Positions 1 through 64,000 are shown, counted from the stretch's first letter. The stretch is DNA of 64,000 bases from Bacillota bacterium (GCA_023411575.1 JAEYOP010000030.1:244926-308925), one strand, 5' to 3'. The notes: generated by a model not told the origin, from the letters alone. Numbers and translations are program-made.

Positions 1-1
1 G

Positions 2-3000
2 GACGGCGCGTTCAGACCGGACGACAGCGTGACGAGGGCGGAGCTGGCCGTGTTCCTGAACCGGATTTTCCGGTATACAGAAGGGGCCGAAGCTACCTTT
101 GCGGATGTTCCCGCATCGGCATGGTACCGGGACGATATCACAAAAGCGGTCGCCGCCGGGATTATCCAGGCGAAAAGCGGGGACAAAATCGGCCCCGGCG
201 ACCGGCTGAGCCGGCAGGAGGCCGCCCGGATGATCGCCGCCGCCTTCGGCTGGAAAGCGGCGGATTTAAGCCGCCTGGGCAAATTCCCGGATTCCGGCAG
301 GGTGGGTTCCCCATACCGGGACGCCGTCTGCGCCCTGGTTGAAAAGGGCTGCATTTCCGGCCGGTCCGGCGGGCTTCTGGCTCCCCTGGACGGGACGACG
401 CGGGCGGAAGTCGTTAAAATGCTGGATATGGCCATGGGCGAGCTGAAAAATGCCAAGGGAACCTATACGGGCAATGTAAAGGGCAATCTGGTGGTCAACA
501 CGAGGGATGTCGTTCTCAGCAACATGACCATCGGCGGGGACCTATATCTAACCCAGGGGATCGGCGACGGAAATGTCACCCTGGACGGCGTTACCGTTAA
601 AGGAAAGACCATCGTAAGCGGCGGGGGAATGAACAGCATCCACATCCGGAATTCCTCCCTTGCGGGTTCTCTGGTCGTCATAAAGGTGGGCGGACAGATA
701 AGGATCGTCGCGGAGGGATCTACGGTAATCGACGGCGTTGAATTGAGGTCCGGCGCCAGGCTGGAGGAATCGGGCCTTACCGGCGGCGGGTTCGGCGGCG
801 TGGAAATTCTGGGCATTGTCGAAGCGGGCCAGCAGATTATTCTGGACGGGGATTTTGACCGGGTAGGCATCGAGGCGGATCACGTCGGCGTGGAAATCGC
901 AGGCGGAACCGTCGGCAGCCTTGAAGTTGCGAGCGGCGCGGACGGTGCGCAGATCCATGTGGCGCAAAACGCCGGAATCGGCAATTTGACGCTCGGAGCC
1001 GCTGCTGCGGTGACGGGACAGGGAACGATCACCTCCGCTACCATCAACGCACCGGGCGTTACGCTGGAGCAAAAGCCCGCTGCGGTAAATATCGCGGCCG
1101 GTATTACCGCGACGGTGGGAGGAGCGGTAACCACCGGAGCCTCCGCTTCCACCGGCGGCGGGGGGAGCAGCGACGGGACTACGACGCCGGATTCCCCGCC
1201 GGACGCCAAAGCCGAGCTGTTTGACGACTTCAATTATGCGAACTCCTCCGATCCGGCGCTGGCCGGCATGGGCTGGCATGTAAAGCATACGAATACGGAA
1301 GGCCCGGGCCCGGCGGGCTGCACCTGGACCAGGGACAACGTCGCCTTTGTGGACGACGCTGAAAACTCCGGCAACAAGCTGGCAAGGCTGACCTCCTCGA
1401 CGGACGGCACGGCAGCGGGCACGTATCAAAGCGAAATCGTCCTGCCCCAGAAATTTTATGAGGGCACCTATGCGACAAGAGTCAAATTTGCCGATCTTCC
1501 GCTGGAAGGGGCGGCCATGGACGGAGACGCCGTCGTCGAGACGTTCTTTACGATTACCCCTCTGAATTATGATCTGGATCCCGATTATTGCGAGTATGAT
1601 TTTGAGTACCTGCCCAACGGCGGCTGGGGAGACTCGCGCATGATGTACGAGACCTCCTGGGAGACGTATTGCAATGATCCCTGGATTGCGGTAAACACGC
1701 ACGGAAATCAGCCGGACAGCCTGGAAGGCTGGCATACGCTGATCCTGACCATCCGGGACGGCGTGATAAAATATTATATTGACGGCGTAAATGTGGCCAC
1801 GCACGGGGGAATATACTATCCCGAAGTGCCCATGTCCGTCAACTTCAACCTGTGGTTCATCAACGGCGGCTTCAATTCAAGCCTGTCCGGGACCCGTACG
1901 TACCAGCAGGACATCGATTGGGTTTATTACCTGGAGAACACGGAACTGACTCCCGAGCAAGTGCAAACGGCGGTTAACGGGTACAGAAGCAGTGTGACCA
2001 GGAGAACGGATACGGTAAAAATGAAAAATTTCGCCAATATTCCTTCCAGTGCGCAGCTCAGCGCTGATAAAGCGGTAAATACCGGAGACTATACCATAAC
2101 GGCAACCGTCCCGGCAAATAACAAGGCCACTTCCCTGAGGCTTTATGAAAACGATATTCTGGTGAAGGCGGCCGCCGTGACGGCCAATTCCGCGTCCCAG
2201 CAGAAGATCTCCTTCCCGGTAACCGGCAAGGCGGCCGGCGACTACACCTACCGGGCGGAGCTGTCCAACGCGAACGGTACGCGTGCCGGCGCGGATGTGA
2301 CGGTGAGCGTGATCCGGGCCATGTTCGACGATTTCAATTATGAGGATTGCAACGACCCGAAGCTTTCGGAAAATGGATGGGTCCTCAAGAACGACGTCGA
2401 TGAAGGCCCCGGCATTGCAAACACCTGGAAAAAGGAGGGGGTGTCTTTTCCAAGCGACTCCGACCTGACCGGCAACAAGCTGGCGAGGCTGACCTCCTCC
2501 ACGGACGGTACGGTCGGCGGCACCACCCAGAGTGAGATCTATACCGGCGCAAGCAAGTTCTACGAGGGGACCTACGCCGCAAGGGTCAAGTTCAGCGACA
2601 CGCCCGCATCCGGGCCCGACGGGGACCCCCTGGTCCAGACGTTTTTCAACATCACGCTGCATAACGAGAACAATCCCACATATGGGGAGCATGATTTTGA
2701 ATACCTGCCCAACGGGGGCTGGGGAGAACCGGGCAGCATCCTGTACGCCACCACCTGGGAGAATGTCATTCCCGACCCGTGGTGGGCGGACCGGGTGACG
2801 AAGTCGGACAGCAGTTCCTATGCGGGATGGCATGATCTGGTGCTGACCATCAAGGACGGACACTCCAGATACTACATTGACGGGGTCCTCTTCGCCGACC
2901 ACTTCGGAAAGTACTACCCGGAAATTCCGATGATCATTGACTTCAACCAATGGTTCATCAATCTGACCACGGTGGATTCCAGTGAAACAAGAAAGTGGCA

Positions 3001-4918
3001 GGAAGACATCGATTGGGTCTATTTTGCCGAGGACAAGGCCCTTACCACGGAGCAGGTGAAAGCGATCGTCAATGGCTATAGGACGGACTCCGTCACCGCA
3101 TTTGACAACGTGCAGGAGAAAACCGGAGAGCGCCCGGAAGCCGCGAGCCTGAGTGCCGACAGCAGCATGAACAATGGTACCTATCTGGTCTCTGTGACCG
3201 TGCCGGCCCATAACACGGCGAAATCCATGAGACTGTACGAAAATGACGAACTGGTGCTGGGAAAGGAGCTAATCGCGGATTCCTCCGGCGTGCAGTCTTT
3301 TGCGTACTACAACGCGGAGAACAAGGCGCTGGGCCAGTATACCTACAGGGCGGAGCTCACCAATGCCAACGGGACGACGGCGACAAGCGATCTTATCGTG
3401 GAGGTGGTTGCGGGCAGCTTCCCGGCGAACATTGCCGCAGGCAAGCCGGCCACCGGCCAGGACGGTACGCTGTACGGGAATATCACCGCGATCAACGACG
3501 GGATATACAATGACTCGAACGCCTTTTCGGGGAACGGCTCCGGCCTGATGTGGGCGCAGATCGATTTCAAAAAGAGCTATGACGTGAACAAGGTCATGCT
3601 GTGGCACTATTATGACGACGGCAGGACTTACAAAGACGTCGTTATCCAGCTTTCCAACGATCACGCTTTTGCGGAGGGCGTCACGACGGTTTTCAACAAC
3701 GACCGGGACAATTCGGCCGGACTCGGTGCCGGAACGGATCTGGAATATGCGGAGACGGCCGGCGGGAAAACCATCCATTTCAACACGGTCAACGCGCGGT
3801 ATATCCGCCTCTACTCCAACGGAAGCCGGGAAAATGCGTTTAACCACTATGTGGAAGTCCAGGTTTGGTCCGTCGGCGGCGATGAAGGCTCTGCAAAGCT
3901 CTCCGCAGATAAAGTCTATAATAGGGGAAATTACACGGTTACCGCCGCTGTTCCCGCGAACAGTACGGCAACTGCGATCAGCCTCTATGAAAACGATGTC
4001 CGGGTGATCGATGCTCAGCCGCTGACGCCAGGCGGACAAATCCAGGAAATTACCTTCCCCGTGGCCGGAAAGGCGGACGGGGTGTATACCTACAAGGCGG
4101 AATTGACGGGTCCGGAAGGGACTCTGGCGAGCGGAAGCCTGGCCGTTACGGTAAGCAGTATCCCGGAGCCTGCGGTTTTAAGCGTGGATCATGCCATCAA
4201 CGATGGCAGCTATACGGTCACCGTTACCGTACCGGCCGGGAATAGCGCTACCTCTCTGGATTTGTTCGAAGGAGCCTCCAAGGTCATCGATCATCAGGCG
4301 GTGACTGAAAATTCGCCGTCGCCGCAGCAATTTACGTATGCAGCCAGCGGTAAAGCGCCCGGAAAATACACGTATCGGGCCGATTTGAAGAACGCCTCCG
4401 GAACAATGCCGGGCCTGGAGCTTTCCGTCATTGTCATGGCGCAGGCCGGCGAGCCCGCGAACGTGGCGGCGGACAAAACAACCACGGCGGCTTCGGAAGT
4501 GCTGTCCCTCGCGGATGCGCAAAAAATAACGGACGGGGACAAGAGCTCCGATAAATTCGCAGGAGCGGGCGACGGCCTGCAATGGATCATGATCGACCTG
4601 GGACAAAGCTACGACATCGACACGGTAAAAGTGTGGCACTATTTCGACGATGGAAGGACGTACCATGACGTTATCGTGCAGGTATCCAACGATGTGAATT
4701 TCAGCGCAGGCGTGACGACCGTATTCAATAACGACAAGGACAACAGCGCCGGTCAGGGGACGGGAACGGAGGAAGAATACGCGGAAACCTCCGCCGGCAA
4801 GACCATCGGCTTCCCTTCCGCCAACGCGCGGTATATAAGGCTCTGGTCCAACGGAAGCACGGGCCCGTACGCTCCGGCCAACCACTATATCGAGGTGGAA
4901 GTCTGGACGGCTCCGTAA
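2..4918 (+). CDS. SLH-anchored multimodular surface glycan-binding / glycosidase-like protein (5' end cut by window edge)
   Basis: The frame is open from nt 2 (DGAFRPDDSVTRAELAVFLNRIF, the tail of an SLH repeat), so the GTG at 29 in the ORF track is internal. Two more SLH repeats follow (FADVPASAWYRDDITKAV.., FPDSGRVGSPYRDAVCALV..), then a G/V/I-rich beta-helix-like stretch. There are two ConA/GH16-like modules keeping E-x-D-x-E (EYDFEYLPNGGWG, EHDFEYLPNGGWG). There are four Ig-like modules (LSADKAVNTGDYTITATVPANN..LYEND..) and two discoidin/F5-8C-like modules (NARYIRLYSNGS..NHYVEVQVW). The stop at 4916-4918 is followed by a terminator. Confidence 0.8.
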   Translation, partial: DGAFRPDDSVTRAELAVFLNRIFRYTEGAEATFADVPASAWYRDDITKAVAAGIIQAKSGDKIGPGDRLSRQEAARMIAAAFGWKAADLSRLGKFPDSGRVGSPYRDAVCALVEKGCISGRSGGLLAPLDGTTRAEVVKMLDMAMGELKNAKGTYTGNVKGNLVVNTRDVVLSNMTIGGDLYLTQGIGDGNVTLDGVTVKGKTIVSGGGMNSIHIRNSSLAGSLVVIKVGGQIRIVAEGSTVIDGVELRSGARLEESGLTGGGFGGVEILGIVEAGQQIILDGDFDRVGIEADHVGVEIAGGTVGSLEVASGADGAQIHVAQNAGIGNLTLGAAAAVTGQGTITSATINAPGVTLEQKPAAVNIAAGITATVGGAVTTGASASTGGGGSSDGTTTPDSPPDAKAELFDDFNYANSSDPALAGMGWHVKHTNTEGPGPAGCTWTRDNVAFVDDAENSGNKLARLTSSTDGTAAGTYQSEIVLPQKFYEGTYATRVKFADLPLEGAAMDGDAVVETFFTITPLNYDLDPDYCEYDFEYLPNGGWGDSRMMYETSWETYCNDPWIAVNTHGNQPDSLEGWHTLILTIRDGVIKYYIDGVNVATHGGIYYPEVPMSVNFNLWFINGGFNSSLSGTRTYQQDIDWVYYLENTELTPEQVQTAVNGYRSSVTRRTDTVKMKNFANIPSSAQLSADKAVNTGDYTITATVPANNKATSLRLYENDILVKAAAVTANSASQQKISFPVTGKAAGDYTYRAELSNANGTRAGADVTVSVIRAMFDDFNYEDCNDPKLSENGWVLKNDVDEGPGIANTWKKEGVSFPSDSDLTGNKLARLTSSTDGTVGGTTQSEIYTGASKFYEGTYAARVKFSDTPASGPDGDPLVQTFFNITLHNENNPTYGEHDFEYLPNGGWGEPGSILYATTWENVIPDPWWADRVTKSDSSSYAGWHDLVLTIKDGHSRYYIDGVLFADHFGKYYPEIPMIIDFNQWFINLTTVDSSETRKWQEDIDWVYFAEDKALTTEQVKAIVNGYRTDSVTAFDNVQEKTGERPEAASLSADSSMNNGTYLVSVTVPAHNTAKSMRLYENDELVLGKELIADSSGVQSFAYYNAENKALGQYTYRAELTNANGTTATSDLIVEVVAGSFPANIAAGKPATGQDGTLYGNITAINDGIYNDSNAFSGNGSGLMWAQIDFKKSYDVNKVMLWHYYDDGRTYKDVVIQLSNDHAFAEGVTTVFNNDRDNSAGLGAGTDLEYAETAGGKTIHFNTVNARYIRLYSNGSRENAFNHYVEVQVWSVGGDEGSAKLSADKVYNRGNYTVTAAVPANSTATAISLYENDVRVIDAQPLTPGGQIQEITFPVAGKADGVYTYKAELTGPEGTLASGSLAVTVSSIPEPAVLSVDHAINDGSYTVTVTVPAGNSATSLDLFEGASKVIDHQAVTENSPSPQQFTYAASGKAPGKYTYRADLKNASGTMPGLELSVIVMAQAGEPANVAADKTTTAASEVLSLADAQKITDGDKSSDKFAGAGDGLQWIMIDLGQSYDIDTVKVWHYFDDGRTYHDVIVQVSNDVNFSAGVTTVFNNDKDNSAGQGTGTEEEYAETSAGKTIGFPSANARYIRLWSNGSTGPYAPANHYIEVEVWTAP
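1217..3412 (+). repeat. In-frame tandem duplication inside the surface-protein gene (2 units of about 1104 nt: GH16-like plus Ig-like module)
   Basis: Unit 1 starts at ctgtttgacgacttcaattat (1217) and unit 2 at atgttcgacgatttcaattat (2321), an offset of 1104 nt or 368 codons. Local stretches are clearly homologous at DNA level, e.g. gctggcaaggctgacctcctcgacggacggcacgg (about 1378) versus gctggcgaggctgacctcctccacggacggtacgg (about 2479). A second pair of discoidin modules (about 3419-3885 and about 4451-4915) is also related (aacgcgcggtatatccgcctctactccaacggaagc versus aacgcgcggtatataaggctctggtccaacggaagc). Confidence 0.75.
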
Positions 4919-4967
4919 AACTTTTCAAATATAAAAGTTTATAAAATGTAGAAATTACATCAAAAAA

Positions 4968-5007
4968 GACGGTTTTGGGATCCAAAGAAATCCCGAACCG
5001 TCTTTTT
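4968..5007 (+). terminator. Rho-independent terminator of the surface-protein gene
   Basis: GACGGTTTTGGGA (4968-4980) pairs with TCCCGAACCGTC (4991-5002). That gives 12 bp with one G-U and one bulged U, a 10-nt loop, then TTTTT (5003-5007). Confidence 0.75.
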
Positions 5008-5058
5008 CTGTGTTCCATCATCAATTTCCTGAAACGCCCTATCCCAATAAAAAAGCCG

Positions 5059-5087
5059 TTGACAAGTAGACAACGGTATGTTAAAAT
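5059..5087 (+). promoter_or_regulatory. Sigma-A-type promoter with extended -10, candidate rpoBC promoter
   Basis: TTGACA (5059-5064), 17-nt spacer, TG-n-TAAAAT (TG at 5079-5080, -10 at 5082-5087). It lies about 435 nt upstream of the rpoB ATG in an AT-rich gap. Confidence 0.55.
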
Positions 5088-5523
5088 TATAAACTGCGTT
5101 ATAATTGAACTTGTATAAATTTTTTGAAATATTCAGGACTTTTAAACAAGATTGATTATAGCATAAAGGAATAAAATACACAAGAATTGTTAATAACTAA
5201 TTATTGGTTTTGTGCAATTTGACGAAAGTGTTCGGAGAACTTCGGCAATATTGCGGATGGAATTGCCCCAAGAGCTTTTAATAATACTACTAAAAGCTTT
5301 TAAATATACACCGGTGTGTCGGACTGAAACTGCCGGTGGTCCGGTAAGCTTGCATGAATGCAACTTTCAAGCGGCGTGAAAAAAGAAAAGCTTCCGTTTG
5401 CCTGGCGATCAATACTAATTGCCAAAAGAAGCGGAAATTTTCAGCTAAGCGAATTTTTCATCATGATGTATGAAAATTTCGCCGGTTCAATTGTACAAGT
5501 CATAATTTATGAGGTGATTTTTA

Positions 5524-8500
5524 ATGGTACATCCCGTTCAAATGGGCCGGAATACAAGAATGAGTTATTCCAAGATTGACGAAGTCCTGGATATGCCCAA
5601 TCTGATCGAGGTGCAGAAAAACTCCTACAGATGGTTTCTGGAAGAGGGCCTGCGCGAAGTATTCAGGGACGTTTCGCCGATACAGGATTACACCGGCAAC
5701 CTGATCCTGGAGTTTCCGGATTACAAGCTCGAAGATGACAACCCCAAGTACAGTGTGGAAGAATGCAAGGAGAGAGATACTACATATTCCGCTCCTCTTA
5801 AAGTAAAAGTGCGCCTGATCAACAAGGAAACGGGCGAAGTGAAGGAACAGGAAATCTTCATGGGCGATTTTCCGCTGATGACCGATAACGGAACCTTTGT
5901 CATCAACGGCGCGGAAAGGGTTATCGTCAGCCAGCTGGTACGGTCCCCGGGCATCTATTTCTCTACCAAGGTGGACCGGACCGGAAAGCAGCTGTTTTCC
6001 ACCACCGTGATCCCGAACCGCGGCGCATGGCTGGAATGCGAAACGGATTCCAACGACGTCATGTCCGTCCGCATCGACCGGACCAGGAAGCTCCCCATCA
6101 CCGTACTGCTCCGCGCCCTGGGCTGGGGAACGGACCTTCAGATCACCGAGCTGCTGGGCGACGACGAAAGAATCCTGGCCACCATCCAGAAAGACAATGC
6201 CAAAACTGCCGACGAAGGCTTGATTGAAATATATAAAAGGCTCAGGCCGGGCGAACCGCCGACGGTCGAGAGCGCAACCACGCTGTTGAACAGCCTGTTC
6301 TTCGATCCCAAGCGGTACGACCTTGCCAAGTTCGGACGGTTCAAATTCAACAAGAAGCTGGCCATGGTCAACCGGATCGCCGGCTTCAAAGCAGCGGAAA
6401 AGATCGTGAGTCCCCTGACCGGCGAGATCCTCGTCGGAGAGGATGAGCTCATCGACAAGAAAAAGGCGGAAGCGATCCAGAATTCCGGCGTCAACTCGGT
6501 TTACCTGAATATCGAGGGCAAGAAGATCCGGGTGCTCGGCAACGGCACCGTTGATCTGAAAGCGCACGTCAGCTTTGACATAACCGATACCGGCATTACG
6601 GAAAGAGTCCGTTTTGACATTCTCAAAAAGCTGATGCAGGAGAACCCGTCCGAGGCGGACCTGAAGAAGGCCATCCTGGAGAACGTGGACACCCTTGTGC
6701 CCAAGTATATAACGGTGGAAGATATTATTTCCTCCATCAACTACCTGATCCACTTGAATTACGGAGTGGGCACCCATGACGACATCGACCACCTGGGCAA
6801 CAGAAGACTGCGCTGTGTCGGCGAGCTTCTCCAGAACCAGTTCCGGATCGGTCTTGCCAGGATGGAAAGGGTGGTCCGGGAAAGAATGACCATCCAGGAC
6901 ATCGATATCGTAACGCCCCAGGCGCTGATCAACATCCGTCCGGTTGCGGCGGCGATCAAGGAATTCTTCGGAAGCAGCCAGTTGTCCCAGTTCATGGACC
7001 AGACGAACCCACTGGCCGAGTTGACCCACAAGAGAAGGCTCAGCGCCCTCGGACCCGGCGGTCTCAGCAGAGAGCGCGCAGGCTTCGAAGTCCGTGACGT
7101 TCACCATTCCCATTACGGCCGCATGTGCCCGATTGAAACGCCTGAAGGTCCGAACATCGGTTTGATCGGCTCCTTGAGCACCTATGCCAGGATCAACGAG
7201 TACGGTTTCATCGAAGCTCCGTACAGGAGGATCGATAAGGAAAAGGGCGTCGTATCCGAAGAAATCATCTACCTGACGGCGGATGAAGAAGATAAATATA
7301 TCGTAGCCCAGGCAAACGAACCGTTGGATGAAAACGGCAAGTTCGTCGCCAAAAAGGTGCTTTGCCGTTTCAAGGACGATATCCTGGAAGTGGAAAGCAG
7401 CCGGGTCGACTTCATGGACGTTTCGCCGAAACAGCTTGTTTCCGTAGCGACCGCCATGATCCCGTTCCTGGAGAACGACGACGCCAACCGTGCGCTGATG
7501 GGTTCCAACATGCAGCGTCAGGCGGTTCCGCTGATCAAGCCCCAGTCGCCGGTCATCGGCACGGGCATTGAATACAAGGCCGCCAAGGATTCCGGCACCG
7601 TTGTGCTGGCAAAGAACCCCGGTACGATCGAGAAGGTCTCCGCCAATGAGATCGTGATCCGTACCAAGAGCGGCAAGAAAGACACTTACAAGCTCTTGAA
7701 ATACATCCGCTCGAACCAGGGCACCTGCATCAACCAGAGGCCCATCGTCCGAAAGGGCGAGGTGGTTGAAAAGGGCGACGTAATTGCCGACGGTCCTTCC
7801 ACGGACATGGGCGAAATCGGCCTCGGAAAGAACATCCTCATCGGCTTCATGACCTGGGAGGGTTACAACTACGAGGACGCCATCCTGATCAGCGAAAAAC
7901 TGGTGAAGGAGGACGTGTTCACCTCCATCCACATTGAGGAATACGAAGCCGAGTCCAGGGATACGAAGCTCGGACCGGAAGAAATCACCCGGGACATCCC
8001 CAACGTCAGCGAGGAATCCCTCAAGGACCTGGATGACAGGGGTATTATAAGAATCGGCGCGGAAGTCCGTGCAGGCGATATCCTGGTCGGCAAGGTCACT
8101 CCCAAGGGAGAGACAGAGCTGACCGCGGAAGAAAGGCTCCTCCGGGCGATCTTCGGTGAAAAGGCGAGAGAAGTAAGGGATACCTCCTTGAGGGTTCCCC
8201 ATGGCGAATCCGGTATCATCGTCGATGTCAAGGTATTCACCAGGGAGAACGGCGACGAGCTGCCGCCGGGAGTCAACCAGCTTGTCCGGTGCTACATAGC
8301 ACAGAAGAGAAAGATCTCCGTCGGAGACAAAATGGCAGGAAGACACGGCAACAAGGGTGTTATTTCAAGAGTGCTCCCGGAAGAAGACATGCCTTTCCTT
8401 CCTGACGGCACTCCGCTGCAGATCGTCCTCAACCCGCTGGGCGTTCCTTCCCGTATGAACATCGGGCAGGTGCTGGAAGTGCATCTCGGCTACGCGGCAA

Positions 8501-9264
8501 AAGCCCTGGGCTGGAAGATCGCGACCCCGGTATTCGACGGCGCAACCGAAGATGATATTGTGGAAACGCTGAAAATGGCCGGCCTTTCGCCGGACGGAAA
8601 GACCGTCCTGTATGACGGAAGAACGGGAACTCCCTTTGAGAACCGCGTAACCGTAGGCTATATGTATATCCTGAAGCTGGCGCATCTGGTCGACGACAAG
8701 ATCCACGCCCGTTCCACAGGCCCGTACTCCCTGGTTACCCAGCAGCCTCTCGGCGGTAAGGCCCAGTTCGGCGGACAGCGGTTCGGAGAAATGGAAGTGT
8801 GGGCGCTGGAAGCATACGGCGCCGCCTATACGCTGCAGGAAATCCTGACGGTCAAGTCGGACGACGTGGTGGGAAGGGTCAAGACCTACGAATCCATCGT
8901 CAAGGGCGAGAACGTACCGGAGCCGGGCATTCCCGAATCCTTCAAGGTATTGATCAAGGAACTGCAGAGCCTTGCGCTGGATGTGAAGGTTTACTCCGAA
9001 GAGCGTGAAGAAATTGCCATCAAGGAGTCCGCAGAGGACGAACTGGAAGAGCTGAACGTCAATATCGAAGGCCGTGAGGACGAAACGCCCCTTACCGACT
9101 ATGAGGAGATCGGCGACGATATCATGGATGAAGAGATGGATATGGACGATTTCGACCTCGGTGAAATCGGAAATACCGGAGAAGGCCTGGAGGAATCGCT
9201 GGGCGAGGATTTGTTCTCCGAAGAGGAAGACTTTGCGGACAGCCTGGATGATGAAGATTTCTAG
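5524..9264 (+). CDS. rpoB: DNA-directed RNA polymerase beta subunit
   Basis: 1246 aa. The N-terminus [31 protein letters not shown] and many conserved RpoB blocks are present ([66 protein letters not shown]). SD gaggtga at 5510-5516. There is a long acidic C-terminal tail. Confidence 0.98.
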
Positions 9265-9279
9265 AAGGGAGACTAAGCC

Positions 9280-12777
<3,498 letters not shown>

Positions 12778-12851
12778 AGAGAATCAGCAGGTGGGACGCC
12801 AAAGTCCCACCTGAAGTGCTGCGAGCTGCGACACACACGGATACGTTTATC

Positions 12852-12881
12852 TTGACAAACAAATCCTTGCAGTGATAGAAT
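12852..12881 (+). promoter_or_regulatory. Sigma-A-type promoter with extended -10 for the L7Ae-rpsL-rpsG-fusA-tuf operon
   Basis: TTGACA (12852-12857), 18-nt spacer, TG-a-TAGAAT (TG at 12873-12874, -10 at 12876-12881). It lies downstream of a GC hairpin (aggtgggac/gtcccacct, 12789-12812) that follows rpoC and has no U-tract. Confidence 0.55.
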
Positions 12882-12998
12882 ATTGCAGTGCGAATTTCAG
12901 GGGGGGATTCAGGGAATGGGGACACACCTTCAAATGCCATTCCAAGGAATGTCCCCGATGCTCATTTTGTAATTTGTAATAGGGAAAGGTGTAGATCA

Positions 12999-13250
12999 GT
13001 GCTCGAGGGATTGAAAGGCGGCAGTAAGGCAATTGGAATCAAACAGACCTTGAAGGCGGTGGAAGGCGATACGGCCAAAACCGTTTTTATCGCAAGGGAT
13101 GCAGACGAGAAAATTGTTGCAGGCCTGAAGGAGCTTTGCCTCTCCAAATCGGTGGAACTGGAATATGTGGACACGATGAAGCAGCTGGGCAAGGCCTGCG
13201 GCATCGAAGTAGGCGCATCCGCTGTTTGTTTGTTAAAGTCAAGTAATTGA
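12999..13250 (+). CDS. ybxF: L7Ae/L30e-family ribosome-associated protein (YbxF-like)
   Basis: VLEGLKGGSKAIGIKQTLKAVEGDTAKTVFIARDADEKIVAGLKELCLSKSVELEYVDTMKQLGKACGIEVGASAVCLL is the L7Ae fold signature. The gene sits between rpoC and rpsL, as ybxF does in Bacillus subtilis. I prefer the GTG at 12999 (SD gggaaaggtg at 12982-12991) over the track start at 12888. Confidence 0.8.
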   Translation: MLEGLKGGSKAIGIKQTLKAVEGDTAKTVFIARDADEKIVAGLKELCLSKSVELEYVDTMKQLGKACGIEVGASAVCLLKSSN

Positions 13251-13359
13251 TAGCGGATTAAATGCGTAGTGCCCCTGTGAGGCGCCTCGCATTTTTGACT
13301 AAATAAAAATGCCCGCATTTTCCGCAGAAAATGCAGGCGCCAAGAAAGGAGGTGCATGG

Positions 13360-13788
13360 ATGCCTACATTTAATCAGATGGTCAGAAAAGGAAGGGAAAC
13401 AGTTCAGTACAAATCCACCGCCCCGGCGCTTCAAAAGAGCTTGAACTCTTTGAAAAAAAGGACGGTTGACGCCAGCTCTCCCCAAAAGAGAGGTGTTTGT
13501 ACCGTAGTTCGTACAGTAACCCCGAAGAAACCGAACTCCGCTTTGAGGAAGGTGGCAAGGGTGCGTTTGACGAACGGAATCGAAGTAACTGCCTACATTC
13601 CCGGTATAGGCCACAATCTCCAGGAACACAGCGTTGTTCTCATCAGAGGCGGCAGGGTTAAGGATCTCCCTGGCGTAAGGTACCACATCATAAGGGGTAC
13701 CCTCGATACAGCCGGTGTTGCAAAGAGAATGCAGGGTCGTTCCAAATACGGAGCGAAGAGGCCGAAGGCAGGCGCAGTCAAGAAATAA
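13360..13788 (+). CDS. rpsL: 30S ribosomal protein S12
   Basis: [67 protein letters not shown] at 13360 with SD aaggaggtg. The upstream extension in the ORF track is rejected. Confidence 0.97.
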
Positions 13789-13949
13789 TGCGTTTGAAGA
13801 GGCAAAAGCGAAAGTGCCAAGTATTGTGTAAATAATATGTTTATTATAGATTACATGTACGGAAGCGCTGACGAGGACCGCAAGGTCCCGAGTACCTCAA
13901 CGGGGAGAATGTGCCCCGAAAAAAATTTGTAGACAAGGAGGGAAGTAAA

Positions 13950-14420
13950 GTGCCAAGAAAAGGACATACTCCAAAAAGAGACGTTCTGCCGGATCCGATT
14001 TACAATGATAAAGTCCTCACAAAGCTGATCAACAATATCATGCTGGACGGCAAAAGGGGCGTAGCCCAGAAAATCTGCTACGAAGCTTTTGACATCATCA
14101 AGGAAAAGACCGGCAAGGAACCGCTTGAAGTATTTGAGCAGGCCATGAACAACATCATGCCTGTACTGGAAGTCAAAGCCAGGAGGGTCGGTGGTGCAAC
14201 CTATCAGGTGCCCATGGAGGTCAGACCCGAAAGAAGGCAGGCTCTTGGTCTGAGATGGTTGACGGATTACTCTCGCAAGAGAGGCGAAAAGACCATGAAG
14301 GAAAGACTGGCGGGCGAGATCATGGATGCTGTCAACGGACAGGGTAGCGCCTTCAAAAAGAAGGAAGACACCCACAAGATGGCAGAAGCCAACAAGGCTT
14401 TCGCTCACTATCGCTGGTAA
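13950..14420 (+). CDS. rpsG: 30S ribosomal protein S7
   Basis: [42 protein letters not shown].. is the canonical S7 N-terminus. GTG at 13950 with SD aaggaggg. Confidence 0.95.
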
Positions 14421-14481
14421 TAAGGCGTAATGCAAAACGCATTATGCGAATTGAACTTATCGAGGAAGAAAGGAGGCAATT

Positions 14482-16545
14482 ATGCCCAGGCAATTCAGTT
14501 TGGAAAATACAAGGAATATCGGCATCATGGCACACATCGACGCCGGTAAGACTACGACCACGGAACGTATCCTGTATTATACGGGTAGACTGCATAAAAT
14601 AGGAGAAGTTCATGAAGGCGCCGCTACCATGGACTGGATGGAGCAGGAACAGGAAAGGGGTATAACCATTACCTCTGCTGCTACAACAGCGCAATGGAAG
14701 GGGAACAGAATCAACATCATAGACACGCCGGGGCACGTTGACTTTACGGTCGAGGTTGAAAGATCTCTACGGGTTCTCGATGGTTCAGTAACACTTTTTT
14801 GTGCGAAGGGAGGCGTTGAACCTCAGTCTGAAACCGTTTGGAGGCAGGCGGACAAGTACAACGTCCCTCGTATGGCGCATGTGAATAAAATGGATATTAT
14901 GGGTGCAGACTTTTTCAATTGCATCCAGATGATGAAGGACAGGCTGAAGGCAAATGCCGTTCCGATTCAGTTACCTATCGGCAAGGAAGACAATTTCCAG
15001 GGGATAATCGACCTGGTCACCATGAAGGCTTCCTACTACAGGGATGATATGGGCAAAGTAGTAGAAGAAATGCCTGTTCCGGCGGACATGGCCGATGTAG
15101 TTGATAAATATCGTAACATTTTAATTGAAGCTGTTGCTGAACAAGACGAGAACTTGATGAATAAATACCTTGAAGGGGAAGAACTGACCGAAGAGGAGAT
15201 ACGTGCAGGCATCCGAAAGGCTACCATTTCCGTAAACATGATTCCCGTTACCTGCGGGTCATCCTACAGGAACAAGGGAGTACAGCAGCTTTTGGATGCT
15301 GTCGTGGATTATATGCCTTCTCCGTTGGACGTGCCACCGATAAAAGGGGTATCCACCGATGGAGAAACCGATCTTGAGAGACCTGCGGACGACGACGGAC
15401 CGTTTTCTGCGCTGGCCTTCAAGATCATGGCGGATCCATTTGTCGGAAAACTTTGCTTTTTCAGAGTTTATTCCGGAAAGTTGAGTTCAGGGTCATATGT
15501 AATGAATTCTACGAAGGATAAGAAGGAACGCATCGGAAGAATCCTTCAGATGCACGCCAACCACCGGGAAGACATCGACATGGTTTATTCGGGCGATATC
15601 GCGGCTGCAGTGGGTCTCAAGGACACTACCACAGGCGATACTCTTTGCAGCGAGGATGCGCCGATTATACTGGAGTCCATGGAATTTCCCGAACCGGTTA
15701 TCCATGTCGCGGTGGAACCCAAGACCAAAGCCGGACAGGATAAGATGGTAATGGCGCTCATGAAGCTCTCCGAGGAGGATCCGACCTTCAAGGCGCACAC
15801 CGATCCGGAGACCGGTCAAACGATCATTTCCGGCATGGGTGAGCTGCATCTTGAAATCATCGTCGACCGGATGATGAGGGAGTTCAAGGTGGAAGCGAAT
15901 GTGGGACAGCCTCAGGTTGCCTACAAGGAAACCATTCGCAAGGCGGTCAAGGCGGAAGGCAAATTCGTCCGGCAGTCCGGCGGCAAGGGCCAGTACGGAC
16001 ACTGCGTACTGGAGATCGAACCCCAGGAGCCCGGAAGCGGATACACCTTCGTCAACAAGATCGTCGGGGGAGCAATCCCGAAGGAATACATTTCACCCAT
16101 CGACGACGGTATACAGGATGCTATGAAGAACGGCGTGCTGGGCGGTTATCAGGTGCTTGACATCAAAGTCACCCTGGTGGACGGCTCCTACCACGAAGTG
16201 GACTCTTCCGAAATGGCATTCAAGATCGCTGGCTCAATAGGCTTCAAGGAAGGCTGCCGCAAGGCGAATCCCGTCCTGCTCGAGCCTGTTATGCGAGTAG
16301 ACGTTGTCGTTCCCGAGCAGTACATGGGCGACGTCATGGGCGACCTCAATTCCCGCAGGGGAAGGATCGAGGGCATGGAAAGCAGGTCCGGCGCGCAGGT
16401 CATCACCTCGCATGTCCCGCTTGCAAACATGTTCGGTTACGCTACGGAGCTTCGTTCCAGGACTCAGGGAAGAGGCGTATTCACAATGCAATTCAGCCAC
16501 TATGAAGAGGTTCCGAAGAATATTCAGGAATCTGTTCTGAAGTAG
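14482..16545 (+). CDS. fusA: Elongation factor G
   Basis: 687 aa. [32 protein letters not shown] and NKMD GTPase motifs are present. SD gaaaggagg. Confidence 0.98.
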
Positions 16546-16621
16546 GGCTGCAAATAATGTAAAAAACAAATTATTACAAATTTATTCAGTATTGTACTGA
16601 ACAAAGGGAGGAGATTTAACA

Positions 16622-17824
16622 ATGGGTAAGGCTAAATTTGAAAGAACGAAACCCCACGTTAACATTGGAACGATTGGTCATGTCGACCACGGCAAAACTT
16701 CTTTGACAGCTGCTATCACCAAGGTTCTTGGCTTCCAGGGCAAAGCGAACTATACCGCATACGACCAGATTGACAAGGCTCCGGAAGAAAAGGCACGTGG
16801 AATCACGATTTCCACCGCTCACGTTGAATATGAGACAGAGAACAGGCACTATGCCCACGTGGACTGCCCCGGTCATGCCGACTATGTTAAGAACATGATC
16901 ACCGGTGCCGCTCAGATGGACGGCGCCATCCTCGTTGTTTCCGCAGCAGACGGCCCGATGCCCCAGACCAGGGAGCACATCCTCCTTGCCCGTCAGGTTG
17001 GCGTTCCTTACATCGTCGTATTCCTGAACAAGTGCGACATGGTGGATGACGAAGAACTCATCGAACTCGTTGAAATGGAACTCAGGGAACTCCTCAGCTC
17101 CTATGAATTCGACGGTGACAATATTCCGATCATTAGAGGGTCCGCCCTGGTTGCTCTCGAAAGCACCTCCAACGATCCCAACGCACCGGAATACAAGTGC
17201 GTCGGCGAACTGATGGCCGCTGTTGACGCTTACATTCCTACTCCTGAAAGAGCTACCGACAAACCGTTTATCATGCCTGTTGAAGATGTATTCTCCATCA
17301 CCGGCCGTGGTACGGTTGCTACGGGTAGGGTTGAAAGAGGACAGGTCAAGGTTGGCGAAGAAGTTGAAATCGTTGGCTTGATGGATGCACCGAGAAAGAC
17401 CGTTGTCACCGGTGTTGAAATGTTCAGGAAGCTCCTGGATCAGGCTGTTGCCGGCGATAACATCGGCTGCCTGCTCAGAGGTATCCAGAGAAACGAAATC
17501 GAAAGGGGCCAGGTTATTGCTAAGCCCGGTTCCATTAAGCCCCACACGCATTACAAGTCCCAGGTTTACGTTCTGACCAAGGAAGAAGGCGGAAGACATA
17601 CTCCTTTCTTCAATGGCTACAGGCCCCAGTTCTATTTCAGAACCACCGACGTTACCGGTGTAGCCGAACTGCCCGCAGGTACTGAAATGTGCATGCCCGG
17701 CGACCACATCGAAATGACGATCAAGCTCATCACTCCCATCGCTATGGAAGAGGGCCTGAGGTTCGCTATCCGTGAAGGCGGAAGGACTGTTGGTTCCGGT
17801 ACGGTTACTGGGATCATCGAATAA
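16622..17824 (+). CDS. tuf: Elongation factor Tu
   Basis: 400 aa. [16 protein letters not shown] and NKCD motifs are present. SD aagggagg. Confidence 0.98.
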
Positions 17825-17846
17825 TTGCAAAAACAATGACGAAAAG

Positions 17847-17880
17847 GAACCGCTTGATTGAAGAATCAGGCGGTTCTTTT
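17847..17880 (+). terminator. Rho-independent terminator after tuf
   Basis: GAACCGCTTGATT (17847-17859) pairs with AATCAGGCGGTTC (17864-17876). That is 13 bp with one G-U and a GAAG loop, followed by TTTT. Confidence 0.8.
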
Positions 17881-17913
17881 GTCTTTTCTTTTCCCGGCCG
17901 GCATATCTTTTGT

Positions 17914-17942
17914 TTTACCGCCGGTCAAAAGGGTATTATAAT
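17914..17942 (+). promoter_or_regulatory. Candidate sigma-A promoter of the flavodiiron gene
   Basis: TTTACC (17914-17919), 17-nt spacer, TATAAT (17937-17942). It is immediately followed by a tandem direct repeat AATAGGTAC (17940-17948 and 17950-17958). Confidence 0.5.
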
Positions 17943-17988
17943 AGGTACCAATAGGTACTAAAAAGAATTGACTGGGAGGCTTGGAAAG

Positions 17989-19182
17989 ATGATAGAGATC
18001 AAAAAGAACATATACTGGGTTGGAATCCGGGATTGGGGACTGAGGCATTTTCACGGGCACGAGCTGTCCACTCACAGGGGATCAAGCTACAATTCATATA
18101 TAATTAAGGACCAGAAAACCGTGCTCGTGGATACGGTATGGGATCCGTACAAGGAAGAATTTACGGCGCAGCTTGAGCGGGACGTCGGGTTGGCCAACAT
18201 CGACATGATCGTCGTAAACCACATGGAGCCGGATCACGGCGGAAGCCTGGAATACCTGCTGGAGAGGATGCCGTCCGACAACATCCCGGTCTATTGCACC
18301 AAAAACGGCGCAGAGATTATCAAAAAGCATTTTCACCGGGATTTTAACTTCCAGATCGTGAAAACGGGGGATTCCGTCAATATCGGGGAATACGACCTGG
18401 TATTCGTGGACATGCAGATGCTGCATTGGCCGGACAGCCTGCTCACCTATGTAAAGGGTGCGGCGACGGCCCTGTCCAACGACGCGTTTGGGCAGCATTT
18501 TGCCGGTATTTCCCTCTTTAACGACGAGGTAGATGAGTGTGAACTCTATCAGGAAGCGCTCAAGTATTACGCGAACATTTTGACCCCCTTCAGCGCCCTA
18601 ATCAAGAAAAAGGTCGAGCAGATCAAGGCGTTGAACCTTCCGATCGAAATGATTGCTCCCAGCCATGGAGTGATCTGGCGCAAGAACCCGATGCAGATCA
18701 TCGAAAAGTATTATGAATGGGCCCAGGAGTATAACGAGGGCTTTGCGGCAATTATTTACGATACGATGTACGATGCCACCCGGTGGATGGCGGAGGCCAT
18801 TGCGGCGGGACTGGAGGCCCGGGGCGCCCGGTACAAGCTGTTCAATGTGGCGCTGACGGACCAGAGCGACCTGCTGACGGAGATTTTCAAGGCAAAGGGC
18901 GTCCTTATAGGCAGCTGCACGGTCAATAATACGGTTTTGAGGCCTACTGCAGGCCTGCTGGAGGAAATCAAGGGACACAAGTTTAAAGGCAAGCTGGGAG
19001 CCGGCTTCGGAAGCTACGGCTGGAGCGGCGAAGCCCCGAAGCACATCAGTGCGGCTCTCGAGGGAGCCGGCCTGAAAATCGTGCAGGAGCCTTTGGGATT
19101 CCGCTACCGGCCGACGGAGGAGGAATATGCGAAATGCAGGGCCTTCGGCGAGGACTTTGCCAGGGCGATGCAGGGAAAGTAA
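17989..19182 (+). CDS. Flavodiiron protein (FprA-type: metallo-beta-lactamase-like domain plus flavodoxin domain)
   Basis: MIEIKKNIYWVGIRDWGLRHFHG.., di-iron motif VNHMEPDHGGS (H-x-E-x-D-H), and a C-terminal flavodoxin-like half (AAIIYDTMYDATRWMAEAIAAGL). ATG at 17989 is preferred over the track start at 17968. Confidence 0.85.
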   Translation: MIEIKKNIYWVGIRDWGLRHFHGHELSTHRGSSYNSYIIKDQKTVLVDTVWDPYKEEFTAQLERDVGLANIDMIVVNHMEPDHGGSLEYLLERMPSDNIPVYCTKNGAEIIKKHFHRDFNFQIVKTGDSVNIGEYDLVFVDMQMLHWPDSLLTYVKGAATALSNDAFGQHFAGISLFNDEVDECELYQEALKYYANILTPFSALIKKKVEQIKALNLPIEMIAPSHGVIWRKNPMQIIEKYYEWAQEYNEGFAAIIYDTMYDATRWMAEAIAAGLEARGARYKLFNVALTDQSDLLTEIFKAKGVLIGSCTVNNTVLRPTAGLLEEIKGHKFKGKLGAGFGSYGWSGEAPKHISAALEGAGLKIVQEPLGFRYRPTEEEYAKCRAFGEDFARAMQGK

Positions 19183-19200
19183 ACAAGAGAAGTAAACAGG

Positions 19201-19226
19201 AGGAGTGATTTTTTCACTCCTTTTTT
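19201..19226 (+). terminator. Rho-independent terminator after the flavodiiron gene
   Basis: AGGAGTGA / TCACTCCT stem (19201-19221) with a T-rich loop, followed by TTTTTT. Confidence 0.75.
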
Positions 19227-19321
19227 ATGTAAAAAACCTACTTGCCCCCGGATAAGGAGAATGATAGTATTACTCTAGAGATCGGCTAAAATAAACCTTC
19301 CGCAGGCAAGGGGCTGAGCAT

Positions 19322-20560
19322 ATGAAATTCTTTCGCAGGCTCGGGCGTCGTTTCAGGGAGATGTCGCCCAAAACAATCCGGGAAATCATTATCATTGCCG
19401 TCATACTTTGCGTCTCTCTGGCGTTGAGCCTTCCGCAGTATTTCAGGGACGTTGAAGCGGCAAAGGTCCAGCAGGCCGGACTGAAAGACCAGGACAGCTT
19501 TTTTGCCGTCGATGCGCCCGGAAATCAGGGCCTGGATGCCGCCAAGCTCGAACTGGCGGCGGAAAAGCTCGGCCGGACCTCAGCACAGAGCTTTCTTGTC
19601 ATGAGAAACGGAAAGCTGGTCTATGAAAAATACTTCAGCAGCAGCAATGGCTCCGCAGACAGCAGAAATAATATTTATTCCGTTACAAAGAGCTTTATCT
19701 CCTCCCTGGTAGGAATAGCGATCCGGGAAGGCTATATTGACAGCGTGGAGGACCCGGTTGAAAAATACCTTCCCAGGTATTATAAAGAATTGACCGACCC
19801 CCGTTGGCACGAGATAAAACTGAAACACCTGCTCACCATGACACCGGGCTTTCTCGAAGACCTGAACGCCATGACCGGAAGCGGGGATTGGGTCCGGTAT
19901 ACCTTCGACCTCCCGCTGAACTATGCTCCCGGCGAAAAATTCCAGTATGCCAATTCGGCAAGCCACCTGCTCTCGGTGATCCTGTCGGAGTCCACCGGAA
20001 TGAGCACAAAGGATTTTGCCGGGAAATATCTTTTTACCCCCCTTGATATTACGGACCCCCAGTGGATGACGGATCCCCAGGACAACTATGCGGGCTATGC
20101 CGGCATTTACCTCAGGCCCCGGGACCTGGCGAAATTCGGCTGGCTTTACTGCTCCGGCGGAAAATGGGACGGGAGGCAGATCGTGCCGGAGGAATGGGTG
20201 GCGGACTCCACGAAGGTCCAATATGACTTCAACAAAGAGAAAGAGGCCGAGGCGGATGCCGGAGTGCTAAGCAATGAGCAAAGCACTGCAAAAAGTGACG
20301 CAGATGCTCAGGACGGTAGCGGCGGGAAGCTTCCGGAAAACGGATACGGCTATAAATGGTGGATAGGCGGAAAAACGGACTACCATGAATATTCGGCGCG
20401 GGGATACGGCGGGCAGAGCATAACGGTAATACCCGAGCTGGGCCTTGTGGCGGTTATTACCAGCCTCCCGGAGGCGCGGTCCATAGGCGATGAGGCCAGG
20501 GAAGAAATCATTGCGGAAGATATTATAGGAGGGACACAGAATGGAACTGTCGGGAATTAA
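19322..20560 (+). CDS. Serine hydrolase, beta-lactamase / class C PBP-like family, N-terminal membrane anchor
   Basis: 412 aa. S-x-x-K motif (YSVTKSF), Y-x-N motif (YANSASH) and an N-terminal TM segment (IIIIAVILCVSLALSL). The 3' end overlaps the next gene by 20 nt. Confidence 0.75.
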   Translation: MKFFRRLGRRFREMSPKTIREIIIIAVILCVSLALSLPQYFRDVEAAKVQQAGLKDQDSFFAVDAPGNQGLDAAKLELAAEKLGRTSAQSFLVMRNGKLVYEKYFSSSNGSADSRNNIYSVTKSFISSLVGIAIREGYIDSVEDPVEKYLPRYYKELTDPRWHEIKLKHLLTMTPGFLEDLNAMTGSGDWVRYTFDLPLNYAPGEKFQYANSASHLLSVILSESTGMSTKDFAGKYLFTPLDITDPQWMTDPQDNYAGYAGIYLRPRDLAKFGWLYCSGGKWDGRQIVPEEWVADSTKVQYDFNKEKEAEADAGVLSNEQSTAKSDADAQDGSGGKLPENGYGYKWWIGGKTDYHEYSARGYGGQSITVIPELGLVAVITSLPEARSIGDEAREEIIAEDIIGGTQNGTVGN

Positions 20561-21494
20561 AAAAATAGCCGGGGAAATAAAAAGCAATCTATCCACCGTA
20601 TTGGTCGGAAGGGATGAGACCATCGACCTGGTGCTGATCACACTGATCTGCGGGGGGCACGTGCTGCTGGAGGATGTGCCGGGCGTGGGGAAAACCATGC
20701 TGGCCAAATGCCTTGCCCGATCCCTGGACTGCGAATTCAAAAGGGTCCAGTTTACGCCGGACCTGCTGCCCTCGGACCTGACGGGCATCAATTACTACGA
20801 CCAGAAGCAGGGGGAATTCATTTTCCGGCCGGGCCCCCTTTTCGCCAATGTGGTGCTGGCGGATGAAATCAACCGGGCCACGCCGAGAACCCAATCCAGC
20901 CTTCTGGAGTGCATGGAGGAAGGCCAGGTGACGGTGGACGGTGAGACAAGGAAGCTGGGCCGGCCCTTCTTCGTCATAGCGACCCAGAATCCGGTGGAGA
21001 CCAGGGGCACCTTCCCGCTGCCGGAGGCGCAGTTGGACCGCTTCTTCATGCGGCTCCGCATGGGCTACCCCTCGCCCGGGGAGGGCGTCGAAATCCTCCG
21101 GCGCTTCCGGGGCTCCGATCCGGCCGCCGCCCTGAAAGTAGCCGCTTCCGGTGCGGCTGTAACCGAGGCGCAGGAGTCGTTCTCCGCGGTAAAGGTATCC
21201 GAAGCGGTCGAAAAATATATAATTGACCTCATAGAAGCAACCAGACAGGATGAAAAAATCTCACTGGGCGTCAGTCCCAGGGGCAGCATCGCGCTGATGA
21301 GGGCCGCCCAGGCGAACGCCGTGCTGGAAGGCCGCGACTTCGCCATGCCGGACGATGTCAAAAAGGTGGCCGTTCCGGTGCTGGCCCACCGGATGATCCT
21401 GAAAGGCCATGCCATATCCGGCGGAACAGAGCAGGCCGAAACGGCCGTGCGCGATATCCTGAAAAGGGTCCCGGTACCGACGGAAGAAATCTGA
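20541..21494 (+). CDS. MoxR-family AAA+ ATPase
   Basis: 317 aa. VLVGRDETIDLVLITLICGGHVLLEDVPGVGKTMLAKCLA (Walker A), LADEINRATPRTQSSLLECMEE (Walker B / sensor), ATQNP..G. SD ggaggga. Confidence 0.9.
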   Translation: MELSGIKKIAGEIKSNLSTVLVGRDETIDLVLITLICGGHVLLEDVPGVGKTMLAKCLARSLDCEFKRVQFTPDLLPSDLTGINYYDQKQGEFIFRPGPLFANVVLADEINRATPRTQSSLLECMEEGQVTVDGETRKLGRPFFVIATQNPVETRGTFPLPEAQLDRFFMRLRMGYPSPGEGVEILRRFRGSDPAAALKVAASGAAVTEAQESFSAVKVSEAVEKYIIDLIEATRQDEKISLGVSPRGSIALMRAAQANAVLEGRDFAMPDDVKKVAVPVLAHRMILKGHAISGGTEQAETAVRDILKRVPVPTEEI

Positions 21495-21503
21495 GGTGAA
21501 CAC

Positions 21504-22661
21504 ATGGACGTCATTGCGCTGGTAGTGATCTTTATCTGCATATTGGGCCTGCAAATGGCTATCCTTTGCAAATACTGCTTTCACAAGCTGTTTTACAAAT
21601 GCGAGTTCAGTGTTCCCGAAGCCCATGAAGGGGACAGCCTGTATCTGGTGGAGACCGTCTACAACTGCAAGCCGCTGCCGGTCCCCTGGCTCAAGGTGGA
21701 TATCCATTCCTCCCGGTGGCTGGACTTTGCGGGGACCTGTTCCGTCATCGCACAGGACGACAGGCGGGTGACCAGCAGCTTTACCCTGAAGGGCTACCAG
21801 CGGATTACGAGGAAATGGAAGCTGAAATGCCTCAAAAGAGGCGTTTTCACCACCGAAAACGTCACCCTGGTCAGCGGCGACCTGCTGAATTTCCGGGTCG
21901 AATCGATTCCCGCCGCGGTCAATGCACAGCTCATGGTATACCCGGAAATCGTGGACCTGGAGGAGCTGTTCACGCCCGTGAACCTGCTCCAGAGCGACCG
22001 GACCGTCAACCGGTGGATCGTAGACGATCCTTTTCTTGTTTCCGGCGTCCGGGAATATGTGCCCGGAGATCCCATGAACCGCGTCCATTGGCCTGCCACC
22101 GCAAAGGCGGGAAGACTCCTGGTGAAGAAAAATGAATTTACGTCCCAGCGCAGCCTGACGGTATTGCTCAACATGCAGTCCCAGCTGTACGAATATGCCG
22201 ATACGATAAACAAAAATCTGGCGGAACTCGGGATAAAGGCGGCGGCGACGCTTTTTGACCGGGCGCTGAAGGAAGGCACGCCCGTGCGGTTTGTCACCAA
22301 CGGCTGCACCGCCGCCGACGCCAGAACGGCTATTTTCACTGGAGAGGCCGCCAACAAGGACCATATCTCCGAGCTTTTTAAAATACTGGCCCGGCTTCTG
22401 ATGAAGAACGTAAAGGATTTTGAAGCGCTCCTGGACGACACGCTGCCGGTTCTGGAGAATACGGAGGCGGTCATCATCACCGCCTATATGAGCAGGAGAA
22501 TGTGCGAACAGGCGGACCGGCTTGCACTGGCAGGCAATACGGTCAGTATTGTCCTGCTGGATACGGTTTTTGAAGCGGATGTAAAGCCCGAAATAGCGGA
22601 TCTGTATGTTCTGGCCAGCAAATGCGGCTTTGAGGAGCTGAAGGGGGGACTTGTGCAGTGA
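21504..22661 (+). CDS. DUF58-family protein (usual MoxR partner)
   Basis: 385 aa. The signature VREYVPGDPMNRVHWPATAKAGRLLVKK and an N-terminal TM segment are present. It starts 9 nt after the MoxR stop. Confidence 0.8.
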   Translation: MDVIALVVIFICILGLQMAILCKYCFHKLFYKCEFSVPEAHEGDSLYLVETVYNCKPLPVPWLKVDIHSSRWLDFAGTCSVIAQDDRRVTSSFTLKGYQRITRKWKLKCLKRGVFTTENVTLVSGDLLNFRVESIPAAVNAQLMVYPEIVDLEELFTPVNLLQSDRTVNRWIVDDPFLVSGVREYVPGDPMNRVHWPATAKAGRLLVKKNEFTSQRSLTVLLNMQSQLYEYADTINKNLAELGIKAAATLFDRALKEGTPVRFVTNGCTAADARTAIFTGEAANKDHISELFKILARLLMKNVKDFEALLDDTLPVLENTEAVIITAYMSRRMCEQADRLALAGNTVSIVLLDTVFEADVKPEIADLYVLASKCGFEELKGGLVQ

Positions 22662-24082
22662 AACGCCCTCTTTATTCGGCTCTTCTTAAAATACTGGCCA
22701 CATCGGCCATAGGCGCCTTTCTCTACGCCGTGGTCCTCACCCTGCGGGCCGCTCTTTTCGGCACGGCCGGAGGCTTTCTTCCCGCCGCCGGCTTTGCCCT
22801 GGCAATGGGGTTCGGCTATCTGGCAGGCAGGAGGCTTTTACGGAGCACGCCGCCCTTTGCGATCAGGATATCTGCCGCCAGGCCGGTGAAATTTGTCTTG
22901 TTCATGCTGGGCGCAAAGGATGCCGCCGGCTCGGTTGCCGCCGTAACGGCCTGGCTTCTCGCGCTGCTCCCGCTCCTTGCAGCCTTCCTTGCATTTGCGG
23001 GCTCCGGCTTTCTCCGGCTGCCCTTTGAGCTTTTCGTCGTCATCCTGGCGTATGCCACTGCTTTAAAGCATTCGCTGCAGCCGTTTTCCAGGATCATGAG
23101 CAATTATAAGGCGTATGCCGGTTTCGTCTTCCTGGCCCTTTGCCTGGAGAGCCTCCATTTCCTGGAGAGCATTTCCTACCTGCGGCCGTGGCTCTTGGTC
23201 ATTTCCTATTATTACATCCTGGTTTACCTGCTGGCAAAAAACCAGGAAGACATCGACAGCAATATTTTTGACAAGAAGCATATCGAAAAGTCCATACTAC
23301 CCCGAAACCTCAGACGGTTCAACACCTTCTGGGTGTGTATGCTGTTTCTGGCGGTCGTGCTGCTTTTTAACCTGAAGCCCGTGATCATCTGGCTGCTTCG
23401 GCTGGCCGCCCAAATTTCCGTTTTTATTATTTCAGCGGTCTTCTGGCTCGCATCCCTTCTTTTCACACCGACGAGCACGATGGAATCCGGAGGGGCCGCA
23501 ACGGACCCGGGCTTTTTCGGAGCGGCCGTGGAAGCGATCCGGCCTCTCCAGAACCTGCTCTCCAATACGGTCAAAAATGCGGTCCTGTTCTACCTGGCCT
23601 ACCGGCTGCTGCTGTCGCTTGCAAAATGGATCCCGGTCCTTTTGCGGAAGCTGGCGGAGCAAATCCGCAGGCTCTTTTCCTTCCGGAAAGGAGAGCATTC
23701 CTATGAAACCGCCGATTACAGCGATGAGACGGAAACCGTAAAGCCCGTGCAGGAGCAGGAACAAAAGCGGAGCCTGAAAAAGAAGATGAAGAAGAGCAGC
23801 CGGACCCTGAAAGGGATCACCGATCCGGTGGAGCGGGTACGATTCATGTACGGGTCGATCCTTTCCATGCTGCCGCTCCTTGGCGTCCGGACCGAACAGA
23901 GCGATACGACGGCGGACATCCTTAAAAAGGCCTCCGTTTCACCGCAGATATCCGATGAGCTTGCACCCTTCACCGGGATATACAATTGCGTGCGGTACGG
24001 GGAGCAGGTGCCCGACGGCGCGGCGCTGCAGAGGGCGGAAGGCCATTTTGACAAGGCAGTTGAAGTATTGGACGGGAAATAA
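22658..24082 (+). CDS. Polytopic membrane protein with a DUF4129-like C-terminal domain
   Basis: 474 aa. The GTG start overlaps the DUF58 stop (GTGA). There are multiple hydrophobic segments. The C-terminus ADILKKASVSPQISDELAPFTGIYNCVRYGEQVPDGAALQRAEGHF resembles DUF4129. I saw no obvious transglutaminase Cys-His-Asp core. Confidence 0.6.
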   Translation: MKRPLYSALLKILATSAIGAFLYAVVLTLRAALFGTAGGFLPAAGFALAMGFGYLAGRRLLRSTPPFAIRISAARPVKFVLFMLGAKDAAGSVAAVTAWLLALLPLLAAFLAFAGSGFLRLPFELFVVILAYATALKHSLQPFSRIMSNYKAYAGFVFLALCLESLHFLESISYLRPWLLVISYYYILVYLLAKNQEDIDSNIFDKKHIEKSILPRNLRRFNTFWVCMLFLAVVLLFNLKPVIIWLLRLAAQISVFIISAVFWLASLLFTPTSTMESGGAATDPGFFGAAVEAIRPLQNLLSNTVKNAVLFYLAYRLLLSLAKWIPVLLRKLAEQIRRLFSFRKGEHSYETADYSDETETVKPVQEQEQKRSLKKKMKKSSRTLKGITDPVERVRFMYGSILSMLPLLGVRTEQSDTTADILKKASVSPQISDELAPFTGIYNCVRYGEQVPDGAALQRAEGHFDKAVEVLDGK

Positions 24083-24126
24083 TATAATGGTGGCAGAAAG
24101 TTGGAAGGAAGCACCAAGGAGAAATT

Positions 24127-25188
24127 ATGAGCAGATATGCGGGGCAGCGATCGAGAAAAACCGGCCTGGCTCCCGGGACCCTTGTCCATATCGGAAGCCG
24201 AAAAACAGAGCGAACGAACGTATCCGTAATCGAATATGACGACGATTCCATCCGGCACATCGACGTGGACGACCCCGGCGATCTGGCCTATTTCAAGGAC
24301 AGCAGCGCCACCTCCTGGGTCAACATCGACGGCCTTCACGACACCTCCCTTCTCGGCGCCATCGGCGACGTATTCGGGCTCCATCCCCTTGTTATGGAGG
24401 ATATTGTCAATACGGATCAGCGGCCCAAAATAGAAGATTACGGGAAATATGTCTATATTGCCATCAAACAGCTGTTTCTCGACGAAGCGACCGGCGACAT
24501 CCTTACGGATCATCAAAGCATCGTTCTCGGAAACGGCTTTGTTATTTCCGCGGGCGAGAGCAGGACCAAGGTGTTCAAGCCTATAAGAGAGCGGCTGGAG
24601 AACGGCGGCCGGATCCGGAAGCTGGGCGCCGATTTTTTGGCGTATTCCCTGCTGGACGCCATAATCGACAATTATTTCGATGTCCTGGAAAGGCTCGGGG
24701 ACCGGGTCGAGGAAGTCGAAGAGCTGCTCATCAGCAGACCTGTGCCGGATACGCTCCGGAAGATAAACGACCTGAAGCGGGATATGCTTTTCATCCATAA
24801 AGGCATATGGCCTCTCCGCGAAGTGATCAATCTTCTGGAACGGGGCGAATCCCAACTGGTGCAGGACAACACCCGGCTGTTTATAAGGGATTTGTACGAC
24901 CATGTGATCCAGGCGATGGATACCTGCGAAATATACCGGGATATCCTGTCCGGCCTGTTGGATATGTATCTGTCCAGCCTGAGCAATAAAATGAATGAAG
25001 TCATGAAGGTACTGACGATCATTTCCACTATCTTTATCCCTCTTACCTTCCTGGCGGGAATATACGGCATGAATTTCCGGAACATGCCCGAGCTGGAATG
25101 GCCCTGGGGATACTTTGCGACGCTTGGGGTAATGGCGGTGATCGCCGCGGCCATGCTGACCTATTTCAAAAGAAAGAAATGGCTTTAA
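24127..25188 (+). CDS. corA: CorA-family magnesium/cobalt transporter
   Basis: 353 aa. YGMNF signature (AGIYGMNFRNMPELEWPWGYF) and two C-terminal TM helices. SD aaggag. Confidence 0.92.
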   Translation: MSRYAGQRSRKTGLAPGTLVHIGSRKTERTNVSVIEYDDDSIRHIDVDDPGDLAYFKDSSATSWVNIDGLHDTSLLGAIGDVFGLHPLVMEDIVNTDQRPKIEDYGKYVYIAIKQLFLDEATGDILTDHQSIVLGNGFVISAGESRTKVFKPIRERLENGGRIRKLGADFLAYSLLDAIIDNYFDVLERLGDRVEEVEELLISRPVPDTLRKINDLKRDMLFIHKGIWPLREVINLLERGESQLVQDNTRLFIRDLYDHVIQAMDTCEIYRDILSGLLDMYLSSLSNKMNEVMKVLTIISTIFIPLTFLAGIYGMNFRNMPELEWPWGYFATLGVMAVIAAAMLTYFKRKKWL

Positions 25189-25270
25189 ATGGTTTTGGCT
25201 GATTGGGGTTTCCTTAGAAGGGTAATGAATAAGAAGGGGAAGGGATTACCGGTCATACCAGATAAAACAA

Positions 25271-25299
25271 TTGAAAAAGCGGACGGTACACGTTATAAT
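25271..25299 (+). promoter_or_regulatory. Candidate sigma-A promoter of lon
   Basis: TTGAAA (25271-25276), 17-nt spacer, TATAAT (25294-25299), about 50 nt upstream of the lon ATG. Confidence 0.55.
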
Positions 25300-25349
25300 G
25301 GATTTTGCCGCAACAGGCCGGTTTTTTAGTTTAGTGAGGGGATGGTCAA

Positions 25350-27782
25350 ATGCCGGATATGAAAAAGAATGTAAAAAAGCAGGCTCTTCCACTTCTGCCT
25401 CTCAGAGGTCTGACTGTATTTCCATATATGATACTAACCTTTGATGTGGGCAGGGAAAAGTCCATAAAGGCGCTGGACGAAGCAATGCTCAACAACCAGC
25501 TTATATTTCTCGTGGCGCAGAAGGATGCCAAAAACGATTCACCGGAAGAAGAGGACATCTACACGGTCGGTACGATTTCGAGGGTCAAACAGCTGCTGAG
25601 GCTGCCCGGCGATACGATCCGGGTGCTGGTGGAGGGGATCAGCCGCGCCGAAGTGAAGGGATACCTGCAGACGGAGCCCTTTTTTGTGGCGGAAGTGGTG
25701 GAAAAAATGATCCCGCCGGAGGAGAGCAAGCTCGTCGAATATGAAGCCCTGAAGAGGAATGTGCTGAGCTCCTTCGACGAATATGCGAAGCTCAGCGGCA
25801 AGATTTCGCCGGATACGGTGACCTCCGTCGGCACCATTGAGGACATCGGACAATTGTCGGATATAGTCGCCTCCAACATGCTCCTGAAGGTGGAGCAGAA
25901 GCAGGAGATCATGAACGAATTCCATCCCGCCGCGAGGATGGAAAAGCTTCTGGAGCTGCTGATGAAGGAAATTGAGATCCTCGAGGTCGAAAAGAACATC
26001 AGCGTCCGGGTGCGCAAGCAGATCGACAAAATGCAGCGGGAATACTACCTCAGGGAACAGATCAAAGCAATCCAGACCGAACTTGGCGACAAGGAAGGCG
26101 TCGTCGGAGAGGTTGATGAATACAGGGAAAAGCTTCTGAAGGCGAACCTGCCCGAAGAAGCCGAGAAAAAGGTGCTCAAAGAGCTGGACCGCCTTCTGAA
26201 GATGCCTTCGGGCTCGGCGGAAGGCTCGGTGATCCGGACCTACCTCGATTGGATCTTCGATCTTCCGTGGAATACGAAAACGGAAGAGATCATCGATATC
26301 GAAAGGGCGGAGGCCATCCTGGAGGAGGACCATTACGGTCTGGCGAAGGTCAAGGAGAGAATCGTCGAATACCTTGCGATCCATAAGCTCACCCAGAACC
26401 TCAAGGGACCGATCCTTTGCCTGGTGGGGCCTCCGGGCGTGGGCAAGACCTCCATTGCAAAATCCATTGCAAGGGCGCTCAACCGGAACTACGTAAGAAT
26501 GTCCCTGGGCGGTGTGCGGGATGAGGCGGAAATCCGGGGACACCGGCGCACCTATGTGGGCGCGATGCCCGGAAGGATCATCACGGCCATGAAGCAGGCC
26601 GGCTCCAACAATCCGTTGATCCTGCTGGACGAGATCGACAAGATGAGCAGCGATTTCCGGGGCGATCCGGCGTCGGCCATGCTGGAAGTGCTGGATGCCG
26701 AACAGAATTTTTCGTTCCGGGACCACTACATGGAGCTGCCGTTCAACCTGTCCGACGTTCTGTTCCTGACCACGGCCAACAGCCTGGATACGATTCCGAG
26801 ACCGCTTCTGGACCGTATGGAGGTAATCGCCATCTCCGGTTATACGGAGGAGGAGAAGGTCAATATTGCGCAGAAGTACCTGTTGGACAAGCAGCGGGAA
26901 GCCCACGGCCTCCAGAAGAAAAACCTGAAAATGAACGAAGAGGCGATGCGCTGCCTGATCAATTATTATACAAGGGAAGCCGGCGTAAGGAATCTGGAAA
27001 GGGAAATCGCGACGGTGTGCCGGAAAGTGGCGAAGCTGCTGGTTTCCACCGGAAAGAAATCCGTTACGGTCACTCCCGCAAGCCTTGATAAATACCTGGG
27101 GACGAGGCGTTACCGGTATGACAAGGCCAACGAGAAGGATGAAGTCGGTTTGGCGACGGGACTTGCCTGGACGCCGGTGGGCGGCGACACCCTGGTGATC
27201 GAGGTGACGCTGATGGCCGGAAACGGCAAGCTGGAGCTGACGGGCCACCTCGGCGAGGTGATGAAGGAATCCGCCAGAGCGGCGATGAGCTTTATCCGCT
27301 CCAGGACGGAGATTCTGGAAATCGACAAGGATTTCCATAATAAATACGATATCCATATCCATGTGCCGGAAGGCGCAATCCCCAAGGATGGGCCTTCCGC
27401 GGGAATAACGCTTGCGACGGCCATGGTGTCGGCGCTTACAGGGATTCCGGTAAGGAGAAACGTGGCCATGACGGGAGAAATCACCCTCCGGGGAAGGGTC
27501 CTTCCCATCGGCGGGCTGAAGGAAAAGGTGCTTGCCGCTCACAGGGCCGGGATCGATACGATTGTCGTTCCGGTGGAAAACAGGAAGGACATCGAAGAGA
27601 TTCCCGAAAATGTGAGAAAGCAGTTGAAATTTGTCTTTGCCGCCGATATGGACATCGTGCTGAAGACGGCGCTGGCTCACCGGAAAAGCCGCGGCGAGCT
27701 GAAGGAAGCCGGTGAAGGGCCGGAAAAAGCCCTTTTCAGTGAGGAGAACTCCGTTCTGCCCGATCAGGATCAGGCCCATTAA
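25350..27782 (+). CDS. lon: ATP-dependent Lon protease (LonA)
   Basis: 810 aa. LON N-domain ([26 protein letters not shown]), Walker [10 protein letters not shown], and proteolytic-domain serine motif DGPSAGIT. Confidence 0.97.
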
Positions 27783-27804
27783 AATGCAATATAGAAGAAA
27801 GCCG

Positions 27805-27835
27805 AGTACTCATCCGAAAGGGTGAGTACTTTTTT
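27805..27835 (+). terminator. Rho-independent terminator after lon
   Basis: AGTACTCATCC (27805-27815), GAAA tetraloop, GGGTGAGTACT (27820-27830). That is 11 bp with one G-U, followed by TTTTT. Confidence 0.8.
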
Positions 27836-27898
27836 ATACGGCATAGTGATATCTTGCCGCAAAATCGATGGGGCTCGATGCCCCTGAGATTTTGATTG
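27834..27898 (+). repeat. 65-nt structured dispersed repeat, copy A
   Basis: ttatacggcatagtgatatcttgccgcaaaatcgatggggctcgatgcccctgagattttgattg. About 92% identical (5 mismatches) to the reverse complement of 61147-61211. It contains hairpin 1 (CGGCA/TGCCG) and hairpin 2 (CAAAATC-gat-GGGGC-tcgat-GCCCC-tga-GATTTTG). Confidence 0.85.
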
Positions 27899-27946
27899 CC
27901 CTGCATTCTTATTCCTTATAGCCCAAAAGATGACACAATTTTACTA

Positions 27947-27975
27947 TTGTGCAGGGTAGAGTGTCATGGTAAAAT
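27947..27975 (+). promoter_or_regulatory. Candidate sigma-A promoter (extended -10) of the first sensor-phosphatase gene
   Basis: TTGTGC (27947-27952), 17-nt spacer, TG-g-TAAAAT (-10 at 27970-27975). It is flanked by inverted repeats ATGACAC (27930-27936) / GTGTCAT (27961-27967) and ACAATTTTAC / GTAAAATTGT. Confidence 0.45.
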
Positions 27976-28083
27976 TGTAACAAACAGGCTATATTCCTTC
28001 CGCGTACAAAAAATTTTCGGCAACATCGATAGGGGGGGATCATTATTCGAAAGATAGCGCAGTTTATAAAAAGAAATAAGCTA

Positions 28084-29766
28084 TTGCCGCTCCTGGTCCT
28101 GTTTTTGGCCTCCATTTTCCTCGTGCTCTTCGCCATACCCCTTAAAATCGTTCATTTTAATCCCCTCCGCGAAAACGTCTTTTTGACGGCGCACAATATC
28201 ATCGAATTTTCCATAGCCGCATTTTGCTTCTCCATTTTTCTTCTTGCCTACTATGCCTATAATGAAAACAGGTGCCTCCGGACGATCCTGATCGGGAGCC
28301 TGCTGTTTGTGGTTGGCGGCATGCATGTATTCCACATGCTCACCTATAAGGGGATGCCGGATTTCCTGACGGCGAACGATACGTCAAACCGGACGGCGAC
28401 CTTATGGATCGTCGGGAGGCTGGTTTTTGCCGTTACGGTTCTGATCGGCGGCAATCTGTCCAATGAAAGAAAATGCACGGTCCGGAGAGGCTATTTCTTT
28501 GCCGGGGCCATATTCCTTACCCTGGCCGTGATAGAGGTGGTGACCTGGCAGCCATCCTTACTACCGGTCCTGTATATTGACGGACAGGGGGCCAGCGTTT
28601 CGCTGGTGGTACTGGAGTACCTCACCATGGTCATGCTTTTAATCGCCGCCCTTTCCTATTTCCGGAACGGGAGGAGGGGCGGGGACGTGATCGCCTTTAC
28701 CATGTCCCTGGGACTGTTCATGGGCGCCTTCGGTATTCTTTGCTTCCTCCTCTATCCAGCCGAATACGACGTAGTCAATGTGATTGGTCATATCATTGAA
28801 TTCGTTTCCATCAACGCCACGTTCAAAACGGCGGTATACCGGAATGTAATCGATCCCCACGTGGAATTGACCTCGGCGCAAAAGGAGCTGAAGGATTATG
28901 TCGCCAATCTGGATAGGACGGTGGAGCAAAGGACCAGGGAACTGCAGGTGATGAACAGCAAGCTTATGGAGGATATGGAGTACGCCCGCGAAATTCAGGA
29001 TGCCCTCCTCCCCCAGGTTCTGCCGGATACAAAGGATATTTCCTTCGTTTCCGTCTATCTTCCCACGGATCGGATCAGCGGGGATTCCTACGACGTATTC
29101 CTGCTCAATGACCGCTATATCGGATTTTATGTAAGCGACGCATCGGGGCATGGGGTTCCTGCCGCCATGCTGAACGTATTTCTGAAACAGTGCATCGACA
29201 ATATCGTGGAAGCCGACAGGGACGCAGGAACGGTATCCATGCCGTCGGCGGTCCTCCTGAAGGTTTATGAAGCGTTCAACCATACCAATTTCAAGGATGA
29301 TGTCTACATTGTCCTGGTGTACTGCATTTACGATAGAATACAAAAAAGGCTGATCTACTGCTCGGCGGGAATGAATGTCCTGCCCCTGCTGTCCGGCAGA
29401 GACGGCGGCATCAGGGAAATTGAAATGAACGGCTTCCCGATCTGCAAGCTGAGTGAGGTTTGTGAGGCGGAATACTACGATCATATTATTCCGGTACGGG
29501 GCGGCGACCAGCTGTTTTTATATACGGACGGGCTTCCGGAAGCGTTGAACGGCAGCGGAGAATATTATTCCAATCAACGGCTGAAAAATCTGATTGCCCG
29601 GAACAGGGACAAGAAGCTGTTTGACCAGTGCAGGATCATAACGGGCGATTTTGCCGATTTCCGCGCCGGCAAAAAGGCGGATGACGACGTCACGCTGCTG
29701 GCGGTGGAGTTCAGGGAGGGAAATACGGCGGACACAGGTTTTCTTGTCTGCGACAATGCAGTGTGA
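28084..29766 (+). CDS. Membrane sensor (MASE3-like polytopic domain) fused to a PP2C/SpoIIE-type serine phosphatase, paralog 1
   Basis: About 270 aa of hydrophobic helices (AHNIIEFSIAAFCFSIFLLAYYAY..) are followed by a coiled linker and a PPM domain (RISGDSYDVFLLNDRYIGFYVSDASGHGVPAAMLNVFLKQ, YTDGLPEA, DDVTLLAVEF). The start is uncertain. The TTG at 28084 has no SD. The frame is open from 28033, and a G-rich SD (28031-28038) precedes in-frame ATC/ATT codons (28039-28047). Confidence 0.8.
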   Translation: MPLLVLFLASIFLVLFAIPLKIVHFNPLRENVFLTAHNIIEFSIAAFCFSIFLLAYYAYNENRCLRTILIGSLLFVVGGMHVFHMLTYKGMPDFLTANDTSNRTATLWIVGRLVFAVTVLIGGNLSNERKCTVRRGYFFAGAIFLTLAVIEVVTWQPSLLPVLYIDGQGASVSLVVLEYLTMVMLLIAALSYFRNGRRGGDVIAFTMSLGLFMGAFGILCFLLYPAEYDVVNVIGHIIEFVSINATFKTAVYRNVIDPHVELTSAQKELKDYVANLDRTVEQRTRELQVMNSKLMEDMEYAREIQDALLPQVLPDTKDISFVSVYLPTDRISGDSYDVFLLNDRYIGFYVSDASGHGVPAAMLNVFLKQCIDNIVEADRDAGTVSMPSAVLLKVYEAFNHTNFKDDVYIVLVYCIYDRIQKRLIYCSAGMNVLPLLSGRDGGIREIEMNGFPICKLSEVCEAEYYDHIIPVRGGDQLFLYTDGLPEALNGSGEYYSNQRLKNLIARNRDKKLFDQCRIITGDFADFRAGKKADDDVTLLAVEFREGNTADTGFLVCDNAV

Positions 29767-29798
29767 TAAAATAGTTGCAAAAGAAGAAGGGGATACGG

Positions 29799-31475
29799 AT
29801 GAGCAAGCTCTTGCAGTGCATTAAAATCTATAGACATCTGGTTGCACCATCGGTATTCCTTATCCTGGCAATCCCCCTGCTTGCGTTTGCCCGGTTCTTC
29901 GAAGCCCCTTTTGACCGTATCTTCGATGCGCCCACCTACCTGGCCTGGCACAATCTGTTTGAAATGTCCTTCGTCGTAGGATTTATTGCGATATTCCTGA
30001 TTACATACCACACTTACAGCAGAACAGCCCGCCTGAAAACGATCCTCATTGGAAACATGCTGCTGATCGTCGGGATCCTGCATGCTTTGCACATGCTCAC
30101 CTTCGAGGGTATGCCGGCTTTTTTCACGGCGCCGGACGCAAACCGCTCCGCGACGTACTGGATCCTGGCCAGGAGCTTTTTTGTCCTTACCTTTCTGGTG
30201 ACGGCCAATATCCATCCCAACATTCAGTGCAAAAGAAACAGAGATTATTTTCTTGCCGCCTCCTTAGTGGTTGCCGGCGGTATTTTCATTGTGGTGACCC
30301 GCTTCCCGGCAGTGCTTCCGGCCATGTACACGGACGGAGAAGGGCTGACGCCGGTAAAAACGGCTGCCGAGTGTGTTATCAGTCTGCTGCTTCTGGTCTG
30401 CTCCGGAATGTACTTCCGGAACGGGATCAGGCTGAAGGACAAGATGCTGCAGGTGTTCGCCTGCGCGCTGGCAATGGGTGCTCTCAGCGAAATTTCATTT
30501 GTGCTGTATGTAAATGTTTATGGGATTTACGACTATATCGGACATGCCCTCGGCATCCTTGCCATGTATATGGCCGTCCGGAACGCCATTGCCCGGAATG
30601 TGCTGGAACCGTTTTTTGCCCTGGAGGAGGCCCAGGGAGCGCTGAAGGAGCATTCGGCCAACCAGGACGGGATGATCGAGCAGAGGACGAGACAGCTGAG
30701 GGCCATGAATTCCAGGCTCATGGAGGACCTGGAATACGCGCGCGGGATACAGAAGGCGCTTCTGCCCGTATTCCTGCCGGACAACGAGGAGATTGCGGTC
30801 AATGCCGTTTACATTGCGACGGAGAGAATAAGCGGCGATTTTTATGACGTATTCCGGATAGGGGACCGCTATAAAGGCTTCTATATCAGCGATGTGTCGG
30901 GGCACGGCGTGCCGGCGGCCATGCTGACCGTATTTCTGAAGCAATGCGTCGATAATATCGTGAAGGCGGATATGCGCAATAATACGCTGACGTCGCCTGC
31001 CGACGTTCTTCAGCAGGTATACGAGGCGTTCAACAATTCCAATTTCAGCGATGAGGTCTATATTATCCTGATCTATTGCATTTATGACATGGAAGAAAAA
31101 AAGCTGATGCTCAGTTCCGCCGGAATGAATGCCAAGCCGCTGCTGGTCGAAAGCGACGGCACCATCCGGGAGCTTGAACTGGCCGGCTTCCCGGTCTGCA
31201 AGCTGAAAGGGGTCTGCGTTCCCGAGTTTGCCGACTATGAAATCCCTGTAAAGAATGGGGACAGGCTGTACCTGTATACGGACGGATTGCCGGAAGCCAG
31301 GGACGCCGGCGGAGACATGTATTCCAGCTCGAGGCTGGTGGGGCTGATTTCCCGGAGCCGCGACAGGAAGCTGGTCGAACAGCAGAATCTGATCACGGAG
31401 GACCTGTTCGATTTTTGCTCGGGCAAACGGATGAAGGATGATGTCACCCTGGTGGCCGTGGAATTCCGAAAATAA
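29799..31475 (+). CDS. Membrane sensor (MASE3-like) fused to a PP2C/SpoIIE-type serine phosphatase, paralog 2
   Basis: Same architecture as paralog 1 (WHNLFEMSFVVGFIAIFLITYHTY.., RISGDFYDVFRIGDRYKGFYISDVSGHGVPAAMLTVFLKQ, YTDGLPEA, DDVTLVAVEF). By eye the phosphatase halves are roughly 60% identical and the membrane halves much less so. ATG at 29799 (SD aagggga) is preferred over the TTG at 29775. Confidence 0.85.
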   Translation: MSKLLQCIKIYRHLVAPSVFLILAIPLLAFARFFEAPFDRIFDAPTYLAWHNLFEMSFVVGFIAIFLITYHTYSRTARLKTILIGNMLLIVGILHALHMLTFEGMPAFFTAPDANRSATYWILARSFFVLTFLVTANIHPNIQCKRNRDYFLAASLVVAGGIFIVVTRFPAVLPAMYTDGEGLTPVKTAAECVISLLLLVCSGMYFRNGIRLKDKMLQVFACALAMGALSEISFVLYVNVYGIYDYIGHALGILAMYMAVRNAIARNVLEPFFALEEAQGALKEHSANQDGMIEQRTRQLRAMNSRLMEDLEYARGIQKALLPVFLPDNEEIAVNAVYIATERISGDFYDVFRIGDRYKGFYISDVSGHGVPAAMLTVFLKQCVDNIVKADMRNNTLTSPADVLQQVYEAFNNSNFSDEVYIILIYCIYDMEEKKLMLSSAGMNAKPLLVESDGTIRELELAGFPVCKLKGVCVPEFADYEIPVKNGDRLYLYTDGLPEARDAGGDMYSSSRLVGLISRSRDRKLVEQQNLITEDLFDFCSGKRMKDDVTLVAVEFRK

Positions 31476-31583
31476 AAAAATTACTCGAAATAAAGGAATT
31501 CCCGGGGTTGATATCGAATTATGGTATAGTTTGCAAAAGTGTTCGTAAAATTCGTTAAAAAACCTTGAAAAGGGAGGCATACG

Positions 31584-32390
31584 ATGCCCATATATGCCGC
31601 TGCCGCTGCTGGAGCAGTGATCCTGTGCACCATGCTGATCCTGTTCGTATTCGGCAGGCTCAAGCTGCTGAACACATTGACCCTGGTATCGGTGGCACTG
31701 GCTGCACTGCTTACTGTTGCCGCGTTTCCGTTTGTTTATGACCTGCTTTCGCAATGGTTGAACGGCGGTTCGGATCCGAAACCGCTCCTTCCGGTTATCG
31801 CGCTTGCCCTGGCAGGCTGTCTTGCGCTTGCGTTCCTTCTCAGCGTTCTCTTGTCCATTGTGTTCCGCGGATTTATCAAAGCACCTGCGCAGACGGCCGC
31901 CGAGCTGTCGGAGGCGGGGGATCAGACTGCCGCGGCGGAAAATGACAATTACCTTGAGAAGATTTATGAAAAGCTGGTCCAGGAAAAAAATGGTGAAACG
32001 CCGAAAAATGAAGAAAACGGGGATCATGCCGAAAATAACTTAGAAAAATCTGTTGACAGCAGTGAAAATATTGATAAAATGGGAATAGAAAATATAGTGC
32101 AGAATAGTACAGTTATGACCATTGACGAGTGTATCGCGGAAGCCTTCACCCGAAAAGAAACGGGTGATCTGGAAGGCGCGGTGCAGCATTTTATTGAAGC
32201 GCTGGACCGGAATCCCCACAGGGAGCTTGCTTTCTGGATTGTACTGGATATATGCGTATTATATAAAGACCTTGGGCAGGTTGATCTGGCCTATGACATT
32301 CTGAACGGCTATCATGAAGCTTTCGGAGACATGATGGATGCTTCGGTCAAGACAGAGATCGAGAACAACTTGTTTGACATTCAGGCTTGA
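31584..32390 (+). CDS. Hypothetical membrane protein with acidic linker and TPR-like C-terminal region
   Basis: 268 aa. Three N-terminal hydrophobic segments, an E/N/K-rich middle, and a helical-repeat-like C-terminus (GDLEGAVQHFIEALDRNPHRELAFWIVLDICVLYKDLGQVDLAYDIL). SD aagggagg. I recognise no family beyond this. Confidence 0.55.
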   Translation: MPIYAAAAAGAVILCTMLILFVFGRLKLLNTLTLVSVALAALLTVAAFPFVYDLLSQWLNGGSDPKPLLPVIALALAGCLALAFLLSVLLSIVFRGFIKAPAQTAAELSEAGDQTAAAENDNYLEKIYEKLVQEKNGETPKNEENGDHAENNLEKSVDSSENIDKMGIENIVQNSTVMTIDECIAEAFTRKETGDLEGAVQHFIEALDRNPHRELAFWIVLDICVLYKDLGQVDLAYDILNGYHEAFGDMMDASVKTEIENNLFDIQA

Positions 32391-32432
32391 CGGACAGTTT
32401 GATCTGCATGAAATAAGGAGGGCATCTTCACT

Positions 32433-33275
32433 ATGAAAAAGACTCAAAAAATACTTGGATTACCTATAATCAGCATCTCCGATGGTCTTGAGGTCGGCAA
32501 GGTCAAGAGCATCATAATCAATGCGGACAAGGGTGCCATAGACTATATCGTTGTAGACAGCGGTATACAGATATTCAGTGCGAGAGTCATACCGACGGAG
32601 GATGTCCTGGGCATAGGCGAATATGCTCTTACCGTAGAGAATGAAGGCGTTATAACCGATATCAGCAGGATACCGGCAGCCATCCAGCTTCTCCAGAACG
32701 ACATCCGGGTAAAAGGAACGAAGGTGCTGACCAAGAAGGGCAGACTGATCGGTGAGATCGGTGATATTTATCTCGATGACAATGACAACTGCAAGATCAC
32801 CGGCCTTGAATTTATCGCCGACATCACGCAAAAGCAGATCCGGCTGATTCCCCGCGACACGGTGATTACCTTCGGCAAGAACCTGACGGTGGTAAAAGAG
32901 GACATCGAGTCTTCCCTGCTGGATACGCCGGCGCAGCTGGATACGGATTTCGGACTTTCCGATTTTGAAAAAAAAAATAGCGCTTATATAGACGACGTGG
33001 ACAGGCTTGCTTTTGCCAACCAGCAGCCGGAGCCGGTCAGCGTCGTAAATGAGGACGAGGAGGTTCCCGTTGCGGACGAGGCGGGCGACAATGCGTCCGT
33101 GCTGTTTGAACAGCGGCAGCGCCAGTACCTGAAGGGCAGATATGCCACAAAGGCCATCATCGACAGTCTGGGCAATATCATCGTGGACGAAGGCATGCAG
33201 ATCGATGACGATATCATTGACGAAGCAAAAGCCAAGGGCAAGCTGATTGAGCTTGTCATGAACAACAGGGCATAG
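32433..33275 (+). CDS. PRC-barrel domain protein (two PRC-barrel-like repeats)
   Basis: 280 aa. KILGLPIISISDGLEVGKVKSIIINADKGAIDYIVVDSG and VKGTKVLTKKGRLIGEIGDIYLDDNDNCKITGLEF resemble YlmC/YmxH-type PRC barrels. SD aaggagg. Confidence 0.6.
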   Translation: MKKTQKILGLPIISISDGLEVGKVKSIIINADKGAIDYIVVDSGIQIFSARVIPTEDVLGIGEYALTVENEGVITDISRIPAAIQLLQNDIRVKGTKVLTKKGRLIGEIGDIYLDDNDNCKITGLEFIADITQKQIRLIPRDTVITFGKNLTVVKEDIESSLLDTPAQLDTDFGLSDFEKKNSAYIDDVDRLAFANQQPEPVSVVNEDEEVPVADEAGDNASVLFEQRQRQYLKGRYATKAIIDSLGNIIVDEGMQIDDDIIDEAKAKGKLIELVMNNRA

Positions 33276-33292
33276 TTGTATGAGAAAGGGAA

Positions 33293-33325
33293 GGTATAAA
33301 GTACACAAGTGCTTTATACCTTTTT
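33293..33325 (+). terminator. Rho-independent terminator after the PRC-barrel gene
   Basis: GGTATAAAGTAC (33293-33304) pairs with GTGCTTTATACC (33309-33320). That is 12 bp with one G-U and a 4-nt loop, followed by TTTTT. Confidence 0.8.
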
Positions 33326-33363
33326 AATAAGGGCTGGAAAAATCGATAACCAAAGAAAAACAG

Positions 33364-34707
33364 ATGGAGTTGTTTTTTGTGAGTAAACGCCGCAACATGC
33401 TTCTTGTTTTTTTGCTAATAGCGGTACAGAGCGCAATTGCCGTATTTGCCGGGGTTGCGGCTTTGTATGCCGTGTCGCAGGAAACCCTTCCGTCCGGTGT
33501 AACGGCAGGGGATGTTTCCATCGGCGGCATGAGCTACCCCGAAGCGGCGAAGGCTCTGGAAAACGCCTATGCGGATCAATTCAAAACCGGCTCGATCAAG
33601 CTGGAGACCGAAAAAAAATCCTTTGAGATTCCCTATTCACAGCTTAATGCAAAAGTAGACGGCGCCGCTACCGTCGATTCCTTCAGGGCCGAGAAAAGCC
33701 TGTCCGGCATTTCGATGCTTCTCGAAGCTTATTTTGGCAAAAAGAAACCGTCTCTCACTCCCGTTGTCAACTTGAACGAGGGCAAGCTGCGGGAAGCCCT
33801 GCTTCCGATTGCCGAGAAACTGCATGAGGATCCGGTCGATGCGGAGATCATTTACAAGGACGGCACAATCGAGAAAAAGTCGGAGATCGACGGCGTTGCG
33901 CTGAACGTTTCCAACGCGGCGGCGCTGATTCTGAAGCAGGCTGCGGAAAACCCGTGGCAGCCCATCCGGCTGGACCGTTCCCATAATTTTGAATTGCAGC
34001 CGGTTCAAGCCGAATACCGGCTTAAGGATTACGAAGAAATCGAACAGGTACTGGCTTCCTATTCGACGAAAATCGTGGAGGAAGAGCTTATGGACAGCAT
34101 AAGCCTGGCGGTGGACAGCATAAACGGCATCGTCCTTCCGGCCACCGTCAACAAGGCGGATGCCGAGCCCTTTTCCTTTGTGGAATGGCTTATGAAAGAA
34201 AATGCGGATTTTGAAAACGACAACGAAGGGTACGACCAGGTCGCCTCCACTCTGTACGCCGCGCTTCTGACCGCCGGCGTGCCGTACGACTCCATAACGC
34301 GGCTGCGCCACACGATGACGGCGGACTATATTGATCCGGGCCTTGACGCATGGATATCGGGGAGCGCGGGGGATTTGAAGTTCATCAATCCTTTCAGCCA
34401 CAAGCTGGCCATTTTCGCGCTGATCGAGGGCAACCGGGTCAAGGTGGTGGTTGCCGGAGACGCGAGGGATCGGAAGGAAAACAGCGAAATTACGACGGAA
34501 ATTACCCAGAGAATTGAACCGCCGGTGTACAATGTGGAAAACGACAGCCTCAAGCCGGGCGAAAAAGTGGTCTTGAACCCGGGAAGAGAAGGGGTCGTGG
34601 TCAATGTGCTCCAGGGCGGGAAAGTGGTCAATACGGACGAATATGAGGCCGAGAAGGCCATTGTTCAAATAGGGCCCGGCACCGAATGGAAAAAGGACGG
34701 AAAATAA
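33364..34707 (+). CDS. VanW-family protein with C-terminal G5 domain
   Basis: 447 aa. N-terminal TM, a peptidoglycan-binding-like region (VSIGGMSYPEAAKALENAY), a VanW-like core (YDQVASTLYAALLTAGVPY) and a G5-like end (SLKPGEKVVLNPGREGVVVNVLQGGKVVNTDEYEAEKAIVQIGPG). An alternative start is the GTG at 33379, with GGAG 8 nt upstream. Confidence 0.7.
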   Translation: MELFFVSKRRNMLLVFLLIAVQSAIAVFAGVAALYAVSQETLPSGVTAGDVSIGGMSYPEAAKALENAYADQFKTGSIKLETEKKSFEIPYSQLNAKVDGAATVDSFRAEKSLSGISMLLEAYFGKKKPSLTPVVNLNEGKLREALLPIAEKLHEDPVDAEIIYKDGTIEKKSEIDGVALNVSNAAALILKQAAENPWQPIRLDRSHNFELQPVQAEYRLKDYEEIEQVLASYSTKIVEEELMDSISLAVDSINGIVLPATVNKADAEPFSFVEWLMKENADFENDNEGYDQVASTLYAALLTAGVPYDSITRLRHTMTADYIDPGLDAWISGSAGDLKFINPFSHKLAIFALIEGNRVKVVVAGDARDRKENSEITTEITQRIEPPVYNVENDSLKPGEKVVLNPGREGVVVNVLQGGKVVNTDEYEAEKAIVQIGPGTEWKKDGK

Positions 34708-35334
34708 TCAAAAATACTGCCGGAGCATTTCCAGCGCCTTATATTCCATGATCTTCTCTCCATACTCATTCAGATATCCTTCGAAAAAGCTTATATTCCC
34801 CACCTTTGTCCCGTATTCGTTCAGGGTCAGCTCGAACAGCTTGGCATTGGTGGCGGTCAGTCCGCTTCTCGAGAGCACGAGATAATAGGTATCCTTGCAC
34901 CGGTAAAGGGTGGTGTCGCCGATGTAAAGGCCGTCCAGCTTTCTGGCAAGGCTGCAGACATCGTCGATATCGCGGAAGGAATAAATAAAAAGAGAAGAGC
35001 AGACCTTGCGGCTCTTTTTCTTCACCCGCAGGTCGCTTTTTTTCATTTTGCTCTTGATGTATTTCTGGATGGACTCAAAATCGCCGTCTTCATCCACCTT
35101 GGTGATGGTGATGATAAATCCTTCGCTGGTATCCGGCAGGGGCTCGATGATCAACTGGGAATCGGACAGGCTGAAGCCGAGCTGCTCCTCGGCCTGCTCC
35201 ATCATGTCCCAGAAAAACTCCTGGGCGGCCGGGGTGTTGTAATTCAGCGTATTCAGATCGATGTTCCTCTCCTCCAGATCGTTGAGAGAAATGGTCACCT
35301 TTATAATATTTTCGCTTATTTTTTCTATTTTCAT
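34708..35334 (-). CDS. mecA: Adaptor protein MecA
   Basis: 208 aa. MKIEKISENIIKVTISLNDLEERNIDLNTLNYNTPAAQEFFWDMMEQAEEQLGF is the typical MecA N-terminus. Its stop codon directly abuts the VanW stop codon (convergent genes, 0 nt gap). Confidence 0.88.
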   Translation of the reverse strand: MKIEKISENIIKVTISLNDLEERNIDLNTLNYNTPAAQEFFWDMMEQAEEQLGFSLSDSQLIIEPLPDTSEGFIITITKVDEDGDFESIQKYIKSKMKKSDLRVKKKSRKVCSSLFIYSFRDIDDVCSLARKLDGLYIGDTTLYRCKDTYYLVLSRSGLTATNAKLFELTLNEYGTKVGNISFFEGYLNEYGEKIMEYKALEMLRQYF

Positions 35335-35481
35335 ATGCTCACCGGGTTCGTTCCGTTACTCCGTTTATATTGTTTTCCAGTAATATAATATTATTATACT
35401 TCTTTATCGGTTAAAAGAGAAGCCTATTTTAACATCATTGGAGCTGGCCATTCCTGGATGCCGTTCCGGAATGCGCGGTCC

Positions 35482-36834
35482 CTATTTGGGTCTGCGGATA
35501 TACAGCAGCACGGAGAGGCCTATAAAGTACGCCACAAGCCCAAGCATCGTATAAAGGTACATTATGGGGGCATGTGTAACAAAGCCGACCACGGGAACGT
35601 TCAGCAGGAGCATGAGGGGGAAGCCCACGAAAAGGCCCGCGCCGCTGCCGAGAACGAGGTTTTTGGTTGCCGAGGATTCGAACCGGGGATCGATCTCTTT
35701 AACAAGGGCAAGGCCCGTTGAGACGATTCCCGTGAGGTTGCCGTACAAAGCCAGCATGTTTTCCAGCACATCCGTCTTGTAAATCCGCTTGCAGACAAAG
35801 ACAATGTAGAATACGGTGATAATGCCGCCCAGCGTGCAGATGATGAGGGTGGGCAGCAGATATTGCTTCAGGATGGAAATGGATATCGCGGCGATGGAAG
35901 CGGTGATCATGAAATCAAACGCGCCGCCGGCTATTCTTTCCAGCAGGAAGTCGCTGGTATATTCCCGGACGATGACTTTTTTCCTTCTCAGCAGGTCATA
36001 AATAAAACGGAACAGGATGGCAAGAAGGGAGGCGACGATGAAGCTGAAGCCCCACAGCATGGTGGATAGGGTCTGGCCAAAGGTCCCCATGGTGCCCAGG
36101 ACGGTGGTAAGCCCCCTCAATACCAGATAGGTCGCCAGGTAGATGATTCCGATGGTGAACAACTGGATCGTGAAGCCGTCGACGGATTCGGCGTCTCCGA
36201 TATCCTCCTTGTGGATTGCCTTGTCCGGCACAAAATTCTTGTCGCGCAGGTGGGAGGGCTTGATTTTCTGTTTCCGGATGAGGTAGTTCATCAGCGGGAT
36301 TCCGCCGATGCATGCCCAGAGCAGGCCCATCGCGGCGACGGACAGGCCGATGTTGCCTCCGTTGACGAAGCCCAGCGCTTCCCAGGACCTGCCCATGGAA
36401 TAGGCCTGGGCCGAACCCTGGCCGAAGCCCAGGGGCAGGAGCATGCCGAATACGGGGAACAGGTCCGGGAAGAAGGTATAGGCCAGGAAGAGGGACAGCC
36501 CGAAACCGATGATTCCCTGCAGCACATAGCCGTTTACGATAAAGATCCCCGTATTTACAATATCCCGGTTCTTTTCGGTGTTTCGCTCCTTTAAGGCAAG
36601 GGAAATGAACCCGACGGACATCAGGTGGTACAGGATGTTGCCCATGTGTTCCGCGCTGAACGGCGTCAGATTCAGGAACTGCGGGCCCAGGACGAGGCCG
36701 ATGAACCCCGCTATGATCGCATTGGGTATAAAGAACCGTCCAAAAAACTTGAAGCTTCTTTTCAGATAGGTTGCCAGACCCATGAATAATGAGAGCATTA
36801 AGATATCCCAGATGTAAGACCAGCCTGAACTCAT
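35482..36834 (-). CDS. Sodium:solute symporter of the GltS (glutamate:Na+) family, divergent
   Basis: 450 aa from the ATG at 36834 (SD aagggggga). It is polytopic. FFIPNAIIAGFIGLVLGP and PLGFGQGSAQAYSMGRSWE parallel the GltS blocks IPEPVAGG and SGGHGTGAAW. The start overlaps the upstream stop (ATGA). Confidence 0.6.
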   Translation of the reverse strand: MSSGWSYIWDILMLSLFMGLATYLKRSFKFFGRFFIPNAIIAGFIGLVLGPQFLNLTPFSAEHMGNILYHLMSVGFISLALKERNTEKNRDIVNTGIFIVNGYVLQGIIGFGLSLFLAYTFFPDLFPVFGMLLPLGFGQGSAQAYSMGRSWEALGFVNGGNIGLSVAAMGLLWACIGGIPLMNYLIRKQKIKPSHLRDKNFVPDKAIHKEDIGDAESVDGFTIQLFTIGIIYLATYLVLRGLTTVLGTMGTFGQTLSTMLWGFSFIVASLLAILFRFIYDLLRRKKVIVREYTSDFLLERIAGGAFDFMITASIAAISISILKQYLLPTLIICTLGGIITVFYIVFVCKRIYKTDVLENMLALYGNLTGIVSTGLALVKEIDPRFESSATKNLVLGSGAGLFVGFPLMLLLNVPVVGFVTHAPIMYLYTMLGLVAYFIGLSVLLYIRRPK

Positions 36835-38045
36835 GTCCGTTTCCCCCCTTGGTGTTTTTTCAAAAATCCGATTGCCATGACCCATTTATAGGCCGAAAAA
36901 TCCCCATTTTTCCTGCTGAACCGGTACAGGATACCGTCCTCTATAATTTCCAACTGGTTGTTGAATTGAATATTCTCTCCAATTATATCATGCAAATGAA
37001 ATCGGTGCAGTACATTGCCGGCAAGGCTGTATTCGATCCTGCCGGGATAAAGGGTCAGGATTCCGCCCTCCTCCTCCGTTTTCAACGTCCCGGTTTTTTG
37101 CCCCGTCCGCAGGACGATTTCCCTGTCGGCCAGCAGCGGTTCACCGCGTTCGGAGGAAATCCGTGCTGCAGCGAGCGCCTCAAGTTGTTCCAACTGCCAC
37201 AAGTTCCAATCCCGTGCATTGTCAAAATGAAGTTTGGCCCCGTCCGTCTCCAAAAAGCCGTAGGAATTGTACACCGCATCATAGGAGCAGTTTCCGCACC
37301 GCAAATGGCTGCCGTTGGATTTCAGACCTCCTATGGCTCCGCATTCGGGGCAGGTAAAGAGGAAAAGCTCCAGCTTCTCCGCCGGACGGCGGCCTTTGTA
37401 GGGGATCATCCGGCTGCGCTGGTAATCCGTTTCGTCATGGGCCAGGCTTTCGGAAATGGCACGGTATATTTCGTCGGCGGTCAGGCCTGCGATGTCCTGG
37501 GACTCCAAAACCCGGGAAAGCGTCATGGTCAGCCCGCCCTTCCGCGTTGAGGCCGCCCACCGGGGCATGGAAAGACAGGCGCCCTGGAATACCACTGATA
37601 CTACGGGGATTTTCAGGGCTTTGATCAGCTTGGCGGTGGCGTAGAGAAGGGGCAGCGTCCTGCCGTCCCAGTTTCTCCGGCCTTCGGGGAATATGCCCAC
37701 GATGCCGTCGCTTTTGACCACTTCCAGGATTCCCCGTATGGACTGGGGGTCCGCCACGTTTTTCGTCTTCGGAATGGCCCCCACAAGCTTCAGGAGTTGC
37801 TTGAGCACCGGGCTCCGGAAATAGGCGTCCGAGGTGATGAAGTAAACGGGGTCCGGAAAGCACATGGAAAGAAGGAAGGGGTCCCAGAAATTCGTGTGGT
37901 TGGCAAGGACGATATAAGGCGGTTTAAGGCCTGCCAGCTTTCCGTTCTCGATCTTGTAGCCGAACAGGAGCTTCATGTAACCGCCCAGCGTGAGTTTCAG
38001 AAATTTATTGAACAGCTTGCCCGCTCTGTATTTTCTCAATTTCAT
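36831..38045 (-). CDS. PlsC-family acyltransferase with C-terminal zinc-ribbon-containing extension
   Basis: 404 aa from the ATG at 38045 (GGAG 9 nt upstream). HX4D motif (LANHTNFWD) and FPEGRR block (GIFPEGRRNWDG). A roughly 200-aa C-terminal half carries CPECG-x15-CGNC. Confidence 0.7.
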   Translation of the reverse strand: MKLRKYRAGKLFNKFLKLTLGGYMKLLFGYKIENGKLAGLKPPYIVLANHTNFWDPFLLSMCFPDPVYFITSDAYFRSPVLKQLLKLVGAIPKTKNVADPQSIRGILEVVKSDGIVGIFPEGRRNWDGRTLPLLYATAKLIKALKIPVVSVVFQGACLSMPRWAASTRKGGLTMTLSRVLESQDIAGLTADEIYRAISESLAHDETDYQRSRMIPYKGRRPAEKLELFLFTCPECGAIGGLKSNGSHLRCGNCSYDAVYNSYGFLETDGAKLHFDNARDWNLWQLEQLEALAAARISSERGEPLLADREIVLRTGQKTGTLKTEEEGGILTLYPGRIEYSLAGNVLHRFHLHDIIGENIQFNNQLEIIEDGILYRFSRKNGDFSAYKWVMAIGFLKKHQGGKRT

Positions 38046-38155
38046 GCTTCGATGCTCCGTTGCTCCCGGGGTTTTTCGCAGAACAACTTTTATAATGGAA
38101 TTCATTTTATCACAAGCCCGGGGAAACATCCATCCTTATCTAAAAATTAACACGA

Positions 38156-38184
38156 TTGCTTTTGGGGTCCGGCTGGTGTAAAAT
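38156..38184 (+). promoter_or_regulatory. Candidate sigma-A promoter of pyk
   Basis: TTGCTT (38156-38161), 17-nt spacer, TAAAAT (38179-38184), about 120 nt upstream of the pyk ATG. Confidence 0.5.
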
Positions 38185-38218
38185 CAAAGAATATGGATCA
38201 GTTACGGCGCATCGTAGC

Positions 38219-38253
38219 GCAAGCCGGCGGCTTCGTCGGTCTTGTGCTTTTTT
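38219..38253 (+). terminator. Terminator-like hairpin plus U-tract inside the pyk 5' leader (possible attenuator)
   Basis: GCAAG-CCGGCG-gctt-CGTCGG-tCTTGtGC (38219-38247) followed by TTTTTT (38248-38253). It is enclosed by a further 7-bp complement, GCGCATC (38207-38213) / GATGCGC (38254-38260). Confidence 0.45.
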
Positions 38254-38303
38254 GATGCGCAGGGCGCCCTGGCAAGCGGGGCGAAGGCTTTAGGAGGAAA
38301 ATC

Positions 38304-40055
38304 ATGAGAAAAACGAAAATCATCTGTACGTTGGGACCTTCTGTTGACAATGAAGATATATTGCGCAAATTAATGCTTCTGGGCATGGATGTCGCCCGCA
38401 TCAACTTCTCCCATGGGACCCACGAAGAGCATAAGAAGAGGGTGGAGACCTTCAAAAGGGTGAGGGACAGCCTGAAACTCCCCATACCGCTGCTCCTGGA
38501 CACCAAAGGGCCGGAGATCCGGACCGGAAAATTCGAGACCGGTGAAGTCCTGCTGAAGGAAGGGGACACCATTACCCTTGTCAATGAGGACATCGTCGGA
38601 AACTGCCACAGGGCCACCGTTACTTACAAAGAGCTGTATAAGGACGTAAAAAAGGGAGGGCGGATCCTGATCAACGACGGGCTGGTGGAGCTCGAGGTCT
38701 GCGGCATTGAGGGCACCGACATCACCTGCCGGGTTCTCAACGGCGGCGTCATCGGCAACAACAAGGGGATCAACGTTCCCAATGTGGAGATCCATCTGCC
38801 GTCGATCACGGAAAAGGATGTTGCGGACATCGTCTTCGGAATCGAAAATGAATTTGACTTTATCGCCGCCTCCTTTGTGCGCAAGGCCTCCGATGTGATC
38901 GAGATCAAGAAGGTGCTGGAAAAGCATGGCGGGCACGGAATAAAGGTCATTGCCAAGATTGAGAACCGGGAAGGCATAAAGAATTTTGACGAAATCATCA
39001 AGGTGTCGGACGGGATCATGGTGGCCAGGGGCGACCTGGGCGTGGAGATCCCCGTGCAGGAAGTTCCGGTGGTCCAGAAGCAGCTGATCGAGAAGTGCTA
39101 CCGGAACGGCAAGCCGGTCATTACGGCCACCCAGATGCTGGACTCGATGATCCGCAATCCCAGGCCCACCAGGGCCGAGGCCAGCGACGTGGCAAACGCC
39201 ATCTATGACGGAACCAGCGTCATCATGCTTTCCGGGGAAACGGCGGCGGGGAAGTATCCCCTGGAAACCCTCGAAATGATGTGCAGGATAGCGGAGACGG
39301 CGGAGAATTCCATGGATTACTGGAAAAGGTTCTCCTCCATGCAGTACGACATGATGGCCAGCGTGACCAACGCCATCAGCCATGCGACCTGTACGACGGC
39401 GCAGGACCTGAATGCTTCCGCCATCATCACGGTCACCCAGTCCGGCCATACCGCCCGGATGATCTCGCGGTTCCGGCCGGCATGTCCCATTATCGCAACC
39501 ACCACCGATTCGCGGGTGCTGCGGCAGCTGTCGCTTTCCTGGGGCGTCCTGCCGTATCTTGTCAAGGAAGCTTCGTCTACGGACGAAATGTTCGACATGG
39601 GGGTGGAAAAGGCGCTGGAATCGGGACATGTGAAAAGCGGGGAACTGGTCGTGATTACGGCCGGCGTGCCGATCGGCGTAAGCGGGACGACCAATATCCT
39701 GAAGGTGCATATCGTTGGGAAGGTGCTTGCACAGGGAATGGGCACCGGGACGGGTTCCATAACCGGCGAGCTCTGCGTGGCGCGGAGCGTCGTGGAAGCA
39801 AAGGAGAAGTTTACGGAAGGGTCCATATTGGTCGTGCCCTATACCAACAACGAGATGCTTCCCATTATGAAAATGGCCTCCGCCCTGATCGTGGAGGAGC
39901 CAGGAATAGCTTCCCATGCGGCCATTGTCGGCCTGACCCTGGAAATTCCGGTGGTGGTCGGGGCCGCGAACGCCACCCATATTCTGAAAACCGGCTCCGT
40001 GGTGACGGTGGATGCCGACAGGGGCCTGGTCTTTTACGGGACGACGAAAAGCTGA
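38304..40055 (+). CDS. pyk: Pyruvate kinase with C-terminal PEP-utilizer (swivel) domain
   Basis: 583 aa. MRKTKIICTLGPS.., MVARGDLGVEIP, and a C-terminal extension GSILVVPYTNNEMLPIMKMASALIVEEPGIASHAAIVGLTLEIPVVVG. SD aggagg. Confidence 0.96.
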   Translation: MRKTKIICTLGPSVDNEDILRKLMLLGMDVARINFSHGTHEEHKKRVETFKRVRDSLKLPIPLLLDTKGPEIRTGKFETGEVLLKEGDTITLVNEDIVGNCHRATVTYKELYKDVKKGGRILINDGLVELEVCGIEGTDITCRVLNGGVIGNNKGINVPNVEIHLPSITEKDVADIVFGIENEFDFIAASFVRKASDVIEIKKVLEKHGGHGIKVIAKIENREGIKNFDEIIKVSDGIMVARGDLGVEIPVQEVPVVQKQLIEKCYRNGKPVITATQMLDSMIRNPRPTRAEASDVANAIYDGTSVIMLSGETAAGKYPLETLEMMCRIAETAENSMDYWKRFSSMQYDMMASVTNAISHATCTTAQDLNASAIITVTQSGHTARMISRFRPACPIIATTTDSRVLRQLSLSWGVLPYLVKEASSTDEMFDMGVEKALESGHVKSGELVVITAGVPIGVSGTTNILKVHIVGKVLAQGMGTGTGSITGELCVARSVVEAKEKFTEGSILVVPYTNNEMLPIMKMASALIVEEPGIASHAAIVGLTLEIPVVVGAANATHILKTGSVVTVDADRGLVFYGTTKS

Positions 40056-40057
40056 AG

Positions 40058-40080
40058 GCGGGGGCGATATCCGCCCCCGC
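40058..40080. terminator. GC-rich hairpin between convergent pyk and potD (possible bidirectional terminator, no U-tracts)
   Basis: GCGGGGGCG (40058-40066), loop atatc, CGCCCCCGC (40072-40080). It exactly fills the 28-nt gap between the two stop codons. Confidence 0.45.
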
Positions 40081-40083
40081 GGA

Positions 40084-41166
40084 TCAGTTGGCTTTCACTT
40101 CCGTCCAGATCTTGCTGTATTCCTTGTTGATTTCATCGCCGGGGTATTCGAAGATTTCGCAGTTCTTCAGGTCCTCGTCCTGCGGATAGGCCGCCCGGTC
40201 CGACGTCAGCGCCGGATCCAGCTTTTTCATCACTTCCGTTTGGGGAGTGGCGTAGCCGATGTATTCCGTATTGTTATAAGCCGCATCTGTACTGCACATG
40301 AAGTTGATGAAGGTTTCGGCTTCTTTCTGGTGCTTGCTGGTATTGGGGATTACCATGGAATCAAACCAGTAGTTTGTGCCTTCTTTCGGGATCGCATAGG
40401 CGAGGTTTTCATTCTCGGACATGCAGTAATAGGCGTCTCCTGACCATACCACCGCAAGCGCCGCCCCGTCGCCTATCATCATATCCTTTACTTCATCCAC
40501 CACATAGGCGTAGACCAGGGGCTTTTGCTCCGTCAGCTTTGCTTTTGCCTGCTCCAGTTGGGAAAGCTCCTGGGTGTTCATGGAAAAACCGAGCATTTTC
40601 AGGGTGATTCCGATGCTGTCCCGTTCGCTGTCCGGCATGAGGATTTGCTTGTTGTATTTTTTATCCCATAGGATCTTCCAACTGTCCACCGGGTCCGAAA
40701 CCATGGTCTTGTTGTACAGGATTCCCACCGTGCCCCACATATAAGGAACGGAATATTCGTTGTTCGGATCATAGGACAGGTTTTTGAACCGGTCGCCGAT
40801 GTATTTGTAATTGGGGATATTGTTCAGGTTGATTTTATTCAGCATGCCCTCGTCCTTCATCCGCTTGATCATGTAGTCCGAAGGAATGGCCACGTCATAC
40901 GCCGAGCCGCCGGTCTTGATCTTCACATACATGTCCTCGTTGGTGGTGAAGGTTTCATAATTCACCCTGATGTCGGGATAGGCCGCTTCGAAATCGGCAA
41001 TAGTACTCTCGCCGATATACTCGCCCCAGTTGAATACATTGATCGTGACCTGGCCGTCCGAAGCGGTACCGCCGCCCGAGGCCGTTGCCGGACCGCCGCA
41101 TGCGGCCAGTGCGAATGCGCAGACAGCCAGTGCGGCAAAAACAACGAAGCTTTTTTTCATTTTCAT
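40084..41166 (-). CDS. potD: Spermidine/putrescine ABC transporter substrate-binding lipoprotein
   Basis: 360 aa. Lipobox LAACGG and PotD-like body (VFNWGEYIGE.., YSVPYMWGTVGILYN). It is the last gene of the pot operon. Confidence 0.88.
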   Translation of the reverse strand: MKMKKSFVVFAALAVCAFALAACGGPATASGGGTASDGQVTINVFNWGEYIGESTIADFEAAYPDIRVNYETFTTNEDMYVKIKTGGSAYDVAIPSDYMIKRMKDEGMLNKINLNNIPNYKYIGDRFKNLSYDPNNEYSVPYMWGTVGILYNKTMVSDPVDSWKILWDKKYNKQILMPDSERDSIGITLKMLGFSMNTQELSQLEQAKAKLTEQKPLVYAYVVDEVKDMMIGDGAALAVVWSGDAYYCMSENENLAYAIPKEGTNYWFDSMVIPNTSKHQKEAETFINFMCSTDAAYNNTEYIGYATPQTEVMKKLDPALTSDRAAYPQDEDLKNCEIFEYPGDEINKEYSKIWTEVKAN

Positions 41167-41196
41167 TTTATTTCCCCCTTTAAATGCTGCAAACAG

Positions 41197-42009
41197 CTAT
41201 ATCAAATTACTCAGTTTGGCGGTTTCCTTGGCGCCCCCGCCCGGGTTCGGGCCGGAGGACCTTCTATTTATGATCAGCAGCAGTCCGAGCACCGTAATGA
41301 ACATGATGGTGGACAATGCGTTTATTTTCGGATTGATCCCGCGCCTTGCCATGGAGTAGATCGTGATGGAAAGGGTGGAGACCCCGGAACCCGTTGTAAA
41401 GAAGCTGACGATGAAATCGTCCAGGGACAGGGTGAACGCCAGCAGGAAGCCCGTGATGACCCCCGGCATGATCTCGGGCAGGATTACCTTGCGGAATGCG
41501 AGCAAAGGCGTTGCGCCCAGGTCGAGGGCCGCTTCCCTGAGGTTGTTGTTCAGCTGCTTGAGCTTGGGCAGCACCGACAGGATCACATAGGGCACATTGA
41601 AGCTGATATGCGCCAGCAAAAGCGTCAGGAACCCAAGCTTGAGGTTCACGAAGATAAACAGGATCATCAGGGAAATGCCGGTCACGATATCGGGATTCAA
41701 CACCGGCAAATAGGTCAGGTTCATGATCAGGGACTTTTTAAGCTTGCCCATATTGTGAATGCCCACCGCAGTGGCAGTGCCCATGACCGTTGCGATCAAG
41801 GAAGCCGACAGGGCCACGGCCAGCGTGTAATACAGCGAGGACATGATCTGCGTGTCCCGGAACAGCTCGCCGTACCACTTCAGCGTGAAGCCGTCCCAGT
41901 GCGCCCTGGATTTGGAGTTGTTGAACGAATAAATGATCAGGACGAAAACCGGCGCGTACAGGAAAGCGAACATGAGAAACAAATAGGCCTTCTTGACGGT
42001 TTTTTTCAA
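41197..42009 (-). CDS. potC: Spermidine/putrescine ABC transporter permease
   Basis: 270 aa with six hydrophobic segments and an EAA-type loop (REAALDLGATPLLAFRKVILP). The ATG overlaps the potB stop (ATGA). Confidence 0.88.
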   Translation of the reverse strand: MKKTVKKAYLFLMFAFLYAPVFVLIIYSFNNSKSRAHWDGFTLKWYGELFRDTQIMSSLYYTLAVALSASLIATVMGTATAVGIHNMGKLKKSLIMNLTYLPVLNPDIVTGISLMILFIFVNLKLGFLTLLLAHISFNVPYVILSVLPKLKQLNNNLREAALDLGATPLLAFRKVILPEIMPGVITGFLLAFTLSLDDFIVSFFTTGSGVSTLSITIYSMARRGINPKINALSTIMFITVLGLLLIINRRSSGPNPGGGAKETAKLSNLI

Positions 42010-42830
42010 AACAGCCCACCTCCCGCCTCTTCTTTGTCATACCGGGACATGATCCCCATGCTGGCCAGGATCAGGAGCATCATGATAATGGAAACGGCGG
42101 AACCGAAATTCCAGTCGTAAACCCGCATGAACTGGTCTTCGATGAGGTTTCCGATCAGGGTGTACTGGCTGCCGCCGAGGAGCTTGGAAATGACAAAGGT
42201 GGTTACGGCCGGCATGAACACCATGGTGATCCCCGAAACGACTCCGGGCATGCTCAGGGGAAAGGTGATCCTCCGGAAAACGGTGAGGGAATCGGAGCCC
42301 AGATCTTCCGCCGCCTCAACCAGGCTGGAGTCGATCTTGCTCATGACCGAGAAGATCGGCAGGACCATAAACGGCAGGAAGTTGTAGACCATGCCCAGTA
42401 CCACCGCCGAATCGGTGTACAGGATGTTCAGCTGGGGAAGCCCCAGGGCGCCGAGAAAGGTGTTGACCAGGCCCTTGCGCTCCAGCAGCGTCATCCACGC
42501 GTAGGTCCGCAGCAGGAAATTCATCCACATGGGGATGACGAAAAGCAGCACCATCAGGTTTTTCCGGCTCAAATCCTTGCTGGCCAGGATCATGGCCACA
42601 GGGTATCCGAGAATGAGGCAGATGAACGTGCTGATCAGCGCCAGGGCGACAGAACGTACCAATACCTTGATATAAATGGGCTGCATGAATTTTTCAAAGT
42701 TTTCCGGCGAAAGCACCTTGCCGGAATCGGTGCTGACGGTGACGCTGTAATACAGTACGAGGACCAGCGGCACCAGAATGAAGATCAGCATCCAGACCAC
42801 GTATGGGTACGATGTCCATCCTTTTTTCAT
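42006..42830 (-). CDS. potB: Spermidine/putrescine ABC transporter permease
   Basis: 274 aa from the ATG at 42830 ([17 protein letters not shown]..). EAA loop [21 protein letters not shown]. The ATG overlaps the potA stop (ATGA). The upstream extension in the ORF track is rejected. Confidence 0.88.
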
Positions 42831-43876
42831 GTTGGCTGCACCTTTTTCATTATTTGTATATCGTAGGGCTGTATCTTCAGCCCCACCTTCGAATCCACCG
42901 GTTCCATGGCCGTGCTGTGGACGATCCAGCTGTAGCCGTTTTCCCCGACGACCTGCATTTCGTAATGGACGCCCTTGAAGGTGACCGATTTGACCCATCC
43001 CTGCAGCAGGTTTTCATTTTCGTGCATCAGCCGGATGTCCTCGGGCCGGATGACGACATCCACATTTTCATTGGGGCCGAAGCCTTTATCAACGCAGTCG
43101 AATTCGCGGTTTGCGAATACCACCCGGAAATCCTGGACCATGACGCCGTCAATGATGTTGCTTTCTCCTATGAAATCCGCCACAAAGGCGTTTTTTGGCT
43201 CGTTGTAGATGTCCTGCGGAGTTCCGATCTGCTGGATCGTTCCCTGCTGCATGACGACGATGGTGTCCGACATGGTGAGGGCCTCCTCCTGGTCGTGGGT
43301 GACGTAGATGAAGGTGATGCCAAGCCGCTTCTGGATGTTTTTCAGCTCCGACTGCATCTCCTTCCGGAGCTTCAGGTCCAGCGCCCCGAGGGGCTCGTCC
43401 AGCAGGAGCACCTCCGGCTCGTTCACCAGCGCCCGGGCGATGGCGATCCGCTGCTGCTGGCCTCCGCTGAGGGTGTCCACGGTCCTTTTTTCAAAACCGG
43501 AAAGGTTGACCATGGCCAGCATTTCGCCCACCTTTTCCCGGAGGACATTTTTGTCCGTCTTTTTTATTTTCAGCCCGAAGGCGATGTTCTCGAAAACGTT
43601 CATATGGGGGAAGAGGGCGTATTTCTGGAATACGGTGTTGACCTTCCTTTTGTAAGGAGGAACGCCGTTGATGTTTACGCCCTCGAACAGAACGGAGCCC
43701 GAGGTGGGGGTCTCAAAGCCGCCTATGAGCCGCAGCGTCGTTGTCTTGCCGCAGCCGCTGGGCCCCAGGAGGGTGATGAATTCGTTCTGCCGTATGTAAA
43801 GGTTGATTCCCTTAAGGGCTTCATGTCCGTCGTATTCTTTTGTCAGATCGACCAGTTCGATAATATGGTTGGACAT
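42827..43876 (-). CDS. potA: Spermidine/putrescine ABC transporter ATP-binding protein
   Basis: 349 aa from the ATG at 43876 (SD aaggag). Walker [10 protein letters not shown], signature [14 protein letters not shown], Walker B LLLDEP, and a C-terminal TOBE-like domain. Confidence 0.92.
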
Positions 43877-43914
43877 ATCCTTCGCTCCTTCTTTCTGTGT
43901 TTCGCAGCCGGCCC

Positions 43915-44454
43915 TTAAAAGCTCGGAGGGGTCGAAACCCATAAAACCCTTGCGGCGGTCTTGCCCGCATTCGATATGTAATGTACGGCGTTGGGCCTGA
44001 AATAAAAGCTCTCATCCTTTTTGACCCGGTATTTTTTGTTTCCCAGGTGAATGTGGATGCTGCCGGAAAGGAGGTAGCCGAATTCCTCCCCGTCGTGGGG
44101 ATCGTCGATTTCCGAAGCGCCGCCCTCGGCCAGCACCATCAGGATGGGCTCCATGCGGTTCTTCTGCGAATCCGGCACGATCCAGTGGAGCTCGTTCTTC
44201 CGTTCGCCGTCCTCCTTGACGAATACGTCCTCTTTGCTAAAAACGATTTTTTCATCCACCGCTTCATTGAAGAAGTCCTTCAGGTTCGAACCGAGGCACT
44301 GGAGCAGGTCCACCAGGGTTGCGATGGACGGGGAGGTCAGATCCCGTTCGATCTGGGATATGAAGCCCTTCGACAGCTCGCTCCGGTTGGCAAGCTCCTC
44401 CTGGGTCAACCCGTTCTTGACCCGGAGCATTTTGATTTTATTGCCGATTTTCAT
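43915..44454 (-). CDS. XRE-family HTH plus cupin transcriptional regulator (PuuR-like), first gene of the pot operon
   Basis: 179 aa from the ATG at 44454. [47 protein letters not shown] (HTH_3) and a C-terminal cupin ([17 protein letters not shown]..). Confidence 0.85.
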
Positions 44455-44513
44455 GTTCCACCTGCCCAGGAACAACCGAAAAATTATTTTCCGCTTGTTC
44501 CTTGCTCAAAATA

Positions 44514-44530
44514 CTAAACATTTTGTTTAG
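44514..44530 (-). promoter_or_regulatory. Perfect palindrome, candidate operator of the XRE/cupin regulator
   Basis: CTAAACA-ttt-TGTTTAG (44514-44530), with a third half-site-like CACTAAAC at 44534-44541. It lies between the predicted -10 and the regulator start codon on the minus strand. Confidence 0.45.
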
Positions 44531-44555
44531 AAACACTAAACTTACAAAACAATTT

Positions 44556-44585
44556 ATTATAAACATAATGACCGTTTATTGTCAA
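44556..44585 (-). promoter_or_regulatory. Candidate sigma-A promoter of the regulator-potABCD operon
   Basis: On the minus strand: TTGACA (44585-44580), 18-nt spacer, TATAAT (44561-44556). Confidence 0.5.
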
Positions 44586-44620
44586 TATTTACGATATAAA
44601 ACTGAAAGTTGTCGAAAGCG

Positions 44621-45334
44621 TCATTCTGCAAGGAGCCGGCGGGCTTTTTCGATGCTTTGGCCGTCCGGCGGGGAAACGCCGGCAAGAGGGTATTCCAGGC
44701 CGAGTTGCTCCCATTTGTACGAGCCCATGGAATGGTAGGGGAGAACCTCGACCTTTTGTACGTTCCGGAGCGTTCGGATAAAAGCGGCCGCCGCCTTCAA
44801 ATCCTCCTCCGAATCCGTATATCCCGGAACCAGCACATAGCGGATCCAGACCGGGATGCCCAGATCGGACAGCCGCCGCGCAAATGCGGCGGGCTTTTCC
44901 CGGCCGACGCCGGTGATTTCCCGATGGGCTTCGTCGCAGGCATGCTTGATATCGAGCAGCACAAGGTCGGTGCAGGACAGCAGCCCGTCCAGGTTGTCGG
45001 GCCCGGAAAAGCCGCTGGTGTCCAGGGCGGTGTGGATGCCGCTTTCACGGCACCTGCGGAACAGCTCCGCCACAAAGGAAGGCTGCAGCAGCGGTTCGCC
45101 GCCGGAAACCGTGACGCCGCCGCCGGAAAACTTCATATAGCCCGTATACCTGGAGATTTCCCTCATTACTTCGTCCACCGTATATTCGCGGCCGCCGAGG
45201 GGTTCCCACGTATCCCGGTTGTGGCAGTAAAGGCAGCGGAGCGGGCAGCCCTGCAGGAACGCCACAAAACGGATGCCGGGTCCGTCCAGCGTCCCGAAGG
45301 TTTCAAAGGAATGGATGCGGCCGGTTCGGTCCAA
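44621..45334 (-). CDS. pflA: Pyruvate formate-lyase (glycyl-radical enzyme) activating enzyme
   Basis: 237 aa. [38 protein letters not shown] matches E. coli PflA almost residue for residue ([38 protein letters not shown]). TTG start at 45334 with GGAGG 9 nt upstream. Confidence 0.92.
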   Translation of the reverse strand: [237 protein letters not shown]

Positions 45335-45351
45335 TTCGGTTTACCTCCGAC

Positions 45352-45382
45352 AAAAAATAGGGAATGAAAGGTTTTTCATTCC
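45352..45382 (-). terminator. Rho-independent terminator (minus strand) between the 147-aa ORF and pflA
   Basis: GGAATGAAA (45361-45369) pairs with TTTCATTCC (45374-45382), 9 bp with a 4-nt loop. On the minus strand it is followed by CTATTTTTTG (complement of 45351-45360). Confidence 0.7.
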
Positions 45383-45438
45383 TAGTACCATACTGGTATT
45401 ATGCTGCCGGAACGTCTGAAAATCAAGAGGATAATGTT

Positions 45439-45882
45439 TTACGACACCAGGATGTCGAATATTTTGATCACCTTATCCATGTAAACCTTCTGGCGGCTGT
45501 TAAAGGCCGGGGCAATCACCTTCAGCGTCTGGAGCAGCTGGCCTATGCCCATGCCGCCCGCGCCGCCCGCGCCGCCGCTTTTCCCCATTTCCCGGAAATG
45601 ATGCTTGATTCCCCGGTAGGTGCTGCTGTAATGGCTGCTCAGCCGGAAGGCCTCGCCGAAGGAGCCGCCCCTCACCGCGGGGAAAATGTCCGAAATGGAG
45701 GTCAGGGTATCCTGGAGGAGCGTCAGGCGGTCAGGCTGCGGAATTTCAACGGGCTGCCCGTTTTCGTCCGCCCGGACGGGATTCTGCAGCTGTCTCATTC
45801 TTTGTATGACGAGCAATGCGTTCGTAATCGTTTCAATATCCATTTTTTGTTCCATCGATCTATCACCGGTTTCCCATTTCAC
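45439..45882 (-). CDS. Hypothetical protein (no family recognised)
   Basis: 147 aa from the GTG at 45882, or 138 aa from the ATG at 45855 (MEQKMDIETITNALLVIQRMRQLQ..). It contains a Gly-rich stretch, GKSGGAGGAGGMGIG. Codon usage resembles its neighbours and it ends at a terminator. Confidence 0.45.
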   Translation of the reverse strand: MKWETGDRSMEQKMDIETITNALLVIQRMRQLQNPVRADENGQPVEIPQPDRLTLLQDTLTSISDIFPAVRGGSFGEAFRLSSHYSSTYRGIKHHFREMGKSGGAGGAGGMGIGQLLQTLKVIAPAFNSRQKVYMDKVIKIFDILVS

Positions 45883-46028
45883 TACCTTATATTATGTCAA
45901 ACCTGCGATAATGTTGCGTTCCCGGACCGGTGAATATGCCGGATGCACATGCCGGTCCCATTTTACGGAAACGACATATTGTCACAGGGCTGCGAATTGG
46001 GATATACTTGATATGGGGGTGGTCTTAT

Positions 46029-47249
46029 TTGACTGGAATGGTGATCGCAGACGACGAACTGCTTATAAGGCAAGGGCTCCAAACCATATCATGGACCGAT
46101 TACGGCATCGAAATCAAGGGGATCGCATCCAACGGGACGGAGGCCCTTTCCCTGATTGAGTGCACTTTTCCGGAAATACTCCTGACCGACATCCGGATGC
46201 CCGGAATGGACGGCCTGAGGCTGATCCAGGCGGCCAAAAAGCTTCTGCCGGACATCAAGTCCATCCTGCTGACGGGGTACCAGGATTTCGGCTATGCCCA
46301 CTCGGCCATCCAGCTCGGCGCCATGGGTTACATCCTGAAGCCTTCCGATCCGGACGAGATCATCCGCACGGTCCTGAAGGCCAAGGAGCAGGTGGACGCC
46401 GAGCAGGCGGAAAAGCGCAGCCGGGAGAGGATCCGCCAGCAGATCGACGGGGTGCAGAATATTCTGATCCAGTCCTTTTTAACGGATCTGCTGTACGGGC
46501 GGATCACGGATGCCGCCGTGATCTCCGAAACCTGCCGGAAATACGATATTTGCTTCAGCAACGCCATCGTCCTGCTCGTCGAAGCCGGCCTGGAAGGCCG
46601 GGAACCGGACGGCGGGCTGATGCCGGGGCTGAAAGAGGAGATCCGGGGAGTGCTGTCCGACCTGAATACCGTATATACCGTCGATATGGATTCCACCTCC
46701 GTCTGCGCCGTTATCGAATTTCCTGCGGCGGCGGTGCCGGAACAGGACATTGTCCTGTCCATGGCGGCGGGGGTGCGGAATCATCTGGAAAGCCTCCTGG
46801 GCATCCATGCCGGCGTCGGAACGGGAATGTACTGCAGGAGCGCGTCGGAGCTCCACAGGGGCTACCTCCAGGCGCTGAACGCGATCCGGACCGGAACGAT
46901 TCCTGCCAGGAACGCTACGGTCAAGAACATCCTGGACTTTATCGAAAGCCGTTTCATGGAGGATATTACGCTCCTTATGGCTTCCGAGCACGTTTATATG
47001 AACCATATCTATTTAAGCCGGCTGATCAAGAAGGAAACCGGCGAGAATTTCATCGACATCCTGACCCGCGCCCGGCTGCGGAAAGCCTGCGAAATGCTGC
47101 GGGAAACCAGCCTGAAAACCTATGAAATCTCCGAAATGGTCGGCATAAAGGATTCTGGCTATTTCAGCCAGGTGTTCAAGAAACGGTTCGGGGTAACGCC
47201 TTCGGAGTACAGGGAAAACGCATTGTCTTCAACGAGGTCAAAGGGATGA
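46029..47249 (+). CDS. Two-component response regulator, CheY receiver plus AraC-type HTH (YesN-like)
   Basis: Receiver motifs (VIADDELLIRQGL.., LLTDIRMPGMDGL, GYILKP). C-terminal AraC HTH (ITLLMASEHVYMNHIYLSRLIKKETGENFIDILTRARLRKACEMLRETSLKTYEISEMVGIKDSGYFSQVFKKRFGVTPSEYR). The TTG at 46029 (SD GGGGGTGG 6 nt upstream) is preferred. An alternative is the ATG at 46038. Confidence 0.85.
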   Translation: MTGMVIADDELLIRQGLQTISWTDYGIEIKGIASNGTEALSLIECTFPEILLTDIRMPGMDGLRLIQAAKKLLPDIKSILLTGYQDFGYAHSAIQLGAMGYILKPSDPDEIIRTVLKAKEQVDAEQAEKRSRERIRQQIDGVQNILIQSFLTDLLYGRITDAAVISETCRKYDICFSNAIVLLVEAGLEGREPDGGLMPGLKEEIRGVLSDLNTVYTVDMDSTSVCAVIEFPAAAVPEQDIVLSMAAGVRNHLESLLGIHAGVGTGMYCRSASELHRGYLQALNAIRTGTIPARNATVKNILDFIESRFMEDITLLMASEHVYMNHIYLSRLIKKETGENFIDILTRARLRKACEMLRETSLKTYEISEMVGIKDSGYFSQVFKKRFGVTPSEYRENALSSTRSKG

Positions 47250-49006
47250 AAATCATAGCGAAGCGCCTCAATGACATGCCCATCAAAAACAAGCTGCTGC
47301 TTGCGTTTCTATTGCTGATCATCCTGCCGGTCATGCTGATCGGCTTTTTTTCCTTCTACACCTCCAAGGGCCTGCTCAAGCAGAAAACCGAACAGTATAC
47401 CAGCGATGTCCTTATGGAAACGGGCGAGAATGTGGACGTGAAGCTTCGGGAAATCGAACGGCTGTCCTTTCAGATCGTGTCCAGCATGCCCATCCAGCAG
47501 TCTTTGCGGAAAGCCAACAAGGGGGTCACGGACGAGTATGAAAAAATCGATGTGGAACAGACGATCGATACCCAGCTGAAGGGCTTCCTTACGCCGGAGC
47601 TGGACATTGCCGCCATCCGGATCATCTCGCTTTCGGGGATCACCTATTATGTCAATCCGGGTTCCATTGCCTTCGGCAACGTCGACGGCGAAAAGGAAAT
47701 TCTGGAGAAAGGGGTCGGAAGCGCCGTATGGTTCAAGACGGAGCCCCGCTACGGCACCATAACCGTGGGCAGGGCCATCAACAGCATTGTCAACCAGGAA
47801 ATGATCGGCTTTCTGTTCATAAACCTCCGGGAAAGCTCCCTCTACAACATTTATAAAAAGACGGAGCTGTTCAAAAACGGGGAGATTTACATCATCGACA
47901 AGGAAGGGTCCATCCTTTCCCACAAGGACAAGAAGCTTCTGAACACCTTTGTCGGCGACGCGGCGGAAGGGATCACCCTCGACAGCCTGCGGGACAATTT
48001 TATCACCGCCTCCGTCAACTCAAAGATGTATTATATTGCTTCCAGGGCGATCAACAACGCCCATTGGAAAATCATCGCCATCATCCCGACAGAGCAGTAT
48101 GAAGGCGACATCCTCCGGCTCCGCAGTTGGACGATCATCATCTGCGCCTCCTGCTGCCTGCTGGCCCTGCTGATTTCCCTGGCCCTGTCGGGCAGCATAT
48201 CCCTGCCGCTGCGCAAGCTTTCCTCCATGATGGAGAGGGTCGGAAAGGGGGATTTCAGCGTATCGATTTCCTATGATTCGAAGGATGAGGTGGGGATCCT
48301 GAGCAGCCATTTCAACAAGATGGTCGCCCAGGTGCAGAAGCTGATCCAGGAGGTCTACCAGGAGCAATACCTCACCCAGAAGGCGGAGCTCAAATCCCTC
48401 CGGATGCAGATCAATCCCCATTTCCTGTACAATACGCTGGAATCGATCAACTGGATGGCCCGCATCAAAGGCGCGCCCGAAATAGGGGATATGGTCAAGG
48501 CGCTGGGGGATCTGATGCGGGTGAGCATCAGCGGCGAGGATTTCATCCCGGTCGGGGAGGAAGTGGGAAACGTCGTCAATTACCTCAAGATACAGAATTT
48601 CCGGTATGGGGACCGGTTTGAGGTCCGGATTCATATTGAGCCGGACATTGAAAAGATCCTGGTGCCGAAGCTCATTTTGCAGCCCATCGTCGAAAATGCC
48701 ATTGTTCACGGCCTGGAGGAGAAGGTTGGCAATGGGCGGATTGAAATTACCGGCGTATTGGAGGAGGGCAACATCGTCATTACGGTTGCCGACAACGGGG
48801 TCGGGATGGAGGAGGAGAAAGCGGCGGTCATCCTGGACGACGGCGGGGAGGAAGCCGCCCACGGCGACAACCATACCCATATCGGCCTGAAAAATGTGGA
48901 CCGCCGGATCAAGCTGTATTACGGGCAGCAATACGGCCTTTCCGTCGCTTCGGTTCCCGGAAGCGGAACAACGGTGCGGGCGGTTCTTCCCATGGAGCAG
49001 AATTAA
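47246..49006 (+). CDS. Sensor histidine kinase (YesM-like: TM, extracellular sensor, TM, HAMP, His_kinase, HATPase)
   Basis: 586 aa. QINPHFLYNTLESINWMA (His_kinase H-box), HAMP-like LPLRKLSSMMERVGKGDFSV, and an ATPase domain (DNGVGM.., GIGLKNVDRRIKLYYG). The ATG overlaps the regulator stop (ATGA). Confidence 0.88.
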   Translation: MKIIAKRLNDMPIKNKLLLAFLLLIILPVMLIGFFSFYTSKGLLKQKTEQYTSDVLMETGENVDVKLREIERLSFQIVSSMPIQQSLRKANKGVTDEYEKIDVEQTIDTQLKGFLTPELDIAAIRIISLSGITYYVNPGSIAFGNVDGEKEILEKGVGSAVWFKTEPRYGTITVGRAINSIVNQEMIGFLFINLRESSLYNIYKKTELFKNGEIYIIDKEGSILSHKDKKLLNTFVGDAAEGITLDSLRDNFITASVNSKMYYIASRAINNAHWKIIAIIPTEQYEGDILRLRSWTIIICASCCLLALLISLALSGSISLPLRKLSSMMERVGKGDFSVSISYDSKDEVGILSSHFNKMVAQVQKLIQEVYQEQYLTQKAELKSLRMQINPHFLYNTLESINWMARIKGAPEIGDMVKALGDLMRVSISGEDFIPVGEEVGNVVNYLKIQNFRYGDRFEVRIHIEPDIEKILVPKLILQPIVENAIVHGLEEKVGNGRIEITGVLEEGNIVITVADNGVGMEEEKAAVILDDGGEEAAHGDNHTHIGLKNVDRRIKLYYGQQYGLSVASVPGSGTTVRAVLPMEQN

Positions 49007-49035
49007 ATTTTTTTGGGAAATTTATACTTTCGTAC

Positions 49036-49064
49036 TTGACAAAATTCAATTTGCAGCATAAAAT
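49036..49064 (+). promoter_or_regulatory. Strong sigma-A-type promoter upstream of the nitrogenase-like operon
   Basis: TTGACA (49036-49041), exactly 17 nt, TAAAAT (49059-49064). About 235 nt upstream of the first CDS. Confidence 0.6.
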
Positions 49065-49133
49065 ATATAAAAACGATAGGTATACTTTGGTTAAAAGAGA
49101 ATAGCACGTTGCAAAGTTGACCAGAAAACTGGA

Positions 49134-49168
49134 GGCTAAGTTCATCTAAACATGAGCTTGGCCTTTTT
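49134..49168 (+). terminator. Intrinsic terminator inside the leader of the nitrogenase-like operon (attenuator or 3' end of a short RNA)
   Basis: GGCTAAGTTCAT (49134-49145) pairs with ATGAGCTTGGCC (49152-49163). That is 12 bp with two G-U pairs and a 6-nt loop, followed by TTTTT (49164-49168). Confidence 0.6.
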
Positions 49169-49299
49169 GTATTTGCCGCCGCAGGAGCCGGGCTGCGGCC
49201 TTCGGGGAGCAGACAGCGGCCCGGGGAGCAAACTGCTGCAGAGGAAGCGGAGCCGGATTTCCGCAGGTTTCCAACAAAGAAAAGAATGGAGGAAGAAGC

Positions 49300-50634
49300 T
49301 TGGCTGAATTTATGGAACGCGCTAAATTTTCTTGTGCTCTCGGAGGAGCATTGACCACCATCGCGGGGATCCCCCGGGTGGTTCCCATCGTACATGCGGC
49401 GGGAGGCTGCGCCACGGCCCTGTCCAACACCTACAACCTGGCGTCGGGCTACCGGGGCGTGGGGTATTGCGGAGGGACCATGATCCCTACGTCCAATATT
49501 TCCGAAAACAACATCGTATTCGGCGGGGAAAAGAGGCTGGAGGAGCAGATCGAACACTCGCTGCGGATCCTGGACGGCGACCTTTATGTGGTCGTAACGG
49601 GCTGCCAGGTGGAAATCATCGGGGACGACGCCGTCGGCATCGCCCGGAGATTCCGGGACCGGAAAGTGGTGGGGGCAAGCACCCCGGGCTTCCTGGGGAA
49701 TTCCTTCAAGGGGTACGACTCCGTGCTGAACACGCTCATTTCAGAGGTGGTCGAGCCGTCGGCGGCGAAGGAGGGAAAAACCGTCAACCTCCTGGGGACG
49801 GTTCCCGGACACGACGTGTTTTATCTCGGCAACCTGAATGAAATCAAAAGGCTCCTGGAGCGGATCGGCGTCAGGGCCAACACGTTTTTCGGAACGGGAG
49901 AGAATGTCGCCGCCATCCGCGGATACGGGAAAGCCTCCCTGAACATCGTTTTTTCCACCCAGGCCGGAGTCGGGCCTGCCCGGACCTTTGAAGCCGTGCA
50001 CGGCATCCCGTACCTTTTCGCCGATCTGCCCGTGGGCCCCACGGGGACCAGGGAATTCCTGCACAAGGTCGGGAAGGCGCTGGAGGTGGACGAGAAAACG
50101 GTGGAGAAAGTCCTTCGCGAGGAGGAAGATACCTATTATTCCTTCCTGGAGCGGATCGTAGACATCTATTCGGATATTGACTTCCAGCGGTATGCCGTTG
50201 TGGCGGCGGACAGCTATTACGCCTTTCCGCTGACCCGCTTCCTGGCCAATGACCTGGGGTGGATCCCCCACCTGACCTCCATCAACGATATTGAATCGGA
50301 GGAGGAACAGCTGGAATACCGCGCCAAATTTGAAGGGATCGATTCCGAATCAAAGCCCCTGGTCCTTTTCGAGCGAAACGTGGGAGCGCTGGCGAAGAAC
50401 ATCCGGGACAGCTGGCCTTATAACAACAACCAGAAATATTACGACGCCTTCAGCCCCGCCTATGTGATCGGGACGGGCGTGGAGCGGGGAATTGCGGAGA
50501 AGATCGGCGCGGGCTTCCTGGCGGTGGCTTTCCCGGTCAGCAACCGGGTGGTCCTGAGCAAGGGCTACACCGGCTTCCGGGGAGCGCTGACGCTGGTGGA
50601 GGACCTGCTGTCGTCCCTGGTGGCGGCGCGCTAA
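49300..50634 (+). CDS. Nitrogenase component-1-type oxidoreductase, NifK/NifN-like subunit
   Basis: 444 aa. Cys residues sit in NifK-type cluster-ligand contexts: C12 (FSCALGGA), C37 (VHAAGGCAT) and C102 (VVTGCQVEIIGDD). TTG start at 49300, 7 nt after GGAGG (49288-49292). The first ATG is at 49312. Confidence 0.8.
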   Translation: MAEFMERAKFSCALGGALTTIAGIPRVVPIVHAAGGCATALSNTYNLASGYRGVGYCGGTMIPTSNISENNIVFGGEKRLEEQIEHSLRILDGDLYVVVTGCQVEIIGDDAVGIARRFRDRKVVGASTPGFLGNSFKGYDSVLNTLISEVVEPSAAKEGKTVNLLGTVPGHDVFYLGNLNEIKRLLERIGVRANTFFGTGENVAAIRGYGKASLNIVFSTQAGVGPARTFEAVHGIPYLFADLPVGPTGTREFLHKVGKALEVDEKTVEKVLREEEDTYYSFLERIVDIYSDIDFQRYAVVAADSYYAFPLTRFLANDLGWIPHLTSINDIESEEEQLEYRAKFEGIDSESKPLVLFERNVGALAKNIRDSWPYNNNQKYYDAFSPAYVIGTGVERGIAEKIGAGFLAVAFPVSNRVVLSKGYTGFRGALTLVEDLLSSLVAAR

Positions 50635-50673
50635 GGGCATAGCCGCCCCTAAATTGAGAAGGAGGGTACTTTT

Positions 50674-52206
50674 ATGTCCAATTATTCGGATACGTTAACC
50701 TATGATTTTTTGAAGGCGGACGCCCCGCCGACCCGGGAGGAGCGCATCGGCGCCTGCATCGCCTTCTGCGGCTCCTGCGGGCAGCTGAAGGAAGGCATCC
50801 GCTCGGGCTGCGCCCAGCTGCAGAGCCGGAAATTTTCCCAGAGCGGCGGCTGCCAGCTGACCCTGGCCGTCGGCATCGTCAGCAGCCTGACCAATGTGGT
50901 CATAATCATCCATTCCCCCCTGGGCTGCTGCTCCAGCTTCGTCGGCACCGGCGGCCTGCGCAAGACCATGCGCGCGTCGAAAGGCAAAAAGGACGAAGAT
51001 TTTGTGTGGATTCACACAAACCTGGATGAAAACGACGTGGTCCAGGGCGGTGTGGAAAAACTCCGGAAAGCGGTCCTCTATGCGGAAAAGGAATACCACC
51101 CCGAGGCCATCCTCATTGCCAACGGCTGCGTGCCCGGAATTATCGGCGACGACGTGGATTCCCTGGTCACGGAGCTGTCGGGCCGGATTTCGGCCAAAAT
51201 CGTGCCGGTACACTGCGAGGGGTTCAAGAGCAAATTCGTCGCTTCCGGGTACGATTCGGCCTACCACGGCTTCCTCCGGTATTTGCTGGAACCGGTCAAG
51301 CGCTATGAAAGCCCGGTTCCACGGGAGGAGCGGGATGCCCGGGAACGCTGGCAGATCAGCCGGACGGTTAACCTCTTTAATGTGGGCTCCAACAGCAGCG
51401 GGGACGAAGCGGAGCTTTCCAGGCTCGTAAGCGCCCTGGGGCTGATTCCGCGGGTGCTGCCCCTTCACGCGTCCCTGGAGGACCTGGCCCGCATCGGGGA
51501 AGCGGCTCTCAACGTCAGCATCTGCGCGACCCATGACGATTACCTCCTGGGACACCTGAAGCAGCGCTTCGGAACGGACTATCTCATCGACACGCTGCCC
51601 ATCGGCATAAAAAATACAAACCAGTGGATTCGCAGGATCGCGGGGTATTTTCACCTGGAGGACGAGGCGGAACGGCTTATCCGGTTTGAGAACGAGCAGT
51701 TGGGAAAAGCGCTGGAGCCCATCAAAAAGGTGCTGGCGGGCAAGACCATCTATGTCGGCGGCGGAGAGACCCGGATCATCACCACGGCGGAATTTTTCAC
51801 CTCCCTGGGTATGAAGCCCCTGGGCGTCAAGGCCCACAACGTGGACCGGTTCGTGGAGGAGATGCTGGACGATATCGACCATCCGGACCTGGTGGTGGAG
51901 GTAGGCGCGGGCCAGCCGGCGGAGGAACTGAATCACCTCAACCGCCTGAAGCCCGATCTGTACGTCGGCCATATGGGAGCCAACGGCTGGGCGTCCAGGC
52001 TGGGCGTCCCCAATCTTCCCCTCTTCGGGCAGACCCTGAATTACATGGGATATGCGGGCGCCTTCGAGCTGGCCAGAAAGGCGGCCAAGGTGCTCAAAAA
52101 CACCAATTTCGTCCGGAACATCTCCTCCCATGTGCGGCTGCCGTTGAGCGAGGCCTGGTTCGCGGAGAATCCCGCGGACAATATCAAGGAGAACGAAATT
52201 TATTGA
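50674..52206 (+). CDS. Nitrogenase component-1-type oxidoreductase, NifD/NifE-like subunit with extra N-terminal Cys cluster
   Basis: 510 aa. C60 (GGCQLT), C85/C86 (IIHSPLGCC), C152 (IANGCVPGIIGDD), VPVHCEGFK, and C284 (ALNVSICATHDD). The N-terminus carries C28-x3-C32-x2-C35-x10-C46. SD aaggaggg. Confidence 0.8.
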   Translation: MSNYSDTLTYDFLKADAPPTREERIGACIAFCGSCGQLKEGIRSGCAQLQSRKFSQSGGCQLTLAVGIVSSLTNVVIIIHSPLGCCSSFVGTGGLRKTMRASKGKKDEDFVWIHTNLDENDVVQGGVEKLRKAVLYAEKEYHPEAILIANGCVPGIIGDDVDSLVTELSGRISAKIVPVHCEGFKSKFVASGYDSAYHGFLRYLLEPVKRYESPVPREERDARERWQISRTVNLFNVGSNSSGDEAELSRLVSALGLIPRVLPLHASLEDLARIGEAALNVSICATHDDYLLGHLKQRFGTDYLIDTLPIGIKNTNQWIRRIAGYFHLEDEAERLIRFENEQLGKALEPIKKVLAGKTIYVGGGETRIITTAEFFTSLGMKPLGVKAHNVDRFVEEMLDDIDHPDLVVEVGAGQPAEELNHLNRLKPDLYVGHMGANGWASRLGVPNLPLFGQTLNYMGYAGAFELARKAAKVLKNTNFVRNISSHVRLPLSEAWFAENPADNIKENEIY

Positions 52207-52230
52207 AGGAGCAGGAAACGGAGGATCGCC

Positions 52231-53214
52231 ATGTGCGTTGCAGAAAGCAATTTAGCAATCGTAAACAACCTGACGGAATTAATCGGCAATACGCCGATCT
52301 TGAGGCCGGCCGCCTTTAAAAAGCTTGCCGGGATCAACGAAGCGGAGCTGCTGCTGAAGCTGGAATATTACAACCCCCTCGGAAGCGTAAAAGACCGGAT
52401 CGCCTATGCGATGATCACGGATGCAGAGCAAAGGGGGCTCCTGACCCACGACTCCGTCCTCATCGAGCCTTCCAGCGGAAATACGGGGGTGGGGCTCGCT
52501 TTTGTGGCGGCAGCCAGGAAATACAAGCTGATCATTACCATGCCCGATACCATGAGTCAAGAGAGAAGGAGCCTTCTGACGGCCTTGGGGGCCGAGCTGG
52601 TCCTGACCCCGGGCGCCCTGGGGATGAAGGGCGCCATCCGGAAGGCGGAGGAACTGAGCATTCAGATTCCCAACGCCATCATCCTCCAGCAGTTCGACAA
52701 TCCGGCCAACCCGGAGATTCACCGGAAAACCACGGGCCCCGAGATCTGGGAGGCGACCCGCGGCGAGGCGGACATCCTGGTGGCGGGGGTCGGCACGGGA
52801 GGCACCGTCACCGGCGCCGGTGGGTATCTGAAGGAAAAAAAGCCCGGCGTTCAAATCGTGGCAGTGGAGCCGGCCGCCTCAAGCGTGCTGTCCGGCGGGC
52901 CCATAGGGCCGCATAAGATCCAGGGGATCGGAGCCGGATTCATCCCGGGCGTGCTGGACTTGAAGCTGGTGGATGAAATTTACAGGGTGTGGAACGAGGA
53001 GGCCATCGACACCTCCCGCGTGCTCGCCAGGGAAGAGGGGCTGCTGGTGGGCATCTCCTCGGGAGCAGCGGCTTTTGCGGCGGCCAAGGTGGCCAACCGC
53101 CCCGAGAACAAGGGAAAGACCGTCGTAGCCATATTGCCCGACACCGGCGAGCGCTACCTGTCCACCGAGCTGTTTAACAAGGCGGTGGAGGAAAAAAGCC
53201 GGTACTGGTATTAA
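52231..53214 (+). CDS. cysK: Cysteine synthase A (O-acetylserine sulfhydrylase)
   Basis: 327 aa. PLP-lysine block [13 protein letters not shown], substrate loop [11 protein letters not shown], and [22 protein letters not shown] blocks. Confidence 0.9.
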
Positions 53215-53230
53215 AGGAGAGGAGTGCGCC

Positions 53231-53581
53231 ATGAAGTACAGGATCGCAGTCGGCACAAAGGATGATGTGAATGTGACCGAACATTTCGGGCAATGCGGGC
53301 GTTTCCTTCTCATCGATGTGGACCAGGAGAAGGATGAAATCACCGTCGCGGGGGAGAGGTTCACCCCCTGCTCGTCCCGATGCGGCGAGCACCGGGAGCA
53401 GCAGATCCGGGACAAGATCGACGCCCTTGGAGACTGTCGGATCATTCTGGTGAAGCAGCTGGGCGGCTGGTCGGAGAAGCAGCTGAACCACCGGGGGCTC
53501 ATCGGGCTTCAATACCAGGGGGCGGTGGACGAGGCCCTGAAACGGATCCGCCATGCCTACCGGAAGCATAAATTCGGATGA
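53231..53581 (+). CDS. NifX/NafY/NifB-C-terminal-type (dinitrogenase Fe-Mo cofactor-binding family) small protein
   Basis: 116 aa. MKYRIAVGTKDDVNVTEHFGQCGRFLLIDVD.. fits the family pattern (iAv.s.d...v..HFG.a..f.iydv). SD aaaggagaggag. Confidence 0.7.
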   Translation: MKYRIAVGTKDDVNVTEHFGQCGRFLLIDVDQEKDEITVAGERFTPCSSRCGEHREQQIRDKIDALGDCRIILVKQLGGWSEKQLNHRGLIGLQYQGAVDEALKRIRHAYRKHKFG

Positions 53582-53608
53582 AAGAAATCCGCAGGAAAGG
53601 AGAAGCAT

Positions 53609-54607
53609 ATGGAAGAAATAAGCGTTCACGAACGCATAAAGCTCTCGCAGCTTGAAGTGAAATTCGACTACCGCACCGTGATCCCTCTTGCCGCCGCGGG
53701 GCTTACGCTGCTGGCGGACGGGCTGATTCCCAACCATCCGGACGCAAAGTACAGGGACCTGACCAATTTCAGCACGGTTACGACCGCCGTCGCGGCGGTT
53801 GCGGCACTGCTGTTCGCCCTTTCCCGGTTCAGCGGCAGCGTCCGTTCGAAATACGCGGACAAGGCGTGGTTCATCGGAGGTCTGTTTACCTTTTTCAACG
53901 TCCTGAACCTGGTTACGGTAAAATTTCTGCTGCTGCCCCAGCTCTATTTCCCCAGTCTGAACCGCATATTGAACGTCTACATCACGGATTACCAGTTTTT
54001 GCTCACTTGTCTCGGCAGCTCCTTCAGTCTTCTGGTGGAAGGGCTGATCATCGGTTCTGTTGTCGGGATCGTGACCGGCATTGCTGTCGGCTGGAGCAGG
54101 CACTGGAACTACTGGATCTACCCCGTCATCCGCATTCTGGGACCGATTCCCTCCTCTACGTGGATTCCGCTGGCGCTGATCATTTTTCCGACGCCGCGGT
54201 GGGCGGCCGTGTTCCTCATTGCTTTCGGCGTCTGGTTCCAGCTGACCATCCTGACCAGCTCGGGGATCCAGAGCGTGAAACAGTCCTATTTCGAGGTTTC
54301 TTCCACGCTGGGGGCCACCAGTCTTCAAAATCTGTTCCGGATTGCCATCCCGGACGCGCTGCCCTCCGTATTCCTCGGCTTCTTCAACGCCACCTGCACT
54401 TCCTTTGTGGCGCTGATGGCGGCGGAGATGCTGGGCTGCAAATCCGGCATCGGCTGGTACATCAACTGGCAGAAGGAAATGGTCTCGTATCCCAACGTTT
54501 ACGCGGGGCTGGTCCTGATCGCCGGGTTCTGTTACCTGTTCATCACCATTCAATTCAAGGTAAGGGATAAGCTGCTCGGCTGGCAGAAGGGGGTTATCAA
54601 ATGGTAG
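53609..54607 (+). CDS. ABC transporter permease, NitT/TauT (nitrate/sulfonate/taurine) family
   Basis: 332 aa, polytopic. The EAA-type loop FEVSSTLGATSLQNLFRIAIPDALPSVFLGF is typical of SsuC/TauC-like permeases. Confidence 0.8.
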   Translation: MEEISVHERIKLSQLEVKFDYRTVIPLAAAGLTLLADGLIPNHPDAKYRDLTNFSTVTTAVAAVAALLFALSRFSGSVRSKYADKAWFIGGLFTFFNVLNLVTVKFLLLPQLYFPSLNRILNVYITDYQFLLTCLGSSFSLLVEGLIIGSVVGIVTGIAVGWSRHWNYWIYPVIRILGPIPSSTWIPLALIIFPTPRWAAVFLIAFGVWFQLTILTSSGIQSVKQSYFEVSSTLGATSLQNLFRIAIPDALPSVFLGFFNATCTSFVALMAAEMLGCKSGIGWYINWQKEMVSYPNVYAGLVLIAGFCYLFITIQFKVRDKLLGWQKGVIKW

Positions 54608-55428
54608 GAACTCAAACGGCAAGCTTCGGGGCGGAAAGCACAGGGGCCATATCGGCAAGGGCCGTCTGCAAGGAATTCTGGCATCCGGACGGCGAAAAGG
54701 TCACGGCGCTGAGCAATCTGGACATCGACATCGACGCGGGGGAGTTCATCTGCCTGATCGGCCCCTCGGGCTGCGGGAAATCCACGTTCCTGCGGCTCGT
54801 CGGCGGACTGATCCCGCCCACCGGAGGAGAGCTGACCCTGGACGGCAGCCCCATCGGAGGGCCGGGCTACGAACGCGGCCTGGTGTTCCAGGACCCTACC
54901 CTGTTTCCCTGGCTGACCGTATTTGAAAATGTGGCATACGGCTTGAAAATCCGTCACGTGTATAAGGAAAAAAAGAAAGAGGTGGATCAATTCATTCGGC
55001 TGGTGGGGCTGGAGGGCTTCGGAAAAGCCTACCCGCACCAGCTTTCGGGGGGCATGGCCCAGCGTGCGAGCCTGGCGAGGGCGCTGGTGAACAATCCGAA
55101 GGTGCTGCTGCTGGACGAACCCTTCGGCGCCCTGGACGCCTTTACCCGCATGAACATGCAGGACGAAATCCTGAGGCTGTGGAAGGAAAGAGGCACGACG
55201 ATGATCATGGTGACCCATGACGTGGACGAGGCGATTTACCTGAGCGACAGAGTGCTGGTCATGACGCCGCGTCCCGCGAAAATCGAGCAGGTGATCCAGG
55301 TGGAGATCGGACGCGGTGAAAATGGAGGCAGACAGCGGGACAGCGTGGATTTTCTCCGGCTGCGTTCAAAAATCCTGCAGATCCTGGATTTTACCGGGAA
55401 GTCCCAACAACTGGAATATTATCTTTAA
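54601..55428 (+). CDS. ABC transporter ATP-binding protein, NitT/TauT family
   Basis: 275 aa. Walker A GPSGCGKST, signature LSGGMAQRASLARALV, Walker B LLLDEPFGALD. The ATG overlaps the permease 3' end by 7 nt. Confidence 0.85.
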   Translation: MVGTQTASFGAESTGAISARAVCKEFWHPDGEKVTALSNLDIDIDAGEFICLIGPSGCGKSTFLRLVGGLIPPTGGELTLDGSPIGGPGYERGLVFQDPTLFPWLTVFENVAYGLKIRHVYKEKKKEVDQFIRLVGLEGFGKAYPHQLSGGMAQRASLARALVNNPKVLLLDEPFGALDAFTRMNMQDEILRLWKERGTTMIMVTHDVDEAIYLSDRVLVMTPRPAKIEQVIQVEIGRGENGGRQRDSVDFLRLRSKILQILDFTGKSQQLEYYL

Positions 55429-55439
55429 GGGGGTATTTT

Positions 55440-56729
55440 ATGAAAAGTTCATTTAGGATGAATGGAAAGAAATCCGTATTGCTTCGGAAAGGGATCGGCA
55501 TTCTGTGCGCACTGGCGCTTCTGGGCGGAATGCTGGCCGCGTGCGGAGGCGGCTCCGCGGAAAAGACGGCGGACGCCGCGGTCTCTGAGGCATCATCGGC
55601 GGCCGCATCGCCCACGGCAGCCGCGTCCACCGCGGCTACAGCGGCGGAGAATACCGCTGCCGGAGGGGAAAAGACCTCCGGGGACACTTACAAGATCAAA
55701 ATCATGTACAGCGCATCGTTGTGCGGAATTCCGCTGCATATTGCAAAACAGCTGAAGTTCTTCGAGGCCGAGGGGTTGGTGGAGGGAGAAAGCTATGAAT
55801 TCCTCACTTCCAGCACGCCGGGCATCGAGATGCTGTCCACGAAGCAGGCGGACGTTACCTTCGGCCTCGTGGCGGCCATGCTGGCTCCGCTGGACAACGG
55901 CCTGGAAGCCAAAACCGTTATCGGCATCCATACGGGCTGCATCCAGATCCTCGCCAACGCCAATGCGGGCATCCACTCCCTGAAGGACCTGAAGGGCAAA
56001 AAGATCGGCGTTTCCCAGCTGGCCTCCTCCCCCCATATTATATCGCAGCGCGCCCTGGCCAGCGTCGGCATCGGCACGACAGCCGACAACATGCAGGTGG
56101 AGTTCGTCGTATACAACAAGGACGATCTGCCTGTGGCGCTGAAGAAGGGGGCGATAGACGCCGCGGCCCTCGGGGATCCGCAGGCCACGATCCTCATAAA
56201 CGAAGGCTCGGCCGTGCCTCTCTTCAATTCGGCCACGGACGATCTGTTGAAGGACGAGTACTGCTGCTCGCTCTGGTTCCGGAACGAGGTGCTGGAGAAA
56301 TATCCTGAAGAATGCGCCAGGGTCACCCGGGCAGTGCAGAAGGCGTCGGCATGGGTCGGACAGAACCTGGATCTGGCGGCGCAAATCCAATTGGACAACA
56401 AATGGCTCGTCGGCGATCTGGCGATTGACAGGCAGGTGCTGAAAACATACAAATACCTGCCTTCGGTAAGCGGCGTGGACGAAGCCCTGACCCGGAACAT
56501 CCTGGATATGAAGAAGCTCGGCCTGATCAAGAAGGATACGGATGAGGTGCAGCTGGCGAAGAACAGCTTCTTGAAGCTGGAAGGCGTTCCGGACAATATC
56601 GGGGGCACAGTGGAGCCGCCCATCGACCCCAGGACCCAGATCAAGTCGGATACGGCCGCGGAGACCGCCGGCAGTACGGCCGATGGGACCACAGCCACTA
56701 CGGATGCCGGTGTGCAGGGCGCGAAATAA
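55440..56729 (+). CDS. ABC transporter substrate-binding lipoprotein, NMT1/SsuA-like
   Basis: 429 aa. Lipobox LAACGG, an A/S/T-rich linker, an SsuA/NMT1-like body (LKGKKIGVSQLASSPHIISQRALASVG, AIDAAALGDPQATIL) and a T/A-rich C-terminal tail. Confidence 0.7.
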   Translation: MKSSFRMNGKKSVLLRKGIGILCALALLGGMLAACGGGSAEKTADAAVSEASSAAASPTAAASTAATAAENTAAGGEKTSGDTYKIKIMYSASLCGIPLHIAKQLKFFEAEGLVEGESYEFLTSSTPGIEMLSTKQADVTFGLVAAMLAPLDNGLEAKTVIGIHTGCIQILANANAGIHSLKDLKGKKIGVSQLASSPHIISQRALASVGIGTTADNMQVEFVVYNKDDLPVALKKGAIDAAALGDPQATILINEGSAVPLFNSATDDLLKDEYCCSLWFRNEVLEKYPEECARVTRAVQKASAWVGQNLDLAAQIQLDNKWLVGDLAIDRQVLKTYKYLPSVSGVDEALTRNILDMKKLGLIKKDTDEVQLAKNSFLKLEGVPDNIGGTVEPPIDPRTQIKSDTAAETAGSTADGTTATTDAGVQGAK

Positions 56730-56785
56730 GGAAGCGGCGGACGCCTATGCCTCCCAGAACTGTCGGAAAGCGTGCCGCGCCGCGG

Positions 56786-57103
56786 CTATTTCCCGCCGAA
56801 GCGGTCGTCCGTTTCCAGCAGGGGAATTCCTCCGGCAAAATACCGTTCAATAATATGGGCGTCGGCTTCAAACGCCAGCTCCGGCAGGCTGTCCGGCGCA
56901 AACCATCCCAGCCGGGCGATGTCGTCGCCCGGCTGTTCCGCGCCGCCCTCGACGCGGGCGAGCAATACTATACAGTATCTCATCCCATCGTGCCCGAAGC
57001 TGTTCTGGTATTCATAGGACGCGAAAATTTGCCGAATATTCAAGGCGGCCTCCCCCTCTTCCGAGGTTTGTTTTTTTGGCATTCTTCCGGAAAAGCATTG
57101 CAT
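56786..57103 (-). pseudogene. NUDIX-hydrolase-like C-terminal fragment (probable gene remnant)
   Basis: 105 aa. The C-terminal part looks NUDIX-like (LGWFAPDSLPELAFEADAHIIERYF). Where a Nudix box should be, the sequence is degenerate (GRMPKKQTSEEGEAALNIRQIF), and the expected 35-40 N-terminal residues are missing. There is no convincing SD. Only 86 nt separate it from the divergent HD gene. Confidence 0.35.
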
Positions 57104-57189
57104 CCCGGTGGAAAATCCGGTAATCTATAAACAGAAGTTAGCCTATTGGAATTATAGCATATATTATACAAAACAGGGAGTGGAGTAAT

Positions 57190-57789
57190 TTGAATAATGG
57201 CACAAACGACAGGGAAGCGGCGATAAGGCTGCTGAAAGAATACGTGAAATCCGAGAGCCTAATCCGCCACGCATGGACGGTGGAGGCGGTCATGAGGCAT
57301 TTCGCCCGCCTGCTGGGGGTGGGAGAAGAGGACAAGTGGGGAATCGTCGGGCTTTTGCACGATATCGATTATGAGCGGTATCCCGACGAGCACTGCTTCA
57401 AGGCGCGGGAAATCCTGTCCGGCGCCGGCTGGCCCGAGGAAACCATCCGGGCGGTCGAGAGCCATGGCTACAAGCTGGTGAACGATGTCGAACCGATCCA
57501 TGTCATGGAAAAGGTGCTCTATGCCACGGACGAGCTTACGGGGCTGATCGCCGCTACCGCTTTGCTGCGGCCGAGCCGGAGCCTGGCGGACCTGGGTGTC
57601 CAATCCGTCCGGAAGAAATGGAAGCAGAAGGGCTTTGCCGCCGGCGTCAACCGTGAAGTGATCGAAGACGGGGCGAAGCTTTTGAACCTGGACCTGGACT
57701 ACATTATCGGACAAACCATCCTGGGAATGCGGACGGTGGCCGCGGAAATCGGCCTGGACGGGGGCGAATTTCCGGCGATTGGCGAATAA
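57190..57789 (+). CDS. HD-domain metal-dependent phosphohydrolase
   Basis: 199 aa. HD motif (GLLHDIDYERYPDEH) and LIRHAWTVEAVMRHFA. TTG start with SD ggagtggag. Confidence 0.75.
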   Translation: MNNGTNDREAAIRLLKEYVKSESLIRHAWTVEAVMRHFARLLGVGEEDKWGIVGLLHDIDYERYPDEHCFKAREILSGAGWPEETIRAVESHGYKLVNDVEPIHVMEKVLYATDELTGLIAATALLRPSRSLADLGVQSVRKKWKQKGFAAGVNREVIEDGAKLLNLDLDYIIGQTILGMRTVAAEIGLDGGEFPAIGE

Positions 57790-57902
57790 AGTTTATTTTT
57801 TTAACTCTTAAGTTTATTTTATGGCATTTCCTCCTTTCCGATCCGGATTTATAATGAAAAAGGATCAGCTGATACTTGGCAATACAGAATATAGAGGAGG
57901 AA

Positions 57903-59270
57903 ATGCGCAGTATGAAGAGAATTTTTGTTGTTGCACTTTGTATTTGTTTTGCTTTTTCAATGGTTCTTTCCGGTTGCGGTACCAAGACGGAAACCGCTCC
58001 GCCCGAAGGATCGACCCCGGCGGTGGAGGAATCCGCGGAGGCAGCTCCTGCCGAAACGGCTCCCGCCGAGCCTGCTGAAAAAGTAGCCGTCAAGATTTCC
58101 TGCTGGGGAATTGAGACAGACCCCAACTCCCAGATCATCAAACAGGCAGTGGACCTTTTCAATCAGAAGAACACCGTAAATGCAACGGCTTCGGTGGAGT
58201 TCACCGAGCAGGAGCAGTACAAGACCAAGATCGCGGCGCAGATGGCCGCCAATGAAATTCCGGATGTGTTCAATACCTGGGCCGCCGGTTTCCTCAAGCC
58301 TTTTGTAAAGGCCGGCAAGGTCTATGCGCTGAGCGAATCCCTCGACAAGGATGCCGAATGGAGCGGCCGCTATGTGAAAGGCGTCATGTCCTCCCTGACC
58401 TTCGACGGAAAGGCTTACGCGGCGCCCACCACCCAAACGATCGTTTGTCTGTTCTATAACAAGGAAATATTCCAGAAATACGGGCTGAGCGAGCCGAAGA
58501 CCTATGCGGACCTGAAAAATATCGTAAAGACGCTGAACGATAACGGCGTTGTCCCGTTTGCACTGGGCAACAAGGGGCCCTGGGTGGGAGCAATGTACAG
58601 CGAGCTCCTTGCGAACCGCATCGGCGGAAGCGAACCCTTCAACAAGGTGTATGACGGTACCGGTACCTGGGAAGATCCTTCCTTTATCGAAGCCGGCAAG
58701 GCGATGAAGGAGCTTGCGGATATGAATGCGTTCCCGAAGGGCTTCAACGCGTTGGACAACGATCCTTCCAGAGCGATGTTCGTGGAAGGCAAGGCGGCCA
58801 TGCATGTCATGGGAAGCTGGGCGATCCAGCAGCTTATGGCGGAAGACGCCATCAAGGATAAGCTCGACGTTTGCAAATTCCCCGCATACGACGGCGGCAA
58901 GGGCAGTGCGGACGCATGGCTCGGGCAGCCCGACCAGAGCTTTGCCATCAGCGCCGGCAGCAAGGTGATCCCGGCCGCGGCGGAATTCATCAAAACCATG
59001 TCCGATCCCGAGATCCAGGCCAAACTTGCCGAAGCAGGAAACCTTGTAGCGACGAATATCCCGCTGGATGCCACAAAGGTCAATCCTATCGCCATGAAGG
59101 TGGCGGATCTCCAGAAATCCATGACGGAGCTGTTCATATTCTATGACGTAGGACTTGGCGCCACCGTCGGCAACGAATTCAACAACACGATCCAGGCAAT
59201 TACCGCCGGAAAGTCTCCGGAGGAATCCTTCAAGAAGCTTCAGCAGTTCACCGAACAGAACAAGGAATAG
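57903..59270 (+). CDS. CUT1-family sugar ABC transporter substrate-binding lipoprotein
   Basis: 455 aa from the ATG at 57903 (SD agaggagg). Lipobox LSGCG. Family-1 extracellular solute-binding features are present (ISCWGIE.., PFALGNKGPWVGAM). Confidence 0.85.
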   Translation: MRSMKRIFVVALCICFAFSMVLSGCGTKTETAPPEGSTPAVEESAEAAPAETAPAEPAEKVAVKISCWGIETDPNSQIIKQAVDLFNQKNTVNATASVEFTEQEQYKTKIAAQMAANEIPDVFNTWAAGFLKPFVKAGKVYALSESLDKDAEWSGRYVKGVMSSLTFDGKAYAAPTTQTIVCLFYNKEIFQKYGLSEPKTYADLKNIVKTLNDNGVVPFALGNKGPWVGAMYSELLANRIGGSEPFNKVYDGTGTWEDPSFIEAGKAMKELADMNAFPKGFNALDNDPSRAMFVEGKAAMHVMGSWAIQQLMAEDAIKDKLDVCKFPAYDGGKGSADAWLGQPDQSFAISAGSKVIPAAAEFIKTMSDPEIQAKLAEAGNLVATNIPLDATKVNPIAMKVADLQKSMTELFIFYDVGLGATVGNEFNNTIQAITAGKSPEESFKKLQQFTEQNKE

Positions 59271-59286
59271 AAAGTTTGTCTGAAAA

Positions 59287-59324
59287 CCCGGTGGCCGGAA
59301 TCATTGCCGGCCGCCGGGATTTTT
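59287..59324 (+). terminator. Intercistronic hairpin plus U-tract between the binding-protein and permease genes (partial terminator / stabiliser)
   Basis: CCCGGTGGCCGG (59287-59298) pairs with a CCGGCCGCCGGG-type arm (59306-59318) including one G-U, followed by ATTTTT. Confidence 0.5.
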
Positions 59325-59337
59325 AAAGGAGACCCCC

Positions 59338-60225
59338 ATGGATTCCATGCGCAGGAATAAGAAAACCATCCTTTTGTTTCTTTTACCGGCAGCCCTCGTT
59401 TATCTGGCCATAGTGGCCCTGCCCGTATGCAGCACCGTTTATAACAGCTTTTATAAATGGAATCTGGTTGATGTAAAGAAATATATTGGGATCAACAACT
59501 TTATACAGCTTTTTACCATCGATGACATTTTCAGGACCGGGCTGAAAAATACCCTTCTGCTGACGGTGCTGTCCCTTATAGTGCAGACGCCCGTGGCGAT
59601 TGCGCTGGCTCTGGCCCTGTCCGGCACACTGAAGGGCGGAAGATATTTCAAAACCGTTTACTTTCTCCCCAATATCCTCTCCAGTGTAGCAATCGGATTA
59701 CTCTGGACGTTTGTTTTCAATCCGGATTTCGGAATCGTCAACCAGTTTCTGAAGGCCATCGGTCTCGAAAGCCTTCAGGGCTTGTGGCTCGCGGACGAGA
59801 AGAGCGTGCTGCCGTCGATCATCGTCGTCATCTGCTGGCAGTTTGTCGGGTATCACATGATCATTTACCTGGCTGCCGTGGAAGGGATCCCCGAGAGTCT
59901 GCAGGAAAGCGCGACGATAGACGGGGCAACCTATCTTCAGAGAGTCCGCTTCATCATGCTGCCTTTGATCAAGCCGATCATCGGGATTGATGCGGTATTG
60001 ATCGTGACCGGCTCCCTTCGCTTCTTCGACCTGATCTATGTCATGTCGAACGGCGGCCCGAACCATTCCAGCGAAGTGCTGGCGCTCTATATGTACTACA
60101 AGTCCTTCCGCGACATGCAGTATGGTTACGGAAGCGCTATCGCCGTGGTCCTTCTGGCGCTGTGTCTGGTCATCACGGCCGTTATGAACAGGCTGTTCCG
60201 GTCGGAAGAGATCCAATATTCCTAG
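59338..60225 (+). CDS. CUT1 sugar ABC transporter permease (MalF-like)
   Basis: 295 aa with six hydrophobic segments and the EAA loop ESLQESATIDGATYLQRVRFIMLPLIKP. SD aaaggag. Confidence 0.88.
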   Translation: MDSMRRNKKTILLFLLPAALVYLAIVALPVCSTVYNSFYKWNLVDVKKYIGINNFIQLFTIDDIFRTGLKNTLLLTVLSLIVQTPVAIALALALSGTLKGGRYFKTVYFLPNILSSVAIGLLWTFVFNPDFGIVNQFLKAIGLESLQGLWLADEKSVLPSIIVVICWQFVGYHMIIYLAAVEGIPESLQESATIDGATYLQRVRFIMLPLIKPIIGIDAVLIVTGSLRFFDLIYVMSNGGPNHSSEVLALYMYYKSFRDMQYGYGSAIAVVLLALCLVITAVMNRLFRSEEIQYS

Positions 60226-60236
60226 AGGAGAGAGAA

Positions 60237-61091
60237 ATGTCAATGCCAGAAAAGAACTATCGCAGGAAAAAGGTTTCCATAAGCCGGATCCTGGTATATA
60301 CGGCCCTTTCGGTCATTTCGATCGTTTACCTGTATCCGCTGCTGTGGCTCGTCATCAGTTCGTTTAAAACCGACCAGGAATTGTTCTCCAATCCGTGGTC
60401 CCTCAGCACGGCCATACAGCTTGGCAATTATGCCACCGCGTGGTCGGCGGGCAAAATCGGGAGAAGCTTTCTGAACTCCGCTCTGGTTGCGCTTGTCTCC
60501 GTAGGGCTTACCATAGTGACCGCCAGCATGTCGGCTTTTGCCATCAAACGCTTCAAGTGGAAAGGCTCGGCCCTGGTGATGGGCCTGTTCCTGATCGGCG
60601 TTTTCATCCCGATCCATTCCACCCTGATTCCGCTTTTTATGGCTTTCAACAAAATCAGGTTGATCAACAACTACCTGTCGTTGATCCTGCCGTATGTGGC
60701 TTTTGCCCTGCCCACGTCGATTTTCATATTGGGCGGGTTCATGTCCGCCTTCCCGGGCGAGATCGAGGAAGCGGCGGTAATGGACGGCTGCAAGATGAGC
60801 GGCGTTTTCTGGAAGATTATTTTCCCCCTTTCCAAAACGCCGATTGCCACCATTTCCATTTTCAATTTCGTCAACTGCTGGAATGAATTGATGTTTGCCA
60901 TGATCTTCCTGCCGGACGTGAATAAAATGACGCTGCCGGTCAGCCTTACCCGGTTCAGGGGGCAGTATTCCACCAATTGGTCCATCCAGCTCGCCGCCAT
61001 TGTCATCATGGTGGTGCCGGCTTTGATCGCCTATATTTTCCTGAATGACAAGATTATGAAAAGCCTGACGGTCGGCGCAGTAAAAGGTTAG
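60237..61091 (+). CDS. CUT1 sugar ABC transporter permease (MalG-like)
   Basis: 284 aa from the ATG at 60237 (SD agaggagag). EAA loop EIEEAAVMDGCKMSGVFWKIIFPLSKTP. Confidence 0.88.
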   Translation: MSMPEKNYRRKKVSISRILVYTALSVISIVYLYPLLWLVISSFKTDQELFSNPWSLSTAIQLGNYATAWSAGKIGRSFLNSALVALVSVGLTIVTASMSAFAIKRFKWKGSALVMGLFLIGVFIPIHSTLIPLFMAFNKIRLINNYLSLILPYVAFALPTSIFILGGFMSAFPGEIEEAAVMDGCKMSGVFWKIIFPLSKTPIATISIFNFVNCWNELMFAMIFLPDVNKMTLPVSLTRFRGQYSTNWSIQLAAIVIMVVPALIAYIFLNDKIMKSLTVGAVKG

Positions 61092-61146
61092 CTGCCCGAA
61101 ATGGGCAATATTGCCGGAAGCAGCAACGTCGTTTTTGATTTATTTC

Positions 61147-61211
61147 CAATCAAAATCTCAGGGGCATCGAGCCCCCTTGATTTTGCGGCAAGATGACACT
61201 ATGCCGCATAA
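61147..61211 (-). repeat. 65-nt structured dispersed repeat, copy B (inverted relative to copy A)
   Basis: The reverse complement reads ttatgcggcatagtgtcatcttgccgcaaaatcaagggggctcgatgcccctgagattttgattg. All three helix arm pairs are identical to copy A. The five differences fall in unpaired positions. Confidence 0.85.
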
Positions 61212-61242
61212 AAGAGAAAGGCCAGGGCATAACCCTGGCCTT
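61209..61242 (-). terminator. Rho-independent terminator of proA (minus strand)
   Basis: AAGGCCAGGG (61218-61227), loop cataa, CCCTGGCCTT (61233-61242). On the minus strand it is followed by the T-rich tract TTCTCTTTTA. Confidence 0.75.
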
Positions 61243-61247
61243 GAAGG

Positions 61248-62543
61248 CTAAAGCGGGAAATTCCCGTTCAGGTTCCTGTGCTTGAAAGTGCTTTTCCTTG
61301 CCGCATAATCGGCAACGATCTGCCCGTGGCCGATCAGGTTATACTTGTAAATCACAAGGCCCTCCAGACCCACCGGACCTCTCGCATGGAGCTTGCCGGT
61401 GCTGATGCCGACCTCGGCGCCGAGTCCGTATTTATAGCCGTCGCTGAACCGGGTGGAGCAGTTCCAGAAGACATTGCCCGAATCCACCAGGGACATGAAG
61501 CGGGCGGCGTGCTCCCGGTCGGATGTGACGATGGCGTCGGTGTGGCCCGAGCCGTAAGTATTGATATGATCGATGGCTTCGTCCAGATCCTTGACCACCT
61601 TTATCGAGAGCTTGTAGTCCAGGTACTCCGTCTTCCAGTCCTCCTCCGCCGCAGGCGCGACCGGAATGACAGCCATTGTTTCGCGGCAGCCGAACAGCTC
61701 GACCTTCTTTTCGTCCGCCGTTTTTTTCAGCAGGGGCAGGAAGCTTCTTGCGATGTCCTTGTGCACGAGCAGCGTTTCCAGCGCGTTGCAGACGGCGACA
61801 TACTGCGTTTTGGAGTCCATGGTCACGGCGACCGCCATTTCCAGGTCGGCTCCGGCGTCAACGTAGCAGTGGCAGATGCCGTCGGCATGGCCCATGACGG
61901 GGATGTTCGTATGGTCCATGATATAGCGTACGAATTCATTGGAGCCCCTTGGTATGATAAGATCCACGAAGGGATCCTGCTTGAGCAGTTCATTGATATC
62001 GGCCCTTGTCTCCAGCAGCGCGCACCATCCCGCAGGCATTCCGGCCGCCTCGGAGGCCGAGATGATCAGACCGGCCAGGATGCGGTTGGTTTCCATGGCT
62101 TCCGAGCCGCCTTTCAGCAGCACGCCGTTTCCGCTCTTCAGGCAGAGGGTGGATATCTGGACCAGGGCATCCGGCCTGGATTCGAATATGATACCGATGG
62201 TGCCGATGGGGCAGGTGACTTTGTAAAGCTCCAGGCCTTCATCCAACTCGGTGGACAGGAGGGTTTTCCCCACGGGGTCCTCCAGGCCGGCAAGGCTGTG
62301 GATGCCGTCGATGACCTCGGATAATTTGGTCTCGTCGAATTTGAGCCTCTTGAGCAAAGGAAACGGAATGTTTTCCGCCTCGCTCCGGCGAAGATCCTCT
62401 TGATTGGCCCGGAATATTTTTTCCTTGTTTTCCAGCAGTACATCGGCTATCCGCAGCAAAGCCCTGTTTTTTTCTTCGCTTCCTGCGGCGGCCAGCTTGA
62501 GGGAGGCCGATTTGACCTGCTGGCAGGTTTGATTCACATTCAT
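61248..62543 (-). CDS. proA: Gamma-glutamyl phosphate reductase
   Basis: 431 aa. The typical ProA N-terminus (..KSASLKLAAAGSEEKNRALLRIADVLLENKEKIFRANQEDL) and aldehyde-dehydrogenase-type catalytic region (YVAVCNALETLLVH). SD gaggtg. Confidence 0.93.
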   Translation of the reverse strand: MNVNQTCQQVKSASLKLAAAGSEEKNRALLRIADVLLENKEKIFRANQEDLRRSEAENIPFPLLKRLKFDETKLSEVIDGIHSLAGLEDPVGKTLLSTELDEGLELYKVTCPIGTIGIIFESRPDALVQISTLCLKSGNGVLLKGGSEAMETNRILAGLIISASEAAGMPAGWCALLETRADINELLKQDPFVDLIIPRGSNEFVRYIMDHTNIPVMGHADGICHCYVDAGADLEMAVAVTMDSKTQYVAVCNALETLLVHKDIARSFLPLLKKTADEKKVELFGCRETMAVIPVAPAAEEDWKTEYLDYKLSIKVVKDLDEAIDHINTYGSGHTDAIVTSDREHAARFMSLVDSGNVFWNCSTRFSDGYKYGLGAEVGISTGKLHARGPVGLEGLVIYKYNLIGHGQIVADYAARKSTFKHRNLNGNFPL

Positions 62544-62815
62544 AAACTACACCTCGCGGCACATTCGCTTAACACCCGGATTTCCCGCGGCGCAAAGCTT
62601 TCATAATAAATTATATTATACCATGGCTCTTGTCAAGAGTAAAATTCGATGCAGGGAAACGGGATACAACCGGGGAAGCAGGCGAATTGTACATTGTGTA
62701 CAAAAATAAATATCGAAATATTATACATAAAAGCTATAAAAAAGATTGAATTTGTGATAAACTTTTTACGAGGTGTATTCTAAAAACTATATTAAACAAA
62801 AGGGGTAATGCAGAA

Positions 62816-63256
62816 ATGAAAGTGAAAAAGTTATTGGTGGTTGGCATGCTCATGACAGTTATGCTTTTGGCGTTTGCAGGATGCGGCGGTTCGGATTCCG
62901 GCGACAGCGCTGCAGCAGATTCCGCTGTAGAAAGTACTGCTCCTGCCGAGGCGGAGACAGTTGAACAGGCTGCCACGGAACAGATAGCAGAAGCGGCCAA
63001 TACCCAGACCAAGGCGGAAGACCTGGTTGGCAGCTGGGTAGACGTAAACGCTGCGGACCGGTTTGTCAATATAGCAGCGGATGGGGCTGCTTATTCCTAT
63101 GAAGATAACGAAGGAAAACTCGCCGCTACATTTGAAGAAGGCGTCCTGAAAATCAGCGTATCCGACACGGATAAGGCCGACGCTTACATCGATGCGGCTA
63201 CAGGCCATCTGATGGTGGTTTACCAGGATAATATTTCCGAGTACGCCAAGAAATAA
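62816..63256 (+). CDS. Hypothetical small lipoprotein
   Basis: 146 aa. Signal peptide plus lipobox (LLAFAGCGG) and an acidic A/E-rich linker. I recognise no family. Confidence 0.6.
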   Translation: MKVKKLLVVGMLMTVMLLAFAGCGGSDSGDSAAADSAVESTAPAEAETVEQAATEQIAEAANTQTKAEDLVGSWVDVNAADRFVNIAADGAAYSYEDNEGKLAATFEEGVLKISVSDTDKADAYIDAATGHLMVVYQDNISEYAKK

Positions 63257-63281
63257 TTCCAAAGCCGAATATGGATAACCA

Positions 63282-63324
63282 GGGGGCTGCTTCCGTCAGA
63301 GAGAGAATGGAAACGCCCCCTTTT
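63282..63324 (+). terminator. Rho-independent terminator after the lipoprotein gene
   Basis: GGGGGC (63282-63287) pairs with GCCCCC (63315-63320), plus an inner TTCC/GGAA helix, followed by TTTT. Confidence 0.6.
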
Positions 63325-63376
63325 GCCGCTTTATCCCTTTTGCGGCAGGATCAATAAAACCGGGAGTGACGGTAAA

Positions 63377-64000
63377 ATGAGCAACGAGAGATCAGCGTTG
63401 GGCAAGGCGAACCGGATTGTCGTCAAGGTCGGAACATCAACGCTTACTTATGACAACGGCAAGGTAAACTTTACGAGGATAGACAAGCTCGCAAGGGTAT
63501 TGTCGGACCTGCTGAACCAGGACAAGGAGGTTGTCCTGGTCACTTCAGGCGCGATCGGCGTGGGCGTCGGCAAGCTGAAGCTGAAGGAAAAACCCAAGAC
63601 CGTCCAGGAAAAGCAGGCCGTTGCCGCGGTCGGACAATGCGAGCTGATGCATATCTACAGCAAATTCTTTTCCGAATACGGCCATACGGTGGGGCAGATT
63701 CTGCTTACCCGCGACGTCATTGAGGAGGAGCATACGAGGCACAATGTGGTCAATACCTTTGAAACCCTCTTAAAGAGCAGAATAGTGCCCATTGTAAATG
63801 AAAATGACTCCGTATCCATCGATGAAATAGAATACGGCGAAAAGCGGGTATTCGGCGATAACGATACGCTGTCGGCCATCGTTTCCGATTTGGTGAATGC
63901 CGACCTGCTGATCATATTGTCCGATATAGACGGCTTTTATGACAGCGACCCGAGAAGCAACAGCAATTCGAAGCTGCTGTCCGTTATCCGCGAAATCACG
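63377..64000 (+). CDS. proB: Glutamate 5-kinase (3' end beyond window)
   Basis: MSNERSALGKANRIVVKVGTSTLTYDNGKVNFTRIDKLARVLSDLLNQDKEVVLVTSGAIGVG.. is the canonical ProB N-terminus. The frame stays open to the window end. It is absent from the ORF track because no stop is reached. Confidence 0.9.
   Translation, partial: MSNERSALGKANRIVVKVGTSTLTYDNGKVNFTRIDKLARVLSDLLNQDKEVVLVTSGAIGVGVGKLKLKEKPKTVQEKQAVAAVGQCELMHIYSKFFSEYGHTVGQILLTRDVIEEEHTRHNVVNTFETLLKSRIVPIVNENDSVSIDEIEYGEKRVFGDNDTLSAIVSDLVNADLLIILSDIDGFYDSDPRSNSNSKLLSVIREIT

Follow-up and report, generated by a model that had tools for sequence, protein, structure and literature searches.

The window, a stretch of 64,000 nucleotides from a Bacillota bacterium, contains seven plus-strand open reading frames at 49300-56729, which are separated by gaps of 39, 24, 16, 27, -7 and 11 nt and lie behind a sigma-70-type promoter (Table 1). 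The operon, its promoter and its gaps had been described in an initial annotation, with which the gap figures found here agree exactly.

Table 1. Features of the operon and of its leader, in coordinates of the window.
Feature	Position	Strand	Basis or remark
Sigma-70-type promoter, TTGACA-17-TAAAAT	49036..49064	+	11/12 consensus positions; best site in 48500-57500
GATAGGTATA box directly 3' of the -10; tentative repressor operator	49075..49084	+	Box common to related operons
Conserved leader RNA element (P1, internal loop, inner hairpin)	49111..49142	+	Model R1, 38.6 bits
Intrinsic terminator, 15-bp stem then T-run	49131..49173	+	-20.3 kcal/mol, z -4.8
Gene 1, K: nitrogenase-like (NFL) subunit of beta type, resembling MarK/NifK; 444 aa, TTG start preceded by GGAGG	49300..50634	+	PF00148
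Gene 2, D: NFL alpha-type subunit (MarD-like), 510 aa	50674..52206	+	PF00148
Gene 3: CysK, O-acetylserine sulfhydrylase, 327 aa	52231..53214	+	TIGR01139
Gene 4: NifX/NafY-family small protein, Nitro_FeMo-Co domain, 116 aa	53231..53581	+	PF02579
Gene 5: ABC permease, NitT/TauT type, 332 aa	53609..54607	+	BPD_transp_1
Gene 6: ABC ATPase, 275 aa	54601..55428	+	ABC_tran
Gene 7: lipoprotein substrate-binding protein, NMT1/SsuA-like, 429 aa, lipobox LAAC	55440..56729	+	NMT1_2, NMT1

K and D are, by their sequences, members of the nitrogenase component-1 superfamily, both scoring above the Pfam gathering score for Oxidored_nitro (PF00148, cut-off 28.6 bits), K with 234.5 bits (E 2.6e-69) and D with 245.7 bits (E 1e-72). 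With 442.2 bits against a cut-off of 350.95, the product of gene 3 is above the threshold of the cysK equivalog model TIGR01139. The product of gene 4, which may carry the cluster made by NifB, matches PF02579 with 43.6 bits (cut-off 26.3), reaches 39 bits with the nifX equivalog (cut-off 112) and has no relative in the PDB by sequence search. The family assignments first proposed for genes 1-7 hold under the Pfam and NCBIfam scores, for gene 4 at the level of the Nitro_FeMo-Co domain.

Judged by model scores, the importer encoded by genes 5-7 can be placed at superfamily level only (NitT/TauT). The best NCBIfam matches of the permease are NtrB, SaoP, TauC and SsuC, and those of the ATPase are NtrCD, SaoA and TauB, all below their equivalog cut-offs; the permease scores 71.7 with TauC (cut-off 342) and the ATPase 232 with the TauB-like taurine ATPase model NF008421 (cut-off 357). 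The binding protein, which has only remote matches in the PDB, reaches 102.3 bits with SsuA_fam (cut-off 163.5) and is also below the TauA cut-off and that of each other specific family. Nitrate-type NtrB and NtrCD models score equal to or above the sulfonate and taurine models. Assignment to SsuABC or TauABC was rejected because neither binding protein, permease nor ATPase reaches an equivalog-level match.

The closest relatives of the K/D pair among solved proteins are the subunits of methylthio-alkane reductase (Mar). The best PDB match of K is R. rubrum MarK (9D9U_C, 266 bits), D scores 210 bits with MarD versus about 95 bits with NifE in the PDB sequence search, and MAR is the top hit of a Foldseek search with D. 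In the alignment to the solved MarK/MarD structure, C12, C37 and C102 of K fall on the P-cluster residues Cys32, Cys56 and Cys121 of MarK, and C60, C85 and C152 of D fall on the P-cluster positions 66, 91 and 158 of MarD, all six P-cluster cysteines being present in the pair. C284 of D aligns to the cluster ligand Cys270 of MarD, and His433, which lies in a YVGH motif, aligns to His429 in a Mar-specific loop (loop I). Both residues are invariant in 23/23 family members, and the P-cluster ligands, C60, C85 and C152 of D among them, do not vary across the family either. The cysteine alignments made by hand in the initial annotation are borne out by the structure, but its statement that the ligand histidine is missing, as in NifE, is wrong.

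The surroundings of the cluster differ from those of Mar. The Mar hallmark R428, which is beside the histidine ligand, is a gap or Gly in the alignment, and active-site residues conserved in Mar, Mar1 and Mar2 are replaced in D at six further positions (H194 by F, W195 by V, S196 by A, F199 by Y, F374 by H and H375 by N). Mar-like paralogues from the same genomes retain the R, W, F and H hallmarks. Since H194, W195, F199, H375 and R428 are all replaced, the enzyme could act on another substrate than Mar does and could even catalyse a different type of reaction. D is 32% identical to MarD, and in a simple neighbour-joining tree, rooted on NifE and built without IsrD or NfaD references, the clade of the window forms the sister group of the one that contains MarD and the Mar-like paralogues. 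Membership in Mar proper was rejected on the missing hallmark residues, the position outside the MarD group in this tree and the absence of H and B genes at the locus.

Among the NCBIfam models D scores best with nifE, reaching 153.7 bits against a cut-off of 505.1; the nifD model gives 120 against 653.55, and D holds Val189 and Tyr193 at the equivalents of the catalytic NifD residues Gln191 and His195. D was therefore rejected as a member of NifDK or NifEN. Comparison with L001, the other H-unlinked relative, gives a dN/dS of 0.125 (K) and 0.074 (D); purifying selection thus acts on both genes.

The context of the pair is sulfur assimilation. K is directly upstream of D in 75/80 loci, and cysK is directly downstream of D in 63/66 related loci; the K-D-cysK order thus recurs among relatives. 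A linkage this tight argues that the product of the enzyme feeds cysteine synthase. No sulfite reductase was seen in the annotated neighbourhoods, which mildly favours a sulfide-level product. The initial reading of a nitrogenase-superfamily pair that is linked to sulfur and Mar-like but distinct is supported.

The leader between the promoter and gene 1, of about 235 nt, carries a conserved hairpin and an intrinsic terminator. In the hairpin element of 32 nt, the outer helix P1 has 4 bp, the internal loop is U-GA / AG and the inner hairpin, C-Y-R-G, carries a loop of 4 nt. The element matches model R1 with 38.6 bits, although its sequence was itself among those used to build the model. Among 42 instances of the motif, 93% of cells pair and compensatory changes occur at 6/8 pairs, a level that 0/500 shuffles reach. 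R1 has 77 matches in related loci; 75 of these are on the plus strand, as the NFL genes are, and the element has no Rfam match. The 5' arm of the terminator overlaps the 3' strand of P1, an arrangement that suggests an attenuator, and because hairpin and terminator follow the promoter, we infer that expression of the operon is attenuator-controlled and not set by the promoter alone. The motif precedes K (21 matches), nifB-like (15) and PNPOx (16) genes, which implies a common regulon. In related operons (L075, L077, L079, L080), too, the -10 is followed by this box, as (G/A)ATAGGAA(T/A)A; the copy in the window, GATAGGTATA, presumably resembles the 3' half of the CymR operator. The conserved hairpin, which competes with the terminator and recurs before both K-D-cysK and nifB units, is new in this analysis.

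As previously claimed, the window has neither nifH nor nifB: tblastn searches of the 64 kb with NifH of A. vinelandii and with H and B from the clade itself found neither gene, and a further 8.5 kb of contig beyond the window (about 72 kb in total) holds no nifH-like or nifB-like gene either. The sole radical-SAM gene of the window (44621-45334, minus strand) matches only the generic Radical_SAM and Fer4_12 Pfam domains and is read as PflA-like, not NifB-like. The closest relatives with such genes (L002-L012, L021, L054; D 74-80% identical) carry nifB-like, nifX-like and nifH-like genes directly upstream, and in other relatives such genes are downstream or on the opposite strand, so that B, Nitro_FeMo-Co and H genes adjoin K-D-cysK in several positions. 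Their NifB-like gene matches TIGR01290 with 249 bits and aligns to NifB over residues 10-282, and their NifH passes TIGR01287 (409 bits, cut-off 394). Since nifH is nearby in 18/41 well-flanked loci and 23/41 lack both genes within 10 kb, the accessory B-X-H module is mobile. Syntrophobotulus glycolicus, Clostridium sp. KNHs205 and Anaerocolumna jejuensis are among the H-unlinked relatives. The nifB-like, second nifX-like and nifH-like genes are most likely encoded elsewhere in the host genome and shared. Against this stand the lack of both H and B in about 72 kb of contig and the H-like proteins traced, none of which is from the same assembly. The absence of H and B had been taken to mark a new kind of system, a view that finds no support: the nearest relatives that have such genes carry nifB-X-H next to the operon, and H-unlinked loci are common (23/41) and published.

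We hold, with slightly better than even confidence, that the operon codes for K2D2, the catalytic component of an uncharacterised Mar-related clade of Group IV NFL reductases, together with the means of product capture and substrate import; the enzyme probably removes sulfur from an organic compound for cysteine synthesis. When sulfur or cysteine is short, the promoter would fire and the leader hairpin would choose between termination and read-through. An organosulfur compound would then enter through the lipoprotein-dependent ABC importer. The K/D interface would hold a P-cluster by six cysteines, and D a NifB-derived [Fe8S9C]-type cluster by Cys284 and His433, which the NifX-like protein may ferry to apo-D. 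A NifH-like ATPase would pass low-potential electrons to K/D for reductive cleavage of a C-S bond, and the sulfide or small thiol released would be joined with O-acetylserine to cysteine by the co-transcribed CysK.

Another sulfur chemistry, in which an imported aliphatic sulfonate gives sulfite that is reduced elsewhere to sulfide for CysK, as with isethionate reductase (ISR), is unlikely. The NitT/TauT importer with its SsuA-, TauC- and TauB-like best matches agrees with it, and ISR itself works with an SsuABC importer and has cysE and cysK co-induced. Against this, the binding protein does not reach the cut-offs for SsuA and TauA, transporters of sulfonate type occur beside the R. palustris Mar loci as well, and the annotated neighbourhoods show no sulfite reductase; moreover, a 2026 review describes IsrDK as without conserved ligand sets for the P-cluster and the L-cluster, and IsrB as unlike NifB, whereas the present clade keeps the ligands and has a NifB-like B. 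It is quite unlikely that the locus is an orphaned cassette, with K-D-cysK-X-ABC acquired or rearranged without B-X-H, K/D inactive and only CysK and the importer useful. In favour of this, synteny with the closest relative is confined to the operon, its GC is 0.59-0.60 versus 0.54-0.56 in the flanks, and it lies between a YesM/YesN-type two-component system and a sugar ABC transporter, two kinds of genes that usually go together. The DUF2292, PNPOx_N and FtsX genes of fuller clusters are also absent at this locus. However, every ORF is intact and every ligand is kept, dN/dS is 0.07-0.13 versus L001, and promoter, leader motif and terminator are preserved.

A very low probability is given to an enzyme independent of NifH and NifB, in which ferredoxin or flavodoxin feeds K/D directly as part of a new sulfur-salvage system. 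About 72 kb of contig without H or B would fit it, as would the 23/41 well-flanked relatives that lack both nearby while K and D are under purifying selection. The B-X-H genes of close relatives adjoin under the same leader motif, however, and the invariance of Cys284 and His433 implies a carbide cluster of NifB origin; published H-unlinked DK pairs sit in genomes with nifH-like genes elsewhere, and every NFL system seen to date is two-component according to the 2026 review. It is just as improbable that the host and the H/B-unlinked relatives have a one-component C-S reductase, with electrons passing from ferredoxin or flavodoxin to an L-type cluster under a new riboswitch-like leader control. 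If true, this would be the natural counterpart of a one-component nitrogenase-like activity whose recent demonstration has been confined to engineered NifB and NifEN systems. That the pair is a NifEN-like maturase or scaffold, or else an alternative, Nfa-like nitrogenase, and not a C-S reductase is extremely improbable. The top NCBIfam match of D is indeed nifE and N2 fixation has been proposed for Group IV-A Nfa enzymes, but the nifE and nifD scores are far below their cut-offs, MarD and MarK match far better, Val and Tyr occupy the catalytic Gln191 and His195 positions, and the invariant neighbour, cysK, is not a gene of nitrogen metabolism.

Several elements of the Mar-related reductase favoured here are already published, namely a cysteine synthase gene next to NFL genes, DK pairs not linked to H, partner NifX proteins and importers of the sulfonate type. 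The cysK, nifX-like and importer genes had been presented as new distinctions from Mar, a claim that is not supported: a cysteine synthase or O-acetylhomoserine sulfhydrylase beside Cys275-bearing NFL genes was noted in 2012, and in R. palustris, whose NFL loci are induced by sulfate limitation, a NifX homologue is essential for Mar and sulfonate-type transporters flank the Mar loci. Groups IV-D and IV-E are listed as uncharacterised in the 2026 review, and clostridial Mar-like genes near mlp clusters are labelled 'IV-A' in one preprint.

Among known systems, Mar (MarBHDK, Group IV-C NFL, R. rubrum; PDB 9FMG, 9D9U) is the best sequence and fold match. Both have six P-cluster cysteines, both [Fe8S9C] ligands (Cys270/His429 in Mar, Cys284/His433 here) and a sulfur-assimilation context, and relatives of the window carry NifB-, NifH- and NifX-like partners. 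The present D belongs to a sister clade, with R428, W195, F199 and H375 replaced; the gene order is K-D here and D-K in Mar, H and B are absent from the locus, and the coupled enzyme is CysK, whereas Mar is coupled to a methanethiol-using O-acetylhomoserine sulfhydrylase. NifEN, the FeMo-co maturase, has the same fold, gives the top NCBIfam match and binds an L-cluster, but the scores are far below cut-off, K here keeps the full P-cluster cysteine triad and the context is sulfur, not nif. ISR (IsrBHDK, Group IV-F, R. capsulatus) is also an NFL enzyme of anaerobic sulfur acquisition, with an SsuABC-type importer and co-induced cysteine-synthesis genes. By the description in the 2026 review, IsrDK is without the ligand sets and IsrB has a radical-SAM domain only; membership in ISR was rejected on this description, since the clade keeps all ligands and its relatives have a NifB-like B. 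DK pairs without adjacent H or B are likewise found in R. palustris NflDK3 (RPA2363-64), R. rubrum NflDK and Heliophilum fasciatum NflDK1-5. NflDK3, which is induced by sulfate limitation, adjoins a sulfhydrylase and a transporter gene as the present pair does; it is proteobacterial, much closer to Mar (52-56% identical to MarDK1), and has an O-acetylhomoserine sulfhydrylase and a methionine transporter in contrast to the cysK and TauT-type importer of the window.

The operon consists of seven genes with intergenic gaps of 39, 24, 16, 27, -7 and 11 nt in the ORF scan. This layout and the promoter agree with the initial annotation, and its family calls for genes 1-7 are upheld by Pfam and NCBIfam models. 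The NifX-like protein has no match among the sequences of solved structures, and the binding protein encoded by gene 7 has only remote matches there, hence no ligand can be inferred for it.

Promoter, leader element and genes of the operon in the window
Feature	Position	Strand	Basis
Promoter	49036-49064	+	TTGACA-17-TAAAAT; top promoter-like site of the region
Leader hairpin, 32 nt	49111-49142	+	Covariance model
K, gene 1	49300-50634	+	ORF scan; Oxidored_nitro (Pfam/NCBIfam)
D, gene 2	50674-52206	+	ORF scan; Oxidored_nitro (Pfam/NCBIfam)
CysK, gene 3	52231-53214	+	Curated equivalog passed, 442 against a cut-off of 351 bits
NifX/NafY-type, gene 4	53231-53581	+	Nitro_FeMo-Co domain
ABC permease, gene 5	53609-54607	+	Best models nitrate-/taurine-/sulfonate-type, below specific cut-offs
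ABC ATPase, gene 6	54601-55428	+	Best models nitrate-/taurine-/sulfonate-type, below specific cut-offs
NMT1/SsuA-like lipoprotein, gene 7	55440-56729	+	Best models nitrate-/taurine-/sulfonate-type, below specific cut-offs

Among all PDB sequences, K is most similar to MarK of methylthio-alkane reductase (Mar; 9D9U/9FMG, 266 bits) and D to MarD (210 bits), with NifE at about 95 and NifD at no more than 75 bits in the search with D. In the R. rubrum methylthio-alkane reductase structure (9FMG), the P-cluster is bound by Cys32, Cys56 and Cys121 of MarK and by Cys66, Cys91 and Cys158 of MarD, while the [Fe8S9C] cluster is bound by Cys270 and His429 of MarD. HMMER and MAFFT alignments place these positions at C12, C37 and C102 of K and at C60, C85, C152, C284 and H433 of D, and all eight residues are invariant across the family. 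The cysteine ligands first proposed by manual alignment therefore line up with those of MarK and MarD, but the ligand histidine that had been reported missing is present as H433, aligned to His429 of MarD; it was overlooked because it is located in a Mar-specific loop and not at the position of NifD His442. Residues 1-58 of D (window 50674-50850) form an N-terminal extension, poorly modelled by AlphaFold, with two more invariant cysteines, C35 and C46, in an AFCGSC...GC context.

Relatives holding D homologues comprise at least 311 confirmed species-level loci among GTDB species representatives, recognized by two clade-specific peptide patterns, of which 80 were fetched. K is immediately upstream of D in 75 of the 80, and cysK immediately downstream of D in 63 of the 66 with at least 55% identity. 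This near-constant linkage with cysK points to the release of sulfide and not methanethiol, for example by thiol or thioether desulfurisation. In L002-L012, L021 and L054, whose D proteins are 74-80% identical, genes for a NifB-like protein, a second Nitro_FeMo-Co protein and NifH are found directly upstream of K; in other relatives these accessory genes follow cysK, lie past the importer or are encoded on the other strand. The NifB-like proteins of the relatives align with NifB over residues 10-282, and their NifH-like proteins score above the nifH cut-off. Fuller clusters of relatives add DUF2292, PNPOx_N and a DUF4418-FtsX-ABC set, none of which is present within the window.

Additional conserved partners are found in L085 (368-2088, Sporobacter termitidis) and 3' of the importer in L083 and L087, and include a corrinoid protein with a URO-D-type methyltransferase (mlp type), PNPOx_N, DUF2292 and the DUF4418-FtsX-ABC exporter-like set. 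These partners are a hint that demethylation precedes cleavage of the C-S bond and that the carbon product is exported. The nifH-like gene adjoining K-D-cysK shares 66-68% identity with A. vinelandii NifH in L043, L046, L047, L048, L052 and L059, which are loci of rumen Lachnospiraceae, Butyrivibrio and Acetatifactor, and 44-48% in the other loci; these identities suggest that the Fe-protein partner may have been exchanged in the former for a canonical-type NifH.

The reported absence of nifH and nifB from the 64 kb is upheld by tblastn, for which the queries were A. vinelandii NifH, a NifB core, and H and B from near relatives. A radical-SAM gene at 44621-45334 (-), which gives a weak tblastn match to the NifB core, has generic radical-SAM domains only, reads as PflA-like and is rejected as NifB. 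The further 8.5 kb of the contig downstream (ENA ERZ27268914, k141_8356, 328 kb) hold nothing relevant, and a search for nifH of the same assembly (ERZ27268914) with the H of the clade led to seven candidate clusters, all traced to other samples. Among 41 loci with at least 60% identity and flanks of 8 kb or more on each side, H is nearby in 18 and neither H nor B in 23, cultured isolates included. Relatives in which H is unlinked include Syntrophobotulus glycolicus (CP002547), Sporomusa silvacetica (CP155573), Clostridium sp. KNHs205, Anaerocolumna jejuensis and A. xylanovorans; Herbinix and Butyrivibrio sp. AE3004 are further cultured carriers. As the B, X and H genes are adjacent in near relatives and variably placed, their absence here probably reflects the location of a mobile module and is not a property of the family. 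The "NifH-less" character claimed as a defining trait thus comes largely from where these genes sit.

Gene order shared with L001, the closest relative (82%), does not reach beyond the operon. The operon has a higher GC content (0.59-0.60) than its flanks (0.54-0.56), and no flanking repeats indicating a mobile element were found. The operon looks like an inserted cassette. It is flanked by a YesN/YesM-type two-component system, with an AraC-type response regulator and a dCache/HAMP/His_kinase sensor, and by a sugar-type ABC transporter (window 45930-49006 and 57876-61100), which are normally neighbours.

The operon is somewhat probably the catalytic half of an uncharacterised Mar-related nitrogenase-like (NFL) C-S reductase, whose product, most simply sulfide, would pass to CysK, and which would depend on NifB- and NifH-like partners encoded elsewhere. 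A one-component enzyme that needs neither NifH nor NifB is very unlikely. That it is an orphaned cassette is quite unlikely: the insertion-like setting is consistent with it, but in comparison with L001 both K (dN/dS 0.125) and D (0.074) show purifying selection. A sulfonate reductase similar to isethionate reductase (ISR), which would fit the sulfonate-type models of the importer, is an unlikely identity for the enzyme. The similarity of D to NifE and NifD might indicate a maturase or a nitrogenase like Nfa, the Group IV-A NFL proposed to fix N2, and this is highly improbable. An AlphaFold2 model of D built with 12 sequences, whose moderate confidence (mean pLDDT 61) is adequate for fold ranking and inadequate for pocket analysis, ranks MAR chains at the top, followed by NifE and NifD.

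In the leader of the Mar-related operon, a 4-bp outer helix encloses an inner hairpin of the C-Y-R-G type, and a strong intrinsic terminator that extends through 49173 (-20.3 kcal/mol, z -4.8) comes next. Pairing is kept in 93% of cells over 42 instances, and compensatory changes occur in 6 of 8 pairs, which is equalled by 0 of 500 shuffles, the regular expression that collected the instances being biased partly toward the inner helix and leaving the outer helix unconstrained. The 5' arm of the terminator is at the same time the outer helix's 3' strand, an arrangement that makes up an anti-terminator (ON) switch. The covariance model has a single match in the window; related loci, 1.49 Mb in all, give 77, of which 75 share the + strand with the NFL genes. 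They precede K in 21 cases, PNPOx in 16 and NifB-like genes in 15, and 28 lie immediately 3' of DUF2292 genes. The hairpin, with examples at L083 7934 and 8651, L014 7775 and 8403, and L086 8532, recurs across Clostridia and Negativicutes before K-D-cysK, nifB-nifX-nifH and PNPOx units. No Rfam family reaches its gathering score in the window, and permissive scans of the leaders in the window, L083 and L014 returned no relevant family. The hairpin could act as a riboswitch or as a protein-bound attenuator. Nothing useful was found in the literature on DUF2292/YezD.

Directly 3' of the -10 element is a GATAGGTATA box (49075-49084), and similar (G/A)ATAGGAA(T/A)A boxes occupy the same promoter position in L075, L077, L079 and L080. 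The box seems similar to a CymR operator and may be of the CymR/Rrf2 type; no Rrf2 gene is found in the window. The terminator is separated from the ribosome-binding site of K by some 130 nt of GC-rich spacer (window 49170-49299) with ordinary folding energy (z -0.64), while the equivalent spacers of relatives are short and AT-rich.

Three new items stand out as most useful: the active-site signature of the clade, the near-obligate cysK linkage and the leader element absent from Rfam. A 2026 review names the function of uncharacterised Group IV NFL enzymes, with subgroups IV-D and IV-E listed among the uncharacterised, as the chief open problem of the field. This clade, widespread in anaerobic Bacillota, is a well-delimited target, which retains the full nitrogenase-type cluster set with an active-site lining of its own. 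The ligand of the leader hairpin, once found, could expose the inducing metabolite or the substrate.

No characterisation of the clade was found in the literature, which offers several parallels. A 2012 paper (PMC3464626) already linked Cys275-bearing NFL genes with cysteine synthase or O-acetylhomoserine sulfhydrylase, and MAR and ISR are Group IV NFL enzymes that break C-S bonds to acquire sulfur. In R. palustris, the H-unlinked DK pair NflDK3 adjoins a sulfhydrylase, an essential NifX homologue is present, and Mar loci are flanked by sulfonate-type transporters; the DK pairs of H. fasciatum are remote from its nifH-like gene. Mar-like genes of clostridia are found together with mlp methyltransferase clusters, an arrangement also seen in the Sporobacter locus of the present set. 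One to three more D-K pairs are found within 10 kb in L044, L049-L051, L053, L057, L058, L008, L023 and L088; these extra pairs (Sporomusa, Pelosinus and some others) are Mar-like paralogues with R428, W195, F199 and H375 and no nifH nearby. A single Fe protein and a single NifB probably serve several DK enzymes.

The K-D pair is distinct from Mar. The D protein is 32% identical to MarD, and the gene order is K-D in the window clade and D-K in Mar. In a neighbour-joining tree rooted with NifE, the window clade is sister to a clade of MarD and the Mar-like paralogues (Sporomusa, Pelosinus, others). The Mar hallmarks are retained in these paralogues, whereas throughout the window clade R428 is replaced by a gap or Gly, H194 by Phe, Tyr or Ile, W195 by Val, F199 by Tyr and H375 by Asn.
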